Assembly: GCA_016193585.1 (NCBI GenBank)
Contig: JACPRW010000003.1
Span: forward strand, 129,649 to 193,648
Reading direction: 5' to 3'
DNA: 64,000 nt
Origin: Candidatus Aenigmatarchaeota archaeon
GTDB taxonomy: Archaea > Aenigmatarchaeota > Aenigmatarchaeia > GW2011-AR5
Of the stretch, positions 1 to 64,000 are shown piece by piece; position 1 is the first letter of the stretch; every line of letters begins with the position of its first letter. The notes beneath the pieces were generated by a model that worked only from the letters and a program-made list of their open reading frames with translations, did no database searches and was not told the origin of the DNA. The translations under genes were made by a program, and so were the position numbers.

Positions 1-43
1 CCTGAGAAGAATATAAAAGTACCTGAATGTCTTGGTAAGGCAG

Positions 44-140
44 TTATAGCAGATTGTAATAATAATGGAACTTTTAGCTGCAATCTGCTATAGGGAAAGA
101 ACATCATAAAATGTTCCAAAATCAATGTTCTTTACTATTA
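44..140 (+). repeat. Miniature hairpin repeat, family R2, copy 1 (about 97 bp). Two internal stem-loops (gcagattg...caatctgc and aaagaacat...atgttcttt), TATAG start and CTATTA end.
   Basis: Near-identical copies at 38195-38291 and 48073-48169, all in + orientation. The internal inverted repeats are directly visible. Confidence 0.7.
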
Positions 141-197
141 TTGTTATTTGTTGTCACGCCATTCTAAAAATGTTCACTAATCAACAGAACATACTAT

Positions 198-292
198 TAT
201 AGAGAATTGCGTTGCTTATGACCTGTGAAAACGCAATTCGCTAGATGAGAAATGCGCAGCCTCTAAGGATATATGCTGCGCATTTCTCCATA
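198..292 (+). repeat. Miniature hairpin repeat, family R3, copy 1 (about 95 bp). Hairpins gaattgcgtt...aacgcaattc and gagaaatgcgcagc...gctgcgcatttctc. Imperfect terminal inverted repeat tatagagaattgc / gcatttctccata.
   Basis: Copies at 25347-25441 and 54620-54713. Stems are conserved while the loops vary. Confidence 0.7.
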
Positions 293-338
293 CATACCGA
301 AAAAGAAGCAGTAACCTCGTGGCTGAAGATTCTCAGCT

Positions 339-435
339 TATAGTGAACCAAGTAAACAATCAGGTATTATATCTTGGTTCACTTATAGCGGACAACAAAA
401 GTACTATGTCGGTATTCTTTTGTTGGTCCACTATA
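339..435 (+). repeat. Miniature hairpin repeat, family R1, copy 1 (97 bp). Hairpins gtgaaccaag...cttggttcac and ggacaacaaaag...cttttgttggtcc. Termini tatagtgaacca / tggtccactata.
   Basis: Seven copies in the window on both strands, about 90-95% identical. Confidence 0.75.
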
Positions 436-525
436 AAGCGTTACGCCTTATTCTAGCACCACGTGCGTCTCTGTCTTCCTCTTTCAATATGGTGAAAGTC
501 GATTCCAGCCTGTTCGCGCCGGAAA

Positions 526-1581
526 TCACGCATCCTCAATCCCATTCTCCGTTATCCTGAAGACGGCCTCGCCTTCGGGGAGGTGCGGCGAATCGATGAG
601 CCGCGCGATGCGCATGCCCTGCTTGCCTTTCCGCAGGTAAATGCGCACGCCGGTCGCGTGCGCGACAATATGCCCGCCTATTGCCGTCGTGGGGTCGCCG
701 AACATGATTGCCGGGTTCGCCATGACCTGGTTGGTGACGTACACGGCAAGATTGTGCATGTCCGCGAGCTTCTGGAGCGCGTGGATGTGCCGGTTGAGTT
801 TCTGCTGGCGCGGCGCCAGTTCTCCTCTCCCTGAATAGTCTGCGCGGAAGTGCGCAGTGAGCGAATCAACGACAATAAGCTTGATGCCCTTTTCCTTGAT
901 GACCTCCTTCGCCTTCTCGGCGAGCATGACCTGGTGGTCGCTGTTGAATGCCCGCCCCACGATGATGTTCTTGAGGACCTTGTTCGGGTCAAGGCCGTGG
1001 TTTTCCGCGATTTGCTTGATACGCTCGGGCTTAAAAGTTGCCTCCGTATCGATCCAGAGGCATGCGCCATTGAGCCCCCCCTTCTCCTTCGGCAGCTGGA
1101 CGTTGATTGCAAGCTGGTAGCCAAGCTGCGTTTTGCTGCTTGCAAACGAGCCGTACGCTTCGGTTATCTGCTGCGTTTCTATCCCGCCGCCGAACAGCGC
1201 GTTGAGCGAGGTGCAGCCGGTCGTTATTTTTCCTATTTCCTTCCGTTTTTCCATTATCTCGATGCCGGTCTTGTAGCCGATATCGAGCTTCGAGCGCGCG
1301 GCAATGATGATTTTCTCAGCAGTCGCCTCGCCGATCTCGCACGCGGCCATGAGCTCGCCGGTAGAGGCAGCCGCAATGGACATCAAATCCTCGTATCCCG
1401 ACTCGCGCAGCTTCTGCGCCCCTTTCGGCCCGACACCCGGCAGGTCCTCGATGGTGGGCTGGGGCGTTGCAGCATCCGTTACATCGTCATGTTCCTCTAT
1501 CGGAATTGGGCTGGCCGAATGCTTTTCGTCGCCGTCTTCCCCGAACTCCTCGTCATTCTTTGCTTTCGATTTCTTCGCCAT
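526..1581 (-). CDS. radA: DNA repair and recombination protein RadA (RecA/Rad51 family), with an N-terminal HhH domain.
   Basis: Full-length similarity to archaeal RadA from protein-family knowledge (HhH motif [13 protein letters not shown], Walker B LIVVDS, conserved C-terminal half). The Walker A region reads GSFASSKTQ rather than the canonical GEFGSGKTQ. Confidence 0.9.
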
Positions 1582-1592
1582 AATAACCCCGT

Positions 1593-2546
1593 TTATGCGG
1601 CAAGGAGCAGCCGTATCTCATCCTTGACAGAGACGTCCTTCACCGCGCTCGCCACGAATTCAAGGCGGTCGAACAGCTTGTTCCTGCGCACTTTTCCCTC
1701 AAACAGGAAATCCTTGCCGAGCGGAATCTTGTCAATGACCGGCCGCACGTTCCTCTTGCGGTCGAACAACTGCCGTGCCTCGTGCTTGTTTATGCCGATG
1801 ACCTTTTCAGCGTGTTCCCGGAACAGCACGGCACGAATGGAGTCGGTGCCGTCGTCGATGATGCCTGAGACGACGATGTCGAAATCAGGCTCGAGCTCTC
1901 CGTGCTCTGCGCATGCGCCTTCCCTCATCCGCGAGCCGCATTGCGGGCACAGCTCAAAAAAGAGCGTCGATTCGAATACCTGCACCAGGCATGCCCTGAC
2001 TTCCCGGTAATGTCCGTCTTTCAGGTCTGCCAGCGTGCTCCGTTCCACGCGGCGCTCGGCAATTTCAGTGATGCGCTCCGCGCTTTTCTGGATGATGCCG
2101 AACCTGCCAAGCCTGAGTTCTGCCGAGCCGGTATTGTCTTCCCGCGCGTGCCCTTTGACATGCACCACGTCGCCCTCGTCGAGCCCCTCTACCTTGTCGA
2201 TTTCGTCGTTCCAGAGCGACATCCGCACAGAGCCGGACCCGTCCGCAAGTATGATGTTCATAACTTTGCCGCTTGCCTTCTCGGTTTTGAATTCGCGTGC
2301 CGGAAAGATTCTCATTACCTTGCCCACGATGTCGACGTTTTTCATGCCGGGGATGATGTGCTGTATATGGAGTCGTTCCTGCTTGCGCAGGAGGCTCAGG
2401 CCAAGCTCCTTGGCAACAATGTACGCGGCTCCTTCCTCTGAGATAAGGCCCGCAAGCTCCCGCTGCTTCTCCGCTATTTTGTGCATGACCTCGTCTTCGT
2501 CAAGTCCAGAATCAGCAGCTATGATTTTAACAAGGTCGGCAAGCAT
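1593..2546 (-). CDS. Replication protein A-like single-stranded DNA-binding protein (OB folds plus a C4 zinc ribbon).
   Basis: OB-fold-like repeats and a CPQCG...C..H zinc ribbon typical of archaeal RPA. It lies adjacent to radA. Confidence 0.75.
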
Positions 2547-2603
2547 GCAATAACTACAGCGGAAAAATGTTTAAAGGTCAATCAATTTTGCTCTTTAAGA
2601 GCA

Positions 2604-2864
2604 CTATCTGCCGAAGGCTTCATGGTAAAGCGATTCGATGTCCCTTTGTACGTCCTCGATGCCGCTCGCCCTTTTTTCAGCATCGCTGGCCATAGCATAG
2701 GCACGCTGTATCATATCATACGCGGCTTGTAGGGAACGATAATTTCCGAAAAGGCTGTAGTGTGTTGCCTCTGCCCGAGCGCGTGCTACCATAACCCCCA
2801 CCGATGTTTCGGAAGGCAGTTTCCTGAATGTAGCCAACATTTCGTCAGGTATTTTCGCCATCAT
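2604..2864 (-). CDS. Hypothetical protein (86 aa).
   Basis: ORF only. Co-directional and tightly spaced with its neighbours. Confidence 0.35.
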   Translation of the reverse strand: MMAKIPDEMLATFRKLPSETSVGVMVARARAEATHYSLFGNYRSLQAAYDMIQRAYAMASDAEKRASGIEDVQRDIESLYHEAFGR

Positions 2865-2877
2865 AATGCACCTCCAG

Positions 2878-3312
2878 TCACGGTTGCTGCGCCAGTTCCG
2901 CGAGCCTGCGCTGCAGCTGCTGGAAATCCTCAGGAAGTTCTATGCCGCCATCATGCGCATACGTTTCTGCGAGGGTCAGGGCATCATGTGCCTCCCCTAT
3001 TTTTCTTCTCACCGACACTTCATATGACTCCCTTCTCAAGAGAGGAATGTCGGCAGGAGCAGGGATGCCTGCTTTGGCTGCATAACTTTCGGCATGGTGA
3101 AGCCCTTGAAGCACGTGCCTGCCGTACCCCTTTTGCAGGTCATCGCGGGCGCACTGCATGTGCCATTCTGCAGCAGCTTCATAGACAGCTCGGCACAAGT
3201 CAGGAGGGAGGCGCTTTTGATATCGGTTTGCGAGCCGTACAGCGGCTTGAATACGCTTGCTGCGCAAGCAATCCTGCACGTCACGTGCGATCAATTCCCG
3301 TGGATGGGGCAT
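2878..3312 (-). CDS. Hypothetical alpha-helical protein (144 aa).
   Basis: ORF with a non-repetitive protein-like sequence. No recognisable family. Confidence 0.4.
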   Translation of the reverse strand: MPHPRELIARDVQDCLRSKRIQAAVRLANRYQKRLPPDLCRAVYEAAAEWHMQCARDDLQKGYGRHVLQGLHHAESYAAKAGIPAPADIPLLRRESYEVSVRRKIGEAHDALTLAETYAHDGGIELPEDFQQLQRRLAELAQQP

Positions 3313-3345
3313 AAAACTCGTGCGTTAGTACTGCAGAAACAGATA

Positions 3346-3442
3346 TATAGTGGACCAACAAAAGAATACCGACATAGTACTTTTGTTGTCCGCTATAAGT
3401 GAACCAAGATATAATACCTGATTGTTTACTTGGTTCACTATA
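3346..3442 (-). repeat. R1 family repeat, copy 2 (reverse orientation).
   Basis: Reverse complement of copy 1. Confidence 0.75.
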
Positions 3443-3635
3443 AACGCATGCCGCAGGTGGGCGTGGTTGCTTCTAATAAACGCATGGCGGAACGTGCTCT
3501 TCCTGCAGTTACCTGTCCGGTGGCGTATGGATTTCTGTGCACGTTTCAGTGAACGTAACGGGGAATCTATTTTTGTAATGCCAAAATAAACCCGTAACAA
3601 CGCTAACGAGAAGGAATGTAACAACCCTGCACGTT

Positions 3636-3848
3636 TCAGTGCTTCTCCAGAATCTTCTTCGCAAGCCTGATGTCCCGTTTCATGACCGTGCGCCGCTCTG
3701 AGTGCTCGGAAAGCTTCCGCGCCTCCTCGGCGACGAGCCTGGTGCGCTCTTCAAGAACCCGTGCGAGCTCAAGTGCCGCCTTGTCGCTGACGCGCTTGGC
3801 GCCGGCGCGCTTGAACAGGCGGCGCACGGGTTCCAGCGTGAGTTCCAT
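3636..3848 (-). CDS. Archaeal histone (HMf-like histone fold, 70 aa).
   Basis: The sequence MELTLEPVRRLFKRAGAKRVSDKAALELARVLEE...IRLAKKIL matches the archaeal histone fold. The listed ORF starts with GTG 14 codons upstream; the ATG at 3848 gives the typical length. Confidence 0.8.
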   Translation of the reverse strand: MELTLEPVRRLFKRAGAKRVSDKAALELARVLEERTRLVAEEARKLSEHSERRTVMKRDIRLAKKILEKH

Positions 3849-4082
3849 ACATGCATTTGTACCTTCCATGATTAAAAGTGATGCCATCACAAGAGAAAGA
3901 ATACGTCAGAAACTATCGTTCATGAAAAAATTATAACGAACTATAGTTAAGAAAGTCGATGAAAGAATATATAAATATACAACAAAACGTATGATACATC
4001 TACGTTTATAGAAGATATCTGTTACAATACATATGTAAAAACATATTTAAACCCAGGCAGCTATAACTAACGTAAGAAAACT

Positions 4083-4373
4083 ATGACTATCAACGATCTC
4101 GAAGAACTTTTTCTGCGGAAAAAGCCCGTGAGGTTATTGCTCAATATAAAGCTCGGCGGCACGAAGTACGTTTCGATACTCGCGAAGGAAACGGACTGCA
4201 CGTATTCCCATACGGTGAAGCTGCTTGAGCTGTTCCAGAACCTCGGCTTGGTTACGTTCGAGAAGAGCGGCCGCATCAAGTTCGTCAAGCTGTCGGCCGA
4301 AGGCACCGAGCTTGCCGGCGATTTCGAGAATGTGCTGCGCAAATTCGCGAAGCTGAAGCCGAAAAAGAAGTGA
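4083..4373 (+). CDS. Small winged-helix (ArsR/TrmB-like) DNA-binding protein.
   Basis: Size and helix-turn-helix-like segment. Weak family assignment. Confidence 0.5.
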   Translation: MTINDLEELFLRKKPVRLLLNIKLGGTKYVSILAKETDCTYSHTVKLLELFQNLGLVTFEKSGRIKFVKLSAEGTELAGDFENVLRKFAKLKPKKK

Positions 4374-4377
4374 TGTA

Positions 4378-4716
4378 ATGGGAAGGAAGGGGCAGGTGTT
4401 GAACCCGTTCGATACCTGCGGCTGCCCGACGCCGTCCAAAGCAAAAGTGCGGCTGCTGGCAAGAGGCTTGGTCGCGCGCACGCCGCCGGTGAGAAACAGC
4501 TGGCTGCTCGGCAAGATAGCGTACTACCAGCGGTACCTCGACCCGCAGCTGAAAAGAAAACTGGGCGTCAAGAATATCTGCAAGTTCTATCCCAGCTGTT
4601 CTGAATACTCGAAAGCGTCCATCCGGAAGTACGGCCCTGTTTCCGGCGCCGCCCGCACGGCGTGGCGCCTGCTCCGCTGCACGCCGCTCACGTCTGGCGG
4701 GTATGACCCGGTGTGA
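4378..4716 (+). CDS. yidD: YidD-like membrane protein insertion efficiency factor (DUF37). The N-terminus is uncertain and there is a possible internal GTG start near 4488.
   Basis: The C-terminal region CKFYPSCSEY...LLRCTPLTSGGYDPV matches the YidD signature C-x-FYPSCS-x-Y ... RC-x-P-x-GG-x-DP. Confidence 0.7.
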   Translation: MGRKGQVLNPFDTCGCPTPSKAKVRLLARGLVARTPPVRNSWLLGKIAYYQRYLDPQLKRKLGVKNICKFYPSCSEYSKASIRKYGPVSGAARTAWRLLRCTPLTSGGYDPV

Positions 4717-4769
4717 GGGACAGAGAGTGAATAATAAAGTTTCCAATAAATATATCAGAAAAACTATTT

Positions 4770-4850
4770 CTAAATAAGTATCTTATAAAAGATAAGAAAG
4801 AAAATATATTCTGTAGTTTATTTGAGGCGTGTATCGCTCACATAAGAATG
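4770..4850. repeat. AT-rich block, copy A, of an imperfect roughly 75-bp direct repeat (tcttataaaagataagaaagaaaatatat ... tgtatcgctcacataagaa).
   Basis: Second copy at 5710-5795. Confidence 0.45.
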
Positions 4851-4879
4851 GACAAAAAGCCCTGCACGCATAAAGAAGC

Positions 4880-5359
4880 ATGCGCCTCGCGCGGTATGTC
4901 CTCGGACGCAAACGCTTCAACTACCTGAGGGGATTCTTCCCCGTTTTCTCGGTGCAAGCGGTCATCGATTTTGGCGCGGCAGGCAAGCCGCAGGTGCTGC
5001 TGCTCAGACGCGCCGAAGAACCGGCAAAGGGCGAATGGTGGATTCCTGGCGGCATGGTGCTCAAGACAGAATCTTCCGGGAAGGCGCTGCGGCGCATCGT
5101 CAAAAGGGAAACCGGGCTGCGCTGCACCATAGTGCGCCAGCTTCCCAGTGCGCGCGAGGTGTTCAGAAACGTGCCGGGCATACCGGACGGTATCGCTGAT
5201 TGTATGACGGAGAACTACCTTCTCCGGCCACCGCCGCAAGCCCGCATAAAGCTCGATGCAACGTCAACCGATTTCAGGATGGCAACGGCGATAGACAAAG
5301 ACCTCCACCCATATGTCAAAAAGCACCTGATGCACAGCGGGCTGTTCTATAGCAAGTGA
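4880..5359 (+). CDS. NUDIX hydrolase.
   Basis: Nudix-box-like segment GGMVLKTESSGKALRRIVKRETGL. Confidence 0.7.
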   Translation: MRLARYVLGRKRFNYLRGFFPVFSVQAVIDFGAAGKPQVLLLRRAEEPAKGEWWIPGGMVLKTESSGKALRRIVKRETGLRCTIVRQLPSAREVFRNVPGIPDGIADCMTENYLLRPPPQARIKLDATSTDFRMATAIDKDLHPYVKKHLMHSGLFYSK

Positions 5360-5474
5360 CAGAACTCAGACAAAGTTCTGTCCTTGCTGCAAGGAGATGA
5401 TATAGATAATTGCGCAGCTTATGTCGTATTAACGCGCAATTTTCTATAGGTGAATTGCAAATAATATCAGGACA

Positions 5475-5571
5475 TATAGTGAACCAAGTAAATAATTAGG
5501 TATTGTATCTTGGTTCACTTATAGCAGACAACAAAAGTATTATGTCGGTATTCTTTTGTTGGTCCACTATA
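5475..5571 (+). repeat. R1 family repeat, copy 3 (slightly diverged).
   Basis: Same structure as copy 1 with a few substitutions. Confidence 0.75.
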
Positions 5572-5709
5572 ACCAGTGCAATTCACCATATCAGGGACTG
5601 TATGAAAACTAATGCCATCGACTATAGAATCGCATGACGAGGAAATAAATTAACCTACAAACCGGTCGTGAGGGTTATTTATTTACTAGAAGAAATAGTT
5701 TATTAAAAT

Positions 5710-5795
5710 TATTTTATAAAAAATCTTTTATAAAAGATAAAAAGAAATATATATGACACAGAAAACAATATCCTGCCTGTATCCCTCACATAAAA
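5710..5795. repeat. AT-rich block, copy B, of the roughly 75-bp direct repeat (cttttataaaagataaaaagaaatatatat ... tgtatccctcacataaaaaagaa).
   Basis: Matches 4770-4850. Confidence 0.45.
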
Positions 5796-5821
5796 AAGAA
5801 GGCGTCCGGCAGGAGGTAAAA

Positions 5822-6055
5822 CTAGTAGAGGTGTCGGGACTGAACCATCTTGTCTTCGGCGACGCCGTATCTGTCTGCTAATTCGTGCCTCAATCCATCG
5901 ATTGCGCGGTCGCGAGCAGCCATATCGCCTTCTGTGTACGCTCTTTGGAGTTGAACATACCTCAGCTCCCCGCCGCGTACCAAGCTTCTATCCAAGAGGG
6001 CGCTTACCATTACCCTGCGTTGATCCCATTCCACTTTGTAGCTTATCAATGTCAT
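5822..6055 (-). CDS. Hypothetical protein (77 aa).
   Basis: ORF only. Confidence 0.3.
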   Translation of the reverse strand: MTLISYKVEWDQRRVMVSALLDRSLVRGGELRYVQLQRAYTEGDMAARDRAIDGLRHELADRYGVAEDKMVQSRHLY

Positions 6056-6102
6056 AGCATTTAGCTGTCGGATGTTTTTTTAAAGCTAATACAGCACGTG
6101 CG

Positions 6103-6381
6103 CTATTTCCAGGCTTCTTCCCTGAAAATTCTTGCATAATCCCCTATGGTAATGTTGTATCCTTTTTCTATCAGGCGGTCTACGCCTTCCTTAAAGGTCA
6201 TTGCATACTCCATATTGGAGCCTCTACAGGAGCGCAGACTCGACCCGAAGTATTCGCGCAGCTCCTGTCGCGCCGCAGCAAGGGCAGCAGTATCCATGCA
6301 GGTGTCCTGTTCGAAATCCTTAAAACATCCAGTGGCGCACTGAAGGAAACACGATACGAGAGCAAAAATCCCCCACTCCAC
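6103..6381 (-). CDS. Hypothetical Cys-containing protein (92 aa).
   Basis: ORF only. Confidence 0.3.
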   Translation of the reverse strand: MEWGIFALVSCFLQCATGCFKDFEQDTCMDTAALAAARQELREYFGSSLRSCRGSNMEYAMTFKEGVDRLIEKGYNITIGDYARIFREEAWK

Positions 6382-6788
6382 CCTAATTCTGAAGAAAATA
6401 AAGGCTCTTGTGTGTGCAGATATGAAAAGCAGGCTCTACTCTGATCAGGAACCATAATTCCGCCAAGAACCCGTAAGAATCCAGTTTGCCATGGACAGAA
6501 GCATCGCACCCATGGGCAAGGTGGCGTGCCAGAGAAGCGCGTTGCAGGGAAGTTTAAATAACCGCTCCGGCATAATTATGAAAGTGATTGCATGACCGAT
6601 TTTGGCGCTGCGACGAGCAGATGCAGTGGTTGTGATGAACTTGGGTACAGGACGTTCATGGTAAAAAGGCCAAATGGCTGGTATCATCGCAGTCATGTGC
6701 CCCCCTCTGAAGGCGTTTCTTACGCCAGCAGCCTTATCACTCACATAAAAAGAGCCTTAGAAAATGCCCCTTTCTATAGGAGACAGAT

Positions 6789-7229
6789 ATGAAGCCTGAC
6801 TGGGACACGTACTTCATGGGTGTCGCCCACGCAGTCAAGGAGCGGGCATCCTGCAGCAGGCGCAAGGTCGGCGCTATTCTTGTTAAAGACAAGCAGATCG
6901 TATCGTCCGGCTACAACGGCACGCCGGCAGGAGTGAAAAACTGTGACGAAGGCGGCTGCGGCCGGTGCGCTTCCGATACGCCGTCGGGCAAGGACCTTGA
7001 GAAATGCTCGTGCTGCCACGCAGAGGAAAACGCCATCGTGCAGGCAGCCCGGCACGGCATGAACACCGGCGGCGCGACCATGTACACGACCTTCACCGCC
7101 TGCACGCAATGCGCGAAGATGATCATCAACGCCGGCATCAAAAAGGTAGTGGCAGAGCACGATTACCCAGACGATTTAGGAACAAAGCTCCTGAAAGAGG
7201 CGGACGTTGAGCTGGTCAGGCTCAGGTGA
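6789..7229 (+). CDS. dCMP / cytidine-deoxycytidylate deaminase (zinc-dependent).
   Basis: HAEENAI (H-A-E) and CTQCAKMI (PCxxC-type) zinc-binding motifs. Confidence 0.85.
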   Translation: MKPDWDTYFMGVAHAVKERASCSRRKVGAILVKDKQIVSSGYNGTPAGVKNCDEGGCGRCASDTPSGKDLEKCSCCHAEENAIVQAARHGMNTGGATMYTTFTACTQCAKMIINAGIKKVVAEHDYPDDLGTKLLKEADVELVRLR

Positions 7230-7286
7230 TGGTACATCCCCAAAACAAAGAAAGCAGGGGCGCGTGCAAAAGCACTTTCACTAGTC

Positions 7287-7430
7287 ATGGGAGCCGCTGG
7301 CGTAATCCTCTTTTGGCGCGGTGTGTGGGCACTCGCCGACATCACGCCGGTCATTGAGCAGCCATTGGTTTCGATGGTGCTCGGCGCCGTCATTTTATTC
7401 GTGTCGCATCAGTGGTACAGAGAATTATGA
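7287..7430 (+). CDS. Possible small membrane protein (47 aa), not in the ORF track because it is under 60 aa.
   Basis: ATG-initiated hydrophobic ORF between genes. Confidence 0.25.
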   Translation: MGAAGVILFWRGVWALADITPVIEQPLVSMVLGAVILFVSHQWYREL

Positions 7431-7442
7431 AGCGGTGATACG

Positions 7443-7964
7443 ATGCCCAAGAAAAAACTTTCCGACATGGTGTTCCAGCGCATCAGCCCGCCCGACACGA
7501 AGATGGACATGACCGTCGAAGACCTTGCGAATGTGCTCGTGCGCCGCCTTGGATTGAAGCGCAAGGAAAGCAAGGCGCAGCATGCCAAGCTGCTGCTCGA
7601 GCTGCTCAAGTACAAGAAGGATAACGTGCCTGTTTCCGTCGAGAAGATAGCGCAGATTCTCGCGGTTTCGCAGAGCCAGACGTACGAGGAGCTGCGGAAA
7701 TGGCGCTCGCTCGGACTCGTGGAGTTCGTCAAGATTCCTACAGGAACAGATTTTGTGAAAGGCTACATGCTCTCGTCGAACACCGTCAACAGGCTCATGG
7801 ACCGCGTGGAAAGCTCGATGAAGGGCTTCATGCGCAAATCCCGGCGCATCGCCAAGGATTTCGACGACCTTCTTATGTTAGAGATGGCGCGCAGGGAGAA
7901 AGAAGTGAAAGGCGAGGATGTGGCACCGCCAGAAGGCGCCCAGCCGCCTCCGGAGAATACGTAG
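7443..7964 (+). CDS. Hypothetical DNA-binding (winged-helix-like) protein.
   Basis: ORF with an HTH-like region (KIAQILAVSQSQTYEELRKW). Confidence 0.5.
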   Translation: MPKKKLSDMVFQRISPPDTKMDMTVEDLANVLVRRLGLKRKESKAQHAKLLLELLKYKKDNVPVSVEKIAQILAVSQSQTYEELRKWRSLGLVEFVKIPTGTDFVKGYMLSSNTVNRLMDRVESSMKGFMRKSRRIAKDFDDLLMLEMARREKEVKGEDVAPPEGAQPPPENT

Positions 7965-8188
7965 TTTCTTTAGTGAGTGATAACACCGGAAAAATTAAAC
8001 TGCAAAATATATAATTAAAAGTATTAGAAAATAAAAAATATAATTGAATATATATGATGGAATTAGTATTAATATACGGCTGTTATGAAATATACAAAAT
8101 AAAACATAATTTATTATATATATTTCTCAAAGAATAGATTACTGCACGCCCGTTTGTGAGGGTTCAAGTGGCAGCCTATATTATACAG

Positions 8189-8614
8189 CTATTTGCCTTT
8201 ACTTGCAACGGCGTCTTTCGGCACGACGAACGGAAACTGTATCGGCAGCGGCAGCCGCAATTCCTGCGAGATATCGACGGTTTTGGTGAGGCATTTCCTG
8301 AAGATGGCGTTGTATATCTCTGCGGCGACGTCGTCATCAAGCTTCCGTTCCTTCTTCCATCTGTTGAGGATGTCCTTGGTCTTGTCGTTCTGGTAGAGCA
8401 GCTCGCCTTCCATCGCAATTTCGCCGACGTTTGGCTCGTACGTGGTCGTGAACCTGAAGCCGACGGTGAGCACGTCCTTGATAACGGAGAACTCGATGTC
8501 CTTTTTTTCAACGGACTCGATGGCTGGCGAAGAATTGACGCTGATGTTCCCGCTGAAATTCTTGCGTTCGGCAGTTGCCGTGAGCGAGGTAAGATTTATC
8601 CCAATCACAGGCAT
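8189..8614 (-). CDS. Hypothetical protein (141 aa).
   Basis: Protein-like composition. It is divergently arranged from the DJ-1 gene across an AT-rich promoter spacer. The overlapping + frame (8156-8698) was judged spurious. Confidence 0.45.
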   Translation of the reverse strand: MPVIGINLTSLTATAERKNFSGNISVNSSPAIESVEKKDIEFSVIKDVLTVGFRFTTTYEPNVGEIAMEGELLYQNDKTKDILNRWKKERKLDDDVAAEIYNAIFRKCLTKTVDISQELRLPLPIQFPFVVPKDAVASKGK

Positions 8615-8698
8615 GCTCTGTTATATGATGATAAGGCTTTTATATGCATTGAATTTCGGCAGATGATTTTATATCTTCGCGGAAAAATAAACTTCATC

Positions 8699-9235
8699 AT
8701 GCGGGCATTCGTTATTCTTGCAGAGGGCTTCGAGGAAATCGAGGCATTTACCGTCATCGATGTCCTGCGCCGCGCCAAAATCGACACTGCGTCTGTCGGG
8801 CTGATATCGAAAGTCGTCTCTGGTGCGCATGGCATCACGACGATGGCAGAATACGTCCTGAGCGACATCAAGCCCGACAATTTCGACATGGTCATCCTGC
8901 CGGGCGGCGACCCGGGCTACAGGAACCTCGCGAACAGCGAGAAGGTGCTTTCGATAGTGAAAGACTACAACAAGAAGAGGAAATTCATCGCCGCAATCTG
9001 CGCCGCGCCGTACGTGCTCGCGAAAGCCGGCGTCCTTGACGACAAGATAGCGACCATCTATCCCGGCATGGAGAGCAAGATTCCGAAGCCCCGCGACGCC
9101 AAGGTCGTCGTCCACGACAACATTATCACGTCAAAGTCGCCGGGAACCGCAATGGATTTTGCGGTGAAGCTCGCCGAGATATTGGCAGGCAAGGCGGCGG
9201 CCCGCAAGGTGAGCAACGACCTTGTTTTGTCCTAA
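8699..9235 (+). CDS. DJ-1/PfpI family protein (intracellular protease/amidase or deglycase).
   Basis: DJ-1/PfpI fold signature with the nucleophile-elbow Cys in AAICAAP. Real start is the ATG at 8699. Confidence 0.85.
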   Translation: MRAFVILAEGFEEIEAFTVIDVLRRAKIDTASVGLISKVVSGAHGITTMAEYVLSDIKPDNFDMVILPGGDPGYRNLANSEKVLSIVKDYNKKRKFIAAICAAPYVLAKAGVLDDKIATIYPGMESKIPKPRDAKVVVHDNIITSKSPGTAMDFAVKLAEILAGKAAARKVSNDLVLS

Positions 9236-9250
9236 TGATTTTTAGGACGT

Positions 9251-9505
9251 ATGGAAGGTGACAGCATGAACCTGAGCAAGACGGAGAAGAAAATACTGCA
9301 GCTCATCGCCGAGCAGAGCCTAATAACGAAGCTCGAAATGAAAAGGCATCTCCGTGGCGATGGGATAGGCGAGTCAAGCCTTGGCGAGGTCGTCGACACC
9401 GTAACGAGGAACCTCATCGACAAGAAGCTCATCGCTTCGCTGAGACCTCTGGGCTCGACCTGCTTCGTCATCACGCAGCGCGGCTCGCAGATGCTGCAGG
9501 AGTGA
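9251..9505 (+). CDS. Small winged-HTH transcription regulator.
   Basis: KKILQLIAEQSLITKLEMKRHL HTH-like region. Size is typical of MarR/TrmB-like mini-regulators. Confidence 0.5.
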   Translation: MEGDSMNLSKTEKKILQLIAEQSLITKLEMKRHLRGDGIGESSLGEVVDTVTRNLIDKKLIASLRPLGSTCFVITQRGSQMLQE

Positions 9506-9879
9506 GCTTGTTTCTTTTGCTCTTCGAATATAAATGCCCTGAAGTAAGCATTACTATGTCATCAAAGCATGGAAAGCGGAAATTTTCTGAATTCAGGAAA
9601 GATACTGAAATAGCACCCAAATCAATCGCGGCCATGAAAGGCATGCTCAGTGGAATGGAAACTAAACCCACAAAAATAGTAATCAAAGAAGTAAAAAGAG
9701 GGTGGAAGGATAAGCAGTCGTAGCCCGTGAAATGAGTTTTCTTCATATCCGAATATATACCGAAGGACGCAAATTATTGAATATATTACTAATGTCCTTC
9801 AGATATACCAAAGACATTATTAAGTTCAAATGTTAATGTCTTTGAGTATAAATGCTCCGTTTCCATAGTAATTGCTTGC

Positions 9880-9970
9880 AGCCCCGTAGTGTAGCGGCCA
9901 AAGGCATAAAGCCGGCTATGCATGAGAGCCTCTGGAGCTCTAGACGGCGGTTCGAATCCGCCCGGGGCTA
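9880..9970 (+). tRNA. tRNA gene, 91 nt, probably tRNA-Gln(CUG), with a roughly 16-17-nt insertion (intron) at a non-canonical position between the D-arm and the anticodon stem.
   Basis: Acceptor stem agccccg / cggggct, T-arm ggcgg-ttcgaat-ccgcc, anticodon arm agagc-cucugga-gcucu (anticodon CUG). The extra sequence is gcataaagccggctatgcatg. Confidence 0.55.
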
Positions 9971-10002
9971 CCTTTAAATATATAATTAAACATAAACATA
10001 AC

Positions 10003-10257
10003 ATGGGATTCAAGACTATTACGATAAAGGAAAGTGTCTACAGGGAGTTGTCCGGTTTAAAGGGAAAAAGTGAAAGTTTTAGCGAGTTCTTTGAAAAATT
10101 GGTCAAAGAAAAAAAGGGGAAGCCTGACCTAAGGAAATTTTACGGTTCATGGAAGATGGGCACAGGCGAATGGAGAAGAATAGGAAAAATAGTTAAAAAA
10201 AGAAGAACCGCTGCCGGCAAACGCTACAAGGAAAAATTACAGGGGCTGTTCGAATGA
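10003..10257 (+). CDS. vapB: VapB-like antitoxin (84 aa).
   Basis: Small basic protein directly upstream of a PIN toxin, overlapping it by 4 nt (ATGA). Lies in an AT-rich segment. Confidence 0.55.
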   Translation: MGFKTITIKESVYRELSGLKGKSESFSEFFEKLVKEKKGKPDLRKFYGSWKMGTGEWRRIGKIVKKRRTAAGKRYKEKLQGLFE

Positions 10258-10643
10258 AAATTCTTGATACGGATATCCTCGTAGGCGTGCTCAGAAAGAA
10301 CGATGAAGCAATAAAAAAATACGAACAAATACGGGACGTAGAAATAACTACAACCATTTTCAATGCACAAGAACTCCTGTTCGGCGCGCTTATTTCTGAC
10401 AACGCCTATGAAAATTTCAGGGCTGCAAAAGGCTTGGTCAACGAACTTGGGGCTTTAAAGTACGACGAAAAAAGCATGGTAGAATCGGTCAGGATTCAGG
10501 TATATCTTGAAAAGACCGGCAGGCACATAGGACTTGTGGATGAGATGACCGCAGGCATATGCCTTGCTCACAATGCACCCATAGTAACCAGAAATACCGT
10601 GCATTTCTCAAGAGTTTCCGGACTGAAGGTTGAGAAATGGTAG
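10254..10643 (+). CDS. vapC: PIN-domain ribonuclease toxin VapC.
   Basis: MKILDTDILV... N-terminus and conserved acidic residues of the PIN domain. Gene pair architecture. Confidence 0.8.
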   Translation: MKILDTDILVGVLRKNDEAIKKYEQIRDVEITTTIFNAQELLFGALISDNAYENFRAAKGLVNELGALKYDEKSMVESVRIQVYLEKTGRHIGLVDEMTAGICLAHNAPIVTRNTVHFSRVSGLKVEKW

Positions 10644-10691
10644 GATGGGTAAAGCTCTGGGCATGGTTCGGATACGGTTGGGCTATTAAAT

Positions 10692-11534
10692 ATGTACACA
10701 TCGGTGGAAAAAATGAGGAAAATAACCGTGGCCATGCTTATAGCAATCTTGATTGTTATTTCTGGTTGTATTAAGGAACCCAGTGGGCAAGAAATTGTCC
10801 AGAAAATCATTTTGGGAAAAAAGAATATTGTATCTTACGGATTTGACACTAACACAGCGTTCACCGTAAAGGTGAATACAACAGAAGAGAGCAGTGAGTT
10901 TCATAGAGAAGAAACCGGAATATTTACGCTTCACGCAGAAGGTTTCCTCGACGTAATGAATAACGAATCAGTCGCTAATGCTACTTACAACATGTACAAT
11001 GACGCCGGAAAACCCCCCATGAGATTTGTGAGATATGTGCGCAACGATACCGTATACGCAACATACGGGCATGGATGGTTCAGGGACAGTTATTTTGCAC
11101 CACGGATGAGTTATTTAGATACCATCTATGAAACCTTGGAAAGAACCAATGAAACGGAGATTTCATTGAACGAGACAGAAGGTCACTACATAATTACAAT
11201 GAAACTTGATACCGCTGCCAATGAGGATGTATACGCATATAACGTATTTTTTAACATTCTTTTCCTTCCTACGGCAGGTGTGTACCCATGGTATATAGAA
11301 AATCTAAGTGCAGCATTTGTGCAGGTATCGGTAGACAGACAAACATTCAGAATAGATGAATACCGAGTATACGCGTATGGTGTTTACTACAATCAAACAA
11401 TTGGTCGAGAAAGTGTAGAATATGTTGCAACTGGAAGAATTTATGATTATAACAAATCCATACAAATAGATGTGCCGCCAGAGGCGGAAGATGCCGAATG
11501 GTTTCCTGCAGGCGTAATAAGTGTAATTCTTTAG
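10692..11534 (+). CDS. Secreted/lipoprotein-like hypothetical protein with many N-glycosylation sequons.
   Basis: Signal peptide with a lipobox-like ISGC. Numerous N-x-S/T sites. Low-GC gene. Confidence 0.55.
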   Translation: MYTSVEKMRKITVAMLIAILIVISGCIKEPSGQEIVQKIILGKKNIVSYGFDTNTAFTVKVNTTEESSEFHREETGIFTLHAEGFLDVMNNESVANATYNMYNDAGKPPMRFVRYVRNDTVYATYGHGWFRDSYFAPRMSYLDTIYETLERTNETEISLNETEGHYIITMKLDTAANEDVYAYNVFFNILFLPTAGVYPWYIENLSAAFVQVSVDRQTFRIDEYRVYAYGVYYNQTIGRESVEYVATGRIYDYNKSIQIDVPPEAEDAEWFPAGVISVIL

Positions 11535-11573
11535 GTGTTATGTGTAAAGCTGTAGGTATCGGTTCGAATCAGG

Positions 11574-12362
11574 TTGGGGCTATCAGTACTACAAGGATTC
11601 GGAATGAAATTAATTTCACTAAATATATGGGGCGGGAAACTCTTTGAACCGCTCATTAATTTTGTAGATGGTTGCGCTCACGAGACAAATATCTTTTGCT
11701 TCCAGGAGATGCACCACGTAACAGCGCACGGAACTGTCAATAAAGGTACTACGTCTTTATTCTCAGAAATTTCTGGACACCTTTCCGGATTTCGAGGAAT
11801 TTTCGCCCCCACGAATAAGGTTGAATCTTCAGAAAAAGAAAGAGTTGAGACATGGAATGGGTTAGCTCTTTTTATTCGGAAACCAATTAAGGTAATTTCT
11901 CATGGCGACGTGGTCATTCATAAGCCAGCAGCGACTATTGAAGATCCAGAACACAAATCAATTCCAAGAAACTTGCAGTATGTTATATTCAAGAATGGTG
12001 GAAGGAAGTACCTGCTCTGCCACTTCCACGGTATTTGGTACCCTAAAACAAAAGTTGATACGCCAGAACGGATTGAACAATCTAAAAAAATTAGGAACTT
12101 TTTAGATTCATATCGGTGCAGAAAAATTCTGTGCGGGGATTTCAATCTTTTACCTAAGACAGGGAGCATAGAAATCCTGGAGACGGGGATGAGGAATATG
12201 GTCACTGATTTCAAAATAAAAACAACACGGAACATCCACTACACGAGAGAAGAAAAGCACGCCGATTACGTGTTAGTAACGCCGGATATAAAAGTCAAGG
12301 CGTTTAGCGTCTTGGACGACGTAGTTTCTGACCACCTCCCGTTATTTTTGGAGTTTGAATAA
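11574..12362 (+). CDS. Endonuclease/exonuclease/phosphatase (EEP) family protein.
   Basis: LNIWGG N-terminal motif and C-terminal SDHLP motif typical of the EEP family. Low-GC gene. Confidence 0.75.
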   Translation: MGLSVLQGFGMKLISLNIWGGKLFEPLINFVDGCAHETNIFCFQEMHHVTAHGTVNKGTTSLFSEISGHLSGFRGIFAPTNKVESSEKERVETWNGLALFIRKPIKVISHGDVVIHKPAATIEDPEHKSIPRNLQYVIFKNGGRKYLLCHFHGIWYPKTKVDTPERIEQSKKIRNFLDSYRCRKILCGDFNLLPKTGSIEILETGMRNMVTDFKIKTTRNIHYTREEKHADYVLVTPDIKVKAFSVLDDVVSDHLPLFLEFE

Positions 12363-12369
12363 TAATTGG

Positions 12370-15300
12370 CTAGGTGTACTCATCCCACGCCTTGATCTTC
12401 AGGTCGTCCATGCTCTTCTTCGCGAGCGCGTCGATGAAGAACCGGGATATCTGCATGTTGGTGAGCAGCGGGATGCCGAAGTCGGCGGCGCGCCGGCGTA
12501 TGAGGTACTCGTCGTCGAGCTGCTCGGGCGTGTATTCCGAAGGGATGTTGATGACCAAATCAACCTTCTTCTGCTCGATGAGGTCGAGCACGTTGAAGTT
12601 CCCTGCCTCGTGGATTTTTCCGACGACCGTGTTCTGTATGCCGTGCTTCTTCAGGAATTCGGACGTGTGCTCGGTGGCGAATATGCTGAAGCCGCGGTCG
12701 TGCAGGATCCGGATAGAATCGAGCAGCTTGTACCTGTTCTCCTCGCCGCCGATGCCGAGCAGGACCGAATTTTTTGGCATGACGAACCCTGCCGAGATGA
12801 TGGACTTCAGGAACGCCTCCTGCACGTCGTCGCCGAGGCAGGCGACCTCTCCTGTCGATGACATTTCCACCGTCAGTATCGGGTCGGCGCCCTTCAGCCG
12901 CGAGAATGAGAACTGCGGCGCTTTCACGCCGACGTGCCTGATGACGTAGTCCGCCGGTTCGGCGTCGGCGCCCACGATGGCCTTTGTCGCGAGCTCGACG
13001 AAATTGACGTTCGACACCTTCGATACGAACGGAAAGCTCCTCGAAGCGCGCAGGTTGCATTCGATGACCTTAATCTCGTTGTCTTTCGCGATAAACTGGA
13101 TGTTGAAGGGGCCCGTGATGCGGAGCGCGCGGGATATTTTTTCTGCAATCTCGCCTATCCTGTTCGCGGTTTCGAGGTACACGTTTTTCGGCGGGAAGAC
13201 GATTGTTGCGTCGCCCGAATGCACGCCGGCGTTCTCGATGTGCTCGGTTATCGCCCGCACCAGCAGCGTGCCGTCCTTGGCGACCGCGTCGATCTCAAGC
13301 TCTTTGGCGTTCGTGATGAATTTGCTGATGACCACCGGATGCTCCTTGCTCACTGCCGCCGCCTTCTCGACGTACCGCTCGAGCTCGTGCTCGGTGAACG
13401 CGACGCTCATCGCCGAGCCGCTCAGCACGTAGCTCGGCCGTATCAGAACTGGATAGCCGACGGCACCCGAGAATTTCTTCGCCTCCCCGATGTTCGTCAG
13501 CTCTTTCCATTGCGGCTGGTCGATGCCCAGGCTGTCGAGCAGCGACGCGAATTTGTGGCGGTCCTCGGCGCGGTCGATGCTTTCCGGTGCCGTGCCGAGG
13601 ACGCGCACGTTTGCCGTGAGGAACCGCAGCGACAGGTTGTTCGGTATCTGCCCGCCCATCGATATGATGACGCCGAGCGGCGATTCCTTCTCGTATATAT
13701 CGAGCACCCGCTCGAACGTGAGCTCGTCGAAGTACAGCTTGTCGCAGATGTCGTAGTCGGTGCTCACCGTTTCCGGATTGTAGTTTATCATGATGGTGTG
13801 GTAGCCGAGTTCCCTGAGCGTGAGTATCGTGTTCACCGCACACCAGTCGAACTCGACCGAGGAGCCGATTCTGTACGCGCCGCCGCCGAGAACGATTATC
13901 TTGTTGCTTCCGGTGAAATCTATGTCGTCCTCGGTCCCGTTGTACGTGAGGTACAGATAGTTCGTTTTTGCGGGGAATTCCGCCGCAAGCGTGTCTATCT
14001 GCTTCACCACAGGAACGATGCCGAGCCTTTTCCTATACGACCTCACCGCCATGACTTTTTCCTCCATATGCTGCCGGTCCTTGAACATGATTCGCGCAAG
14101 CTGGTAGTCAGAAAAGCCGAGTTGTTTTGCCCGCAACAGGACATCTCTCGGCACGTCCTCGATGCCGTATCGTGCCAGCATTTTTTCATGCTCGACGATG
14201 TTGTGCATCTTGTAGAGGAACCATCGGTCTATTTTTGTCATATCATGGAGTTCTTCTACAGAAATCCCGTGCTTCATCGCGTCAGCTATGGCGAAGATGC
14301 GCGTTTCCCTCGGCTCGTGCAGCTCCTCGCGGGCATCGCCGGCAGCGTATTCGGTGTCGTTTGCGACAATACCGTTCTTGCCGGTGCCGAGCATGCGCAG
14401 CGCTTTCTGAAGTGTTTCCTCGAATGTCCTGCCGATAGCCATGACTTCGCCGACGCTTTTCATCTCCGAGCCTATCCGTTTCTCGGCAAGGCGGAATTTC
14501 TTGAGGTCCCACCGGGGGACTTTGACGACTATGTAATCGAGCGCAGGCTCGAAGCACGCGGTCGTGACTTCGGTAATCGAATTTTTCAGCTCGGGAAGCG
14601 AGTAGCCCAGCGCCAGTTTCGCCGCAACGAACGCAAGGGGATATCCCGTCGCCTTGCTCGCCAGGGCGGACGAGCGCGAAAGCCTGGCGTTCACCTCGAT
14701 GACGCGGTAGTCGTCGGAATGGGGGTTCAGCGCGAACTGGATGTTGCATTCGCCGACAATGCCAATGTGGCGGATGACGCGGATGGAGATTTCCCTGAGC
14801 AGGTGATACTCGTTGTTGTTCAGCGTCTGGGAAGGGGCGACAACAATTGATTCGCCGGTGTGGATTCCCATCGGGTCGAAGTTCTCCATATTGCACACCG
14901 TGATGCAGTTGTCCTTGCGGTCGCGCACTACTTCATACTCGATTTCTTTCCACCCTTCGAGGTATTCCTCGACCAGTATTTGGCGTGTGTGCGACAGCGC
15001 GATGCGCGCCTTTTCTTCAAGCACTGTGCTGTCGGCGGCAAGCGCAGATCCCAGGCCGCCGAGAGAATAACCTGAGCGTATCATCACCGGATAGCCTATC
15101 GCTGCAGCCGCCTGCAGCGCATCTCCCGCTGTTGTCACGGCAGTGCTTCGCGGGGTTTTGACGCCGATTTCACGGAGTTTCCTGACGAATAAATCCCTGT
15201 CCTCGGTGTTTTTGATAGCTTCGACAGGGGTGCCGAGGACACGGACGCGATGACGGTCGAGAATGCCCGCTGCAGCGAGCGCGAGGCCGCAGTTGAGCGC

Positions 15301-15582
15301 CGTCTGCCCGCCGAAGCCGAGGAGGATGCCGTCAGGCTTTTCTTTTGCGATAACCTTCTCGACGAACGAAGGATTGACAGGAAGGAAATACACCTTGTCG
15401 GCGAGCTTGCGGTCGGTCTGGATGGTCGCTATGTTCGGGTTGACGAGCACCGTTTCTACGTTCTCCTCCTTGAGCGCCTTGATGGCCTGCGACCCTGAGT
15501 AGTCGAATTCGCCCGCCTCTCCTATCTTGATTGCCGCGCTTCCGAGGACGAGGACTTTGTGTACCCGTTCATCCCTTGGCAT
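12370..15582 (-). CDS. carB: Carbamoyl-phosphate synthase large subunit.
   Basis: Duplicated ATP-grasp architecture. The N-terminus MPRDERVHKVLVLGSAAIKIGEAGEFDYSGSQA fixes the start at 15582. The ORF-track N-terminal extension is spurious. Confidence 0.95.
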   Translation of the reverse strand: MPRDERVHKVLVLGSAAIKIGEAGEFDYSGSQAIKALKEENVETVLVNPNIATIQTDRKLADKVYFLPVNPSFVEKVIAKEKPDGILLGFGGQTALNCGLALAAAGILDRHRVRVLGTPVEAIKNTEDRDLFVRKLREIGVKTPRSTAVTTAGDALQAAAAIGYPVMIRSGYSLGGLGSALAADSTVLEEKARIALSHTRQILVEEYLEGWKEIEYEVVRDRKDNCITVCNMENFDPMGIHTGESIVVAPSQTLNNNEYHLLREISIRVIRHIGIVGECNIQFALNPHSDDYRVIEVNARLSRSSALASKATGYPLAFVAAKLALGYSLPELKNSITEVTTACFEPALDYIVVKVPRWDLKKFRLAEKRIGSEMKSVGEVMAIGRTFEETLQKALRMLGTGKNGIVANDTEYAAGDAREELHEPRETRIFAIADAMKHGISVEELHDMTKIDRWFLYKMHNIVEHEKMLARYGIEDVPRDVLLRAKQLGFSDYQLARIMFKDRQHMEEKVMAVRSYRKRLGIVPVVKQIDTLAAEFPAKTNYLYLTYNGTEDDIDFTGSNKIIVLGGGAYRIGSSVEFDWCAVNTILTLRELGYHTIMINYNPETVSTDYDICDKLYFDELTFERVLDIYEKESPLGVIISMGGQIPNNLSLRFLTANVRVLGTAPESIDRAEDRHKFASLLDSLGIDQPQWKELTNIGEAKKFSGAVGYPVLIRPSYVLSGSAMSVAFTEHELERYVEKAAAVSKEHPVVISKFITNAKELEIDAVAKDGTLLVRAITEHIENAGVHSGDATIVFPPKNVYLETANRIGEIAEKISRALRITGPFNIQFIAKDNEIKVIECNLRASRSFPFVSKVSNVNFVELATKAIVGADAEPADYVIRHVGVKAPQFSFSRLKGADPILTVEMSSTGEVACLGDDVQEAFLKSIISAGFVMPKNSVLLGIGGEENRYKLLDSIRILHDRGFSIFATEHTSEFLKKHGIQNTVVGKIHEAGNFNVLDLIEQKKVDLVINIPSEYTPEQLDDEYLIRRRAADFGIPLLTNMQISRFFIDALAKKSMDDLKIKAWDEYT

Positions 15583-16642
15583 GCTTGACCATCTCCAGGA
15601 ACGTGTCGAACAGGAAGGCGGTGTCCACGGGACCGGGCGTTCCTTCTGGGTGGAACTGCGCGGACATGAACGGCTTGGTGCTGTGGCGCAGCCCTTCGTT
15701 GGTGCCGTCATTGGCGTTGACGAACAGCTCTTCCCAATCGCTCCCGAGACTCTTCGCGTTGACGGCGAAGCCGTGGTTCTGGGATGTGATGTAGCATCGT
15801 TCTCCTGATATACAGGGCTGGTTCTGCCCGCGATGGCCGTACTTGAGCTTGTACGTATCGCCGCCAGCAGCCAGTGCCATTAATTGGTTGCCGAGGCAGA
15901 TGCCGAAGATGGGCGTGCCGCCTTCCATGGCTTGTGCGATGGTGTGTATGGCCGTGGTGCACATTTTCGGGTCTCCGGGGCCGTTCGATATGACGATGCC
16001 GTCGTATTCATCGCCGAGGAAATGGTAATCCCATGGGACGCGTACCACGGTTACGTGGCGCTGTATAAGCGACCGGATTATGTTGTTCTTGACGCCGCAG
16101 TCGAGAAGAAGGATGCGCGCCGCAGCGCCTTCGTTGTAGACAATCTTCTTTTTTGTCGAAACTTCGGCGACAAGGTTCCGCTTGTTAGGGTCCTCGATGG
16201 CAACGTCGTCGCCGATGACAATCTTGCCCAGCATGACGCCGTGTTCCCGCAGTTTCTTGGTGAGGGCGCGCGTGTCGATGCCATGGATGCCCGGCACCTT
16301 GTGCGCCGCAAGCCATTCGTCCAGAGACCGCGACGAATTCCAGTGGTTGTGGAACTGCGTCAGCGAGCTGATGACCAGTCCGCTGATGTGGATGTTGTCC
16401 GACTCGAAGTGTTTCTCCAGCCCGTTATCCATGATGTCTGGCGGAACGCCGTAATTGCCGATGAGCGGATACGTGAGCGCCAGTATCTGGCCCCTGTAGG
16501 AGGGGTCGGTGAACGATTCCGGGTAGCCGACCATGCCGGTGTTGAAGACTACTTCCCCGGAAACGCTTTGGGCGTAGCCAAATGCCTTGCCCGAGAAAGT
16601 GGTGCCGTCTTCGAGAATGAGCTGAGCATTTTTGAAGTCCAA
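15569..16642 (-). CDS. carA: Carbamoyl-phosphate synthase small subunit (glutamine amidotransferase).
   Basis: Class-I GATase catalytic region (GICLGNQ). Overlaps carB by 14 nt. Confidence 0.95.
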   Translation of the reverse strand: MDFKNAQLILEDGTTFSGKAFGYAQSVSGEVVFNTGMVGYPESFTDPSYRGQILALTYPLIGNYGVPPDIMDNGLEKHFESDNIHISGLVISSLTQFHNHWNSSRSLDEWLAAHKVPGIHGIDTRALTKKLREHGVMLGKIVIGDDVAIEDPNKRNLVAEVSTKKKIVYNEGAAARILLLDCGVKNNIIRSLIQRHVTVVRVPWDYHFLGDEYDGIVISNGPGDPKMCTTAIHTIAQAMEGGTPIFGICLGNQLMALAAGGDTYKLKYGHRGQNQPCISGERCYITSQNHGFAVNAKSLGSDWEELFVNANDGTNEGLRHSTKPFMSAQFHPEGTPGPVDTAFLFDTFLEMVKHAKG

Positions 16643-16702
16643 TGCAACCCTCTAGTGGTATACCAAGATAAATATTAAAGCGTTGTCATTTGTAAGAAGA
16701 AC

Positions 16703-17152
16703 GTGAGGAAACAAACGCAGCAGAAGCTCATGGTCATTTTTATCATACTCACCTTTGCCCTTTCGTCAATCGCGTTCTTCGTGACAGGCTTCACCGGCGC
16801 CGCCACGCAGCAGGAGGAATTCAAGCCGCTCGACAGCTACGTCGTCGAAGGCCAGCTGGACGGAGCGGCAGAGGACGTGTACATGCGCAACGGGTTCACC
16901 ATCGTCAGGTATTACTATAGCGGCAGCCCGGAGCCGTACATCGACCAGTTGCCGCAGTCCTTCCAGACGAATTTCGGCAGGGTCCAGCTCATCGTCGAGA
17001 AGATGGGGGGATCTGAAAACAAGGTCGAGATACTCAATACGAACGGCTACGAGTCGCTCGCCGACGTTTCCCGCCAGGCGCTGAGCGCGAAGCTCTGCGA
17101 GCTCCTCCTGTTCACCCCGCTCGAGTGCAGCTTCGCGAATTTGACTAAGTAG
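16703..17152 (+). CDS. Hypothetical protein anchored by an N-terminal transmembrane helix.
   Basis: ORF plus an N-terminal hydrophobic segment. Confidence 0.45.
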   Translation: MRKQTQQKLMVIFIILTFALSSIAFFVTGFTGAATQQEEFKPLDSYVVEGQLDGAAEDVYMRNGFTIVRYYYSGSPEPYIDQLPQSFQTNFGRVQLIVEKMGGSENKVEILNTNGYESLADVSRQALSAKLCELLLFTPLECSFANLTK

Positions 17153-17153
17153 C

Positions 17154-17665
17154 TTATTCTGTAATGTACATCAACAAAAGCGTAGATGCAGCAATTATCG
17201 CGGCAATGGCATAGAACATAAATTTGAATCCAATCTCAGCTACAATGAAGCCACCAAACATCAGGGCAAAAGCCACCATAATACCGATGATAGCATTATA
17301 CGTCCCTATGTCAGTTCCGCGTGTCTTCTTTTTCGTTACATCAGCGAGAAAGGCTGTTGTCATTGTTTGCTGTATCGCTTCTGTCATTCCATTGATAATC
17401 TGAAGAATATACAGTTCCATGAGCGATGTTATGAACGTATAGGCAACCACGACTCCACTCAGAATAAAGCCGGCTGCCAGCAAAAAACCTTCCTTCCGAT
17501 CCTGTCAGAATGTTTGCCCACGACGTATGCCGTAACTGCCTGTCCAAGAGCCAACAATCCAACAGAAAAGCCGAATTGCTCGATACTCCCACCAAAATCG
17601 TTAACAAAGAGAATCCAGAAAGGAAAGAACAAGCCCGCAGCAAGCGCAAACATCGAATTTGCCAA
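17154..17665 (-). pseudogene. Remnant of an MFS transporter gene: two short fragments in different frames (17459-17665 with the MFS motif G-x-x-SDRIGRK, and 17154-17483 with C-terminal TM helices).
   Basis: MFS signature in the 68-aa fragment. The combined length is about 175 aa, against roughly 400 aa for an intact MFS transporter. There is a frame change near 17470. Confidence 0.5.
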
Positions 17666-17702
17666 TAAAAGTATTTTGTAGTTTCCGGTGGTTCTTATAG
17701 TA

Positions 17703-17838
17703 TCATACGTTCCCCTTCAGCTGCCTTTTCATCGCTTCGACTTCCTCTCTGAACCGGCGCAATGTCCGTGGCACGTCTGCCGCGTCCACCTTGAGCATCC
17801 TGCTCATTTCCCTGATGACCTTCTTTTCGTTTGTCATG
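17703..17838 (-). CDS. Possible small protein (45 aa) translationally coupled to the alaS stop codon.
   Basis: An ATG overlaps the alaS stop. Too short to be in the ORF track. No known family. Confidence 0.25.
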
Positions 17839-17839
17839 G

Positions 17840-20530
17840 CTACCCCGACAATTCCTTTTTCAGGTCTTCAATGACGTTGTCAAGCAGCTCCTTGTTATAG
17901 CCGACCCCCTGACCGAGGTGCCTGAGGCCGCCTCCTTTGCCGCCAAGCTTCTCGCACACACGCCTGATAATCTCGCCGATATCGGCGCCGCTCGCCTTGC
18001 CGGCAGAGCCAAACACAAATATTTTTTCCTTCACCCCGAACAGAAGTAGTACCTTATCGTCGCCTGAGAGCGACTTCGAGATTCCCTGAAGTTCCTGCAT
18101 GTCGGCGTCCAGCTTCTCGACAAGCACGTTGCCGGTGAAGCTCGTGCGCAGTACGTCTGTCTTTTTCTCCGACCGAACCCTCACTTTTTCCTCGACGCGT
18201 TTCTTGAGGTGCTTCCATTCTTCGAATAGCAGCTTCGTCGCTTGTACGACATTTTCTGACTGCAGGATTTCCCTGGATTCGGCCAGCAGCTCAGCAAATT
18301 TCTTCCGGTAATTCTCTGCCGCCTTGCCGGCGACGAACTCGATGCGCACGATGCCGTCCTGTATGCGCTCCGAGCGCAGGATGATGATTTCGCCGACGTC
18401 CTTTGTGTTGCCGGCATGCGTCCCGCCGCAGGCTTCAGCGTCGACATGGGGTATTTCGACTATCCGCAGCGTCCTGCCGGGGACCGCGCCTCCCTGATAC
18501 ACGGAGAAACCGAACTTCTTTTCTGCATCTGTCCTCGGAAGCACCCGTATCTTTGATGTAATCGATTTCGAGACGATGGCATTTGCCGAACGCTCGATGG
18601 TTTCAAGCTCCGTATCGGTAAGCGCGTTGTAATGCGTGATGTCGATGTGCGCTTTCTGCTCTCCCTTGAAGGCGCCTGCTTGGAATGCGTGGCCGCCCAG
18701 CACGTTTCGTGCAGCAGCGTTGATGATGTGCGTTGCAGTATGGTGCTGCGTGAGCTGCCGCCGCCGTTCCCAATCTATCGCCGCTTTCACTGTATCGCCT
18801 TCCTTGAAGCCGGGATTTTCAGCATGGTGAACGACGACCGTGCCCGCCTTCTCGACGTCGTACACGCGGGAGCTGCCGATGAAGCCAAAATCAGGTTCCT
18901 GTCCGCCGCCGCGGGGATAGAAGCACGTCCGGTTAAGGACAACGAACTTGTTGTCGACAATGCGAAGGACCGTCGCTTCGAACGATTGCATCGATTGGTC
19001 TTCGTAGTAGAGAAGCGCGGTGTCAGGCAAGTCCTCCACGCCGGGTCCTTCCTTCTCTGCAGCCATCGCCGGCTTATGAAGCTCGGCCACACGGGCATAA
19101 AAGTTGTCCGGCACCGAAACATTTTTACCGAGCTTCTGCGCCTCCTCGCGTATGATTTCCGGCGCAATGCCGTAGCTGTCGTACAGCTCAAGCAGTTTCT
19201 GCTCGTCGATGTCCGCTCGTATGATTCTGCCGACGAGCTGCCGCGATTTCTCCTTTGTCTGTTTGTAGCGCTGCGCCTCTATCTCCAGTATTTCGTTGAC
19301 GTGCCTGGCGTTCTTGGAAAGTTCCGGAAATAGAGGCTTCAGGTATTTTCCGTGAAGTTCCACGAGCTTTCCGAAATCCACGTCCCAGCCGTACTCGTCG
19401 GCGAATGAAAGCGCCCTCCTGAGGATGACCCTCAGGTTGTAGCCGCCGCCGACGTTGCTTGGCAGTGCGCCGTCGCTTATGGCGACGAGAAGCGCTCTGG
19501 TGTGCTCGGCAATGGAATAGAGCGCCGCGGCCTCGAGAACGCTTTTTTTGAGCGTCTGCATATCGATGCCCACCTTTTCCGAGACGCTTTTCCAGGAGGC
19601 GTCGATGTTTTCCGTTTCATCAATATTCAGGTACGACGCGTACGGCAGGAACGCGCGCATGAGCTGTTCGTCGAGAGCAATGCCGGTCGTGCGCTTGAGG
19701 TATTCGACGACCGGTGGGAACGTCGTCTCGTAGCTCGTTGATTTCCCAAGAGAGAACCACGCGTTTCGTTCGTGGCCCATGCCCATGTCGCAGACCCTGA
19801 GCGGAAGATTCTTGTGGCCGGAAGGCGTCATCTGGTAGAGCATGTACACCTGGTTGCCCAGTTCGAGGCCGCGGGAAAAATACTCCATGGAGGGCCCGAA
19901 ATTCCCGCCGCCCGCCCATGCGTCCTCGTGAAACGTCACTTCCTCGTTCGGCAGGCCGAGCCCGAGCTTCAGCCACTGGTGAATGTCGCTGAAAATCTTT
20001 TCCTGGTCCCACGCGTCTTCCGGGAGGAACGCATGCTGGCCTATCATCACGAATCCTGTATAATGCGAGCCGGTGACGCCGACATTGTCGATGTCATTGA
20101 ATCTGAGGCAGAATTGGGGCACGACAAGAGGGTTGGCGGGCGGCTCCACCTCGCCAGAAACGACGTAAGGCTGGAAGTTGTATATCGATGCCTGGACAAA
20201 GTCGGTGTCGTCGCGCCACCGTGCGGTCACCGGATAGCGCTTGATTGGCGTATAGCCCAGTTTCTTGAAAAGCTTTGAGAATTCTTTCCATACCTTTACA
20301 TAATCGAGCTTCTTTCGCGCAGGAGAGTTGCCAATAAAGCGGAAGCCGCCGGAGCACTCGGGATTGCCGCATACCCTCGTTTCAGTAACTGACCAGAAAA
20401 AATTGCCGCATGCCGTGCAGCGCTTCCTCGAGAATCCCTCGGACTTGAGCACGTTGACGGGATAGTACTGCTCGGGCGATTGCTGCGCCTTCTTTTTCAG
20501 CTCTGCCTTGATCTCCTTGTCGGTAGGCAT
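17840..20530 (-). CDS. alaS: Alanyl-tRNA synthetase.
   Basis: Class II AlaRS catalytic core, editing-domain HxxxH/CxxxH motifs (HHTATHII, CGGTHAGNT) and a C-terminal DHHA1-like region. Confidence 0.95.
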   Translation of the reverse strand: MPTDKEIKAELKKKAQQSPEQYYPVNVLKSEGFSRKRCTACGNFFWSVTETRVCGNPECSGGFRFIGNSPARKKLDYVKVWKEFSKLFKKLGYTPIKRYPVTARWRDDTDFVQASIYNFQPYVVSGEVEPPANPLVVPQFCLRFNDIDNVGVTGSHYTGFVMIGQHAFLPEDAWDQEKIFSDIHQWLKLGLGLPNEEVTFHEDAWAGGGNFGPSMEYFSRGLELGNQVYMLYQMTPSGHKNLPLRVCDMGMGHERNAWFSLGKSTSYETTFPPVVEYLKRTTGIALDEQLMRAFLPYASYLNIDETENIDASWKSVSEKVGIDMQTLKKSVLEAAALYSIAEHTRALLVAISDGALPSNVGGGYNLRVILRRALSFADEYGWDVDFGKLVELHGKYLKPLFPELSKNARHVNEILEIEAQRYKQTKEKSRQLVGRIIRADIDEQKLLELYDSYGIAPEIIREEAQKLGKNVSVPDNFYARVAELHKPAMAAEKEGPGVEDLPDTALLYYEDQSMQSFEATVLRIVDNKFVVLNRTCFYPRGGGQEPDFGFIGSSRVYDVEKAGTVVVHHAENPGFKEGDTVKAAIDWERRRQLTQHHTATHIINAAARNVLGGHAFQAGAFKGEQKAHIDITHYNALTDTELETIERSANAIVSKSITSKIRVLPRTDAEKKFGFSVYQGGAVPGRTLRIVEIPHVDAEACGGTHAGNTKDVGEIIILRSERIQDGIVRIEFVAGKAAENYRKKFAELLAESREILQSENVVQATKLLFEEWKHLKKRVEEKVRVRSEKKTDVLRTSFTGNVLVEKLDADMQELQGISKSLSGDDKVLLLFGVKEKIFVFGSAGKASGADIGEIIRRVCEKLGGKGGGLRHLGQGVGYNKELLDNVIEDLKKELSG

Positions 20531-20570
20531 GACTAATTAATGCAAGACAAAATTAAAGAAACTAAAAAGG

Positions 20571-20876
20571 CTAGCCAAACAGGGCTGAGAGCCCTTCAGC
20601 TGCTTCTTCGGCTTTCTTTTCCTTGTCTTCTTCCTTGATTTCTTCTTTCTTCGCTTCTGCTGCCGGCGCAGACGAAGGCGCAGCTACTGCAACAGGCATT
20701 GCCGCCGCTTTGCTCTTGAGCTCGTCGATGTTCTTGCCCTCGAGCGCGGACACGAGCGCCTTGACCAGCGCCGCGTCGGCACTTGCTCCCGTTGCGTCAG
20801 CAACCTTCTTGAGGTTCGCTTCGTTGATGCCTTTCCCTGCCGAGTGAAGCAAAAGCGCTCCATATATCAGGTTCAT
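20571..20876 (-). CDS. rpl12: 50S ribosomal protein L12 (P1 stalk protein).
   Basis: Ala/Glu/Lys-rich acidic tail ending ...EGLSALFG. Operon position after P0. Confidence 0.85.
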
Positions 20877-20895
20877 ATGTTCTGCCTCTCACATT

Positions 20896-21732
20896 TCATT
20901 GCGGAATTATCTTCTTCATTTCCTCAGCTTCTCGTATCGCCGCGACCATAATGTCCTCGATGAATTCTTTTTCGGCGATGCTGCATGCAACAGCGATGCT
21001 TTTCGCCTCGTTGAATGCCTTGGTGACCATGAGCTCGACGTTGTCCTCGGTCGGCCAGCCGAGCTCAACCGAGAGGTTGAGGCTTTCCTGTAGTGCTACT
21101 TCGACATTCTTTAAATAGACTTCTCTATCGATGTCCAGAACCTGCTTGTCGTATACGGTGTCGCCCTCAAGGACGGCGACGAGGTCGAGGCCGATTTCCA
21201 TCGGCTCCATTTTCAGCAGGTTGAAAACGCCCGCCGCGTCGGCGGAGATAATTTCCCCCGCCTTCACGACGACCTTGTCCTGCGCAACGGCTATCTTACC
21301 CTGCTGCACGCTCGTTTTCAGGCCTACTTTCTGCAGCGTGGAGATGGCAGGACCTGGAGGAAGGCCGGTAGGACCCTGGGTGATAACCAGGTCGCGCGGC
21401 GCGATGTCGCCTGCCTTCGCAGACGCCGGTGCCCTGTTTTCCTTGATGAGCCTGAAGAGCTTGAACGGATTCTCGTTGGAGAAGATAAGCGCAGGTGACC
21501 CGGTAATTTTGCCCTTCATCTGCTTGATTCCCTCTTTCCCGGAAACATCAATCGCCCTGAAAATGAGGTTCTTCTTGCTCATGCGTATTTCCGCAGCGCC
21601 CCTGAGTTCCTGCCGCATCTTCTGCAGCTGCCGCGCAGGCAGCTTGTGCATGTTGAGGACGCCTATTGTCGTGTAGCTGTCGAACATCTTTCTGAGGTTC
21701 TCGACTTCCTGCGGTTTTTCGGACTTGAGCAT
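20896..21732 (-). CDS. rpl10: 50S ribosomal protein L10 (acidic P0).
   Basis: P0 family similarity. Operon context L1-P0-L12. Confidence 0.9.
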   Translation of the reverse strand: MLKSEKPQEVENLRKMFDSYTTIGVLNMHKLPARQLQKMRQELRGAAEIRMSKKNLIFRAIDVSGKEGIKQMKGKITGSPALIFSNENPFKLFRLIKENRAPASAKAGDIAPRDLVITQGPTGLPPGPAISTLQKVGLKTSVQQGKIAVAQDKVVVKAGEIISADAAGVFNLLKMEPMEIGLDLVAVLEGDTVYDKQVLDIDREVYLKNVEVALQESLNLSVELGWPTEDNVELMVTKAFNEAKSIAVACSIAEKEFIEDIMVAAIREAEEMKKIIPQ

Positions 21733-21736
21733 GCTA

Positions 21737-22336
21737 TCACCAAGAATCGACTTTCAGCGGCTTGCTCATCGTCAGCTTGAGCATGACGCTTTTGATTTGC
21801 GTGTCCCCTTTTGGCAGCGACCGCTTGACTTCGTCAAGAACACTTTCGGCATTCTCAGCGAGGTGCGCTGATTCCATCGACTCGGTGCCTATCGGCACAT
21901 GTATCGACGGCGCGTCGCGTATCCTGACCTTGACGCTTCTCTTGAGCTCATCGACGACAGCAGCATGGTTTTGGTTCGGCAGCAGCAGTTTCGGCATCTT
22001 GCCCCGCGGGCCGAGATACTTTCCAAGAACCTTGCCTACAAAAACCATCAGCGGCGCTTCGCAGACGAAGAATTCATATTTCTTGGCAAGCTGTTTTATG
22101 CCTTTCTTGTCCATTTGCTCGATAGCGGACTTTGCTATGGCGCCTGCTATCGAGTCAGAAATAACACCGACAGTCACATCCTTCCCTCTGCCGTGCGGCA
22201 GGGTGACGTCCTTCGAGAACCTGTTTTCGGGCTTCTTGAGGTCTATGTTCTTCAGGCTGATGATAAGGTCAATCGTCTGGGAAAACCCTCGCTTGTCGCC
22301 TTCCTTCAGGTGTGCTACTGCTTCTGCAACGTTCAT
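21737..22336 (-). CDS. rpl1: 50S ribosomal protein L1.
   Basis: L1 family. True start MNVAEAVAHLKEG at 22336; the 30-aa extension in the ORF track is spurious. Confidence 0.9.
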   Translation of the reverse strand: MNVAEAVAHLKEGDKRGFSQTIDLIISLKNIDLKKPENRFSKDVTLPHGRGKDVTVGVISDSIAGAIAKSAIEQMDKKGIKQLAKKYEFFVCEAPLMVFVGKVLGKYLGPRGKMPKLLLPNQNHAAVVDELKRSVKVRIRDAPSIHVPIGTESMESAHLAENAESVLDEVKRSLPKGDTQIKSVMLKLTMSKPLKVDSW

Positions 22337-22444
22337 ACATACCCTCCTGCTAGAGAACCTTCGCAGTGCGCCATCAGACGGTTGTGCAACCGTTCTGTGC
22401 ATCGGCAACGGGTACCATCTATTCACGCGGAAAGGATAAAAAGG

Positions 22445-23227
22445 CTACATGTTGTCGGCTTCGCTGAGCGGTATGCTGGTGACGTGTACACCACTTCTCT
22501 TCAGCCTTCTGTAAAGGGTTTCCTGGGGGATCAGGAAATCAGAGGTTCTTTCTTCTTTTGTATGGGCCATTCCCACAATACAAATGTCAGGAGAAGTTGC
22601 CATCAATCCAACCTTCAAAAAATCCTCCCGTTCCTCTACAAATTCCCTCGCCGTATCAGTAAGCATGATTCCAGAAGGCACAAAGTCGGTCTGCCTGTAT
22701 TGAGCATCTGTCATTTCAATAGATCGCCGCACCATGTCTTCATATTTCAGTCCCCGCAACCCCCACCCGTTTACCATGTTCAGATATATCAAATCTACCG
22801 GCTTCTTCGGCTCAGCATAGCTGGACCCCATAGAAGCAAAAAGTGCTTCCACAAACGATGATGTTCTGGGATGTTCTACAAAGAAAAGATTTTCAGGGCC
22901 GTATCCAAGCTCGTAGCGCAATTCCATAGGGCATCTGGTTTCATAATCGAGTGTTTGTGAAAATGCTATCCCAAACCTTACCACATCTTCAGGCTCGTCC
23001 CCGGATAGCGCCCGTACATTCGCTTCAAGTGCAGACAACGAGCGGCGATTAAGGTAGTCATGGATAACGCCCTCATCAACAGGAAAGTCCCCCATGTGAA
23101 GCTCATAGGCCCACGTACCATTCCTGAACGTTGGGAGAAGGCATCTGTCCGGTGTGGGAGACTCTACTGCAACTGACCGGGGTTTCAGATACCTCAACAG
23201 TTTCGGCAGCCGCTCCGGGCATTTCAT
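22445..23227 (-). CDS. Hypothetical protein. The N-terminal 45 codons of the ORF-track call are just a translation of an R1 repeat.
   Basis: Coding-like sequence beginning at MKCPERLPKLL. No family recognised. Confidence 0.5.
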   Translation of the reverse strand: MKCPERLPKLLRYLKPRSVAVESPTPDRCLLPTFRNGTWAYELHMGDFPVDEGVIHDYLNRRSLSALEANVRALSGDEPEDVVRFGIAFSQTLDYETRCPMELRYELGYGPENLFFVEHPRTSSFVEALFASMGSSYAEPKKPVDLIYLNMVNGWGLRGLKYEDMVRRSIEMTDAQYRQTDFVPSGIMLTDTAREFVEEREDFLKVGLMATSPDICIVGMAHTKEERTSDFLIPQETLYRRLKRSGVHVTSIPLSEADNM

Positions 23228-23248
23228 GTCAAAATGTGATGTTCCGAT

Positions 23249-23397
23249 TATAGTGGACCAACAAAAGAATACCGACATATTACTTTTGTTGTCCGCTACA
23301 CGCGGAAAACAAGGTTTTCCGGTGCACCAAAAAGCTTTGCTTTTTGAGTGTAAGTGAACCAAGATATAATACCTGATTGTTTACTTGGTTCACTATA
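23249..23397 (-). repeat. R1 family repeat, copy 4, long variant with two extra hairpin modules (caaaaagc...gctttttg and cggaaaac...gttttccg) inserted between the two standard hairpins.
   Basis: Alignment to the short copies shows about 55 extra nt of modular insertion. Confidence 0.75.
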
Positions 23398-23423
23398 AGT
23401 ACATGAGATCGCCTTACAAGGAT

Positions 23424-23867
23424 CTAATCTTCCTGTTCTTCCATGAGGTGGATGCGGTCATCGAGGGAGCCGAACGCCGCGCCGAGCGTCTTTTTTATCG
23501 ACGTCAGCTTGTTTTCGATCTCGATGAGCTTCGTCGCAAGCATTTCGTTGGATGATCTCATCTCGGACTTGGACGATTCCAGCTCGGTGAGCCTGCTGCC
23601 GATGACAAACATGCTCCTGTTCAGTTCGACCCTCACGGCTTCTATACCCCGTGCAAACGCGTCCATGCGCTCCTCGATACGGGACAGGACGTTTCTCCTT
23701 CCCGCCAGCTCCACCTCAAGCTTCCGGTCGAGATGGAGCTTCTGGATGAGCATGATGAGCAGGAGCAGGAGCAATGCTATGGCGAGCGGCCAGAGAGACA
23801 TGAACTGGTAGAGTACAAAGAGCACAGCAACGATGTACAGCGCAAGCAGGAATGCGTCAGCCCTCAT
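23424..23867 (-). CDS. Membrane-anchored coiled-coil hypothetical protein.
   Basis: Two N-terminal hydrophobic helices followed by heptad-like charged repeats. Confidence 0.5.
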   Translation of the reverse strand: MRADAFLLALYIVAVLFVLYQFMSLWPLAIALLLLLLIMLIQKLHLDRKLEVELAGRRNVLSRIEERMDAFARGIEAVRVELNRSMFVIGSRLTELESSKSEMRSSNEMLATKLIEIENKLTSIKKTLGAAFGSLDDRIHLMEEQED

Positions 23868-24006
23868 ACCACGGACTATAAAATGAAAAAGTTCTTAAGT
23901 CCGAACCAAGAATCAGCAGGTTCCCACAAGGTCTAGACGAGCACGAACTGCTCGTAATTCTCTGCACATTCGTCCAGAGGAACAATGAAGTAGATCCCAA
24001 CCATTA

Positions 24007-24492
24007 TCACACCAGCATCTTGTCGTGCATTCCCCCATCCACTTCCTTCTGCACGTCCTTCGGGTTCTTGCCGTCGACGAGCACGCCGCATGAGACGCAC
24101 GTCCCCAGGACTTGCTTGACCCGCGACTTCATGCTGCCGCCGAGCGAGTCCTTGCTTTTCGCTATGGTGACAATCTTCTCGAATGGGATGCTTCCCGGCA
24201 GCTGCCGCTCCCCGCCTTCGAGGACCTTGGCAAGCTTCTGGACGTTCATCTCCTTCTTGAGCATCGAAGTGACCGGCGGTGTCCCGACGGTGATGGTGAA
24301 CTTCCTGGTTTCCGTGTCGACGTGTATCTTGACAGGGACCTCCATGCCGGAGAAAGCCGCTGTCTTTTCGTTTATCGCGCTGATGACCTCGCCGATGTTG
24401 ACGCCTGTCGGCCCGAGCGCCGGGCCGAGAGGTGGAGCGGCGCTCGCCTTGCCGCCCTGTACGAGCGCTTCAACGGTTTCTTTTTTGCCCAT
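24007..24492 (-). CDS. rpl11: 50S ribosomal protein L11.
   Basis: L11 family (PPLGPALGPTGVNI). Confidence 0.9.
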   Translation of the reverse strand: MGKKETVEALVQGGKASAAPPLGPALGPTGVNIGEVISAINEKTAAFSGMEVPVKIHVDTETRKFTITVGTPPVTSMLKKEMNVQKLAKVLEGGERQLPGSIPFEKIVTIAKSKDSLGGSMKSRVKQVLGTCVSCGVLVDGKNPKDVQKEVDGGMHDKMLV

Positions 24493-24691
24493 ACTATCGC
24501 CATAGTCCGTTCAAAGGATACTTACAAATCTTCCAGAGCCTGTGTAATTCTCCTAATGATGTTTGTTTCCAGGCTAGCGATCCTATCATCTCAGATTCTG
24601 ACCTATAACCTGCCGCAATTTGTCTTCCAATTTTTGCTTCTCTCCCCAAGGGATATTATTTTTTTGAATGATAATCTCATTGTACACACCG

Positions 24692-25141
24692 CTACTCCTT
24701 CTTTTTCTCGTAGATGCGTATCGAGTTGACCGATATGGTGACCGGGATGGGTATCGCCGCGTCAAGGAACTCGACGGTAAGCTCGTTTTTCGTCTCGTCG
24801 ACGCGCGTCACCTTTCCCTTCTCGCCCTTGAACGGGCCGCCGACGATTTCGACGACATCGCCGGTCTCCACCTTTATCTGCTGCTTCTCGGCGACAAGGA
24901 ACCGCTCGAGCTGCGTCATCGGGACGTCCTTGTTGATGAGGCCCCTGACGTGGGGGATGCCCTTGACGCTCGCCTCTATGTCGTTTATCTCGCCCTCGAT
25001 GAACACGTAGCCGCTGAGTTCCGTCGGGTGGAAAATGGAACGTATAGGTATGGTATGGTGCTTCACCTTTGCCATTATCGATTCTATGACAACATTTTCT
25101 CGTCCGGTCGTCGTCCGTATGGTCACGATGATAGATATCAC
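24692..25141 (-). CDS. spt5: Transcription elongation factor Spt5 (NusG homolog) with a KOW motif.
   Basis: NGN plus KOW (VEIVGGPFKGEKGKV). Conserved position upstream of L11. Confidence 0.9.
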   Translation of the reverse strand: MISIIVTIRTTTGRENVVIESIMAKVKHHTIPIRSIFHPTELSGYVFIEGEINDIEASVKGIPHVRGLINKDVPMTQLERFLVAEKQQIKVETGDVVEIVGGPFKGEKGKVTRVDETKNELTVEFLDAAIPIPVTISVNSIRIYEKKKE

Positions 25142-25149
25142 CTGTTCGG

Positions 25150-25320
25150 CTAGAGGCCTCCCATGAGTATGACGGTCAGGAAAATGGCGAATCCGACAAC
25201 ACCGACGACCGCCATGCCGATGCCTGTTATCTTCAGGCTCTGCATGAATTCAATTTTGTCGGGCTTGCTCGATACCAGCAGCACGCGCCTGATTCGCTCA
25301 AGTAACAGGTTGAGATTCAT
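25150..25320 (-). CDS. secE: Protein translocase subunit SecE / Sec61-gamma (56 aa). Not in the ORF track because it is under 60 aa.
   Basis: Short ORF with a single C-terminal TM helix, in the conserved slot between ftsZ and spt5. Confidence 0.7.
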   Translation of the reverse strand: MNLNLLLERIRRVLLVSSKPDKIEFMQSLKITGIGMAVVGVVGFAIFLTVILMGGL

Positions 25321-25346
25321 GAGCTTTATTACGAAAGAAAGGCTTA

Positions 25347-25441
25347 TATAGAGAATTGCGTTGCTTATGACCTGTGAAAACGCAATTCGCTAGATGAGAA
25401 ATGCGCAGCCTCTAAGGATATATGCTGCGCATTTCTCCATA
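25347..25441 (+). repeat. R3 family repeat, copy 2.
   Basis: About 98% identical to copy 1. Confidence 0.7.
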
Positions 25442-25447
25442 AAATCC

Positions 25448-26527
25448 TTATTCAACGATGTCAATGCCCAGGACCTTTTCAATCTCCCGTGTCCGTTCCC
25501 GTTTGAGCGTTTTCGGCGCTGCAAACAGCTGCGGCGAGTTGGCGCCGGTAACAATGATCATCGTCCGCACCGAATCTCCTAGTTCCTTGACAATCTGCGC
25601 GCCCCAGATGATTTTCGCGTCGGGGTTGAGCTTCGTTGCCACCGATTCGACAATTTCCTGGCACTCGCGTATGGTCACGTCCATGCCGCCGGACACGTTG
25701 ATCAGGGCACCTTTGGCGCCGTCGATATCGACGTCAAGAAGCGGGTTGTTGAGGGCACGTTCGACTGCCTCCCCTGCCCGGTTTTCGCTGTCCGAATCTC
25801 CCATGCCTATCATGGCAAGGCCGCCGTCGCGCATCACTGCCCGGACATCGGCGAAATCGAGGTTCACGAGGCCGGGCCTGGTGACAAGTTCGGTGATTCC
25901 CTTCACCGCGTTGACAAGGATTTCGTCGGCGACCTTGAATGCGGTCGTCAGCGATACGTCAGGCACAATCTCGAGCAGCTTGTCGTTCGGTATGACGATG
26001 AGCGTGTCGACGCTGTTCTGCAGCTTCTCCAGCCCCTGCTTGGCATTGTTCATCCGCTGCCTGCCTTCCATGGTGAACGGAAGCGTGACGACACCGACCG
26101 TAAGCGCGCCTGATTTTTTTGCGGTTTCAGCAACGACTGGCGCGCTGCCGGTTCCCGTGCCGCCGCCAAGGCCGCACGTCACGAAAATGAGGTCGGCGCC
26201 CTCGATGGATTTCTTCAGGTCGTTTTTGCTTTCTTTTGCGGACTCCTCCCCGACCTTCGGGTCGGCACCGGCGCCGAGGCCGCCGGTGATTTCCTTGCCG
26301 ATGAGTATCTTGAGGTCGGCGTCAGTGTACAAAAGGTCCTGCGCGTCGGTGTTGATGGCAATCGCTTCTGCGCCTACGATGCCGACCTGCACCAGCCGCG
26401 AAATGGTATTGCCTCCTGCGCCACCACAGCCGATAACCTTGATTTCTGCTTTCCTGGATTCGAGGAGTTTTCGCAGTTCTTCGTCCTGCGTATGAGAACC
26501 AACATCTTTGCTTTCAAGGACACCCAT
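25448..26527 (-). CDS. ftsZ: Cell division GTPase FtsZ.
   Basis: Tubulin signature GGGTGTG and the overall FtsZ fold. Confidence 0.95.
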   Translation of the reverse strand: MGVLESKDVGSHTQDEELRKLLESRKAEIKVIGCGGAGGNTISRLVQVGIVGAEAIAINTDAQDLLYTDADLKILIGKEITGGLGAGADPKVGEESAKESKNDLKKSIEGADLIFVTCGLGGGTGTGSAPVVAETAKKSGALTVGVVTLPFTMEGRQRMNNAKQGLEKLQNSVDTLIVIPNDKLLEIVPDVSLTTAFKVADEILVNAVKGITELVTRPGLVNLDFADVRAVMRDGGLAMIGMGDSDSENRAGEAVERALNNPLLDVDIDGAKGALINVSGGMDVTIRECQEIVESVATKLNPDAKIIWGAQIVKELGDSVRTMIIVTGANSPQLFAAPKTLKRERTREIEKVLGIDIVE

Positions 26528-26610
26528 GAAACCACGTTCTGTTATTACGTTTCGAAGTTATTTAAAACTTCGACCGCATAAATAGAGATAATAGTAACTG
26601 TAGTAGTAAT

Positions 26611-26707
26611 AGTAGTAAAGGATACATAGTAAAATAGTAGTAAAGGATACATAGTAAAATAGTAGTAAAGGATACATAGTAATAGTAGTAAAGGATACAG
26701 ATAGTAA
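26611..26707. repeat. Tandem repeat, about 4 copies of a roughly 25-bp AT-rich unit (agtagtaaaggatacatagtaaaat), in the divergent ftsZ / small-gene promoter region.
   Basis: Direct inspection. No unique spacers, so it is not a CRISPR array. Confidence 0.7.
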
Positions 26708-26759
26708 CGGTAGTAGTAAAAATAGTAATAGCAAAGCACGCAAGCAGGGGTGCGAGAGA

Positions 26760-26882
26760 ATGAAGCTGAAATGCGCGAAGTGCAGCCACGTATGGACGAC
26801 GCGTAAGGACAAGATGCCGGTGCTCTGCCCGTACTGCAAGAGCTCGACGTACTATCACAAGCCGCTCGTGCTGAGGGAATAG
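26760..26882 (+). CDS. Small zinc-ribbon protein (40 aa; CAKC...CPYC).
   Basis: ATG ORF with two CxxC pairs, immediately downstream of the tandem repeat. Too short for the ORF track. Confidence 0.4.
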   Translation: MKLKCAKCSHVWTTRKDKMPVLCPYCKSSTYYHKPLVLRE

Positions 26883-26910
26883 CGGTGCAGAAGCAGTTGT
26901 TGAAGAGCTT

Positions 26911-27051
26911 TATAGTGGACCAACAAAAGAATACCGACATATTACTTTTGTTGTCCGCTACACGCGGAAAACAAAGTTTTCCGGTGCACCAAAAAGCTTT
27001 GCTTTTTGCGTGTAAGTGAACCAAGATATAATACCTGATTATTTACTTGGT
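26911..27051 (-). repeat. R1 family repeat, copy 5, long variant. One terminus is degenerate.
   Basis: Same 4-hairpin architecture as copy 4. Confidence 0.7.
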
Positions 27052-27054
27052 CGT

Positions 27055-27339
27055 ATGACGGCAACAACGACGGGAATCCAGTTTCGTGGCAAAGATCCCT
27101 ACGGACTCGCGCGTTCCATTGGCGATGCGCTTACGCATGAAGGAGCAGGAAATTTTATAGGAGTATATCAGTCGTTCGGAGATAAAGGCGAAAGGGTCTA
27201 TCTTGTTTCCGCTGGTGTCACACCAGTATTTCATCTTAACCCGTTGCTCGCAGAGGTGACCGAGAGGGACGAGTACGTGGATGTAGTTCTGTATACAGCG
27301 CCTGAGATAGCTCAGCGTGTACGTGAAAAATTAGGGTAG
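27055..27339 (+). CDS. Hypothetical protein (94 aa). The ORF-track start lies inside the repeat.
   Basis: ORF from the first ATG outside the repeat. Confidence 0.35.
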   Translation: MTATTTGIQFRGKDPYGLARSIGDALTHEGAGNFIGVYQSFGDKGERVYLVSAGVTPVFHLNPLLAEVTERDEYVDVVLYTAPEIAQRVREKLG

Positions 27340-27343
27340 GCGT

Positions 27344-28018
27344 TCACTTCTTCCTAAACACTTCGATAAACGTGACGTTCTCGAGGCCTTTGCCGTCCGG
27401 CTTGACGTGGTCAAGAACCAGCTTCGCAATGCGTTCCTTGAGGTCTGACGGCAGCGCTGCCGCCTCGATTTCAGCCGTACCGTCCTTGAACGTGACTGAC
27501 GCTTTTTCCACGCCGAAAAATTCGAAAATCGCTTTCGCCTGCTCCTCGGGATTGGTGATGCATGTGGTAACGGTGAGCTCGTAATTCAGCTTCTTTCCCG
27601 CAAGGGGATTGTTAAAGTCGATAGTGACTCTGCCGGCAGCCACGCTCTGCACGCGGCCTTTGATGCCTGAAAAATCAACCACGAGTCCCGGTTTCGGCTC
27701 AACCTGCTGGTCCTTGAACACCTTCTTCTGCACGACACGGACGAGTTTCGGGTCACGGTCGCCGAACCCTTCCGTAGGGCTGACCGTGACATTTTTCTTG
27801 CCGCCGACGTCAACATCGAGAAGCGCCTTGTCAAGGCCGGGTATCACGAATCCGGCGCCGACCACGACGGGCACCGGCTTGTAGTGTATGTTCGGGTTGA
27901 AGATATGCTCCTTTTTCGCAAGTGTTTCGCTGGTCAGGTCGAAAATCTCCCCGGATTCGAGCCTGCCTACATAGTCAATCTTGATAAAATCGCCGTTTTT
28001 CATGCCACTTTCTTGCAA
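27344..28018 (-). CDS. FKBP-type peptidyl-prolyl cis-trans isomerase (long archaeal FKBP with an IF/chaperone insert).
   Basis: FKBP domain similarity at the N-terminus (DFIKIDYVGRLESGEIFD). Confidence 0.85.
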   Translation of the reverse strand: MQESGMKNGDFIKIDYVGRLESGEIFDLTSETLAKKEHIFNPNIHYKPVPVVVGAGFVIPGLDKALLDVDVGGKKNVTVSPTEGFGDRDPKLVRVVQKKVFKDQQVEPKPGLVVDFSGIKGRVQSVAAGRVTIDFNNPLAGKKLNYELTVTTCITNPEEQAKAIFEFFGVEKASVTFKDGTAEIEAAALPSDLKERIAKLVLDHVKPDGKGLENVTFIEVFRKK

Positions 28019-28063
28019 ACAAATCTTTATAAGAATTTTGATTTACTATACCGTAGTGATTTT

Positions 28064-28348
28064 ATGCCCGGAAACGAGAAAGACTGGAAGGAGCAGCTGC
28101 CGGATGAGGACGAGGAGCGGCTGAACGAGCTGCTCAAGACCGTCTCAAAGTACCGGCAGGCGTACAGCGAAGCTTCCGATATCAAGGTCGCGCAGCTGTG
28201 GTGCGCTATTCTTGAAATGAACAAGGCCAATGCAGAGCTGCAGGAGCGGATAGCACGGATTGAGGAACTGCTCGAGAACATGCTCTCGCTGGCGAAAATC
28301 AAGTACGAGGAAAAGAAAAAGCTCGGGGAAAGCCTCGAGACGTATTAG
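28064..28348 (+). CDS. Hypothetical coiled-coil protein.
   Basis: ORF with charged helical sequence. Confidence 0.35.
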   Translation: MPGNEKDWKEQLPDEDEERLNELLKTVSKYRQAYSEASDIKVAQLWCAILEMNKANAELQERIARIEELLENMLSLAKIKYEEKKKLGESLETY

Positions 28349-28358
28349 GAGTGGTTTT

Positions 28359-28619
28359 ATGGTTTCAGATCAAGTGGGGAGAGCAGTGTGGAACACGATG
28401 AGGGGTGCTATGGAATTGGCTGTTCATGAAGGGTTTGGCGTATCCCAGCCGCTACATGATGACTACCCCCACCTGAGCCTTTTAACTGGAGGAAGACACA
28501 GCTCGTATCCAAGAAAACAGGTCTTGCTGATACACGCACAGGGGAGCAACAGGGTAGTCGGTGCTTTGCTGTACCCCGCAGAGCCTCTATTCCCTAAAGA
28601 CATGCACTATCGGGGATGA
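28359..28619 (+). CDS. Hypothetical protein.
   Basis: ORF only. Confidence 0.3.
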   Translation: MVSDQVGRAVWNTMRGAMELAVHEGFGVSQPLHDDYPHLSLLTGGRHSSYPRKQVLLIHAQGSNRVVGALLYPAEPLFPKDMHYRG

Positions 28620-28622
28620 TTT

Positions 28623-31466
28623 TTACTCCAGCAGGATCCCCGGCTTCTGCGGAGACGCCTGGCGTGCCTTGGGATTGCCGCTCGCTTCTGCCTTGGCGAT
28701 AGAGATAGTGCAGTTGGTCTCCTTCTCAAGAAACGCTTTCGCCTTGGCGAGCGTTGCAAGCTGCCTTTTTCTCGGCAGCACCGGCTTGAGCTCGTTGATA
28801 CGCTTGTAGAGGTGCTGCACGAAGGCGACCGTCGTGTTCCCGTAGCGCTTCATGTCGCCTTGCATGATGTGTTTGGTTATCTCGTTGATGGGTTTCCCCT
28901 TGTTCTTCAGCACAAAATCGTACACGTCGAATTTCCAGTCCTCGGCAACGAACAGCGAGATTGTTTTCGGCGCGACCTTCGCTATTTTCTTTATCTCATC
29001 GACGTCCTCGATGACGTGGTGCACGAGCTCCTCGGCGAGTTCTGCTTCCCTGTTGACACGTCTCGTATCATGCGCAGGCCAGCCGGCAACTGACACGAAT
29101 CCTTTGCCAAGGTACGTCCAGAGCTCCTCGCACAGGTGCGGCGTTACCGGGGCAAGCATGCGGGCAATGGTGCTCATTGCCTCCTTGAGCACAGCTTTAT
29201 TCGCATGCGCTATGCCGCCGGTCCTGTTGAGGTACCACTTGAGGGCATTCGTCGTATCAAAGAGCGCGTGCTGGATGCCTGTCCTGAACCTGAGCTGTTC
29301 GTAGTGCTCGGTGACTTCGGCAACTGTCTTCTGGACTTTGCTCATCAGGTAGCGCTCCTCGTTTTCCACGCTTCGCTTTGACGCTTTGCCTATGTTTTTG
29401 CATATCCAGAACAGGTAATCATACCGCTGCTCGAGCGATTTTATGTTCTCCGCGCGCCAGTCCGCGTCGTCTATGCCTTCGGATGAGGAAACGATGTTGA
29501 GCCTCGTGAGGTCGGCGCCGTACTGCTCGATGAGGTCCTTAAGGGGGATGATATTCCCCTTACTCTTGGACATCTTCTCCCCTTCGACGCTCACAAACCC
29601 GTTGACCCCGATAGTCCTCGGCCAGTAACGCTCAGGCCATATCGCGGCGTGCTGGAAGATGTAGAATGTCAGGTGGTTCTGGATGAGGTCCTTGCCGCTG
29701 TTTCTGAAGTCAACAGGATAAAAATAGGTGAATTCCCTTCTCATCAACTGCAGGATGCCCAGCGCAACGCCGCTGCTCTTGGAAACGGTTCTTGGGTTCC
29801 CTTTCCCGAGGAAAACGTAATCGAACACGCTGTCGGTGAGCTTGTCAGCAGCAATCTTCTTCCCGTTGATGAGATGCGCAATTGTATAATATGCCATGTA
29901 CACCGTGCTGTCGGAGAGCGTCTCGACAATCCATTCCTTGTCCCACGGCAGCGGCGTTCCCAGGCCGGTTTTTCTCGTGCACGCCTTGTCCCTGAGCCAC
30001 TGGACCGTATTGTCAAAGTTGTTCCGCGCTTCATCCGGTATGATGCGCATTTTTTTCATCGCATACAGTACCCTCTTCTTCCATTCCTCGTCCGAGTACT
30101 TGAGGAACCACTGGTTTTCGAGTATCTTGACGTGGTTCGGCGTCGTGCACCTGCAGACGACTTCTTCTGTCGGTTCCCATATAATGTCTGCGAGCCCGTC
30201 TTTCAGCAGCTTCTGCTTTATCTTCTCCTTGGCAGTTTCAACAGGAAGCCCGGCATATGCTCCGCAATTGGCTTTCATAACGCCCGTATGGTGCTCTTTC
30301 TTGTAAATGATCCTGAGAGCTTCCTTCAGCTTTTCATAATCTTCCTGGTTCTTTACGCCCAGCTTCGCGATAACATCCTCTGCAGGGTGTTCCCCAAAGC
30401 CTTCAACGTGTATTATCGATATCGGTTCAAGGTCTTTGAAAATAGCAGCGTGCAACCCGTACTTTTCAAGTTCTGCCGGGTCGTTCCGTAAGTCAACCAG
30501 GCCCTGCCAGTCAAACGGTGCATGCGAAGGGACGCTCGTCACAAGGCCTGTTCCGATTTTCGGGTTGCAAAACTTTGACGGAAGGATGGGTATGTCCTTG
30601 TTGATCACCGGTGCAGTGCAGTATTTCCCTACCATCTTTTTTCCTTTGATAGAGCCGACGACCTGTATTTTCTTGAGCTGGTCCTTTAGTTTTTCAGCGC
30701 ATTCCTTGCTTACAATCCACTTTTCCCTGCCGTTGACAAGGGCAATGACGTACTCTACCTCAGGATTGACCCACATGTTGGTCTGCCCGAAGACCGTTTC
30801 CGGCCTGAGCGTTGCAGCGCAGAGGTACATGTCCTTGAATGCGAACTTGAGTATCGTGAATTCTATCGGGCTCTCCCCTTCTCCTTTCAGCCGGTCGTGG
30901 TCGCCTGTCGGCGACTGGCAGTGCGGGCACCAGATTACCGGATGGGTTCCCTGGACGACGTATCCCTTCTCCCTGAGCGTATTGTACTGCCACTCAATGA
31001 AGCGGTTGAACGTGGGCTCAACAGCGGTGATGAACGTCCTTCTCCAGTCCACCGAGAACCCCATCAGTTTCGCGGATTCTGTTATCTTCTTCGCCCAGAA
31101 CCGCGCCGCATACTCCGGTCCGTGCTTCTTGAACGCCTCAAGGTCGCGCGCTGTTGCGCCGAACGTCGTGAATGTCGCCGTCTGGCTTTTGTCGCCGTTT
31201 CTGAGGCGTTCGATGGCGCCGAGTATCGGCTCGCCAGTTGCGTGGAACCCCTGCGCCAGCAGCACGTTGTAGCCCTGCATCCGCTTGAAGCGGGCGTACG
31301 TGTCGGTGCGCGAGAAGGTGAACGAGTGCCCGATGTGGACATTGCCGTTGACGTACGGAATGACAATTGAGGTGAAGAACTTTTTCTTCTTTGAGGGATT
31401 CGCCTCAAAAAGCTTGGCTTTCTCCCACCGCTGCTGCCATTTCTTTTCCAGGGTACGTACGTTCAT
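28623..31466 (-). CDS. leuS: Leucyl-tRNA synthetase (archaeal type).
   Basis: HIGH-like HIGHSF and KMSKS (KMSKSKGN) class I motifs. About 950 aa. Confidence 0.95.
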   Translation of the reverse strand: MNVRTLEKKWQQRWEKAKLFEANPSKKKKFFTSIVIPYVNGNVHIGHSFTFSRTDTYARFKRMQGYNVLLAQGFHATGEPILGAIERLRNGDKSQTATFTTFGATARDLEAFKKHGPEYAARFWAKKITESAKLMGFSVDWRRTFITAVEPTFNRFIEWQYNTLREKGYVVQGTHPVIWCPHCQSPTGDHDRLKGEGESPIEFTILKFAFKDMYLCAATLRPETVFGQTNMWVNPEVEYVIALVNGREKWIVSKECAEKLKDQLKKIQVVGSIKGKKMVGKYCTAPVINKDIPILPSKFCNPKIGTGLVTSVPSHAPFDWQGLVDLRNDPAELEKYGLHAAIFKDLEPISIIHVEGFGEHPAEDVIAKLGVKNQEDYEKLKEALRIIYKKEHHTGVMKANCGAYAGLPVETAKEKIKQKLLKDGLADIIWEPTEEVVCRCTTPNHVKILENQWFLKYSDEEWKKRVLYAMKKMRIIPDEARNNFDNTVQWLRDKACTRKTGLGTPLPWDKEWIVETLSDSTVYMAYYTIAHLINGKKIAADKLTDSVFDYVFLGKGNPRTVSKSSGVALGILQLMRREFTYFYPVDFRNSGKDLIQNHLTFYIFQHAAIWPERYWPRTIGVNGFVSVEGEKMSKSKGNIIPLKDLIEQYGADLTRLNIVSSSEGIDDADWRAENIKSLEQRYDYLFWICKNIGKASKRSVENEERYLMSKVQKTVAEVTEHYEQLRFRTGIQHALFDTTNALKWYLNRTGGIAHANKAVLKEAMSTIARMLAPVTPHLCEELWTYLGKGFVSVAGWPAHDTRRVNREAELAEELVHHVIEDVDEIKKIAKVAPKTISLFVAEDWKFDVYDFVLKNKGKPINEITKHIMQGDMKRYGNTTVAFVQHLYKRINELKPVLPRKRQLATLAKAKAFLEKETNCTISIAKAEASGNPKARQASPQKPGILLE

Positions 31467-31543
31467 GCGTCTCAGCTATGTAATTTTTAATGAAGGCTTA
31501 AAAAGCGCTCCGTGAAGCACAGCATGCGGCATGCTAGAGGCTA

Positions 31544-31762
31544 TCACTGATTTCTGCTCCGCGCATACCGTTCACATTCCGGCGGAGAATCATAGGGCAC
31601 ATGCGTGTTGATTTCAGCGCAGTACGGAGCAAGGTCTTCGGGCCTGTGCCCCTTCATTCCATCCTCACATAACGCCATCGCCGCACGCTGCCAGAGAGGG
31701 CATTCACCGCATACGGCTGGCGTTCTGGATGCACCCGCCACTTGTCTATAGTTCATAGTCAT
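31544..31762 (-). CDS. Hypothetical Cys-containing small protein.
   Basis: ORF. Start overlaps the upstream gene's stop. Confidence 0.3.
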   Translation of the reverse strand: MTMNYRQVAGASRTPAVCGECPLWQRAAMALCEDGMKGHRPEDLAPYCAEINTHVPYDSPPECERYARSRNQ

Positions 31763-32097
31763 CTCCTCCTATAAGGTAACTGCTGGCCCGTATCAGGCGG
31801 ATACCGGTTTGTGTTTGAAACGACAAGCTGTCGTTCGGGGATGAGACGGCTGTACTTTACCTGCCGGTTGCTGCCATCGGCGTGACGTTCGAATGCAACC
31901 ACATAACCATACCCCTGCCGAGTACATTCTGTTGGTACAGGGTACGCACGTACCCTCTCAGCCGAGCTGAAAACGCGCACCTTCCGCTGGGCGATCACGT
32001 AAAACCGCGCTTTTTCAGGAAGGCGCACTTTATTCACGACATGTTCTCCTGGTTGTGTGTTGATGCCCTGTTTCAAGAGGGGTTTCGGTCTTGCCAT
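31759..32097 (-). CDS. Hypothetical basic protein.
   Basis: ORF only. Confidence 0.35.
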   Translation of the reverse strand: MARPKPLLKQGINTQPGEHVVNKVRLPEKARFYVIAQRKVRVFSSAERVRAYPVPTECTRQGYGYVVAFERHADGSNRQVKYSRLIPERQLVVSNTNRYPPDTGQQLPYRRR

Positions 32098-32191
32098 CAG
32101 ATCACTGATGCATGTTGTAGTGTGCTACGTTTCTCCTTCGCGCGCAGCCTCCTCCGCTGCTTGCGCTGGTGTGCCAGGTCGTCATTTCCAA

Positions 32192-32410
32192 TCATGCTCC
32201 GATAGGGTACATCTTGCCGTTCTCCCCTGCACGCACCGGACAATACTCGCCGTCGAGCTTTGCATAGTATTCCGCTCCGGATACTATGCGGTGCGCTGGA
32301 ACGCCATCAGGACTTTCATAGATGCCTGCGGTCCTCTTCGTGCCGCCGATAATTACATCCCTGACAGGGATGCTCGGTCTTGCTCTCGTTTCTAGTGTTG
32401 CGTTTCTCAT
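32192..32410 (-). CDS. Hypothetical protein.
   Basis: ORF from an internal ATG. The longer call runs into an AT-rich spacer. Confidence 0.25.
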   Translation of the reverse strand: MRNATLETRARPSIPVRDVIIGGTKRTAGIYESPDGVPAHRIVSGAEYYAKLDGEYCPVRAGENGKMYPIGA

Positions 32411-32732
32411 CTTTCTCGACCTCCAGTTTCGTTGTATGTAGTGAAATCTCCACGGTTGAAATGTTGGAAAAACATCGCGCGAAAAGTTCAGCGGAAAAGT
32501 GGAGTAAAACCGTATCGGGCTGCTCAGCGCAGCAAAACTACCAAGCACAAGCTAAGGAGAACGTTAGAAACCTGTCCCACAATTTTCCCATACATACTGG
32601 CATTATTTGGAACGCTAAAACTTAAATACGTATAAGGATAGCGTCAAGAAGCAACGAGAGCTAAAATCGCAGGAAGGATTCGGCAGTCAAAGAGAACTGA
32701 GGGAGAACATGGGTTCTCCCGCGGGTCCTCAA

Positions 32733-32851
32733 TGGGCGTGACGCGATTCGAACGCGCGACCCCCTGCTGACCTTTTTAGGAAAAAGGTCAATCAAAAACC
32801 TTCTCCCTTCATTAGAAGGCAGATGCTCTATCCAAGCTGAGCTACACGCCC
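32733..32851 (-). tRNA. tRNA-Arg (anticodon UCU) with a 44-nt intron at the canonical 37/38 position.
   Basis: Complete cloverleaf: acceptor gggcgtg / cacgccc, D-arm gctc/gagc, anticodon stem tctgc/gcagg with loop cuUCUaa, T-arm gcgcg-ttcgaat-cgcgt. The intron contains a cctttttcctaaaaagg helix. Confidence 0.8.
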
Positions 32852-32944
32852 TGAAGCCAGATTTGTGGCATTTTTGTACATTATTTTCGTCATAGCTATT
32901 AAGGTTTTAAATACTGCACAAACCAAAGGTAAAATGGGTGTGGC

Positions 32945-33706
32945 ATGACACGTATCATAACGCTTTGTTCTGGCAAGGGAGGCGCCGGAAAGACCTTTCT
33001 GACCGCGAATCTTGGGGCGGCGCTCGCCGAATACCGCAGGGACGTGGTTGTTGTCGATGCGAACCTGACGACGCCGAACCTGGGGTTCCATTTGGGTGTG
33101 CCGCTCTATCCGACAACGCTTCATGACGTTCTGAAGGGGAAGGCGAAGATTTCCGATGCGCTCTACGAGCATTCGCCCGGGCTCAAGATAGTGCCTGCGG
33201 GCATCGCGCTCCGCGATTTGCAGGGAACGGACGCGCGCGACTTTCCGAACGCGCTGCTCGACCTGCTCGGCAACACCGACATCGTGCTCATCGACTCTGC
33301 TGCAGGATTGGGAAGGGAGGCACTGGCATCCCTGGAAACAGCCGACGAGCTTGTCCTTGTCACCAATCCGGAGCTGCCGGCAGTTGCGGACGCACTGAAG
33401 GCGGCGAAGCTTGCCGAACAGCTTGGAACGCGCGTTTCCGGCGTCGTTCTCAACAGAGTTGCCGGAAAAAAGCACGAGATGAAACAGCACGAAGTGCTTA
33501 CCATGCTCGACCATATGAACCTGCTTGCGGAGATACCCGAGGACAGCGCAGTCCAGCAGGCCATCGCGCGCCGCATGCCCGTTATCCACCACGCTCCGCG
33601 CTCGAAGGCGAGCATGGCAATCCGCCGCCTTGCCGGCCGCATGCTCGGCTACCAGCAGCGCCTTAAGGAACCGTGGTATGCGCGCATGTTCAGCTTCCTG
33701 AGGTAA
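32945..33706 (+). CDS. minD: MinD/ParA-family P-loop ATPase (archaeal MinD-like).
   Basis: Deviant Walker A CSGKGGAGKT. Walker B VLIDSAAG. Confidence 0.85.
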   Translation: MTRIITLCSGKGGAGKTFLTANLGAALAEYRRDVVVVDANLTTPNLGFHLGVPLYPTTLHDVLKGKAKISDALYEHSPGLKIVPAGIALRDLQGTDARDFPNALLDLLGNTDIVLIDSAAGLGREALASLETADELVLVTNPELPAVADALKAAKLAEQLGTRVSGVVLNRVAGKKHEMKQHEVLTMLDHMNLLAEIPEDSAVQQAIARRMPVIHHAPRSKASMAIRRLAGRMLGYQQRLKEPWYARMFSFLR

Positions 33707-33709
33707 GGT

Positions 33710-33961
33710 ATGCGGAATCCCTACGCCGCTGCATTCCTTAATCTGGTGTTCTACGGTCTCGGCTACCTCTACAATGGGAACCGGCCTGTCATGGCCGCAG
33801 GGCTCATCCTCATCGGAATTATTGAAATTGTATCGCTGAATTTCAATCCAATGTCCCTCGTGAAGGCATGGACGTCCTTTCCCGGCTTGCTGTTCGGTCT
33901 CGTGTTCGCAGTGGACGGCTACATGGATGCCGCCGCCATAAACAGGCAGGGAAGCAGATGA
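33710..33961 (+). CDS. Small two-TM membrane protein (family motif A-A-x-LN-x-x-x-x-GLGY-x-Y-x-G).
   Basis: Immediately downstream of the minD-like gene. A paralog follows. Confidence 0.5.
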   Translation: MRNPYAAAFLNLVFYGLGYLYNGNRPVMAAGLILIGIIEIVSLNFNPMSLVKAWTSFPGLLFGLVFAVDGYMDAAAINRQGSR

Positions 33962-34236
33962 AGAAACTGGCGAAGTTCTCCGGAACAAAGAATCCATGGA
34001 TGGCAGCAGCGCTCAATTTCATTCTTCCGGGGCTGGGCTACATCTACGGCGGGCGGCGCGTCGTCTTCGGAGCAGGGCTCATCATTGTGCTGCTAGTCCT
34101 GCCGTACGCGCTCTTCAGCGGCACGCAGCTCGCAGGTGCTTCTGCTGATTATGGTACGCGCGCGCTTCTCTGGCAGGTAACAGCAAACTCCGTATTCGCC
34201 TACGATGCTTATTCCGATATAAAGAACGGCGGATAA
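33958..34236 (+). CDS. Small TM protein, paralog of the preceding gene (MAAALNFILPGLGYIYGGRR).
   Basis: Shared motif with 33710-33961. Start overlaps the previous stop (ATGA). Confidence 0.5.
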   Translation: MKKLAKFSGTKNPWMAAALNFILPGLGYIYGGRRVVFGAGLIIVLLVLPYALFSGTQLAGASADYGTRALLWQVTANSVFAYDAYSDIKNGG

Positions 34237-34408
34237 ACATAATTACAATTGCGATGGGCGAGGTAGGCGTATGCGCTGCAATCACTGCGATGTCTGCAAA
34301 AAATCAGTCAAGTGCACTCCTGCCCGCCATGCGTGCCAAGGCTTTTTCGAGAACGAAGCGCTCAAGGACATGAAGCCCGCACGGTGGAAGCCGTCGGCAA
34401 GAAGGTAA

Positions 34409-36079
34409 TCATTTCCTGACCGAGAACAGGGCGTCGGCATCAAGCTCAAACGCGACGGCAGGCTTTTCGAGCCCCCAGTTGTTGAGGACGTGCGGGCTGA
34501 TTTCACCGACAATGCCGATGGACTTCCCTGCGGCTATAATCCCGGCCACGCGGCCATGGATGAAGCTTGCGTGGTTTGTGCGCGCCAGTTTGTAGGTGAT
34601 GGCGAGGTTTCTCATGAGCGCGTCAAGAGCAGAAGAAATTCTGTCGTAATTTATCGCCGCATCTGATATGGCAGCGGCCACCTTCCTGCGGTCGCGCGTT
34701 TTTGTTTCCATTTTTTCGTCAAGGAGGACGACGTCGCCGATTTCGAAGATGCTCTGCGGGTAGTCTATATGCTTGTTCTGCGAAAAGAATTCCATCAGGT
34801 TCGGCATGAGCCACGTCCTGAAGACGCCCCAGTTTGCAGACGAAGGATTTTCTATCTCAGCCACTTTTTCTTCCTCCATGTTCATTTTTGAGAACAAGTT
34901 GTTTTTGTTGGTGAGTGTGTACGACAGTATCTCCTGGAATCCCATACCTATCATGATTTCTGTCATCTTTTCAGAAAACAGTTCCTTCTCGAGAAGCTTC
35001 CCGGACGTAGGGAGCCTTGGAATTCTCGGCTCTATGTGATTATAACCGTATGAGACTGCTACATCTTCTGCGACGTCACGCCAGTGCATAACATCCTGCC
35101 TGTACGAGGGGTAGTTGAGCGTGAGGCGGCTGCCCTTTCCTGCTACTACCTCATAGCCAGCCTGCCTGAGAAGTCCTAACAGATTCTTGTTGTCGAGCCC
35201 CAATCCGCTGATTTTTCTGATAGAATCCAGAGAGACCTCAATCGTCTTTTTGGAAAAATCAGGAGTTACGACAGAGCCTTTGTTCCATACAGTCTTGACC
35301 GATTTTACTGCAGCTCCCCTCTCAAGCATCTGCGCTGCAAGGACGTTTATCGCAGTGGATAAAAATCCGAGACGGTGACCTGTTACTTCGATGAAAGCGT
35401 GCGTCGTTTTTGCAGATACGTTGCCGAGCGATTCCGAATTAATAATCGGAGGCATCGAGAGTATTTTTCCTGTAGCGTCAACCCACACGGGGTATTCCTT
35501 TTCCCCTCTCAGAAGGTGCCCGTACTCCCTGCCTTTCGGGTGATGCTGCAGTATCTCTTCGGCAGTCATCTCTTTCGAAAAGCCAAGCGGAACAAACAGT
35601 ATATCCTCCGGTTTTCTTGACGTATAGACGACGGGGAGCTTTATTCTGCTCATATCGTATATCCCCATTGACAACTCCCGGCGCTTGCGGCCGAAGCTTG
35701 ACGCTATTTTTTCCTGAAGCTGTAGTATCTGGGAAAGGAAATGCCCGTCTATGGCAAGCTTTTCGGCGACAGCGCAAACAGCCAACGGTTGCACGCGGGA
35801 TCTTGTCGTGATGCGTACCGTGATGTCGGACTTCTGGGCAGCGTACGTCTGAACTCCTTTACTACCCTTTATTCTGTTCCTTATTTCGCGCGCTATTCCC
35901 TCAGCAGACCACAGGTCAGGCCGGTTCGTATCTTTTATGTCTATCTTGAGCGTGTCGCCTTCGGCAGCATCCACTTCGCCCTTCACGTAGAGGATCAGCT
36001 CTTCCCGGAGTTCCTTGAGTGAAACCTTCTTCCCGATAAGCGTGCACAGGTCATGGTAGGAAACGTCTATGGTTGGCAA
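34409..36079 (-). CDS. pheT: Phenylalanyl-tRNA synthetase beta subunit (archaeal).
   Basis: B3/B4 and B5 domain similarity. Adjacent to pheS. Confidence 0.9.
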   Translation of the reverse strand: MPTIDVSYHDLCTLIGKKVSLKELREELILYVKGEVDAAEGDTLKIDIKDTNRPDLWSAEGIAREIRNRIKGSKGVQTYAAQKSDITVRITTRSRVQPLAVCAVAEKLAIDGHFLSQILQLQEKIASSFGRKRRELSMGIYDMSRIKLPVVYTSRKPEDILFVPLGFSKEMTAEEILQHHPKGREYGHLLRGEKEYPVWVDATGKILSMPPIINSESLGNVSAKTTHAFIEVTGHRLGFLSTAINVLAAQMLERGAAVKSVKTVWNKGSVVTPDFSKKTIEVSLDSIRKISGLGLDNKNLLGLLRQAGYEVVAGKGSRLTLNYPSYRQDVMHWRDVAEDVAVSYGYNHIEPRIPRLPTSGKLLEKELFSEKMTEIMIGMGFQEILSYTLTNKNNLFSKMNMEEEKVAEIENPSSANWGVFRTWLMPNLMEFFSQNKHIDYPQSIFEIGDVVLLDEKMETKTRDRRKVAAAISDAAINYDRISSALDALMRNLAITYKLARTNHASFIHGRVAGIIAAGKSIGIVGEISPHVLNNWGLEKPAVAFELDADALFSVRK

Positions 36080-37351
36080 TCATATCACCGCTGCATTCCT
36101 CAGCCACTCAAGGTTCTGTGAAAACAGATATCTTATATCCTGTACGCCAAGTTTAAGCATAGCAAGTCTATCAATGCCAAATCCCCATGCTATTACGGGA
36201 GCATCTACTCCAAGAGGTTTTGTAAGCTCTTCTCTGAATATGCCAGCGCCTGCCAGTTCAATCCAACCAAGTTCAGGGTGCTTTGCCGAAATCTGTACCC
36301 CAGGTTCTACGAATGGATAGTAGTCCGCATAGAACTTCACATCCTCAGCTCCTCCAAGCTCGAAGGCGAATTGCTTCAGCAAGCCAAGCAAATCGCGGAA
36401 ATCGAGGTCTTCTGCGACAACAAAGCCTCCCATCTGGTTGAACTCGACGCCGTGCGTTGCGTCGATGACATCGGGCCGGTAGCACCGCACTATCTGGAAA
36501 TATTTTCCCGGTATTTCCAGCGTTGGCGAGGAAAGGGTTCGTGGAGAAATTGCCGTGTCGTGTGCTCTCGGCATGAGACGCGCCGCCCTTTGTTCATCCC
36601 ATGAATACTGCCATCCGGTGCTGCCTGTTTTCCAGCCGCTTTCATGGGTTTTCCTCACCGCGTCGACGAGCCGTGCATCCGGCAATCTGCCGTACACCGG
36701 ATTTTTCATGGAGTACGTCTCTGTCCAGTCACGCGAGGGATGATTCTGCGCCTGGTAGAGCGCGTCGAAATTCCAGAATTCTAATTCTACGGCGGGGCCT
36801 GCCATTTCCCGGAAACCCATCTCAACGAGCTTTCTCCTCACTTCCAGAAGGAATTTGTTGTACGGCTGCCGCTTCCCGATATGTATCCTCTTGCCGACGG
36901 CCTCGACGTTGTACGACCTGAGCTTGACTTTTTTCCACGCCCCGGTTTTTATCAGGTCCTCGGTCAGGTTGGTAACTTCTGTCCCTTCGATATGCTTGGA
37001 GCGCTGCCGTGCATCCTCGTGCTCCTTTTCTACAAGGTTTCTCGAGAGCAGCAGAGCGAGCACGCTTTCGGTTACCTGATCCCCTTTGTATATCCTTTCA
37101 AGGGCATCCTGTTCCTGTATCTTTGCCGGCTTGTGGAGCAGCAGGAGTTTCTCGCCTTCAATCCTGACCCAGCCGTGCTTCTTCGCCCACTGGAGCGCGA
37201 TGGAGAAGTCGTTCATCGACCGCCGCACGTCGGCGAGTGTTCTCGGCCCGCTGACGAGCATCTCGGCCAGCCGCTTCTCGGGCAGGCCGTTCTTCAGGTA
37301 GTTCCTGCCCTCCTCAGTCAGGACATAGTGCATGGTAATCACTTGGTGCAC
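36080..37351 (-). CDS. pheS: Phenylalanyl-tRNA synthetase alpha subunit.
   Basis: Class II core motifs (FNFDALYQAQNHPSRD, GAGIFRE). Confidence 0.9.
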   Translation of the reverse strand: MHQVITMHYVLTEEGRNYLKNGLPEKRLAEMLVSGPRTLADVRRSMNDFSIALQWAKKHGWVRIEGEKLLLLHKPAKIQEQDALERIYKGDQVTESVLALLLSRNLVEKEHEDARQRSKHIEGTEVTNLTEDLIKTGAWKKVKLRSYNVEAVGKRIHIGKRQPYNKFLLEVRRKLVEMGFREMAGPAVELEFWNFDALYQAQNHPSRDWTETYSMKNPVYGRLPDARLVDAVRKTHESGWKTGSTGWQYSWDEQRAARLMPRAHDTAISPRTLSSPTLEIPGKYFQIVRCYRPDVIDATHGVEFNQMGGFVVAEDLDFRDLLGLLKQFAFELGGAEDVKFYADYYPFVEPGVQISAKHPELGWIELAGAGIFREELTKPLGVDAPVIAWGFGIDRLAMLKLGVQDIRYLFSQNLEWLRNAAVI

Positions 37352-37364
37352 GGAATTTTAATAA

Positions 37365-37613
37365 CTAGAGCGACCACCAGCCGGATGCCGCTACTCTCCG
37401 CCGTGATAATGAAAAGTAGCCACTCGGTATGCCGCGCTCTTCATAAAATTCTCTAAGCGTCGTAACTCTTCTGAGATGCCGTTCGCTTCCGTCGAGCTCG
37501 TACACCCATGCGTTAGGGTCGTACAGGTTTCCTTGAAGGTATGCGACACTGTCGTGACTGATACGCAAGCGCATCAGTGCACCTCCTTCAGGTTTTTCAT
37601 TACCGTACGCCAT
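37365..37613 (-). CDS. Hypothetical protein.
   Basis: ORF only. Confidence 0.3.
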   Translation of the reverse strand: MAYGNEKPEGGALMRLRISHDSVAYLQGNLYDPNAWVYELDGSERHLRRVTTLREFYEERGIPSGYFSLSRRRVAASGWWSL

Positions 37614-37622
37614 GCGCGGGAC

Positions 37623-37850
37623 CTACCAGATAGATTGTTTCGGCCTCTCTTCCAGTGATGCAAGGCGCGGGTCTATAAGAGGCGACAGTTCAGGAATTCT
37701 CAATCCATTGTACGTAGGACATACCTCATACGATTCCGGTCCTCCTATTCCCCACCGTTCCATGAGATCCGGGTAACACCCTAACATCGGTCTCCCGCCG
37801 CGCACACAGTAATTGCCACTGTTCCTCCAGTAACGGCATTTCCCATCCAT
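37623..37850 (-). CDS. Hypothetical Cys-containing small protein.
   Basis: ORF only. Confidence 0.3.
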   Translation of the reverse strand: MDGKCRYWRNSGNYCVRGGRPMLGCYPDLMERWGIGGPESYEVCPTYNGLRIPELSPLIDPRLASLEERPKQSIW

Positions 37851-38194
37851 TGCTCACAACCTCCTATTTCGTGCAGTTTCCCATCTAGCTGGTTATCGCG
37901 CTGCGCACGAAGGCGCAGCTTACGCAAAAAAGAAAAACATGAAACCTACTTTGGAAAAGTTAGACAGGAAACTATGAGCATGACGACTACTTCTGCATGT
38001 CGTCAGCATAGAAATTGGTACGGCATCAATCCTCGCCTTCTGTACTTTTGCAGGAATAACTATTAAAAACTTCCCACCAGAGTCCCACGCAGAGGGGCTG
38101 TACATGAATGTCAAAAGAACGCCCCCGGTACTAGCAGCGGAAAAGAAATTATTGATGGCATTGCGGATGACAATAGAATCTCCACATCAGCATC

Positions 38195-38291
38195 TTATAG
38201 CAGATTGTAATAATAATGGAACTTTTAGCTGCAATCTGCTATATGGAAAGAACATTGTAAAATGTTCCAAAATCAATGTTCTTTACTATTA
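38195..38291 (+). repeat. R2 family repeat, copy 2.
   Basis: About 95% identical to copy 1. Differences fall mostly in loops. Confidence 0.7.
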
Positions 38292-38473
38292 GGAGCTACT
38301 ATCGCACGCGCATTCTGTTACGCAACGTGAATTACGCTTGCATGGCTGGCAGATACCGTATGATGGACCGACGGATTCCTTGCATAGCGTTGTTGATGAG
38401 GCGGTAGAGAAGGCAAGGCAAAAGGGCTGGCAGGCTTATTAACATTAAAAGCTAATTCACGATTGATACACAT

Positions 38474-39982
38474 ATGACCGCCGACAAGATCGAGGACGTC
38501 GCGAAGCGCCGCGGCTTCTTCTTCCCCTCGTCAGAGATATACGGCGGCATGTCGGGCTTCTACGACTACGGGCATCTCGGCACGCTCATGAAGCGCAAGT
38601 TCGAAAGCGTATGGAAACGTCACTTTCTTTCCCTCAGCGACAATTTCTACGAGATAGAAACGAGCGACATCATGCCCGAGAGCGTGTTCGTTGCGTCAGG
38701 TCATCTGCAGAACTTCGTCGACCCGATGGTCAAATGCAGCAGGTGCGGCAACACCGAGCGCGCCGACCATGTGCTCGAGGACGTGCTCAAGGAAAGTTTT
38801 GAGGGTCTCACGGCAAAGGAACTCACCGGCATCATAAAAAAGCACGGCATAAAATGCGAGAAATGCAAGGGGCAGCTCGAGGATGTCGGCATACTCAACA
38901 TGATGTTCCCCGTCGTTGTCGGCACCGTCAAGGAAGCCAAGGCATATCTGCGTCCTGAGACAGCGCAGGGCGCATATGTTAATTTCTCCCGCGCATGGGA
39001 GCATCTGCGCCGGCAGCTGCCGCTGGGGCTGGCGATCATAGGCAAGGCGTACCGGAACGAGATATCACCGAGAAACGTTCTGGTCAGGATGCGCGAATTC
39101 ACGCAGGCAGAGCTGCAGATATTCTTCGACCCCGATACAATCGCCGTGCATGAAGATTTCGAGGCAGTGAAGGACTGTAAGCTCAGGTTGTTCCCTATCG
39201 GCAGCAGGAAAGCGAACAACGTTGAGGAAACAACGTGCGGCGAACTTGCAAAGAAGCTGCCAAAGTTTTATGTGTACCACCTTGCGAAGATACAGGAGTT
39301 TTATCTCGATGTCCTGAAGTTGCCCAGGGACAAGTTCAGGTTCAAGGAGCTCAGCGAAGAGGAGCGGGCTTTCTACAATAAGTATCACTGGGACATACAG
39401 GTCCAGATGAATGCAGGCTGGACTGAGATAGGCGGCCTGCACTATCGGACTGACCACGACCTTTCAGGGCATGCAAAGGTTTCCAAGAAAGACATGTCTG
39501 TCAACATCGAAGGACGAAAATTCGTTCCCCACGTGCTGGAAATCAGCATGGGTGTCGACCGGAACGTGTTTGCGCTGCTCGAGCTGGGCTATCGGCAGGA
39601 AAAGGAACGGGATGTCTTTGAATTGCCAAGGCTTCTCGCACCGTTTGATGCAGCCGTCTTTCCCTTGGTAAACCGCGATGGCATGCAGGAAAAGGCACAG
39701 GAGATAAAGAAAACGTTAGAGAAAGCAAAATTCACTGTCTTCTACGACGATTCAGGAAGCATCGGCAGGCGCTACAGGAGAATGGACGAGGTCGGCGTGC
39801 CGCTGTGCATCACCATCGACAGCGAAACGCTGGGCGGCGGCACGGTCACGCTGCGCGACCGCGACTCGATGAAGCAGGTGCACGTAGCGGTAAGCGAGCT
39901 TGCTGAACAAGTTGACATGTTTCTTCACGGCGCGCGGGTGGAAGATGTGGGAGAGGTGGTCAAGAAAAGCAAGGCGGAGTGA
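38474..39982 (+). CDS. glyS: Glycyl-tRNA synthetase (archaeal/eukaryotic-type class II).
   Basis: Class II motifs and an anticodon-binding C-terminal domain. N-terminus MTADKIEDVAKRRGFFFPSSEIYGG. Confidence 0.9.
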   Translation: MTADKIEDVAKRRGFFFPSSEIYGGMSGFYDYGHLGTLMKRKFESVWKRHFLSLSDNFYEIETSDIMPESVFVASGHLQNFVDPMVKCSRCGNTERADHVLEDVLKESFEGLTAKELTGIIKKHGIKCEKCKGQLEDVGILNMMFPVVVGTVKEAKAYLRPETAQGAYVNFSRAWEHLRRQLPLGLAIIGKAYRNEISPRNVLVRMREFTQAELQIFFDPDTIAVHEDFEAVKDCKLRLFPIGSRKANNVEETTCGELAKKLPKFYVYHLAKIQEFYLDVLKLPRDKFRFKELSEEERAFYNKYHWDIQVQMNAGWTEIGGLHYRTDHDLSGHAKVSKKDMSVNIEGRKFVPHVLEISMGVDRNVFALLELGYRQEKERDVFELPRLLAPFDAAVFPLVNRDGMQEKAQEIKKTLEKAKFTVFYDDSGSIGRRYRRMDEVGVPLCITIDSETLGGGTVTLRDRDSMKQVHVAVSELAEQVDMFLHGARVEDVGEVVKKSKAE

Positions 39983-39987
39983 GCGGG

Positions 39988-41109
39988 TTAACGCATCTTT
40001 TGCAGTTCCTTCGATTTTTTCGACCGTTCGTGTTGACGGACCTTGTCATGTTTTTTACAGAACTCGCGCTCGAGATTGTTCATCGACTCTTGCGTGGCGG
40101 TAACGAGTTCCCAGCCTTTCGCTTTTGTAGATATGAACGTGCCAAGCTGCGTCGGCAGCTGCACATGGACCGAGTACTGCGTCTTGCCGCCATGCTGTAT
40201 GCGCTCTACAGTTATTTTCATCGGTTGTATTTCCGTCACGTGCGAAATCCTTCGTATGGTTTCGCTTGCCGCCTGGTGGATTTTGTACACGTCGAGCGGA
40301 GACTCGTCTTTCAGCCCGGTGATTTGCAAATAGGCGAGTTTTTTCGGCTTCACGAGCATGCGCAGGATGTCTTTCGGGGTCACGATGCCGAGCATGCCAT
40401 TTTGGACCACGACCTCGTCATGTTCTCTGAGCAATGAAAGTATTTCCTTTATCTGCGTATCCGGTTTGACGAGGCACGGTTCGCGCATGAACGCCTTTAC
40501 CGATGTTTGGTTAAGATTGACCGGCTCCTTGTAGCCTCTGTCACGGCCGCGGAAAGCCGCCCGCCCCCCAAACCGCTCTTTGCCGGGTTCCAGAAGCGGA
40601 ATGAGGTCCAATGAGCAGACGATGCCGGTGCATTTCCCCTGTTTTACAACAGGCACGCGCGAAACATTCTCGCGCCGCATAATCTCCCTGACCTTGCCGA
40701 CATTGTCGCCCTCGTCGACGTACACGGCATCCTGCATGGCATCAGGCAGCGGATGGCCAGCCTTCACGAATTTCACAATGTCGGTCTCTGAAACGATTCC
40801 CTGCAGCTCCCCGTCGTAGACGGGCAGGGCGCGCACATTGGAATTAAGGATGAGTTCCGCTGCATCTTCGATGCTTGTTTCAGGCTTTACTGACGGGCAG
40901 GAAGCCATGAGGGCATCGACCTTCGTTGTCGAAGGATCAGTTTCTCTCTTGATAATCGCATCAAGCGTTATCATGCCGGCTATTTGCTTCTTTTCGATCA
41001 CCGGGAGCTGGTGTATTTTCCTTGTCCGCATGATGGAAAGGACTTTCGACAGGGTGTCGTCCCTGCTGCACGTCGCCACGTTTTTTGTCATGATGTCGCT
41101 TGCCTGCAT
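39988..41109 (-). CDS. CBS-domain-containing protein (four CBS motifs plus a C-terminal extension).
   Basis: Repeated CBS pair pattern. Confidence 0.8.
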   Translation of the reverse strand: MQASDIMTKNVATCSRDDTLSKVLSIMRTRKIHQLPVIEKKQIAGMITLDAIIKRETDPSTTKVDALMASCPSVKPETSIEDAAELILNSNVRALPVYDGELQGIVSETDIVKFVKAGHPLPDAMQDAVYVDEGDNVGKVREIMRRENVSRVPVVKQGKCTGIVCSLDLIPLLEPGKERFGGRAAFRGRDRGYKEPVNLNQTSVKAFMREPCLVKPDTQIKEILSLLREHDEVVVQNGMLGIVTPKDILRMLVKPKKLAYLQITGLKDESPLDVYKIHQAASETIRRISHVTEIQPMKITVERIQHGGKTQYSVHVQLPTQLGTFISTKAKGWELVTATQESMNNLEREFCKKHDKVRQHERSKKSKELQKMR

Positions 41110-41141
41110 AGGTATCGCATCTATTTACAAATCGAAGTATT

Positions 41142-41385
41142 TATAGTGAACCAAGTAAATAATCAGGTATTATAGCAATACAAGGGAATAAACACGATAT
41201 TACTTCCTTGTTTGCTATATGTGAAACAAGAAGTGATATGCCGATATTATTTTCTTGTTTCACTATATATCTTGGTTCACTTACACGCAAAAAGCAAAGC
41301 TTTTTGGTGCACCGGAAAACGTTGTTTTCCGCGTGTAGCGGACAACAAAAGTAATATGTCGGTATTCTTTTGTTGGTCCACTATA
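41142..41385 (+). repeat. R1 family repeat, copy 6 (long variant) carrying a nested insertion of a different hairpin element (family R4, about 41175-41267) inside its first hairpin loop.
   Basis: R1 termini and hairpins are intact around an about 92-bp insert. The insert contains caaggga...tccttg and gtgaaacaag...cttgtttcac hairpins. Confidence 0.7.
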
Positions 41386-41425
41386 TACGCTCGCATTTCT
41401 GTGACGAGAAACAGTGCAGAAGCGA

Positions 41426-42061
41426 TCAAGGCTTATGACGGGTGATTTGATAAAAGGTCACGTCTCCTTCGTTATCCACAATCGCCCACAGCATCCGCGC
41501 CCGTATGTTGTGCGCCAGCCGCACCGAGCGCGACAGTTCCTGGAAGGACATCGTGAAATCCTCGGGAACGCAGAAGACGATCCATTTGGTGTGCTCTTTG
41601 GCGCTTTTCGGGCCCTTTTTCAGCTGGACGCCCCGTTCATAGACGCGGAAATCGACGCCGAACTTGAAGCCTGTCCGCACGAGCAAGCCGCGCTCGCGCA
41701 GGTCCTCATACACGCGGTAGCGGTGCGAAAAGCGCTTGTCAAGGGAAGCTGCGTGTTCGTACAATTCTTGGAACTTCATGGGCTCATTATTCCTGAGAAC
41801 ACGAATACGCCCGCGCTTCAGGAGCAGGCATGCCTCTACGAGGGCGAGCTCAAGGCGGTCGCCAAGCTGCTTGCCATAGAAACCGGGTTCATAGACCTGC
41901 TGCCATTTGTCCCAGGCAAATACCTTGTCTTCCTCGAGCTTCGTGTCGATGATTTCCTTCGGCGCTTCCCACTCGACGTACTCCGCTTTCTGCTGGTCCT
42001 CTTCCCAAGCCTCTTCCTCTGTTTTCTGAGCTTCATGGGGTCTTTTTTTCTTTTTGCTCAT
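41426..42061 (-). CDS. endA: tRNA-splicing endonuclease subunit (EndA family).
   Basis: C-terminal catalytic domain pattern (GFKFGVDFRVYERG ... HTKWIVFCV ... RLAHNIRARMLWAIVD). Confidence 0.8.
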   Translation of the reverse strand: MSKKKKRPHEAQKTEEEAWEEDQQKAEYVEWEAPKEIIDTKLEEDKVFAWDKWQQVYEPGFYGKQLGDRLELALVEACLLLKRGRIRVLRNNEPMKFQELYEHAASLDKRFSHRYRVYEDLRERGLLVRTGFKFGVDFRVYERGVQLKKGPKSAKEHTKWIVFCVPEDFTMSFQELSRSVRLAHNIRARMLWAIVDNEGDVTFYQITRHKP

Positions 42062-42233
42062 GACATCACATCATTGTATGTATGTTCGGATAGTCAGTTT
42101 ACTCAGCTTCTGTAGTGATACGTGCTGCACGCTAAGAAGGCGGGACTGGCAGATACGTCAATCCTTTCACCTCTTACCGTCTGTACTTAGAACCAAACGG
42201 TTTTAAGCTTACAGAAGCTCCAACGCGGCAGGT

Positions 42234-42779
42234 TCAGGACGATGAGGCAAAAGACACTTCGCCTGATGTGCAGTTTATAGAGGAACTGCCGACGCATACT
42301 ATCTTGCCCGCGCTTATGTTCCACTCGGCTACCTCGATACCCGGCCTGCAGCACACGTCCTTGACCGAGCTGCGCACGAGCAGTTCGTAGTCGTTCTGGA
42401 CAGAAACAAGCTTCCCTGCCGTCGCCTTGGTCTGTGTCTCGCAGGTGCTGAGCATCGTCGACAATTCGTCGGTCTTGGCTTTGCACGAGGCGAATGCAGT
42501 TTCGCCGGACTTTCGTTCGGCTTCGCAGTACGCAAGAGTTTTGTTCACGGTGACGAGGATAGTTTCGCAGCGGTCGCGTTCCGCGTTCGTCCGCTGGAGC
42601 GTGTTCTGCGTTTCATTGAGCACTGTTTCGAGGCTCGATGCGCGCGTGAGCCAGCCGGTGATGCTGAGCGTGGCGGTATAAAATATATACAGCGAAAATG
42701 CAGCAATGGCGGCGATGAGGAGGGTTTTGGGCTTTATTTTTTCGGTTACTCGTGAAACCCCCCGGTACCGGTAGCCCAT
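42234..42779 (-). CDS. Membrane-anchored hypothetical protein with a coiled-coil and a Cys-rich C-terminus.
   Basis: Start moved to M20 so that the CDS does not overlap tRNA-Phe. Confidence 0.45.
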   Translation of the reverse strand: MGYRYRGVSRVTEKIKPKTLLIAAIAAFSLYIFYTATLSITGWLTRASSLETVLNETQNTLQRTNAERDRCETILVTVNKTLAYCEAERKSGETAFASCKAKTDELSTMLSTCETQTKATAGKLVSVQNDYELLVRSSVKDVCCRPGIEVAEWNISAGKIVCVGSSSINCTSGEVSFASSS

Positions 42780-42810
42780 GCGTACTCTTGAGGCTGCAGG
42801 GATAAAAAGG

Positions 42811-42884
42811 ATGGGACAGGTGCGATTTGAACGCACGACAGCACGGTCTTCAGCCGTGTGCTCTCCCAGGCTGAGCTACTGTCC
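42811..42884 (-). tRNA. tRNA-Phe (anticodon GAA), intron-less.
   Basis: Perfect cloverleaf: gggacag/ctgtccc, gctc/gagc, cacgg-cuGAAga-ccgtg, gtgcg-ttcaaat-cgcac. Confidence 0.9.
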
Positions 42885-42886
42885 CA

Positions 42887-42990
42887 GCGCCTCCGGCAGG
42901 ACTCGAACCTGCGACCACCTGATTAACAGTTTCACCCAACCTTTTATCGCTGAAAGGTTGACAGGTGCTCTACCTGCTGAGCTACAGAGG
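42887..42990 (-). tRNA. tRNA, probably Asn(GUU), 104 nt, with an about 31-nt intron located at the anticodon stem/loop junction (non-canonical position). It lies 2 nt from tRNA-Phe.
   Basis: Acceptor gcctctg/cggaggc, D-arm gctc/gagc, T-arm gcagg-ttcgagt-cctgc. The only 7-nt loop with U33 obtainable by removing one contiguous segment is cuGUUaa. The intron contains an aaccttt...aaaggtt helix. Confidence 0.6.
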
Positions 42991-43018
42991 CTTCGTTTAG
43001 TTTTATTGAGGAAAGCAT

Positions 43019-43115
43019 ATATAGTGAACCAAGTAAATAATCAGGTATTATATCTTGGTTCACTTATAGCGGACAACAAAAGTAATATGTCGGTATTCTT
43101 TTGTTGATCCACTAT
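43019..43115 (+). repeat. R1 family repeat, copy 7.
   Basis: Immediately 5' of the tRNA pair. Confidence 0.75.
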
Positions 43116-43338
43116 ATAAAGAATTCAAAGGAAACGGATTTTCAAGAAATCGGAGACGAATATTCCCCGAAACACTGGAAAGCGAAAGGCTTTCTGAACG
43201 AGTCTACGCGGTCTACGGCAAAAAATCGCCCTTCTTGAGCTTCTGCGGCAGGTAGGTTTCGCCCATGAACTTCAGGCCGCGGTATACAATCCTAAAACTG
43301 AGAAATGGTTAAGAGATTTCTGTGTAGAATGTCTTAAC

Positions 43339-43821
43339 TTGGAAGGAATAAGAAAAATGAAAATCAGTCAGAGAGAACATGGGGGCTATATTGTATTATC
43401 GAGCTGGGCTAACTATTACAGAATGTGGAAATTAGGTATTTTTGATGGATGTGCAAGGAAAAAAGTGAAATTCCTTAAAATATTTGCCAATACAAAAATA
43501 TGCTGCAAAATCGAGGAAAAAACAAGACTCAGAATTTTTTCCGGAGACCAGAATGCATTAGCAAAAAGACTTGGAACATATCAGGCAACGATTTCTAATA
43601 TGAAAACCGGAAGTAAAAGAAATATGTGGCCTACTGTAGATCACATTAAACAATTATCAGAAATCAGCAAAATAAATCTGGACGAAATAAAACAAAATAT
43701 AACACACGTGAGATTCGGAAGTCTAATTATTTTAGAATCAAACAAGGAACTGTTAAATGATGTTTTTAGTCTAAGAAATCCTTCTTCTTTATCTTCTCAG
43801 GAAGGTATTGTTCGGACATAA
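43339..43821 (+). CDS. Hypothetical protein with an XRE-type HTH (QNALAKRLGTYQATISNMKTG). Low-GC gene.
   Basis: ORF plus HTH motif. About 35% GC against about 60% for neighbouring genes. Confidence 0.5.
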   Translation: MEGIRKMKISQREHGGYIVLSSWANYYRMWKLGIFDGCARKKVKFLKIFANTKICCKIEEKTRLRIFSGDQNALAKRLGTYQATISNMKTGSKRNMWPTVDHIKQLSEISKINLDEIKQNITHVRFGSLIILESNKELLNDVFSLRNPSSLSSQEGIVRT

Positions 43822-44839
43822 ATTTTAGGCCTCTGTGTGAAAGCGCCTCTATCTCGGCTTTAATCCCTTTTTCTATCATCAAATTTATTTCTTTCTGCCA
43901 TCGCGGTTTCTGGAACCACTCATACTTAAGCAATTCTTTTGCACGTTTTATGTCTACATCTTTTGCTTTGATTGTGGCCTTCTTGAGGTCATACTCAAAG
44001 ATGTCACTCACAGTAAGGCCAAGAAACTTTACCTCTGGGGTGCTTATTCTATCTGATACGTGGGCAAGACCCATTGATCCGAATTTTATTACAGAATAGA
44101 TATAGAAACCATAACTATCACTATCAGTCATGACGTATACTGGTAGTTTGTGTTCTCCATTCAGGCGTTGTATAAGCAATCTACAGCCCCTACTTGGCTG
44201 CCCTCCTGTTCCAATCAGTATGCACTTGTTTTTTTGCCAGAATTTGTCCTCATGGAGGCGCTCAAAGCCGGCATTCTTCTCAACGACAAGCACATAATCA
44301 GCATCAACACTCTTGAAATCTATCTCATCAACGGTGCTTGGAATGGACCAGCCGCCGGAACCGAGCTTGGACCAGTCTATGCTGTCGCCTCTGTCTATGA
44401 TTACAACGTTTCCGGCTACGATTCCTTTCCTGTCTGTTGTCAAGTGGAGCTGCTCTCTGAGCACGTCCATTGCAACCTCAAGGTCAACTATTATCGGGTC
44501 GCTTTCAGTCTGCTCATCAAAAGTATTCTCGTTGCTTTCAGGGAAAGTCCTTTTTAGGTTGTAGTACATATCTCTGATGCTTGTGTGTATCCCTTCGTCA
44601 ATCAAATGCTTGGAAAATGAAGCTACCATGAGGGTCTGCATGAATTTCTTGCTGTGGGCGACATTGAAGTAATATCTTTTGGATGTTTTGTTCCCAAGGC
44701 TTAGCTGGCGGGTTTTCTTGTCAAAAATTATGTTGGAAAGGCCGCGTATAGGTATTTCTATGTAAGGATTTTCCTTCTTTTCAATGTCGGTCAGGACTTT
44801 TTCGCCCAGTTGTGAAAATTCTTTCTTGATTTCTTTCAT
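43766..44839 (-). CDS. top6A: DNA topoisomerase VI subunit A (Spo11-like).
   Basis: Winged-helix catalytic Tyr region and a Toprim motif (TDSDSYG). Downstream of top6B. Confidence 0.9.
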   Translation of the reverse strand: MKEIKKEFSQLGEKVLTDIEKKENPYIEIPIRGLSNIIFDKKTRQLSLGNKTSKRYYFNVAHSKKFMQTLMVASFSKHLIDEGIHTSIRDMYYNLKRTFPESNENTFDEQTESDPIIVDLEVAMDVLREQLHLTTDRKGIVAGNVVIIDRGDSIDWSKLGSGGWSIPSTVDEIDFKSVDADYVLVVEKNAGFERLHEDKFWQKNKCILIGTGGQPSRGCRLLIQRLNGEHKLPVYVMTDSDSYGFYIYSVIKFGSMGLAHVSDRISTPEVKFLGLTVSDIFEYDLKKATIKAKDVDIKRAKELLKYEWFQKPRWQKEINLMIEKGIKAEIEALSHRGLKFMSEQYLPEKIKKKDFLD

Positions 44840-44911
44840 AGTATCATCCTTCCTTTTAACAGCAGGAACCTAGGTTCCTTCAGTTTCAAGTTCTTCCTAA
44901 TTAAACTATTA

Positions 44912-46600
44912 CTATTCTTCCTCTTCATCTTTTTGTTTCTTCTCTTTCTTTTTCTCGGGCTCCTCAGACGGTTCGGCTTCTGGTGTCTCCTCTTCCGTCT
45001 TTGCAAACTCATTAAGGCGACTTCTGTCAGAAATAAGCTCTTTTAGCTTTTTTTCTATATCTTTCTTTGGCTTGCCAGTTAGTATTGCAAGCGCATCCGA
45101 CACTTCATCAGAATACCGATCAAAGATCTGAAGCCTTCTTTTTTCTGCGCCCACCCTTTTTTTGCCTGACAGATACAGGGAAAGTTTCCGGCCGGCGTCC
45201 TGTATTGCCAGTTTCATTTCCTTGGTGATGTCCGGATACGGCGCGATGGCTTCCTTGCTTTCTGACACGAATGGCACCCATACAGAGCACATGTGGATAA
45301 CGATAACCGCAGGGCCGGCCGGCAGTGCATTCTTCGGCTGCGCCATGCCGTAACGCTTCCAGTCGACATCCTTCATCGCCTCGGCCGTCGCGCACGCGCC
45401 CAGCTGGTAGAGCAGTGGCACGCGGTTGGCGAAGCGGATAAGCTGGACGGTATCGTCCTGGGCGAGGTCCCCGCCGTATACAATGCCGACCTCTATCTGG
45501 AACGGCATGCCGCGGTAGACTTCGGGCTCTTTGGTGACGGTCGTGACAAATTCAGCATTCGGGTATTCCTTCCTGAGGCTTTTCTCCAGTTCTGATTCGC
45601 CGATGGGCGAGAGGCAGTCGGTCGGCGGCCGCTGGATCTTCACCTTCTGCATCGCCGCGAGCAGCTTTTCAATCTGCTCGCGCGCCAGCTCGACCGGCTT
45701 CAGTTCCGGATTAAGCTTTGCCGTAGCGCAGATCTCTTTCGCGCTTTGGCTGCCGACCGAGGAAAATTCATTCGACAGGAACGACGCAAGCGTGCGCGAG
45801 CTCGTCTTGCTGAGCAGCCGCATGAGGATGCCGTATTCGACGCCGTACGGGTGGAGCTTCATTTCCTTCGGCGGCTTCGGCAGCTGGTTGAAACTGCGGG
45901 GGAATGTCATCTTTGTGCCGTCAGGGGCATGATACATGATTTTCGTTGACGGGTTGGCGATCGATGTCTGCTTCAGATAGTCGTCGACGCCCTGCGTCTT
46001 CCGGTAGCGGCCCACGACGTCCATCTCGACGCGGATGCCGTGACCATCGGAGAAGCCGTCTTTGTCGAGTACGGTTTCCTTGGTGATCTCCGGTTCGTTC
46101 TTCATCGTGTTGAGGAACAGTTCGCAGTAGTACGTTTTCTTGCCCGCGTCGGTTTTCGCCCAGACGCGCGTCGGCGCGCCTGTGGTGAGCTGTGCGTAGA
46201 GCACGCACGCGGAGATGCCGATGCCCTGCTGGCCGCGAGCCTGGCGAAGCCTATGGAACTTGCTGCCATAGAGCAGCTTGCCGAATATTTTCGGCACTTG
46301 TTCCTTGACGATTCCCGGGCCGTTGTCCTCGACACTGACACGGTACTTGTCCTCGTCAAGCTGCTTGACTTTGACGGTGATGTCCGGCAGGATGCCCGCC
46401 TCCTCGCAGGCATCGATGCTGTTGTCAACCGCCTCCTTGACCGCCATGAGCAGCGCCTTGGTCGGGTTGTCGAAGCCGAGGAGGTGCTTGTTCTTCTCGA
46501 AGAATTCGCTCACTGATATTTCCTTCTGCTCTTTCGCGAACTCCTCTGCAGTCTTCTTAAGGACTTCTGCCATGTGTTTCACCAAGGAACTTGTAGACAT
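44912..46600 (-). CDS. top6B: DNA topoisomerase VI subunit B (GHKL ATPase).
   Basis: Bergerat-fold motifs, a transducer domain and a Lys/Glu-rich C-terminal tail. Confidence 0.9.
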   Translation of the reverse strand: MSTSSLVKHMAEVLKKTAEEFAKEQKEISVSEFFEKNKHLLGFDNPTKALLMAVKEAVDNSIDACEEAGILPDITVKVKQLDEDKYRVSVEDNGPGIVKEQVPKIFGKLLYGSKFHRLRQARGQQGIGISACVLYAQLTTGAPTRVWAKTDAGKKTYYCELFLNTMKNEPEITKETVLDKDGFSDGHGIRVEMDVVGRYRKTQGVDDYLKQTSIANPSTKIMYHAPDGTKMTFPRSFNQLPKPPKEMKLHPYGVEYGILMRLLSKTSSRTLASFLSNEFSSVGSQSAKEICATAKLNPELKPVELAREQIEKLLAAMQKVKIQRPPTDCLSPIGESELEKSLRKEYPNAEFVTTVTKEPEVYRGMPFQIEVGIVYGGDLAQDDTVQLIRFANRVPLLYQLGACATAEAMKDVDWKRYGMAQPKNALPAGPAVIVIHMCSVWVPFVSESKEAIAPYPDITKEMKLAIQDAGRKLSLYLSGKKRVGAEKRRLQIFDRYSDEVSDALAILTGKPKKDIEKKLKELISDRSRLNEFAKTEEETPEAEPSEEPEKKKEKKQKDEEEE

Positions 46601-47048
46601 TTTTATGCTCGCTGCCCTTTATGAGCATTTCCAGAGCACTGCGGGCAGCTTTTACACTTTCGTAGGTGCCGATAATAGAAACTGTTTTCCCATACACGCA
46701 AATGTCCGTCTTTGACAGCCGCTCGATGTTTCGTCTTGCCTTGCCGCGGCTTCCTATAACCCTTGCTTTCACCCGAACTAAAGTATTTCGCTCCTTGGGC
46801 AGGGGGATTACGACAAGCGTCATGTCTTCGTCGCGGAGTTTCATCGAAACCAGCGGAGCGAAGCCACGGCCGATTGCGCGTATGATGTTTTCTGCAGTCA
46901 TGACATCGGTCGCCTCCCCTTCGATGGTTACCTCCTCGCCGACCTGAATAACCGTATTCGTCCTGTTTTCCACGGTTTTCTTGATTCCCCCTCTCTTCCC
47001 TATAAGAACAGCGAGTCTCTCGTCTGGTATTTTGAGCTTGCTTATCAT
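46557..47048 (-). CDS. KH-domain RNA-binding protein (two KH domains; Dim2/Pno1-like).
   Basis: GxxG loops (IGKRGG, IGSRGK). Start moved to M30 to reduce overlap with top6B. Confidence 0.75.
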   Translation of the reverse strand: MISKLKIPDERLAVLIGKRGGIKKTVENRTNTVIQVGEEVTIEGEATDVMTAENIIRAIGRGFAPLVSMKLRDEDMTLVVIPLPKERNTLVRVKARVIGSRGKARRNIERLSKTDICVYGKTVSIIGTYESVKAARSALEMLIKGSEHKNVYKFLGETHGRSP

Positions 47049-47055
47049 GCTACCA

Positions 47056-47337
47056 CTAGAGCTTGAGAATTCCCTTCCTGCGCAACCAGCTGGACTCTGT
47101 CGGTGTATACCGCCATTTGACATTGCCGTTTTCATTCCCTTGTATCTCCCATGGCTCTATGAGAACAGCGTCGTTTTCCCGTATCCACACGCGTTTCCGC
47201 ATCTTCCCGGGTATCCTGCACATTCTCAGCTTGCCGTCCTGGCACATGACCCGGATTTTGTTGGCGCCGAGCAGCGATTCGACTACACCGAGGACTTCCT
47301 TCCCCCGAGGCGACCGTATGCGAATTTCTTCTTCCAT
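47056..47337 (-). CDS. eif1a: Translation initiation factor 1A (aIF-1A).
   Basis: S1-like OB-fold sequence (GKEVLGVVESLLGANKIRVMCQDGKLRMCRIPGKMRKRVWIREND). Confidence 0.85.
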   Translation of the reverse strand: MEEEIRIRSPRGKEVLGVVESLLGANKIRVMCQDGKLRMCRIPGKMRKRVWIRENDAVLIEPWEIQGNENGNVKWRYTPTESSWLRRKGILKL

Positions 47338-47425
47338 AATCAGAACACATTCATGCTGCATTTATGTAGTCGGTTCCGGTACTTTCGTTATTACCAGAAC
47401 CCGGTATGGTACTGTTCTGCCGGTG

Positions 47426-48049
47426 TCAGCGCACCGAATAAAAATTCCTTATGAGACTTTTTCCCTTTTTTTCCCCCACGAGCTTGAATGACCTTTTTAT
47501 CGTATATTGTTTTAAGCCTTTAATCGCCCTCTCAGCTTCATTCTTTGCGACGAATTTGACGTTGTAACCCCCCTGTATCCGCTCTATCCTGGCACCTTTT
47601 GGCAGGCTGCCTTCGAGCTTGTGCAGCATTTTTTCAGGTTCGTTGCCCCTCAGCTGGATGACAGCCTCGTAGTAGCCCCCTGCGATTCTGATGCAGCGCT
47701 CGCATGTCCTCTTCTTCAGACGGACCTTTATTGCGTGCGTTTCCGTCTTGCGGAGGCCGCTGAGAAATCCTGTGCCGGTGACCGTGACAAAAAGCGTAGT
47801 GCCCTGTCTCTTGGTTATTGAGAACCGGATGGCAACGTTATTCCCTTCCTTGAGGTGCTTCTCAATGGCGGTGCGGAGGACATCATCGATGTCCGTTCGT
47901 TTGGCAGCCGCGCCTTCATGGTAGGCTCCGCAGTCACCGCAGGCATAGATGATGAAATCCTCCAGGCTGAAAAGCGGATGATGTTTCAGGAAACAGGCAT
48001 CACAGAACGTCCCTTTCGTCGCAGTCCGTCCGCATACAATGCAGAACAT
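47426..48049 (-). CDS. Nmd3-family protein (ribosomal large-subunit export/maturation factor homolog).
   Basis: N-terminal CxxCG...C..C zinc-binding cluster and a downstream conserved region. Confidence 0.75.
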   Translation of the reverse strand: MFCIVCGRTATKGTFCDACFLKHHPLFSLEDFIIYACGDCGAYHEGAAAKRTDIDDVLRTAIEKHLKEGNNVAIRFSITKRQGTTLFVTVTGTGFLSGLRKTETHAIKVRLKKRTCERCIRIAGGYYEAVIQLRGNEPEKMLHKLEGSLPKGARIERIQGGYNVKFVAKNEAERAIKGLKQYTIKRSFKLVGEKKGKSLIRNFYSVR

Positions 48050-48072
48050 GTACTTACTGCGTACGGAATGCA

Positions 48073-48169
48073 TAAAAGCGTGTTATAGCAGATTGTAATA
48101 ATAATGGAACTTTTAGCTGCAATCTGCTATAGGGAAAGAACATCATAAAATGTTCCAAAATCAATGTTC
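48073..48169 (+). repeat. R2 family repeat, copy 3.
   Basis: Near-identical to copy 1. Confidence 0.7.
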
Positions 48170-48189
48170 TTTACTATTATAGTCATTAC

Positions 48190-48234
48190 GTGAAACAAGA
48201 TGTGCCATCGGTATCATTTTCTTGTTTCACTATA
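48190..48234 (+). repeat. Partial R4-type hairpin element (gtgaaacaag...cttgtttcac + tata), abutting R2 copy 3.
   Basis: Same hairpin module as the nested insert in R1 copy 6. Confidence 0.5.
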
Positions 48235-48235
48235 C

Positions 48236-49321
48236 TCAGTAGAATATTCTCCACACCATGACGCGCGTCGCGAATGTTTCATACCCGTCGAGAACCCCGA
48301 TATGGTGATAGGATACGGAGCGCTGAACTTTTGGAACAGTCTTAAAGGGCGGGTCGAGAAGGAACTGCTCCCCAGAAGCCCACATGATAGACGCTGTGGT
48401 AAGATTGCTGAGAACTTCAGCAGCATTTTCTTCATCCTCATCAGGCGTATAGTGCGCCATCCAGGCGGTCCTGCCCTTGCCTGAAACGGTGATGTTGAGC
48501 TTGAGGTACGAGAACCTGCCGTTGGACGACTCGATGGCGGTCGTTTCGTCGACTGTTATGCAGTTGGCACCGTCGCCGTTGGATTGCGTATTGAATTTCT
48601 TGAAGACAGTATTTGCGTCGAGCCCGGAAATGTTCGCGAAATAATTTCTCACCTTGAACGCGTAAGACGATGGATTTTCCTGCGACTCGGGGAATCGCCC
48701 GTTGCCGTTATTGCCGCCGCAGCCTTGCGGCCTCCAGCTCAGCCCGAACAACGGCCCTATGAAACCGTCTTTCACTTCATTCTCTTTCAGGTCAGCGAGC
48801 ATGAACAGCGTCTTGCCGTTCGCAAGGAAGTTGGACAGGTAGCTCCTGTTGGCCGCGTCAAACTGCCTGTAGCCGAAAAATACGACCACGTCAATGGGCG
48901 CGTAGGCGAGGTTGTCAAGCGAGTCATTGGTCACAACAAGCATAATATTTCTTTTTTTGTAGCCGAATGCTGTGCTGTACAGCATATCCTTTAGTTTCTG
49001 CGTTTCTTCTGTTGTGCAATTGCACCCGATGCGTATCACCGGATTCGGGATACCGCGAACTTCCACTGAAAAATCCACCGTTTCAGGGAGCATCCTTTTG
49101 AGCCTCGTGTGCAGCAGTGTTGCATTATTCAGAAGAATCGCCTGCTGTACTGTCCCGTTTATGTACAGCGATGCCATCGCATCGTTGACCTGAGTCTGGG
49201 TCAATACATCGCCCCAGAACGAGTACCTTTCGATGATAAAAAAATAGGAAAGCGATGTCAGCAGTATAAGCGACGCTATAATTGCCTCAAGAATCCTCAC
49301 GAATCCCTTCCGTTGTTTCAT
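48236..49321 (-). CDS. Pilin-like protein with a class III (type IV prepilin-like) signal peptide (KG|FVRILEAIIASLIL).
   Basis: N-terminal K-G cleavage motif followed by a hydrophobic helix with Glu at +6. Sits in a pilus gene cluster. Confidence 0.6.
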   Translation of the reverse strand: MKQRKGFVRILEAIIASLILLTSLSYFFIIERYSFWGDVLTQTQVNDAMASLYINGTVQQAILLNNATLLHTRLKRMLPETVDFSVEVRGIPNPVIRIGCNCTTEETQKLKDMLYSTAFGYKKRNIMLVVTNDSLDNLAYAPIDVVVFFGYRQFDAANRSYLSNFLANGKTLFMLADLKENEVKDGFIGPLFGLSWRPQGCGGNNGNGRFPESQENPSSYAFKVRNYFANISGLDANTVFKKFNTQSNGDGANCITVDETTAIESSNGRFSYLKLNITVSGKGRTAWMAHYTPDEDEENAAEVLSNLTTASIMWASGEQFLLDPPFKTVPKVQRSVSYHHIGVLDGYETFATRVMVWRIFY

Positions 49322-49821
49322 GCAATCAGCGTGACGTTTATTTCAAGCACCGTGAAGCCCCCGGCTTCTTGGAGCGTGGCGAAGCGGTGGGTGACGAATT
49401 CGGGACGGGATTTACTCTGTTCAAACGGAGGACAGGTCAGGACGGCGCTGTTTTCCCCCGAATCGGTTATGTAAATCGAGACGTCCTCCGACAGACCGAG
49501 GATGCTTTTAAATGCCGCATAGTCCCCGTTGCATATCGCCTGCAGAGAGGTTATTTTGTCGATGTCAAGGATATAGTGCTGCCCCGAAGAAAGGCCGATG
49601 CGCCGCACCTCGCCTAGTGGTTTCGTTTCCCAGTTTTTCGGCTCGCCCTCATCAAAGATGAGCAGTTCCGCTAACTGGTAGCTTTTTGACTTTATGTCAT
49701 CGGTAAGTGCGCGCTCCTCGAGTGAAGGGAACTGGCGCCCGATAGTGATGACGGTGAACGATATGGTAACAAGGAAAACAAGGACAGAGATGACAAATTC
49801 TATGTCGACTACGCCCTTCAT
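49318..49821 (-). CDS. Pilin-like protein with a class III signal peptide (KG|VVDIEFVISVLVFL).
   Basis: As above. Confidence 0.6.
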   Translation of the reverse strand: MKGVVDIEFVISVLVFLVTISFTVITIGRQFPSLEERALTDDIKSKSYQLAELLIFDEGEPKNWETKPLGEVRRIGLSSGQHYILDIDKITSLQAICNGDYAAFKSILGLSEDVSIYITDSGENSAVLTCPPFEQSKSRPEFVTHRFATLQEAGGFTVLEINVTLIA

Positions 49822-49832
49822 TGGAAAGCCCT

Positions 49833-50771
49833 CTATACGATGCCAGTCCGGACAGTTATCAGGAATATCGACACGCCGGTGATGAGAAGTATAGCGCTAT
49901 GCTTCACGCCCGCAGCAATCGAATCCGATCCTATCTGGCCCGCGATGAGGCCGGTAAAGAATCCCTGTACGATAATCATGATGAAGAAAAGCGACTTATA
50001 GTAAGCAGACGGGTCAGTTTTCTCCCCGAAGTCCATGAGCGCAGAAACAGAGAAGAAAGTATTGCAGCCGACGCACGCGCCACTTGCGCTGCTTATGCAT
50101 TCAAAGCAGGGGTTTGAATTGGTCCCTTTGACAAGTCCTATGCCGCTTTCAGACTGCGTCTGGACGAGGGGAATCAGGAATTTGATGAGTGCTATGGTGA
50201 TGCCAAGGAAGATGAAGAAAATGGCGTACATCATGAGCACCTGCTGATTCATGAGCGTGTTTTTTTCCTCCTGAACGTCGCGCAGCATTTCTATGTTGCC
50301 CGCGAGCGACTCCATGGTATCCTCGATATTGCCCCCCGACTTGTTCGATTCAAGTATGACCATCACGGACCGGGAAATTATCCTGCTATTTTTCATCCGT
50401 ACGATAAAGTTGTTGAGGACTTTTTCAAGAGGAACGTTCCAGCTCAGCTGGTTGTCCATTTTTTTTACCTCATGCGTCAGCGAGCCGTAATCCGAGCGCG
50501 CGGCAAGCTGTATGCTCTGGAGGATGCTGAGGCCCGCGCGCTGGGATTCCGCCAGGTCGCGGAGGAAATTGGGGAATTCGCTTTCGAACGCACGCACGCG
50601 TTTGAACTCGAAAAACTTATAGATGCTGTATGGCGCGGTGAGGATGATTATTGCTATGAAAATGAGGTTGGTCGAAAGCGCGAACGATCCGGAGAACGTC
50701 ACGGCAATGCCGATAAGCAGCATGCTTACTACAAAAGAGCCGATAAGAATATTCCGCTCGTTCAGCTCCAT
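49833..50771 (-). CDS. TadC/FlaJ-like polytopic membrane protein (type IV pilus / archaellum platform).
   Basis: GspF/TadC-type domain with paired TM helices. Adjacent to a paralog and the ATPase. Confidence 0.75.
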   Translation of the reverse strand: MELNERNILIGSFVVSMLLIGIAVTFSGSFALSTNLIFIAIIILTAPYSIYKFFEFKRVRAFESEFPNFLRDLAESQRAGLSILQSIQLAARSDYGSLTHEVKKMDNQLSWNVPLEKVLNNFIVRMKNSRIISRSVMVILESNKSGGNIEDTMESLAGNIEMLRDVQEEKNTLMNQQVLMMYAIFFIFLGITIALIKFLIPLVQTQSESGIGLVKGTNSNPCFECISSASGACVGCNTFFSVSALMDFGEKTDPSAYYKSLFFIMIIVQGFFTGLIAGQIGSDSIAAGVKHSAILLITGVSIFLITVRTGIV

Positions 50772-50848
50772 GTTACTTTATTATGCTCCTGCCTATTTTA
50801 GCTTTGTCAGGCAAAGCGCCCCAATCGGCCCAAATCAGCGGGCAGTAG

Positions 50849-51709
50849 CTACTCGAGAGGAGAGATGGATTTGATGATGAGGATAAAGCCTATGGAAAGC
50901 AGCGGAAGGAGGATGAAAACGACGAAGCTCTGGACAAATATCGTTCCGAGCCCCCCCGAAATCGCCGAAATGATGGACGAAAGGACTATGAAAAATATGG
51001 ACCCGGTGATTATGAGTGTCAGGTAAATTTCGACAAAAAGCGAAAGGTCCTGTGAGTACTTCCGTATCCTTCTTCGGTAGTCGTTCATGAGTTCGTCGCC
51101 CTTGTTCTTCAGGTAGATGGTGAGGTCCCCGCCTGAGGAAATGACGGTATTTATTCCCCACAACAGCTCCCTGAATTCAGTCGACGGGGTGCGCTTGGAT
51201 TGCTTCTTGACTGCCTCGGAAAACGTCATGCCGAAGACCTCGACGTCCCTCGCAATGTTCCCCGCTTCCTTGGCGAGTTCGCCGTACTCCTCGAACTGCG
51301 CCAGCGTCTTGAAAAGCACTATCGGCGGGACTTTTGCGCTCGAGATGGTCGAGAGGTACGAAACTGAAAAGGGCAGCATCTTCTTGATTTTGCTTTCCCT
51401 CGTCTTTGCCTTGGTGGCGGGATAAGAATAGAAGAGGAAAAAAATGAGGCCCGATAGTGCCAGAGAAAGCGTCAGCCCAAGGACGATGGCTATGACAGGC
51501 GGCGCCAACAAGCCGAAAATAAACGAAAGTCCTATCGTCTCGAGGAAGAATGTCCAGGCGGTCGTGAAAACGGCAGTGGCCAGCCATTCTTCAAGCGTAT
51601 AATTGAGGTTGGCACGATGAAGATCGTCGCGTATGTCAAGAAAATACGGTTTGATGAGTTTCACGATGTCCTCGAAAAGCCTGTACGACAGATTGACGTA
51701 ACTTATCAT
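50849..51709 (-). CDS. TadB/FlaJ-like polytopic membrane protein (second platform gene).
   Basis: Paralogous to 49833-50771. Overlaps the ATPase gene by 4 nt. Confidence 0.75.
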   Translation of the reverse strand: MISYVNLSYRLFEDIVKLIKPYFLDIRDDLHRANLNYTLEEWLATAVFTTAWTFFLETIGLSFIFGLLAPPVIAIVLGLTLSLALSGLIFFLFYSYPATKAKTRESKIKKMLPFSVSYLSTISSAKVPPIVLFKTLAQFEEYGELAKEAGNIARDVEVFGMTFSEAVKKQSKRTPSTEFRELLWGINTVISSGGDLTIYLKNKGDELMNDYRRRIRKYSQDLSLFVEIYLTLIITGSIFFIVLSSIISAISGGLGTIFVQSFVVFILLPLLSIGFILIIKSISPLE

Positions 51710-53517
51710 ATGGCTTCGATCCTTCCAAGCAGGTAATCAGGGGAGGTGTAGAAGAGATTTATCACAGATGCAATCTTCCGGTAATCGGTGATGTTGTTGA
51801 GAACCGTCCATTCAAGCACCTTTGCGCGCTTTTTGAGCTCCTCCTGGACGGCATAGTCGTCAAGCCCGCTCGCCTCGGCTATCTTCCTCAAAAGCACGCT
51901 TTTGTTCGTGTTCTTGTACACGTCCATCTTCGGGTCCCAAGAAAAGACCTCGTCGACGATAGGCGCGTTGAGCTTGTCGTTAAAGCCTATGACCTCGACC
52001 GAGCTGTTCACGCGTCGCAGGTATTTTTTCCCCTGTTTTATCCTCTTCAGGAATATAATCACGTCGAGGTTCTGCATCAGGTTTGGCGGCAGGCTTATGG
52101 GAGGCGACGTGAGCCTGTCGACGAGTTTCGGGAAATTTTCGGCGTGGATGGTGGAGAGGCCGGGATGGCCGACGGCCATCTGCTGGAAAAGCACATACGC
52201 TTCCTTACCACGAACCTCGCCGACGATGATGTAGTCAGGCCGCTGCCTGAGCGATTCCCTCAGAAGCTCGAACATGTCAACCTTGCCCTCCTCTGCTATC
52301 GGGGTCCGTGCCACCTCCGGCACCCAGTGCGAGTGCGGGAGCCTTAGTTCTGCGGTATCCTCTATCGAAATGATTTTCATCTGCGGCTTGATGAAGAGGG
52401 ACAGCACATTGAGTAATGACGTCTTCCCCGTTGCTGTGCCGCCGGAGATGAGGAACGAGGAGCCGTGCTCAATGAGCATCCAGTAATACGCCATCATGCG
52501 GATGTCGCAGGTCCCGAACTTGACGATGTCAAGGGGAGTCAGCGGCTTGTCGGTGAACATCCTGATGGTGTAATTGGACCCGCGCCGCGCTATGTCACTC
52601 CCAAGCGTTGCCTGGACACGCGAGCCGTCGGGGAGAGTGCCGTCAAGGAGCGGCTTTGAGATGGATATTGTCCTGCCGCACCGCTCGGCAATCTTATTCA
52701 CGAAAGAATCGAGCTCGTCGCCGTTGGTGAAGACGACGTTCGTCCGCAGCGACCCGAGGCGCGGATCACGGTGGTACACGTAAATGTTTATGTTCACGCC
52801 GTCACACGAAATATCCTCGATGCGATTGTCGTTCAGTATAGGCTCTATCTTTTCGAGGCCGACGAAATCCCTGAATATGTAGTACCGAAGGATTTCCCGT
52901 TTCTCGTCGTCGAAACGTGAGTGGAAATAATCAAGTGCCTTCTCAAAAACGGCGGCGATGTAGTTTATTGCGTCCCTCTTTCGTACATGGGAAAAATTTA
53001 TGTCGACTTTTTCCTGGATGTACTCCTTTATCTCATGGACGAGCATCTTCATGCGCGCGTCAAGCGGCGGCTCGACAACATCGTATACAACCTGGTTCGT
53101 GGACTGGTCGTAGTGGATATACGCGTACGCAAAAATTCGCTCCCCCTCCTTCGGATTTTGCGGTATAAGCGGATAGGTAATGCTTATGTTCCTCAGCTCA
53201 AGCAGCTCCTTCGTCACCGCCTCAAGGTCCTTTGTTTTGAGCCTCTCCACTTCGGTTTCTATCGGCGGCACCTTGATGCCAGTTGCGATTTTAATTTGAG
53301 TCTCCTCATGGCCACTGCTCTCCTTCTGTGCGCCGCCGGAAAATCCTGTTCCTTGGGCAATGACATTGCCGCCGATGGGCATCGAGGCCGCTATATAGCC
53401 TGTTGTTATGCCGTCTGCCTTCGGCTTCGGATTGAATTTGAACCGTATCTTCTTTGTTCCGGTGTTCGTAGCCAGGCGTACGATGAGGTATTTTTCCTTT
53501 GCCTGTAGCTCTGCCAT
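51706..53517 (-). CDS. FlaI/TadA/VirB11-family secretion ATPase, with an about 130-aa N-terminal extension.
   Basis: Walker A GGTATGKTS, Asp and His boxes typical of type II/IV secretion ATPases. Confidence 0.9.
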   Translation of the reverse strand: MAELQAKEKYLIVRLATNTGTKKIRFKFNPKPKADGITTGYIAASMPIGGNVIAQGTGFSGGAQKESSGHEETQIKIATGIKVPPIETEVERLKTKDLEAVTKELLELRNISITYPLIPQNPKEGERIFAYAYIHYDQSTNQVVYDVVEPPLDARMKMLVHEIKEYIQEKVDINFSHVRKRDAINYIAAVFEKALDYFHSRFDDEKREILRYYIFRDFVGLEKIEPILNDNRIEDISCDGVNINIYVYHRDPRLGSLRTNVVFTNGDELDSFVNKIAERCGRTISISKPLLDGTLPDGSRVQATLGSDIARRGSNYTIRMFTDKPLTPLDIVKFGTCDIRMMAYYWMLIEHGSSFLISGGTATGKTSLLNVLSLFIKPQMKIISIEDTAELRLPHSHWVPEVARTPIAEEGKVDMFELLRESLRQRPDYIIVGEVRGKEAYVLFQQMAVGHPGLSTIHAENFPKLVDRLTSPPISLPPNLMQNLDVIIFLKRIKQGKKYLRRVNSSVEVIGFNDKLNAPIVDEVFSWDPKMDVYKNTNKSVLLRKIAEASGLDDYAVQEELKKRAKVLEWTVLNNITDYRKIASVINLFYTSPDYLLGRIEAI

Positions 53518-53519
53518 TG

Positions 53520-53966
53520 CTATCCCCTGAGCAGGTCTATTGTGCCGCCAGCAGACCTGACCTGAACGTATCGTGTTGCGCTGTGCACGCTGCCTCTTAA
53601 ATTATAACTTTCCTCCAGTTTAAAAATTTCCCTTGTGAAACTCACCGATGCCGTGCTTATGTTGAGTAAGCAGCGTTCCCCACGTTCGCACACTCTCCCG
53701 TTGGCATCGTGGATGCGCATGAGGTACGGCTGTTCCGAAACCGTCTCCGGCACCGAAAAGCTCACGGTCATGTTGGTTGCATTCGTCTTTCCTACGATGA
53801 CGATTGCAGAAGCGATGGCATCGGAAACCAATGAAAGCTGGCTTCTCGTCGCCTTTTCCTTAAGCGTATTCTCCAGCAGAGCAAAGTTGAGAATGACAAA
53901 ACTGGTTATGGCAAGGCCGATGGCGAATATGAGGATCTCATTTACAATAATATACTGGCCCTTCAT
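53520..53966 (-). CDS. Pilin-like protein with a class III signal peptide (KG|QYIIVNEILIFAIGL).
   Basis: As above. Confidence 0.6.
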   Translation of the reverse strand: MKGQYIIVNEILIFAIGLAITSFVILNFALLENTLKEKATRSQLSLVSDAIASAIVIVGKTNATNMTVSFSVPETVSEQPYLMRIHDANGRVCERGERCLLNISTASVSFTREIFKLEESYNLRGSVHSATRYVQVRSAGGTIDLLRG

Positions 53967-54003
53967 ATGTACATTATAATGCTGCCACTATATATACAGT
54001 GGC

Positions 54004-54594
54004 TTATTCTATCCCAATCCTGACAAAAGTCCGCGTGACATCGCGCCCGCTTGCGGTTGTCGTTGCAGACCCGGCGCTCTCGATGATGATGCTGCGCTGT
54101 TCGGAGCCCGTTGCATTTCCGCCGATAAGCTCGATGCGGTATGACAGGATGCCAGGCGTGTCGAGCGTTATGAACGTGAGCCGGTAGTCATGCTCCATGA
54201 CGGTATCCACCTGCTTCGTTTCGACGCAGAGGCTCGAAGGCTCGTCAGTTCCCCATATCCCCCGCGTCATGGTGCAGCTGTTCCTGCTGAGCGAGATAAG
54301 GCCAGGCACGTAGATGCTTCCCTTGGTATTTATAGCCAGCCTCACGCTGTTGCTGCGGTTGTCGAATATCACGGTACCCGGAACAGATATCTGCAGCCTG
54401 TCCCTACCCCCATGATTGGCGATATATTTTATCTTGTCGTTGAGTTCATGGGCAAACCGCTCTGAATTTTCAAGCGTGGCGATGTCACGGTTTTTTTCGA
54501 TGAGTGGCAGTCCCCAGAAGTATACCGAGCCCACGACGCCAAGCATGACGCCGGTAATAAGCACGGCAGAAAATGCCTGAATGCCTTTTCGCAT
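54004..54594 (-). CDS. Pilin-like protein with a class III signal peptide (RKG|IQAFSAVLITGVML). Start placed at M34.
   Basis: As above. Confidence 0.55.
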   Translation of the reverse strand: MRKGIQAFSAVLITGVMLGVVGSVYFWGLPLIEKNRDIATLENSERFAHELNDKIKYIANHGGRDRLQISVPGTVIFDNRSNSVRLAINTKGSIYVPGLISLSRNSCTMTRGIWGTDEPSSLCVETKQVDTVMEHDYRLTFITLDTPGILSYRIELIGGNATGSEQRSIIIESAGSATTTASGRDVTRTFVRIGIE

Positions 54595-54619
54595 AATATC
54601 ATATCTGTTTTGCGATATA

Positions 54620-54713
54620 TATAGTGAATTGCGTTGCTTATGACCTATGAAAACGCAATTCGCTGGATGAGAAATGCGCAGCTCCAAGGGCATATGCTGC
54701 GCATTTCTCCATA
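54620..54713 (+). repeat. R3 family repeat, copy 3 (stems conserved, loops diverged).
   Basis: Compensatory pattern relative to copies 1 and 2. Confidence 0.7.
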
Positions 54714-54843
54714 TTGCTATCGTGTTGTCCTGTGCAGCTCGTTTCTTTCGCGGGAAAAAAGCCCCGTACCAATGAAACTTTATATAGTGCCACCGCCAAA
54801 TAACTTTAGTATTTCAGGACATCTCGAGAAATGAGGGATATTT

Positions 54844-55233
54844 ATGGAAGAAGAGTACGAAATTATTCCGGTTTCGCCCATCAGAAGGATAGAGCGCCGT
54901 CTCGAGCGCCTCGAGCGCATAGGGACGGGGTCGGAATCGAACAAGGAGCTCATAGAAATCGTCAAGGCAAACCAGCACGTCATCGACGACATGGTCCGCA
55001 TCAATTCGGAAATGATGTCGAGGATGTCAAGCTTGCTCGAATCCGTCCATACTATGACCGGCAAGGTGAATGAGTTCATGTCACGGATCGAAGTCGCCGG
55101 CGAGAAACCGTCGGAAAACAGCGAAGAGTCGAAGGACCTCGAGCGCAAGATGGACGAGCGCCTCGTCAAGCTGGAGAAGCGCGTCAATGCGATGCTCCTT
55201 ACCGCGATCGCAAAGAGAAAGGCAGGACAGTAG
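54844..55233 (+). CDS. Hypothetical coiled-coil protein.
   Basis: ORF only. Confidence 0.45.
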   Translation: MEEEYEIIPVSPIRRIERRLERLERIGTGSESNKELIEIVKANQHVIDDMVRINSEMMSRMSSLLESVHTMTGKVNEFMSRIEVAGEKPSENSEESKDLERKMDERLVKLEKRVNAMLLTAIAKRKAGQ

Positions 55234-55335
55234 ACTGTGTTTTGTTCTCCGATAATTTGGCGATGCAGCCAAAGCTGCCTGAAAGTAGGAAAAACGGAAA
55301 GCCGAAACAAAAAGTAAAAATAGGGCAGTTGGGCG

Positions 55336-57024
55336 TTACTCCATGTCGCCCATGTCGCCCATGTCGCCGCCGGGCATCTTCGGCATCCCGCCGCCAGGCC
55401 CGCCCCCTGATTTCGCGGTGATAACATCGTCTATCCGCAGGATGAGCTCTGCAGCTTCGCCCGCCGACTTGATAGCCTGGGTCTTGATGCGAAGCGGCTC
55501 CACGACGCCAAGTCTCTTCATGTCGGCAACCGAGCCGTTGATGACATCAACTCCGTAGCTCTTGTTGTCTTTTTCATGCTGCGTCCGCAGGTTAACAAGG
55601 ATGTCTATCGGGTCCTTCCCGGTGGATTCTGCGAGCGTTCGCGGGATGATCTCGACAGCCTCGGCGAATGCATTGATGGCCAGTTGCTCGCGGCCGCCGA
55701 CGGTCTCTGCGTATTCCCGCAGCCTGCGTGCAAGCTCTATCTCGACCGCGCCGCCTCCGGGGACTATCTTGCCGTCCTCGATGGCAGCTGCAAGTCCCAG
55801 CACAGCGTCGTCCATTGCGCGTTTCGCCTCGTCGACGACGTGTTCCGTGCCACCACGGATGAGTATGGAGACAGCCTTTGGGTCTTTGCAGTCCCGCACA
55901 AAAATCATCTCTTCGCCGGCGATTTTCTGCTCCTCGACAAGACCAGCCCTGCCAAGATCTTCGCTGCGCAGCTCGTCAACATTGGACACGACGTTGGCGC
56001 CGGTCGCTTTCGCAAGAACCTCCATGTCGCTCTTCTTGACGCGGCGCGCAGCAAGGATTTTCTCCTTTGCGAGGTAATGCTGCGCAAGGTCGTCGATGCC
56101 TTTCTGGCAGAAGACGACGTTGCAGCCGGACGCAACGGCTTTGCGGACCATCTCCTTGAGCATCTTGCTCTCCTGGTCGAGGAATGCCTGCAGCTGGTCA
56201 GGAGAGGTTATCCTTATCTCCGCATTGTTTTCTGTTTCCTTCACTTCCAGCGCGCAGTCGAGCAGCGCGATTTTAGCTTCTTTCACGCGCTTCGGCATGT
56301 TGGCGTGGACGACCTCTTTGTCGATGACGATGCCCTTGATGAGCTCAGAGTCGTCCATGCTGCCGCCCTGCTTCTTTTCTATCTTGATGTCGTCCCTGTT
56401 GATGGCAGGTCGGCCGTTCCCTCCCTCGGCGACCATCTTGACCGCAGCGACCGCGATGGCAGCAAGGTTGTCTCTCGCGGTTTCGCCGCTCTTGCCGGTC
56501 ATAGCCGTCATTGCTATCTTCTTGAGCGTGTCTTCATCGGTAATTGAGATATCTTCCGAAAGGCCGCCGAGCACTTCGAGGGACTTTTTCCTTGCGTCGC
56601 GGTAGCCGCGCAGTATGACCGAGGGATGAATGTCCTGCTCGATGAGCGACTCGGCTTTCTTGAGCAGCTCGCCCGCGAGGACGACTGCCGTCGTTGTGCC
56701 GTCGCCGACCTCGTCTTCCTGCGTCTTGGCAACTTCGACGAGCATTTTCGCTGCAGGGTGCTCGATTTCCATTTCCCGAAGAATGGTGGCGCCGTCGTTG
56801 GTGATCGTCACGTCGCCGATGGTATCGACAAGCATCTTGTCCATGCCCTTCGGGCCGAGCGTTGTTCTGATGCTTTCGGCAACCGCTTTCGCGGCAGCGA
56901 TGTTGCGCGATTGCGCGTCTTTCCCTGACGAGCGCAATGTCCCTTCAGGAAGAATGAATATTGGCTGTCCGCCCATCTGTGCAAATCCTACCATGTTCTT
57001 CACCCCTTTTTTGAAACTGTGCAT
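55336..57024 (-). CDS. ths: Thermosome subunit (group II chaperonin).
   Basis: GDGTTT ATP-binding motif and full-length group II chaperonin similarity. Confidence 0.95.
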
Positions 57025-57069
57025 GAAAGTATACTTCTAGAAGTACCGCGGAAAAGTATAAAAAGGCAA

Positions 57070-57939
57070 TTACCGTTTCTTGAGCAGGCGGCGGATGTCC
57101 CCGGCTGACTGCATCGACCTGATATCCTTTTCCTGGATGCTCGGCAGGTCGAAATCCGCTTCTTCCTTCGTTACGAGAAGCACGGGGCGTTCGGTGATTT
57201 CGGAGAAGCCGGCCATGTTGCTGGCGTCAGCGTCTTCTCTGCGCTCTTCCGCATCCGCGAAGACCATGAAGCGCTCGCTCGCTATGATGTTGAACGGCGA
57301 CTGGTGGACGGATTGCGTCTCGAAGCCGAGCCGCCGCAAATCTGCGATAACAAGCCGCTCGAAAGCGCCTTTCGGATTGGCGGTGGCGCCTGCCTCAAAT
57401 TCAAGTGTCACCGCATCGGTGATGTCGCCGAGCACTTTCTCCAGCCGCTGCACGATGTCGTACGACGCCTTCATGGTTTTGTGTTCGTGCTCGTAGACGC
57501 TCTTCCTGGTGATGCCGACTCTTGCTGCAAGCTCCTGCTGCGTGAGCCCTGCTTCGGTCCGCTTCTGGCGCAGGCGTTCTGCGCTGATCGTGGCAAAGAG
57601 ACCTCCCCTGAAACGGTAGAGCTTCGGGAACGCTGACTGGACGATATGCTCGAACGTTCGCACGGTCATCGACGGCACGGAGAACCGTTCATATATAATA
57701 TTGTCTTCCATAGCTTCCCGGCGCGTATGCGAGCCGACAAGGAACGCGCTCGCATCGAGGCTGCCAGAGAGGATTTTGAGGTTGTTCGCCTGCTCTTCCT
57801 GGAATGAGTCGATATTCCCGAGAATCTTGAGGAAGAGCGTCTGCTCGCGGCGCGCGACGATGTCGAAGCACCCGCGGTACTCAGCGTAGGCGAAGCGATG
57901 GTCCTCGAGGACGCGCCCCACTTGTGTTTTGATGTCCAT
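57070..57939 (-). CDS. Archaeal transcription regulator with an XRE-type HTH (LTQQELAARVGITRKSVYEHE) embedded in a larger conserved protein.
   Basis: HTH motif plus the domain layout of a widespread archaeal putative-regulator family. Confidence 0.7.
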   Translation of the reverse strand: MDIKTQVGRVLEDHRFAYAEYRGCFDIVARREQTLFLKILGNIDSFQEEQANNLKILSGSLDASAFLVGSHTRREAMEDNIIYERFSVPSMTVRTFEHIVQSAFPKLYRFRGGLFATISAERLRQKRTEAGLTQQELAARVGITRKSVYEHEHKTMKASYDIVQRLEKVLGDITDAVTLEFEAGATANPKGAFERLVIADLRRLGFETQSVHQSPFNIIASERFMVFADAEERREDADASNMAGFSEITERPVLLVTKEEADFDLPSIQEKDIRSMQSAGDIRRLLKKR

Positions 57940-57995
57940 AAAATCCTTTTAGCTGAACAAAGTATATAAGATTTCCAGGGAGAAAGCATCAGAAA

Positions 57996-58139
57996 GGGCC
58001 GGTAGCTCAGTGGTAGAGCACCAGTCTTATATGACAGCCTGGTTTAAGCAGGAACAAGCCCGGCTATCGTGGTTAACTGGCGACATGTTCCGCATCGCGG
58101 AGATGCCAGAAGTCGTGAGTTCGATCCTCATCCGGCCCA
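57996..58139 (+). tRNA. tRNA gene spanning 144 nt, with about 68 nt of intervening sequence that is probably two introns. Anticodon tentatively UAU (Ile) if the first intron is at 37/38.
   Basis: Canonical 5' part (gggccgg-ta-gctc-agtggta-gagc-a) and 3' part (gtgag-ttcgatc-ctcat-ccggccc-a). Anticodon stem ccagt pairs with actgg 44 nt downstream. A further about 29 nt separates the stem from the variable loop. Confidence 0.65.
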
Positions 58140-58177
58140 TCTGAGCAAGAACAACGAATGGATGCACAGCGTCCGTT

Positions 58178-58522
58178 TCACGGAGGGCACCCGCAGGCCT
58201 GTTTGCAGTCGCTGGCACTTGTACCTTCCCCTGCATGCCTGGCCCAGCCGAACTTCAGTTCGCATGCCCGTGCAAGTGTATTTCCATCAGTCCCGTCACT
58301 GTCAGGGTCAAAGTTCGCTAGTGTTATGCCGCTCGGCGCTGTACCACACTTGTGAATATAGAACAGCTGGTTGCACCCGTCAGAAAACGCCTTTTCGACG
58401 GTAAGTGTATTCGAGCCTTTAGACAAATTACTGGAGAACAGGAAGCCGATTGTGGCGAACACAAGAACGGCCAGCAGCAGTATGACGGTTGTTTCTATCG
58501 ATAGGGAGATGCCCTTTGCCAT
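58178..58522 (-). CDS. Small pilin-like protein with a class III signal peptide (KG|ISLSIETTVILLLAV) and a Cys-containing globular domain.
   Basis: N-terminal motif shared with the two Cys-rich paralogs downstream (x-x-L-x-x-E-T). Confidence 0.55.
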   Translation of the reverse strand: MAKGISLSIETTVILLLAVLVFATIGFLFSSNLSKGSNTLTVEKAFSDGCNQLFYIHKCGTAPSGITLANFDPDSDGTDGNTLARACELKFGWARHAGEGTSASDCKQACGCPP

Positions 58523-58567
58523 GCAGTACGTATGGCATTCTGGATTTATAAAGAAGAGGAGAAGGCG

Positions 58568-58882
58568 CTACTTCTTCAGCACGACTTCGATGGTCGAGAC
58601 GTTGAGCTTTTCCTTGTTCTCATTCTCTATTTGTTCAGTGCCTATCCTGATAGCAGCGACTTTCGCGTCCTGCACGAACTTGTTCCGCACGATTTCCGCC
58701 ACGTTGACAGCGGTGGAAATCGCGTTGCCCCGCGCCTTCAGGTGGACCTCGTTCTGGCCTTCGCTGAACTGCGTCACGACTGCAAGAACATATGACATGC
58801 TTGGCTTCTTGCCCACGAAGACCACGTTGTCGCCTGCCCTTTCTGCCATTTGTGTCATCCCTGCTGTTTCTATTCGTAGCAA
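58568..58882 (-). CDS. albA: Chromatin protein Alba.
   Basis: Alba family full-length match ([20 protein letters not shown]...[14 protein letters not shown]). Confidence 0.9.
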
Positions 58883-59065
58883 TTACTGAATTTCCTGAAC
58901 GCCATTATAGGGGGCGGCAAAGTTCTTAAGGATTAGGGACACGGTATCCATGATTCGCAGCCGCCTGTGCTATCGCAGTTGCAATAGACCGACGAACACG
59001 CAGTGCACTGATCCTGGTAGCATGCTACATCTTGAATCGACATGAGAGTAAAAGAAAAGTTTTAA

Positions 59066-59545
59066 TCACCTGCAGCATTTGTAGGTGCTATCGAGTGGAG
59101 GTTTTTGACAGTCAGGAGTGCCTTGCGTCAGCTCCCCGCCTGGACATGACTTTCCGCAGCTGGTACCGCCGAGATCCTCTCTGCATCTGGGCATGCCGTT
59201 GCACTGGTCGCCGCAGCACTGCCAGATGCACTGCTGGCTTGCTGCCTGGCCGGTGGTGCAGCCCGGGTAGCCGCCTTCGCGCTGCTTGAGGCCGCCGCAT
59301 GCGTTCGCTATGCGGAGCCTGATGTCGTTGAGGTCGCTACGTTCGGTGCAGCCGGGCTCGTGCTGCGTATACGCGCTGCAGGCGGTTACCTTTTCCCGGG
59401 TGAGGCGCACCGTGTCGCCGAACGGGTTGGCGTTGCCCGTGAACACGAAGGCAAGAGAAGCGAGAACAATAAGGGCAAGAACAACGAGAACGATGGTCTC
59501 AACAGACAGCGCGACGCCTTTACGTTTCACATCTATTTGCAGCAT
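59066..59545 (-). CDS. Cysteine-rich pilin-like protein (class III signal KRKG|VALSVETIVLVV; about 15 Cys in a roughly 110-aa ectodomain).
   Basis: Signal motif plus a conserved Cys spacing shared with 59533-60066. Confidence 0.55.
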   Translation of the reverse strand: MLQIDVKRKGVALSVETIVLVVLALIVLASLAFVFTGNANPFGDTVRLTREKVTACSAYTQHEPGCTERSDLNDIRLRIANACGGLKQREGGYPGCTTGQAASQQCIWQCCGDQCNGMPRCREDLGGTSCGKSCPGGELTQGTPDCQKPPLDSTYKCCR

Positions 59546-60066
59546 TTGTAACCCCCCGTTGTCGACGATGTCTGGCACGACGGGCTGCTCGATTGTATTT
59601 CACGCTTGCCCGCAGGGCAGTTTGCCTCGCACGTGCCGCCGATTTCCCGGCAGCTTGCCGTTCCCCTGCAGTAGGTGCTGCAGCACTGCCACACGCACGC
59701 CAGTGATGCAGTGCCGGTGCAGTCCGAATAGCCTCCCTCAAGTGCGCGGAGCGCCTTGCAGGCAACTGCCACACGGTTGCGCGCGTCATTGACCTCACTG
59801 GTGCTCGCAGGGCTGCCCAAGTCAATGCTGCATTCCGGGTCCTTCTGCGTATACGCGCTGCAGGCGATCGCCCGTTCACGCTCCTTGGCAACTTTGTCGC
59901 CAGCCGGTGGCACGTTGCCCGAAAACAGGAAGAGCAGCGCGGCGAGGACGATGATGGCGAGCACCATGAACGTCATCGTCTCGAGCGGCAGTGCCGCGCC
60001 CTTAAAGGACGAGGGCCCGGGTTCTCTTCGACATCTACTGATTACCATAGCACGCATCAGATTCAC
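59533..60066 (-). CDS. Cysteine-rich pilin-like protein, paralog (class III signal FKG|AALPLETMTFMV).
   Basis: Aligns with 59066-59545 (ACSAYTQ..P.C ... EGGY..CT ... WQCC ... CRE.GGT.C ... YKCC). Confidence 0.55.
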   Translation of the reverse strand: MNLMRAMVISRCRREPGPSSFKGAALPLETMTFMVLAIIVLAALLFLFSGNVPPAGDKVAKERERAIACSAYTQKDPECSIDLGSPASTSEVNDARNRVAVACKALRALEGGYSDCTGTASLACVWQCCSTYCRGTASCREIGGTCEANCPAGKREIQSSSPSCQTSSTTGGYKCCK

Positions 60067-60088
60067 TTTGTCGTACCTCCATAAATAA

Positions 60089-63000
60089 TTATGCGCAGCC
60101 GCCTCCTTGTAGAGGCCCGCAGTACGTGTTTGAATCGCATGCGCCGTTGCTGCAGCAGTTCATGTGCACGCCAGCAGGGCAACCGGGGTCTGTGCAGTCC
60201 TGCGAGCACCAGTCGTTATAGGTGCAGCCCTCAGGACCAGTACAGCCGCCAGATGGCGGTGGAGGCGGCGGCGGGGTGGATGACCTGCAGGTGCTGCCAG
60301 AGCAGCCATTGCTGCAGTCTCTAACTTTTTCAGATTGTGGCGTGGAATCTTGGTAACACCCGCCTCGTGGATCAGAGCAGCCTATTGTATAACACGTTCT
60401 GTCGTGCCAGATATTGCCGTCCGCGGCATTGCAGTACTCAGAGCCCCATGGAGCGCAGCCGCTTATGAGCCCGGGACAGTTTTGAACAGTGCATACCGAG
60501 CTGCATACTGCCGACGTTGTCGCGCATTTCCCCGGCTCTATGCCGTCGCAGAGCGCATCAGCGCCGCACTGCGAGGCGCACGCGCCTCCATGGTACGCCT
60601 GCGCAAGGGCAGCATCGCTTGTGGGGTCAATGCCGTTTGCGCAGGATTGCGGCGCATCCTGCCTGCACTCCCATTTCCTCTTTGTCGGAGCGTCACAGTA
60701 AAACGAGCAGCCGCTGTTTTTTGCGTCGTCCCTGGTTGGCGTGCCGCTGCATTCCTTCCGGTAATCGCAAATCTCGTTCCGGTCCTTGTCCGTATACGCG
60801 TCGCCGAAGCAGTACGTCCTGCTGTTGCACGTGTTCGTTCCGCCGCGCCATGTCGGGGCAGGCGTGTCCGGCCAGTTCCATTTCTCGCAGCACTGCTTGC
60901 CCAGCGCCTCCCGCGGATTGATGCCGTCGTCATGCTCCTTGCAGAATATCGGGTTGCACGGTGGCGTGTCACATGCAGTGACGCACTGGAAGTCGCCGAG
61001 ATTGGTGTCCTGCTGCTTCTTGTAGGTGTCCTCCATACCAGGAATGGCACGCTCAGCGCTCGGTGACTGGCATGCATAGAACTTCCCGCCGACGCACACC
61101 GTATCCTTCTCGGTCAGCCAGCTGAACTGCTCGCTCGTATACTCCCTACAGTCAAGCACGCCAAGGTAATCCTTCACGCTGACGTCGAGCTGGAACGGCT
61201 GCTTGACAAACCTGCTGTTCGCTTCATCGTGATAATAGTAGCCCGGTCCGCTGGCTGCTGCTGGCGGCGGCGGAGGCGGCATGCCACCCGAAGAGCAGAG
61301 CCCCAGCGTGATTTCCGGATTTGCGACGGGCTGTTTTGACTGACCGCTCTTCTGGACTTGGACCTGGATGTGCACATGACCTTTGCCGCAGTTTGGTGCA
61401 GTGCTGGGGCAATCAATATTCGGATACAATCTGCCTGCAACGGCCCCGGACCAGGCTCTTGCGTTCTCTCTTCCTGACGAGAAATCACCCTCGTTCCTGA
61501 GGTGCGTCAGGTAGATTTCGTAGGTGTCCGTTCCTGCAGTTGTCCTGAACGTCTTGCCGTAGCCGAGGCCGCTGGCGCCGCCTTCTATCTGCACGAACGT
61601 CCATTCGACGGCATTCCCCTTTATGGTCGGCAGATAGACCTCGTAATTGTCAGTGCCGCCAGGGCCCTGAACGTCAATGCCGGTTACGGTTCTCGGGAAT
61701 TGCGTGCACCAGCTCGGCAGCGGCGTTCCATAGCCTTTGCCGCAATGCTCGCACGTCGCATGGCCAGAATTGAGCGAGCCGCAGCTGATGGTCGGGCTCT
61801 GCATCGGGCACGACATTCCCGAAGCAATGCTTTGAAGATACGTGTAACAGCCGTACACCTTGTCGGCGTACGCGCTGTCATGATTATAGCACCACGCCTG
61901 ATTCCATGCGACAGGACGCGCCGGGTCGCGCACGCTCGTCGCGCACGCCTTGAGGTAGGCTGCAGCAGCGGTCACCGAATCGGCTAACGTCTGGATGTCT
62001 GCGGTGCCGTCGCCGTTTCCATCCCTTCCGTAGCCTCCGGCTTGCTGGATGCGGTTCGGATTGGTATCAACAGGATAGGTCTGCTGGTTGCTCGACACGC
62101 AGTTGTAACCTTGCAGCACCGGGTTCGTGCTCCCGCTCCATGTGCACGGCATGAACTGGAACGGACCCTTCGCGCCTTTCGGCGAAGTGCCCCACGGTCC
62201 GTCAGGGTTCGGCCACGGCCGGCTGAACTCTTCGGCAGCATTGTCTGTTTTGCACGATGATGTCGGGCATGCATTCCCTGCATGCTCGCCGCACTTGAAG
62301 ATTGCTGCAATGAGCGCAGCAGGCGTCCCTTCCTGGTTCGACGCTGTCACGAAGATGGTATTGTAGGGCGCAGGAATGCCGGTGATGCTCCCCCCGCCGC
62401 TGCCTGGCGGCGTTGATGTCCCGCTCCCGTCTCTGAATGTTCCGGTGAGGTCGTATGCGAGCACCAGCCCTGCCTGGGGCGGCAGTATGCCGCTCTCGGT
62501 TGTCGGAACTTTCACGTGCAGGGCATTGATGACGAACGCCGAGGTGATGCTGTCCGTCTGCAGCCAGCTCTTGATTTCGTTTGCTTTCGAGAGCAGGTGC
62601 GTCTCTTTCTGGGTGCGGTACGTTTCATGAGTCATGGCATTGTTGATATCACCCGGCGACGCAGGATAATCATGCAGCCTGCCTGCGGCTGTACTGGAGA
62701 ACTCGGTTGCAACGCCGACGAGCCGCCAGCCCCCTGCGACGAGCTTCTTGAAAGGGGTGAAGATGACGTTGTCGTTCCGCGTTTCTGCATCAACGTGCGT
62801 ACCCAGATAGCTCGCCTGCAGGCGCTGCGTGACCAATGCAGTAACGCGGTCATAGGCAGGCCAGAAATTATTCGGCCTTGCGTCAAGCCGTATGCCGGTT
62901 ATGCCGAGCCGCACGTCGTTGACAGCCGGGTCGGACGGTATGGACAGATACCCTTGCATGATGCCGAGCAGGTAGTCGGAAACATGCTTGTTCTGCGGCA

Positions 63001-63349
63001 GGCATATTTTCGGGTTTGCAGTATCGGCGTTACACTTCCCCGCCTCCGGGACGATGATGCGCTTCTGTTCGGTCGGGTCGGTGAGGTACCAGTACCGCTC
63101 TCCGACACCCGTATAACCTGTCTTGAATATCGTCTGTATGGTGGACACGTACCACGTCATGCCGAGCGAGCGATTGGCAAGGTAGAACGTGTTTTTCGCC
63201 CGCAGCAAACCTGCTTCCTCGATGTTGATTTTGTACGTCTTGATGTTCGTTCCGAAGACTGCTATGCCGAAGATGAGGCCTATCAGTACGATGCTGATGC
63301 CGTAGAACAGGAGCTGGGCCGATGGGCCGCCGAATCCCTTAGCCGCCAA
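60089..63349 (-). CDS. Giant (1086 aa) membrane-anchored, Cys-rich extracellular protein with a lytic transglycosylase (SLT/lysozyme-like) domain and poly-Pro linkers.
   Basis: N-terminal TM anchor. A central segment AAEEFSRPW...SPKGAKGPFQFMPCTW...CYNHDSAY matches SLT motifs I-III (ES-x-F, S-x-x-GA-x-GLMQ-x-MP-x-T, AYN). The C-terminal 350 aa contain more than 60 Cys and PPPPPPP linkers. Confidence 0.65.
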   Translation of the reverse strand: MAAKGFGGPSAQLLFYGISIVLIGLIFGIAVFGTNIKTYKINIEEAGLLRAKNTFYLANRSLGMTWYVSTIQTIFKTGYTGVGERYWYLTDPTEQKRIIVPEAGKCNADTANPKICLPQNKHVSDYLLGIMQGYLSIPSDPAVNDVRLGITGIRLDARPNNFWPAYDRVTALVTQRLQASYLGTHVDAETRNDNVIFTPFKKLVAGGWRLVGVATEFSSTAAGRLHDYPASPGDINNAMTHETYRTQKETHLLSKANEIKSWLQTDSITSAFVINALHVKVPTTESGILPPQAGLVLAYDLTGTFRDGSGTSTPPGSGGGSITGIPAPYNTIFVTASNQEGTPAALIAAIFKCGEHAGNACPTSSCKTDNAAEEFSRPWPNPDGPWGTSPKGAKGPFQFMPCTWSGSTNPVLQGYNCVSSNQQTYPVDTNPNRIQQAGGYGRDGNGDGTADIQTLADSVTAAAAYLKACATSVRDPARPVAWNQAWCYNHDSAYADKVYGCYTYLQSIASGMSCPMQSPTISCGSLNSGHATCEHCGKGYGTPLPSWCTQFPRTVTGIDVQGPGGTDNYEVYLPTIKGNAVEWTFVQIEGGASGLGYGKTFRTTAGTDTYEIYLTHLRNEGDFSSGRENARAWSGAVAGRLYPNIDCPSTAPNCGKGHVHIQVQVQKSGQSKQPVANPEITLGLCSSGGMPPPPPPAAASGPGYYYHDEANSRFVKQPFQLDVSVKDYLGVLDCREYTSEQFSWLTEKDTVCVGGKFYACQSPSAERAIPGMEDTYKKQQDTNLGDFQCVTACDTPPCNPIFCKEHDDGINPREALGKQCCEKWNWPDTPAPTWRGGTNTCNSRTYCFGDAYTDKDRNEICDYRKECSGTPTRDDAKNSGCSFYCDAPTKRKWECRQDAPQSCANGIDPTSDAALAQAYHGGACASQCGADALCDGIEPGKCATTSAVCSSVCTVQNCPGLISGCAPWGSEYCNAADGNIWHDRTCYTIGCSDPRGGCYQDSTPQSEKVRDCSNGCSGSTCRSSTPPPPPPPSGGCTGPEGCTYNDWCSQDCTDPGCPAGVHMNCCSNGACDSNTYCGPLQGGGCA

Positions 63350-64000
63350 GTGCTATCACCATTTCTCCGTACAAATTGCCTTTGTAAAAAAGCGGAACCG
63401 CAGCCGACCCGATAAGATTCGCTGCCGCCATGAGCTGCGGATTCTTCGCCATGCAGCAGATGGGCGTCTCGCCGTTGTTGATGTCCAGGCAGTCGCCGGT
63501 GTCATCTATTTTCACCATCGTCGCGCCGCATGGCAGGTAGGTGTCTCCCAGGACCCCTGCATTGCAGATGCCGAGCGCGTAATCGCCGCAGGTTACGACG
63601 GCAAATTTTCCCGGCGTCCCCCCATTGCCTCCCCTGGACGCATACGCAGGCGGGTCGTACCTGCAGCACCTGACAGCGCTGCTTCCCATCTTCTTGTCGC
63701 AGCGTGAGGGGTCGTTGTAGTCGGGATTTTCCTGCACTTCCACAAACCCAACCGGGCACGGCTCGAAGTTGGTAAACTGGAAATTGCCTATACATGTCCC
63801 TTCCTCTACCTGCCCGCAGCGAAACGGCGTGTTATCAAATGCGAGAATCTTCTGGGAGTTGCGCATTACCGTGAACCCGTAGTAATCGCGCAGCGCGTAG
63901 ATGCCGACAAACTCACCAACAGAACGTTGCACCGCCGCTTCATCAGAGCCTGCGGCTCCCGCCGAGCCCGCCACCGACGTTTCGAGCGCGTGCTCGAGGA
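63339..64000 (-). CDS. Cys-rich hypothetical protein, 5'-partial. The reading frame continues past the window edge, so the start is not in the window.
   Basis: Open frame with no stop up to position 64000. About 20 Cys. Confidence 0.45.
   Translation of the reverse strand, partial: LEHALETSVAGSAGAAGSDEAAVQRSVGEFVGIYALRDYYGFTVMRNSQKILAFDNTPFRCGQVEEGTCIGNFQFTNFEPCPVGFVEVQENPDYNDPSRCDKKMGSSAVRCCRYDPPAYASRGGNGGTPGKFAVVTCGDYALGICNAGVLGDTYLPCGATMVKIDDTGDCLDINNGETPICCMAKNPQLMAAANLIGSAAVPLFYKGNLYGEMVIALGG

Follow-up and report, generated by a model that had tools for sequence, protein, structure and literature searches.

Are the three small Cys-rich proteins that are encoded beside a very large SLT-like protein in a metagenome-assembled genome of an uncultured archaeon, a member of the Aenigmarchaeota, subunits of a type IV filament, and if so, what would such a filament be used for? 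To our knowledge, no Aenigmarchaeota have been cultivated so far. The three genes, here called A, B and C, are part of a stretch of 64,000 nucleotides that was analysed as a whole (the window; features in Table 1). The preliminary description of this DNA had read them as one family of pilin-like proteins. That interpretation is supported in part, by their N-termini and by a locus that combines PilB and two PilC genes with four more proteins of the KG type, but the grouping into one family and the position assigned to A had to be revised.

Table 1. Features discussed in the text, in coordinates of the window
Feature	Position	Strand	Remarks
Type IV filament machinery locus	48236-54693	minus	3.5 kb from the A/B/C cluster in the window
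PilB-like ATPase	51706-53517	minus	T2SSE 4.6e-32, plus PilB3_C
PilC/T2SSF platform genes	49833-50771, 50849-51709	minus	T2SSF 1.7e-15, 9.5e-16
Four low-Cys KG-type pilin-like genes	48236-49321, 49318-49821, 53520-53966, 54004-54693	minus	
Gene A	58178-58522	minus	114 aa, NCBI HYY37_02320, 6 Cys
A leader MAKG	58511-58522	minus	followed by ISLSIET H-domain
TATA-like box TTTATAAAT	58544-58552	minus	about 26 nt upstream of the A ATG; read from the sequence
alba (chromatin protein)	58568-58882	minus	Pfam Alba 9e-20; between B and A
Gene B	59066-59545	minus	159 aa, NCBI HYY37_02330
B leader MLQIDVKRKG	59516-59545	minus	
B H-domain	59432-59515	minus	
B 8-Cys helical core	59201-59380	minus	aa 56-115
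B 6-Cys C-terminal tail	59069-59200	minus	aa 116-159
Gene C, tandem paralog of B	59533-60066	minus	177 aa counted from GTG 60066
C Arg-rich leader	59998-60066	minus	17-23 aa, ending in FKG
C H-domain	59914-59997	minus	
C 8-Cys core	59668-59862	minus	
C 6-Cys tail	59536-59667	minus	
Giant protein	60089-63349	minus	1086 aa, 60 Cys; ortholog of 'g614' elsewhere
g319 family protein, C-terminal part	63339-64000	minus	continues past the window end

Pilin-type N-termini

The three open reading frames with prepilin-type N-termini that had been described were found at the positions given for them, all on the minus strand. In each, a K-G pair is followed by x-x-L-x-x-E-T and by an uncharged run of 30-33 residues (one Glu allowed); the pair occupies residues 3-4 of A, 9-10 of B and 22-23 of C. 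After the Gly, A continues from MAKG with ISLSIETTVILLLAVLVFATIGFLF and B from MLQIDVKRKG with VALSVETIVLVVLALIVLASLAFVF, while C reads (V/M)NLMRAMVISRCRREPGPSSFKG up to the Gly and then AALPLETMTFMVLAIIVLAALLFLF. The start codon of C is ambiguous, as GTG at 60066 stands behind a GGAGGT box and ATG at 60057 or 60048 is also possible. The stop codon of C overlaps the start codon of B. The TATA-like box in front of A suggests that this gene is transcribed from a promoter of its own into a leaderless mRNA.

The archaeal class III site has a charged residue at -2, Gly, Ala or Ser at -1 and an H-domain directly after it (PMC4371748). A, B and C agree with this description at -2 and -1 and have an H-domain of about 20 residues. 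The class III signal that had been proposed is further supported by the B family, in which the positions concerned are 96-98% conserved. Across the alignment of 169 homologs, position -2 is Lys in 163 and Arg in six, position -1 is Gly in 165 (98%) and Ala in four, Glu or Asp occupies +6 in 96% and Thr +7 in 96%; Ile, Val or Met at +1 is combined with Glu or Asp at +6 in 163 of the 169. A six-frame scan of the whole window for [KR][GA]-x3-5-E followed by an uncharged hydrophobic run gave seven matches. Five of these fall at N-termini, three in A, B and C and two in genes of the nearby pilus locus. Because most window matches thus fall at pilin-like N-termini, and because the motif is nearly invariant in the homologs, it is not a product of chance. 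More than half of the B-family homologs (97/169) have a 3-residue leader, MKG, and PibD is able to cleave off a leader of only 3-4 aa (PMC4307647). The Pfam Class_IIIsignal model has no match in A, B or C. The EppA-type (DUF361) euryarchaeal pilin motif QxSxExxxL, in which Gln is the residue at +1 and Glu that at +5 (PMC2910488, PMC4371748), does not describe those 163 sequences. The acidic residue at +6, the missing Gln and the missing model match count against the class III reading.

On balance we think it most likely, with slightly better than even confidence, that A, B and C are type IV filament subunits that are processed by a prepilin peptidase and deployed with the neighbouring giant, a putative hydrolase. 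A K-G pair ahead of a transmembrane helix also fits a positive-inside anchor, and a different reading would make A, B, C, the giant protein and their partners uncleaved type II signal-anchor proteins, with K-G as the cytoplasmic positive end, in a non-polymerising envelope complex that, for example, remodels the cell's own wall or envelope or serves division. We regard this as rather unlikely. A plain membrane anchor needs no invariant Gly, and a Gly at -1 for which Ala is the sole alternative, together with E/D-T at +6/+7 throughout the alignment, is hardly explained by a simple anchor.

Two separate families

B and C are paralogs, as had been noticed (47% identity, E 5e-41), and the blocks ACSAYTQ..P.C, EGGY..CT, WQCC and YKCC are all present in them. 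The estimate of about 15 conserved Cys is slightly high: 14 are aligned, which is the full number in B, and the fifteenth Cys of C lies inside its leader. A does not belong with them. Its likeness to B and C is confined to the first 44 residues (E 8e-5), and its ectodomain of about 80 aa contains six Cys and ends in CGCPP. The three genes had also been called adjacent and placed between alba and the giant; B and C overlap and do lie there, but alba separates them from A, which is on its other side.

By sequence comparison, B/C and A are two unannotated families, separate from each other. The B/C family comprises at least 174 cluster representatives and the A family at least 257, and all named members of both come from Aenigmarchaeota or from an unclassified 'archaeon', those of the A family as hypothetical proteins. 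A word-indexed homolog search with B alone recovered only B itself; the family was found by exhaustive profile search. Searches of A, B and C against Pfam (E<=1) gave no family and against NCBIfam only noise, the precomputed Pfam annotation is empty for all homologs, and the PDB holds no match to either family. One weak similarity (E about 2), to NDUFB7, a CHCH protein, was dismissed as noise. A mobile or viral origin was rejected, since viral contigs yielded no relative. The chromosomal context is housekeeping.

Lys3, Gly4 and six Cys are invariant in the A family. In the B family, conservation of the head is limited to the Cys; with the N-terminal helix conserved and the head variable, this family follows the classic pilin pattern. 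Other genomes have a single B-family gene, of which B and C are apparently a lineage-specific tandem duplication.

Predicted structure of the head and tail

An AlphaFold model of B based on a 60-sequence alignment (pLDDT 78) replaces an earlier one based on two sequences, which was poor (pLDDT 59.8). Structure prediction agrees with a pilin-like protein in the N-terminal helix, at residues 14-37, but not in the head, which is modelled as an all-alpha bundle with eight conserved Cys. In solved pilins and archaellins a long N-terminal helix carries a globular head that is rich in beta structure; the model does not show this fold, and the predicted head is unlike that of any solved pilin. A head of this kind favours the signal anchor. 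That Cys-rich pilin heads are an undescribed class, as had been claimed, is supported in so far as Pfam, NCBIfam and the PDB give no match to these proteins, but Makarova et al. (2016, PMC4858521) had already noted conserved cysteines in archaeal pilus proteins, those of Thermoproteales.

In the model, two short strands are placed in the tail, for which pLDDT is 52-69. The Cys of the tail are spaced 8-3-11-10-0 in B, 6-3-13-10-0 in C and similarly in 15 other members, so that the 17 together conform to C-x6-8-C-x3-6-C-x7-16-C-x5-10-CC. The corresponding pattern of beta-defensins is C-x4-8-C-x3-5-C-x9-13-C-x4-7-CC. This resemblance, and the position of the genes directly downstream of a putative lytic enzyme, would suit precursors of soluble disulfide-rich effectors (defensin-like antimicrobials, toxins or adhesins) that are released with the hydrolase. 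We consider such a role for B and C highly improbable, given that 123 of the 169 family members have no tail, that Pfam assigns B and C to no defensin or toxin family at E<=1, that confidence in the tail model is low, and that the helix would remain after class III cleavage, no second cleavage site being evident. An HMM of the tail, run against the ORFs of the gene cluster described below, matched only the g319 family and without significance (E 0.15 and 4.7), so the homology of these Cys modules is unproven.

A conserved gene cluster around a large putative hydrolase

Like the small proteins, the giant starts with K-G and a hydrophobic stretch (MAAKG, then FGGPSAQLLFYGISIVLIGLIFGIAVF). It has an SLT-like GPFQFMP motif near aa 395, an M23-like region at aa 556-675 in which HVH is kept and Thr takes the place of the first His of HxGxD, and a Cys-rich C-terminus with poly-Pro linkers. 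The only Pfam match of the window protein is SLT_2 (E 0.36), and phmmer found no match to it in the PDB. The orthologs are clearer: that of L020 matches VanY (1.6e-36), SLT (1.7e-23) and M23 (2.5e-27), that of L019 matches SLT_2 (2.3e-6), and M23 is recorded for those of L002 and L005. The hydrolase content of the family varies, from M23 only or SLT only to both or none.

The suspected link between the Cys-rich proteins and the SLT-like giant is real, as a B-family gene stands right behind a giant ortholog in about 15 Aenigmarchaeota genomes. The order in these genomes is g353-g40-g551-g137-g387-g319-[large hydrolase]-B family-Alba-A family, with M23, SLT and VanY in varying combinations in the large-hydrolase slot. 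The place of alba between B and A is kept in most related genomes, and A-family genes lie downstream of Alba in other Aenigmarchaeota. The cluster contains about 11 genes, and its largest KG-type member bears peptidoglycan-hydrolase domains. Five cluster families have [KR]G and a hydrophobic stretch at the N-terminus: g137 (6 of 11 sequences), g319, g614 or giant (13 of 13), B and A. The g319 orthologs begin with MKGQ..LPEE and a hydrophobic stretch, and the part of g319 in the window contains two Cys modules, each ending in CC.

A conserved cluster with a pilin-type giant may point to a pilus-like apparatus by which the cells make contact with others or attack them. Some features of the cluster speak for a signal-anchored envelope complex: the N-terminal transmembrane helices of g353, g387 and g551 come with no K-G, and the cluster has a fixed chromosomal place beside housekeeping genes (Alba, FEN1/XPG and aEF-1beta) in every genome examined. 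Against such a complex, the hydrolase domains of the giant family are swapped, which makes them resemble a payload and not a core wall-remodelling enzyme. Nor is murein known from archaea of this group, which also counts against remodelling of the cell's own wall.

Small KG-type proteins beside a large KG-type enzyme in one cluster could also be exported by the class III route and yet form no pilus. They would then make up a platform for display at the surface or for uptake, with the hydrolase as the displayed protein. There are precedents for this in archaea, where class III signals occur on enzymes and binding proteins besides pilins (PMC2910488), and in the bindosome of Saccharolobus solfataricus, where the small pilin-like BasABC help to assemble binding proteins with class III signals near the membrane (PMC2910488; bioRxiv 10.64898/2026.04.22.720090). 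The Bas operon, however, has its own ATPase and platform genes and the present cluster has neither, and we think a display platform unlikely.

Assembly machinery

In favour of a filament, an assembly ATPase and platform proteins are encoded in the window, and the PilB/2xPilC locus is the candidate for the machinery that would assemble A, B, C and the giant. In TFF system 1 a locus typically has two platform genes, and such loci also occur in DPANN (bioRxiv 10.64898/2026.04.22.720090). One related genome (L004) has a T2SSF gene directly upstream of the cluster, and most have no PilB or PilC within 10 kb of it. Matches to 'PilB' 3.5 kb from the cluster in three genomes (L007, L008 and L012) were rejected, as they are PIN+KH PilT-like ATPases and not pilus ATPases. 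No A24 peptidase (PibD/FlaK/EppA) was found among the approximately 46 window ORFs scanned, and a scan for G-x-G-D-x-K gave only the small subunit of carbamoyl-phosphate synthase and a short spurious ORF, neither of them convincing. Both observations, the pilus genes usually not adjacent to the cluster and no prepilin peptidase among the scanned ORFs, are points for the signal anchor and against the filament.

The proposed filament and its significance

If A, B and C are filament subunits, a PibD-like peptidase would cut after the Gly and remove MAKG from A, MLQIDVKRKG from B and about 20 residues from C. The hydrophobic helix, including the conserved Glu at +6, would stay and would be packed in the core of the structure, a type IV filament or a short pseudopilus that the PilB/PilC machinery assembles. 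Small heads would point outward, those of B and C with four predicted disulfides plus the 6-Cys tail and that of A with three predicted disulfides, and B/C and A could be main shaft subunits or else minor pilins. The hydrolase would join the filament by its own pilin-like N-terminus, and the filament-borne enzyme would then be kept in contact with the wall of an adjacent cell, probably that of a bacterium. Class III signals are known on archaeal enzymes too (PMC2910488), in keeping with this reading. A wider proposal, which we put forward tentatively and think rather doubtful, is that the Aenigmarchaeota share a lineage-wide apparatus, derived from a type IV filament, in which shaft or minor subunits of the B and A families, with a new kind of all-alpha, disulfide-stapled head, are combined with a largest pilin-like subunit that has swappable peptidoglycan-hydrolase domains, and which attaches to and breaches bacterial walls. 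If this is true, a wall-breaching pilus or pseudopilus would suggest that these DPANN archaea have bacteria as hosts or as prey.

The A and B families are previously undescribed Cys-rich proteins, predicted to lie at the surface, with pilin-type N-termini. An Aenigmarchaeota-specific protein module (128) was reported with no functional prediction (PMC8204110), and the locus offers a concrete and testable reading for the modules of this lineage that were listed without a predicted function. If confirmed, it would add a structurally new head type to the type IV filament subunits and an example of a filament functionalised by a lytic enzyme. It would also be genomic evidence for contact with murein-walled bacteria and not with archaea, and the A and B families would serve as simple metagenome markers for the locus.

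Comparison with known systems

With archaeal type IV pilins and other filaments of the type (Epd/system 1, Aap, Ups, haloarchaeal PilA), A, B and C share a short basic leader with Lys at -2 and Gly at -1, followed by an H-domain some 20 residues long that is kept in the mature protein (here predicted), an early acidic residue, small size and, in the window, an ATPase gene and two platform genes nearby. They differ in matching no pilin sequence model, in the placement of that acidic residue at +6 instead of +5 and the missing Gln at +1, in a predicted head that is all-alpha with eight conserved Cys and not beta-rich, and in being encoded, as a rule, apart from the ATPase and platform genes.

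Minor-pilin and tip complexes of bacteria include FimU-PilVWXE with PilY1 in type IV pili and GspH-I-J-K in type II secretion. They have in common with the present cluster pilin-like genes of graded size in one operon, one of them very large, which is a functional analogy; no homology was detected, and here the large member has a pilin-like N-terminus and swappable peptidoglycan-hydrolase domains. The S. solfataricus bindosome likewise joins small pilin-like proteins to large functional proteins with class III signals (PMC2910488), whereas in the present cluster a hydrolase of the wall would be the cargo, dedicated ATPase and platform genes like BasEF are missing, and the lineage is another. 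The Cys-containing pilus components of Thermoproteales and the pilin of Pyrobaculum arsenaticum are unrelated families of hyperthermophiles, from loci with their own ATPase, and none of them has been described as having an all-alpha head.

A parallel to the giant itself is a very large SLT-like surface protein of a DPANN archaeon, which was proposed in 2021 to bind or degrade bacterial walls (PMC8204110). In contrast to that protein, the Aenigmarchaeota giant has a pilin-like N-terminus with K-G, often carries M23 and VanY as well, and is encoded at a fixed place in one cluster with the small Cys-rich proteins.

Pilin-like genes and their surroundings

The preliminary description had reported three small genes with archaeal prepilin-type (class III) N-termini, here called A, B and C. 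All three are present as open reading frames on the minus strand, and each starts with K-G, followed by x-x-L-x-x-E-T and 30-33 uncharged residues. With a slash at the putative cleavage site, the N-termini read MAKG/ISLSIETTVILLLAVLVF for A, MLQIDVKRKG/VALSVETIVLVVLALIVL for B and (V)NLMRAMVISRCRREPGPSSFKG/AALPLETMTFMVLAIIVL for C. B and C are indeed paralogs (47% identity, E 5e-41), both carrying the cysteine blocks ascribed to them, with 14 aligned cysteines rather than the roughly 15 claimed. They are mutual closest relatives, indicating a lineage-specific tandem duplication. The stop of C overlaps the ATG of B; a GGAGGT box lies upstream of the C GTG, and GGGGGT upstream of the B ATG. The likeness of A to B is confined to the first 44 residues (E 8e-5). 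A has six cysteines and the C-terminal end CGCPP, and its ATG is preceded, at a distance of about 26 nt, by a separate TATA-like box, TTTATAAAT. Because alba (Pfam 9e-20) sits between B and A, the earlier placement of all three genes between alba and the giant gene, which encodes a 1086-aa Cys-rich SLT-like protein, holds for B and C and fails for A, on the other side of alba. B and A are identical to NCBI HYY37_02330 and HYY37_02320, both annotated as "hypothetical protein" in a Candidatus Aenigmarchaeota MAG; the contig that carries them is 345,983 bp long.

The mature N-terminus of A, ISLSIETTV, matches the B-family consensus [IV]S[LI]AIET and not the A-family LELP[IV][NS]M, which suggests that, in this lineage, pilin-like genes lying close together have exchanged an N-terminal segment. 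Convergent with A is a tRNA gene (Rfam tRNA 49.8 bits, E 2.2e-9), missed by ARAGORN, whose 3' end is 39 nt from the A stop. The gene carries two insertions, one of 44 nt following the anticodon loop and one of about 30 nt within the variable region; since the loop reads CUUAUA, the anticodon is probably UAU (Ile). The remaining window consists of ordinary archaeal housekeeping genes (RadA, RPA, CarB, alanyl-, leucyl- and phenylalanyl-tRNA synthetases, Topo VI, FtsZ, L10, thermosome).

Features of the window and of related loci (labels L002-L020)
Feature	Position	Strand	Remarks
Type IV filament locus	48236-54693	minus	PilB-like ATPase, two T2SSF, four pilin-like genes; complete-looking
tRNA gene	57996-58139	plus	
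Gene A	58178-58522	minus	114 aa
N-terminal segment of A	58490-58522	minus	
alba	58568-58882	minus	Pfam
Gene B	59066-59545	minus	159 aa
Gene C	59533-60066	minus	up to 177 aa
Giant	60089-63349	minus	g614 ortholog
g319 fragment	63339-64000	minus	gene runs off window end
alba orthologs	L002 8411-8707; L005 10493-10783; L019 10813-11100; others		
Tiny single-helix proteins	L002 1139-1397; L005 3466-3750; L004 4019-4313; others		beyond window end
Alba/A-family junction insertions	L019 11181-11964; L020 6502-7707		

Homologous families

An exhaustive profile search with B and C returned 174 representatives at E<=1e-3, 40 of them at E<=1e-10. Members are mostly 100-125 aa long with MKG at residues 1-3, a leader found in 97 of 169 sequences. 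Among these 169, K occupies position -2 in 163 and R in 6, and G occupies -1 in 165 and A in 4; I, V or M stands at +1, S at +2 and L at +3, while E or D at +6 and T at +7 each occur in 163. Conservation of the ectodomain is limited to eight cysteines (C56, C66, C83, C96, C106, C110, C111 and C115 in B). A C-terminal module, C-x6-8-C-x3-6-C-x7-16-C-x5-10-CC, is found in a minority that includes B and C. The A family comprises 257 clusters by profile search, with K-G and six cysteines invariant. In both families, the members that bear a name are all annotated as "hypothetical protein", with Aenigmarchaeota/Aenigmatarchaeota or an unclassified "archaeon" as their source, and Pfam domains are absent throughout. 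A, B and C themselves gave no match in Pfam or NCBIfam, and no relatives were found on viral contigs.

A conserved gene cluster

In about 15 Aenigmarchaeota genomes besides the window, the cluster families are ordered g353 - (g43) - g40 - g551 - g137 - g387 - g319 - g614 - B family - Alba - A family (1-2 copies) - FEN1/XPG. The 3' half falls within the window, where the terminal fragment is g319 and the giant is g614. B-family homologs were thus found beside orthologs of the SLT-like giant in related MAGs. K-G before a helix is kept in g319 (MKG/Q..LPEE), the B family and the A family (MKG/LELP[IV][NS]M), and less consistently in g137 (MKG/[VL][EQ]PLQW); all 13 giant-family sequences start with [KR]KG/[VA]GTT[VI]G and a hydrophobic stretch. 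Judged from this shared pattern, the cluster encodes up to five putative pilin-like proteins, which form a graded series in size and include one enzyme.

The giant family has a constant domain of about 250 residues after the N-terminus and a constant C-terminal motif, YYHDE..RFVK.PF. Catalytic content is modular among the L002-L020 orthologs and the window: M23 only, SLT only, VanY+SLT+M23 (L020: VanY 1.6e-36, SLT 1.7e-23, M23 2.5e-27) or none recognisable. The window giant has an SLT-like GPFQFMP motif, with SLT_2 at E 0.36 the only Pfam match. Its M23-like region keeps HVH, and may be inactive because Thr replaces the first His of HxGxD. Over its last 330 residues the protein is very rich in cysteine and contains poly-Pro linkers.

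The g319 fragment contains two modules, C-x7-C-x11-C-x12-18-C-x10-CC, CC-ended like the B and C tails; an HMM of those tails gave two matches in each g319 ortholog, neither significant (E 0.15 and 4.7). At the cluster head are one or two conserved tiny single-helix membrane proteins (39-49 aa, consensus MR[IL]EY[IV]VV...). Alba lies between B-family and A-family genes in most Aenigmarchaeota genomes examined, with a protein identity of only about 30%. Two genomes have an insertion separating Alba from the A-family gene, either a HepT/MNT toxin-antitoxin pair or a DDE transposase, which shows that this junction tolerates insertions.

Type IV filament locus and interpretation

The minus strand also carries a type IV filament locus, 3.5 kb away from A. 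It encodes a PilB-like ATPase (T2SSE 4.6e-32 plus a PilB3_C domain), two T2SSF platform proteins and four cysteine-poor proteins whose N-termini resemble those of A, B and C: MKG/QYIIVNEILIF, MRKG/IQAFSAVLITG, MKG/VVDIEFVISVLVF and MKQRKG/FVRILEAIIASL. Two of the four genes have weak matches to haloarchaeal DUF7266 and DUF7289. Candidate PilB matches in L007, L008 and L012 were rejected as PIN+KH PilT-like ATPases.

Archaeal class III sites have G, A or S at -1, a charged -2 residue and an N-terminal H-domain (PMC4371748). A, B and C show all three features by sequence, as had been proposed, with -2 and -1 near-invariant in the B family. A three-residue leader is within PibD's processing range (PMC4307647, citing Ng et al. 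2009). We lean modestly towards a pilin-like reading, in which A, B and C would be processed by a prepilin peptidase and assembled by a PilB/PilC machine. Favouring these steps are the near-invariant Gly at -1, with Ala the sole alternative, the conserved acidic residue near the helix start, the conserved helix versus the variable head, and the occurrence of several such proteins in one conserved cluster. Against this reading, no prepilin peptidase gene was found beside the filament locus or elsewhere among the window ORFs scanned, the Glu occupies +6 instead of +5, pilin models and structures give no match, and machinery beside the cluster is exceptional: across the roughly 15 genomes, pilus ATPase and platform genes are generally not adjacent, and besides the window T2SSF is directly upstream only in L004. 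We regard the main rival, an envelope complex held by uncleaved signal anchors, as rather unlikely.

For the pilin-like reading, the hydrolase would be a filament-borne or pseudopilus-borne payload. This is plausible by analogy, since class III signals also occur on archaeal enzymes and binding proteins (PMC2910488; bioRxiv 10.64898/2026.04.22.720090). The same precedent would suit a bindosome-like display variant, which we consider improbable. Released effectors seem very improbable.

Comparison with known systems

For DPANN, Makarova et al. noted that dark-matter proteins bearing signal peptides and encoded close to pilus genes are probably diverse pilins (PMC6393860); they also observed conserved cysteines in some pilus components of Thermoproteales (PMC4858521). 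Castelle et al. (PMC8204110) reported large SLT proteins from other DPANN and listed a module specific to Aenigmarchaeota for which there was no functional prediction. We found no description of the A and B families, their predicted all-alpha head or the conserved cluster with a pilin-type hydrolase; a full-text literature search gave a single paper, which was unrelated. The locus makes the host-contact biology of this uncultivated phylum testable.

An AlphaFold model of B, built on a 60-sequence alignment, has a pLDDT of 78.3 (about 80-97 for residues 11-115). The N-terminal helix (14-37) is broken at a conserved G-N/P segment; further helices at 42-62, 70-90 and 104-110 form a predicted small all-alpha head, presumably stapled by four disulfides. 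The 6-Cys tail, with two short strands, is of low confidence (52-69). Known pilins and archaellins have a beta-rich head, whereas that of B is predicted to be all-alpha. The filament locus, with one ATPase and two platform genes, has the layout of archaeal TFF (type IV filament) system 1 and some DPANN 4A loci (bioRxiv 10.64898/2026.04.22.720090).

What the first reader, a model, noticed from the sequence alone, without database searches (positions are those of the whole stretch)
60089..63349. Lytic-transglycosylase (SLT) motif set in a giant Cys-rich surface protein of an archaeon
The 1086-aa protein carries a segment that matches the three family-1 lytic transglycosylase motifs. Motif I: EEFSRP fits ES-x-F-x-P. 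Motif II: SPKGAKGPFQFMPCTW fits S-x-x-G-A-x-G-L-M-Q-x-M-P-x-T, with 10 of 16 positions identical to bacterial Slt. Motif III: CYNHDSAY fits AYNxG. The archaeal marker genes in this window imply a host with no murein, so there is no endogenous substrate for a muramidase. The protein is membrane-anchored and extracellular, very Cys-rich (disulfide-stabilised), and sits next to Cys-rich pilin-like genes and 6 kb from a Tad-like pilus machine. In bacteria, dedicated SLTs accompany pili and secretion systems to breach peptidoglycan. Here the domain may instead act on the wall of a bacterial partner or prey (contact-dependent attack or attachment), or on pseudomurein-like polymers.
Basis: partly seen in the sequence, partly recalled or inferred. 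Interest (0 to 1): 0.8.

Follow-up and report, generated by a model that had tools for sequence, protein, structure and literature searches.

The report
Pilin-like archaeal protein carrying bacterial-wall-cutting enzymes
A DPANN archaeon with no bacterial-type cell wall encodes a pilus-subunit-like surface protein carrying two enzymes that cut bacterial cell walls, and this is one member of a larger archaeal family that swaps such enzymes in and out, which suggests these tiny archaea physically engage bacteria.

Summary
The 1086-aa ORF (60089-63349, minus strand) is real and archaeal; it is identical to a hypothetical protein of a Candidatus Aenigmarchaeota MAG.

- It belongs to family 3 (MltB/Slt35, Pfam SLT_2), not family 1.
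- Motifs II and III are homologous.
- "Motif I" (EEFSRP) lies in a lineage-specific insertion. The conserved catalytic Glu is E355 (KCGEH).
- A 33-aa insertion hides the domain from Pfam. Deleting it in silico raises SLT_2 from 14 to 37 bits.

- Residues 511-690 are a divergent M23/LytM endopeptidase.

About 85 representative proteins share this pilin module and a conserved downstream C1 module. Their inserted cargo is nearly always a peptidoglycan hydrolase (M23, SLT, amidases, CHAP, VanY, glucosaminidase, NlpC/P60). The gene sits in a conserved cassette with pilin-like genes, preceded by a T2SSF platform protein (plus a T2SSE ATPase in one locus) where upstream flank is available.

Extracellular murein hydrolases in DPANN archaea are already published. 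The pilin-borne, cargo-swapping architecture was not found in the searched literature.

The parts
60089..63349 (-). Whole gene: 1086-aa modular pilin-like peptidoglycan-hydrolase protein (TTG start; its start overlaps the upstream gene by 11 nt)
63251..63349 (-). Residues 1-33: class-III (prepilin-type) signal-like N-terminus 'MAAKG|FGG...' followed by the only hydrophobic segment (about 10-32)
   Evidence: 66 of 75 family members have [KR][GA] 5-14 residues before a single TM; K4 is invariant in A1 and A6
62420..63349 (-). Residues 1-310: N-module with a pilin fold (helix 8-80, then an alpha/beta globular domain); contains the most conserved family motif KNTFYLxNRSLGMTWxVSTxQ
61820..62374 (-). 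Residues 326-510: family-3-type lytic transglycosylase domain (SLT_2 core)
62285..62287 (-). Codon of E355, the inferred catalytic Glu, at the C-terminal end of helix 344-355 in the invariant AAIFKCGEH
62216..62233 (-).
62138..62185 (-). SPKGAKGPFQFMPCTW (389-404): genuine LT motif II; S389, G392, A393, G395, Q398, F399, P401, T403 and W404 are nearly invariant
62039..62137 (-). Residues 405-437: 33-aa insertion that hides the domain from Pfam; shared with many Bacillota-type relatives
61979..62023 (-). Residues 443-457, DGNGDGTADIQTLAD: EF-hand-like loop typical of MltB/Slt35 (D443, N445, D447, G448, D451 and D457 nearly invariant)
61868..61891 (-). CYNHDSAY (487-494): LT motif III equivalent (Y488, N489, H490 and Y494 nearly invariant)
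61280..61819 (-). Residues 511-690 ('X'): divergent M23/LytM-fold endopeptidase domain. D559, H616, H658 and H660 are conserved; the canonical first His is V555; H535 in CEHC is invariant and may substitute for it
60860..61264 (-). Residues 696-830 ('C1'): conserved beta-rich module (YYYHDE..NRF..RPF.L.V..D.L.VLDC) that follows the cargo in all family members; fold not identified
   Evidence: (pLDDT 85-98 for 701-810)
60092..60859 (-). Residues 831-1086 ('C2'): Cys-rich, Pro/Gly-rich tail, not confidently modelled; its terminal Cys-rich unit resembles the N-terminal unit of P0005
63339..64000 (-). 3' part of the upstream cassette gene 'up299' (299 aa in full; runs off the window). Three more cassette genes (294, 129 and 425 aa) lie beyond the window end
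59533..60048 (-). Pilin-like gene (171 aa; 'KG|AALPLET' followed by a TM; Cys-rich)
59066..59578 (-). Pilin-like gene (170 aa; 'RKG|VALSVET' followed by a TM; Cys-rich), a paralogue of the previous gene
58178..58522 (-). Pilin-like gene (114 aa; 'MAKG|ISLSIET' followed by a TM)
48236..54693 (-). Type-IV-filament machinery cluster: T2SSE ATPase (51706-53517), two T2SSF genes (50849-51709 and 49833-50771), DUF7289/DUF7266 proteins and two further single-TM proteins

Best explanation
The gene encodes a modular, minor-pilin-like surface protein of an Aenigmarchaeota (DPANN) archaeon. Its N-terminus has a prepilin-type (class III) signal and a pilin fold closest to the tip pseudopilin GspK. Between this pilin module and a conserved C1 module sits a two-enzyme cargo of bacterial (Bacillota-like) type. 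The first enzyme is a compact family-3 lytic transglycosylase (inferred catalytic Glu E355, EF-hand-like loop 443-457), which would cut the MurNAc-GlcNAc glycan. The second is a divergent M23/LytM metallopeptidase (D559, H616, H658, H660), which would cut peptide cross-links.

The archaeon makes no murein, so the substrate is the wall of a bacterium. The protein is most likely exported, processed and held at the membrane or in a type-IV filament. That filament would be encoded by the surrounding conserved cassette (four single-TM proteins, this protein, then pilins) and assembled by a T2SSE/T2SSF machine. In this position the enzymes can locally open the sacculus of a bacterial partner or prey on contact, for attachment, penetration or feeding.

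Shown here: the domain identities, the conserved residues, the pilin-like fold in a predicted model, the family-wide peptidoglycan-hydrolase cargo and the conserved operon. Inferred: signal cleavage, incorporation into a filament, enzymatic activity, and a living bacterial target.
For: LT domain. The profile of four paralogues hits MltB/Slt35/SltB3 structures at E 2.8e-6 to 1.9e-4. SLT_2 scores 37.3 bits (E 2.4e-9) after deleting insertion 405-437. Homologues P0002, P0004, P0005 and P0156 carry SLT_2 above threshold. The Glu at column 354/355, motif II, motif III and the loop are nearly invariant in 60 relatives. The AF2 model has pLDDT 85.4 and matches Slt35 with probability 0.84-0.95.

Substrate. 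Cargo in 66 members is M23 (33), SLT (26), Amidase_2 (4), SLT_2 (3), CHAP (2), Amidase_3, VanY, glucosaminidase, M15_4 and NlpC/P60.

Operon. The cassette up425-up129-up294-up299-scaffold-pilin(s) is conserved in 7 independent loci. It is preceded by a T2SSF protein in all 3 loci with enough flank and by a T2SSE ATPase in L005.

Organism. All named members and loci are archaeal, from Aenigmarchaeota. Named bacterial relatives of the cargo are Bacillota SLT-M23 proteins.
Against: The native sequence fails every curated profile threshold. The SLT_2 match covers only about 50 of 292 model positions, so this is a minimal core and not a full MltB.

The pilin assignment rests on a predicted model and on a sequence pattern. 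No Pfam or NCBIfam pilin model matches, and no prepilin peptidase is in the window. In this genome the ATPase cluster is about 5.4 kb (ATPase gene about 6.6 kb) away and separated by housekeeping genes.

I could not read model coordinates, so the active-site geometry is unchecked. There is no expression, activity or partner data. The absence of murein synthesis in this MAG is assumed from taxonomy and was not checked.
Confidence: 0.6

Rival explanations
1. Digestive or scavenging enzyme. The protein is a cell-anchored exo-enzyme that degrades free peptidoglycan debris (necromass) so that a metabolically reduced archaeon can take up amino sugars and peptides. It would involve no specific contact with living bacteria and no role in a filament.
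For: The evidence for genuine extracellular PG hydrolases applies equally here. Archaeal class-III signals are also used on non-filament surface proteins such as Sulfolobus sugar-binding proteins (established knowledge). The X domain also occurs fused to a GH5 cellulase or mannosidase in another Aenigmarchaeota protein, P0009, which suggests a general polymer-degrading repertoire.
Against: The gene is embedded in a conserved cassette with pilin-like genes and a T2SSF platform protein, and its N-module resembles tip pseudopilins. No sugar or peptide transporter genes are seen next to it in any locus. Cargo-less scaffold members exist (P0017, P0028, P0047, P0054, P0065), so the scaffold has a function of its own.
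Confidence: 0.22
2. Adhesin only. One or both 'enzyme' domains are catalytically dead and serve as peptidoglycan-binding modules that tether the archaeon or its pilus to bacterial walls.
Against: The LT retains its Glu and all core motifs. The X family keeps D559, H616, H658 and H660 invariant, plus an invariant H535 that could replace the lost ligand; degenerate LytM domains usually lose several of these (established knowledge). Other family members carry canonical, high-scoring catalytic domains (M23 1.9e-31, Amidase_3 7e-42, VanY 1.6e-36).
Confidence: 0.1
3. Self-directed remodelling. As with bacterial VirB1, EtgA or FlgJ, the hydrolases open the organism's own wall polymer (murein-like or pseudomurein-like) so that the filament can pass through.
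Against: The organism is an Aenigmarchaeota archaeon, a group not known to make murein or pseudomurein (established knowledge; PMC12352652 reports that almost no archaeal PGHs come from the pseudomurein-making classes). The window contains no wall-synthesis genes. Cargo types such as VanY and the MurNAc-L-Ala amidases have no substrate in pseudomurein. Rapid cargo swapping between close relatives fits a variable external target better than a fixed self wall.
Confidence: 0.04
4. Coincidental motifs or misassembly. The resemblance is chance within Gly/Pro/Ser-rich sequence, or the gene is bacterial or viral DNA mis-binned into an archaeal contig.
For: The native Pfam score is sub-threshold. GC of the last 8 kb (0.56-0.59) is above the window mean.
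Against: Motif II has a chance expectation of 3.5e-6. The profile, deletion and fold evidence all support a real domain. The gene is contiguous with Alba, a thermosome and tRNAs on the same contig, and the same arrangement was recovered independently in Logan assemblies of several runs. The same cassette next to Alba occurs in six other archaeal loci.
Confidence: 0.02

Closest known systems
[quoted passage not shown] 2021, fam00969 in Pace-/Woesearchaeota, PMC8204110; Woesearchaeota 'large lytic murein transglycosylase', Vigneron et al. 2022, PMC9723730)
   Same: A DPANN archaeon; a large, extracellular, membrane-anchored protein; a bacterial-type LT domain; the proposed role of binding or degrading bacterial walls of hosts or prey.
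   Different: Those reports concern Pace-/Woesearchaeota and GH23/SLT annotations, whereas this protein is from Aenigmarchaeota with an SLT_2-type core that curated profiles miss. The passages I retrieved from those papers by keyword search mention no pilin module, no M23 partner, no cargo-swapping scaffold and no pilus-operon context. Whether the two groups are sequence-related was not tested.
Archaeal peptidoglycan hydrolases used against bacteria (Strock et al. 2025, PLoS Biol, PMC12352652)
   Same: Archaea encode secreted PGHs, including M23 enzymes. The distribution is patchy, domains are shuffled and the origin is bacterial. Nanoarchaeota (DPANN) are prominent. Killing of a bacterium was shown experimentally for two haloarchaeal M23 enzymes.
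   Different: That survey required a recognised cell-wall-binding domain plus a catalytic Pfam domain, so this protein would not have been captured (no Pfam hit). Secretion there was by Sec/Tat or possibly contractile injection systems. In the section I read and a word search for 'pili', pilin-type signals and pilus operons do not appear.
E. coli Slt35/MltB and Pseudomonas SltB3 (family 3 lytic transglycosylases, Pfam SLT_2, PDB 1qus/1d0k/1ltm/5anz)
   Same: The GAxGxxQFxPST core, the EF-hand-like loop and downstream helix, the YN[HG] motif, a catalytic Glu at a helix C-terminus, and a fold match.
   Different: Only the core (about 180 aa) is present, and the alpha and beta domains of Slt35 are missing. 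There are extra insertions at 357-378 and 405-437 and several Cys. The protein is archaeal and the domain is fused inside a pilin-like scaffold.
Bacillota SLT-M23 two-domain hydrolases ('peptidoglycan DD-metalloendopeptidase family protein' of Ammonifex and Bacillus; compare B. subtilis CwlP, from memory)
   Same: The same domain order (SLT then M23), the same insertion after QFMPxTW, and the same loop.
   Different: The bacterial proteins are 350-400 aa and stand alone, with a canonical HxxxD in M23. Here the M23 is replaced by, or has diverged into, the X variant with a Cys/His-rich N-terminal extension, and the cassette is embedded in a 1086-aa archaeal protein.
Modular type IV pilins (S. 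sanguinis PilB/PilC; Raynaud et al. 2021, PMC8179133) and the tip pseudopilin GspK
   Different: Those examples are bacterial, with adhesin, lectin or unknown modules. That paper does not contain the words peptidoglycan, hydrolase or archaea. Here the carrier is archaeal, the cargo is a set of murein hydrolases, and it lies between the pilin module and a conserved C1 module.
Specialised LTs of bacterial secretion and pilus systems (VirB1, EtgA, FlgJ, PrgK)
   Same: An LT and/or LytM domain is genetically coupled to a trans-envelope filament machine.
   Different: Those enzymes open the producer's own sacculus. This producer has none, so the direction of action must be outward.

Membership tests
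Family 3 lytic transglycosylase (Pfam SLT_2 PF13406; MltB/Slt35) | Significant profile match to the SLT_2 model or to solved family members | tested here: met
   The native sequence is sub-threshold (10.4-14.2 bits). It scores 37.3 bits (E 2.4e-9; cut-off 24.3) after deleting insertion 405-437. The paralogue profile hits 7qvd, SltB3 and Slt35 at E 2.8e-6 to 1.9e-4. The close homologue P0005 scores 34.8 bits.
Family 3 lytic transglycosylase (Pfam SLT_2 PF13406; MltB/Slt35) | Single catalytic Glu at the C-terminal end of a helix upstream of the GxxQ motif | tested here: met
   E355 lies in the invariant AAIFKCGEH, and a Glu is present at column 354/355 in essentially all 60 relatives that cover it. 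Predicted helix 344-355 ends at E355. The 3-D position in the cleft could not be inspected.
Family 3 lytic transglycosylase (Pfam SLT_2 PF13406; MltB/Slt35) | EF-hand-like Ca-binding loop after the QFMP motif | tested here: met
   DGNGDGTADIQTLAD (443-457); D443, N/D445, D447, G448, D451 and D457 are nearly invariant. It aligns to the Slt35 loop DFSGDGHINLWDPVD (5 of 15 identical). Metal binding was not tested.
Family 3 lytic transglycosylase (Pfam SLT_2 PF13406; MltB/Slt35) | Full three-domain Slt35 architecture (about 300 aa) | tested here: not met
   Only model positions about 150-198 of 292 are matched, and the domain is about 180 aa. Foldseek TM normalised to Slt35 is 0.32. It is a minimal core, as in the Bacillota SLT-M23 proteins.
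Family 3 lytic transglycosylase (Pfam SLT_2 PF13406; MltB/Slt35) | Formation of 1,6-anhydro-MurNAc products from murein | not testable with these tools
   Requires biochemistry.
   Positions 373-375 are gaps in 45-46 of 60 relatives, and the segment reads SDLS in P0004. A similar string arises in 1.4% of shuffles.
   The native sequence has no hit. With insertions deleted it scores 20.6-21.8 bits against a cut-off of 21.3, always below SLT_2. Some scaffold relatives (P0003, P0006) do carry true family-1 SLT domains.
Peptidase M23 / LytM fold | Fold: beta-sheet groove as in lysostaphin and LytM | tested here: met
Peptidase M23 / LytM fold | HxxxD Zn-binding motif | tested here: not met
   The Asp is present (D559, invariant), but the His position is V555 and is variable in the X family. 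The invariant H535 (CEHC) is a candidate substitute; this is untested.
Peptidase M23 / LytM fold | HxH motif and the catalytic 'HL' histidine | tested here: met
   H658-x-H660 and H616 are invariant in 10 X-domain sequences.
Peptidase M23 / LytM fold | Pfam Peptidase_M23 above threshold | tested here: not met
   The query has no hit. One of 10 X relatives reaches E 7.8e-4.
Type IV pilin / modular minor pilin | Class III signal: short basic leader ending in [KR][GA], then about 20 hydrophobic residues | tested here: met
   The query has MAAKG followed by a hydrophobic stretch at 10-32; 66 of 75 family members show the pattern. K4 is invariant. This is a pattern match only, and no curated pilin model hits.
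Type IV pilin / modular minor pilin | Pilin fold: long N-terminal alpha-helix packed on a beta-sheet | tested here: met
Type IV pilin / modular minor pilin | Genetic linkage to a T2SSE ATPase, a T2SSF platform and other pilins | tested here: met
   Pilin-like genes are adjacent in all loci. T2SSF lies directly upstream of the cassette in L005, L007 and L010, and T2SSE in L005. In the window the ATPase/platform cluster starts about 5.4 kb away.
Type IV pilin / modular minor pilin | Cleavage by a prepilin peptidase and incorporation into a filament | not testable with these tools
   No peptidase A24 gene is in the window. This requires biochemistry or cryo-EM.
DPANN large extracellular LT-domain proteins (fam00969, Castelle 2021) | Sequence membership in that protein family | not tested
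The description (DPANN, large, extracellular, LT domain) fits, but that family was reported for Pace-/Woesearchaeota (PMC8204110).

The most novel reading that the evidence does not exclude
Aenigmarchaeota, and possibly other DPANN archaea, build a type-IV filament whose GspK-like tip subunit carries murein-degrading enzymes. This would be a pilus-borne 'drill' that lets an archaeon breach a bacterial cell wall for cross-domain episymbiosis or predation. The interchangeable cargo (LT, M23, amidases, CHAP, VanY and others) would then reflect host-range adaptation or an arms race with different bacterial wall chemotypes.
Probability: 0.35. Interest if true: 0.85.

Novelty: new variant of a known kind. 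Interest (0 to 1): 0.62.

Why it matters
All cultured DPANN archaea live on other archaea. Whether some exploit bacteria is an open question, and so far it has been argued only from the presence of murein hydrolase genes.

This locus adds a concrete, testable delivery mechanism. The hydrolases are built into a pilin-like carrier inside a conserved type-IV-filament operon. The carrier family accepts nearly every class of peptidoglycan hydrolase, which is hard to explain unless bacterial walls are the target. It yields defined constructs (residues 326-510 and 511-690, with E355Q and H658A/H660A controls), a marker cassette for finding candidate bacteria-associated DPANN in metagenomes, and a pool of unannotated antibacterial enzymes.

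It also shows that surveys based on curated profiles undercount archaeal PGHs, because this protein has no Pfam or NCBIfam hit above threshold.

Tried and rejected
- Pfam on the whole protein gave only a sub-threshold SLT_2 hit, and direct phmmer against PDB gave nothing. A family profile and the deletion control were needed.
- NCBIfam on the protein and nine neighbours gave nothing.
- Pfam on the isolated N, C1 and C2 modules gave nothing meaningful.
- The word-indexed homologue search was unproductive: 6, 4 and 9 hits. The exhaustive representative search was what revealed the family.
With a 5-sequence alignment it returned only 4 loci, so the taxonomic range beyond Aenigmarchaeota and unnamed 'archaeon' MAGs remains unresolved. 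Source names are sparse.
- The first AF2 run, with the scaffold-family alignment, modelled the SLT segment poorly (pLDDT 40-70), so a focused alignment was needed.
- Model coordinates are not readable, so I could not check E355 in the cleft, an H535/D559/H660 metal site, or whether C1 completes the pilin sheet.
- I looked for a prepilin peptidase and wall-synthesis genes among the window ORFs and found none.
- Rejected readings: a family-1 LT; chance motifs; a viral or mobile origin, because synteny with Alba and housekeeping genes is conserved and no integrase or phage genes are present; and a pseudomurein target, given the cargo spectrum.

Full report
**1. What is at the coordinates**

The ORF 60089..63349 on the minus strand encodes 1086 aa, exactly as described. 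It is 100% identical to an NCBI 'hypothetical protein' of a Candidatus Aenigmarchaeota MAG.

The window is archaeal. It carries a thermosome, Topo VI A and B, Alba, NMD3, ribosomal P0, archaeal-type aminoacyl-tRNA synthetases and FtsZ. It also has three long tRNAs that Rfam finds and ARAGORN misses, probably because they contain introns.

The three motif strings are at residues 373-378, 389-404 and 487-494. The protein has 60 Cys, 42 of them after residue 700, and one hydrophobic segment, at the N-terminus.

**2. Is the lytic-transglycosylase signal real?**

On the native sequence the curated tools almost miss it. Pfam gives only SLT_2 at 10.4 bits (E 0.36) over residues 440-468, and phmmer against PDB gives nothing. 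The signal is nevertheless genuine, for five reasons.

- The few close homologues carry SLT_2 or SLT above threshold.
- A profile of the segment from four paralogues hits solved family-3 enzymes: 7qvd at 2.8e-6, and SltB3, Slt35/MltB and SltB at about 1e-4. The match spans GAxGxxQFxPST, DxxGDG and A..YL.
- Deleting the 33-residue insertion 405-437 in silico raises SLT_2 from 14.2 to 37.3 bits (E 2.4e-9; cut-off 24.3).
- Motif II alone is expected 3.5e-6 times per protein of this composition.

**3.

It lies in an insertion (about 357-378) private to the closest relatives. By contrast a Glu at column 354/355 (GEH, or the one-residue-shifted E[TS]) is essentially universal.

In the model, helix 344-355 ends at E355, which is the usual position of the LT catalytic acid. 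The catalytic residue is therefore inferred to be E355.

The domain is of the family-3 (SLT_2) type. It has that family's EF-hand-like loop (D443...D457), which is nearly invariant. However, only the ~180-aa core is present, not the full three-domain Slt35.

**4. A second hydrolase**

Residues 511-690 ('X') conserve D559, H616 and H658-x-H660, plus an N-terminal SCP...C.HC element.

The sequence evidence is weak. SpoIIQ hits at E 0.054, and one of ten relatives hits Peptidase_M23 at 7.8e-4. The profile-profile and fold evidence is strong.

- hhalign against the M23 domains of the same protein family gives 93.5% probability, E 2.3e-7.
- Foldseek gives lysostaphin, LytM and phage LysTt72 at probability 0.99-1.0.

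The canonical first Zn ligand (the H of HxxxD) is V555. Invariant H535 may replace it, but that is inference, so catalytic competence is open.

The named bacterial relatives of the LT segment are Bacillota 'peptidoglycan DD-metalloendopeptidase family' proteins with the same SLT-then-M23 order and the same insertion. The cargo therefore looks like an imported Bacillota-type two-enzyme cassette.

**5. The carrier**

The exhaustive search (370 representatives at E ≤ 1e-3), dissected by module, shows about 85 representatives with the same N-module (1-320) and C1 module (from about 696; motif YYYHDE..NRF..RPF...LDC).

In five of them N abuts C1 directly (P0017, P0028, P0047, P0054, P0065). In the rest, 150-700 aa are inserted between N and C1.

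Pfam on 66 members shows what the inserts are:

| Cargo domain | Members |
|---|---|
| Peptidase_M23 | 33 |
| SLT | 26 |
| Amidase_2 | 4 |
| SLT_2 | 3 |
| CHAP | 2 |
| Glyco_hydro_cc | 2 |
| Amidase_3, VanY, Glucosaminidase, Peptidase_M15_4, NlpC/P60, Lysozyme_like | 1 each |

A few non-PGH families (for example Dicty_CTDC and DUF1287) also scored in single members.

Close relatives differ in cargo. The query has SLT_2+X, P0003 has SLT+Amidase_2, and P0004 has Amidase_2+SLT_2+2×M23. The only property these enzymes share is peptidoglycan as substrate.

**6. The carrier is pilin-like**

- 66 of 75 members have [KR][GA] 5-14 residues before their single hydrophobic segment, typically MKG[VAGS]GTT. 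This is the layout of archaeal class-III (prepilin) signals.
- The full-length AF2 model gives the N-module pLDDT mostly >90, with a 73-residue N-terminal helix followed by an alpha/beta globular domain. C1 is also confident.

GspK is the tip pseudopilin that itself carries an inserted domain (PMC8179133).

No curated pilin model matches and Foldseek found no pilin. The assignment therefore rests on a predicted structure and a sequence pattern.

**7. Genomic context**

The gene's start overlaps the upstream gene by 11 nt. A Logan contig that extends past the window end shows four upstream co-directional genes (425, 129, 294 and 299 aa). All have one N-terminal TM, are Cys-rich and have no family match. 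Downstream are two pilin-like genes, Alba, and a third pilin-like gene.

The cassette up425-up129-up294-up299-scaffold-pilin(s) recurs in seven independent archaeal loci, with Alba adjacent in six of them. In the three loci with enough upstream flank it is preceded by a 667-699-aa T2SSF platform protein, and in L005 also by a T2SSE ATPase.

In the window, the T2SSE/T2SSF cluster at 48.2-54.7 kb starts about 5.4 kb downstream of the gene (the ATPase gene is about 6.6 kb away). It is a different paralogue from those platform proteins. No prepilin peptidase is in the window.

**8. Mechanism**

The best-supported reading is a modular minor-pilin-like protein that presents a glycan-cutting LT and a cross-link-cutting M23-type peptidase outside an archaeon that has no murein. 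The two enzymes would act on a bacterial wall.

- Shown: the domain identities, the conserved residues, the family-wide PGH cargo and the operon conservation.
- Inferred: signal cleavage, filament (tip) incorporation, activity, and a living bacterial target.

Rivals are scavenging of wall debris (0.22), a binding-only adhesin (0.10), self-wall remodelling (0.04) and chance or misassembly (0.02).

Pseudomurein is disfavoured for two reasons. Family cargo includes MurNAc-L-Ala amidases and VanY, whose bonds pseudomurein lacks (established knowledge). Archaeal PGHs are also almost absent from the pseudomurein-making classes (PMC12352652).

**9. Comparison with what is known**

Extracellular murein transglycosylases in DPANN archaea, and the proposal that they attach to or attack bacteria, are published.

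- Castelle 2021 describes large extracellular LT-domain proteins in Pace-/Woesearchaeota and cites earlier observations (PMC8204110).
- Vigneron 2022 describes 'vampiristic' Woesearchaeota (PMC9723730).
- Strock 2025 finds PGHs in about 5% of archaeal genomes and shows experimental killing by haloarchaeal M23 enzymes (PMC12352652).

Modular pilins carrying effector modules are established in bacteria (PMC8179133).

I did not find either of two things in the searched literature. One is a pilin-type carrier for murein hydrolases in archaea. The other is this conserved Aenigmarchaeota cassette with interchangeable PGH cargo.

The finding is therefore a new variant that combines two known kinds, not a new category. 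The literature library is incomplete, since subscription journals are missing, so prior description cannot be excluded.

**10. Verdict**

Interest is 0.62. The basic surprise (an LT in an archaeon) is already in the literature. The carrier architecture, the hidden second enzyme and the operon give a specific, testable mechanism for archaeon-bacterium contact.

Noticed in passing
window 42888-42991 (-), 32733-32851 (-), 57996-58139 (+): Three tRNA genes of 104-144 nt are found by Rfam but missed by ARAGORN. They presumably contain introns, which is consistent with an archaeal genome. The one at 57996-58139 sits between the HTH gene and the pilin/Alba cluster.
   Followed up: no
window 58568-58882 (-); loci L004, L006, L007, L008, L010, L011: An Alba chromatin-protein gene is embedded among the pilin-like genes, and this adjacency is conserved in six other archaeal loci. 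Such stable synteny between a nucleoid protein and a surface-filament cassette is odd.
   Followed up: partly
P0009; locus L011 6001-8163 (GCA_016187385.1): The X (M23-like) domain, 62% identical to the query's, also occurs N-terminal to a GH5 cellulase/mannosidase domain in another Aenigmarchaeota protein. That protein sits in a different cluster of unannotated surface proteins, again near Alba. X is therefore a mobile module and is not restricted to murein-hydrolase partners.
   Followed up: partly
P0017, P0028, P0047, P0054, P0065: These are 'empty' scaffold members in which the pilin-like N-module is followed directly by C1 with no enzyme cargo. The scaffold therefore has a function of its own, and the cargo is an insertion.
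   Followed up: partly
window 60089-60340 (residues about 1033-1086); P0005 residues about 20-80; P0002 C-terminus: A small Cys-rich unit (C..DC.Y.D.CS.C.CP.G..C...C......CC..G.C....C) is shared between the C-terminal tail of the query and P0002 and the N-terminus of P0005, an LT protein without the pilin scaffold. It could be a disulfide- or metal-stabilised binding module. AF2 does not model it (pLDDT about 30).
   Followed up: no
window 9880-12362: There is a low-GC stretch (0.41 at 10-12 kb against about 0.52 elsewhere) next to tRNA-Ser (9880-9972). It contains a PIN-domain gene (10254-10643) with a small upstream partner, an unannotated 280-aa lipoprotein-like ORF, and an endonuclease/exonuclease/phosphatase-family gene. 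It may be a small integrated island with a toxin-antitoxin pair.
   Followed up: no
locus L005 14027-17185 (+): In the P0004 genome a second very large gene (1052 aa, no Pfam hit, no N-module) follows the PGH scaffold and a pilin gene within the same operon. It may be an additional filament-associated giant protein.
   Followed up: no
window 48236-54693 (-) versus L005/L007/L010 upstream regions: The window's T2SSF genes (286 and 312 aa, two separate genes) are not detectably similar (phmmer, E ≤ 1e-4) to the 667-699-aa T2SSF proteins that directly precede the cassette in other genomes. This genome may therefore have a second, cassette-specific platform gene beyond the window end, or it may use a different machine.
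   Followed up: partly
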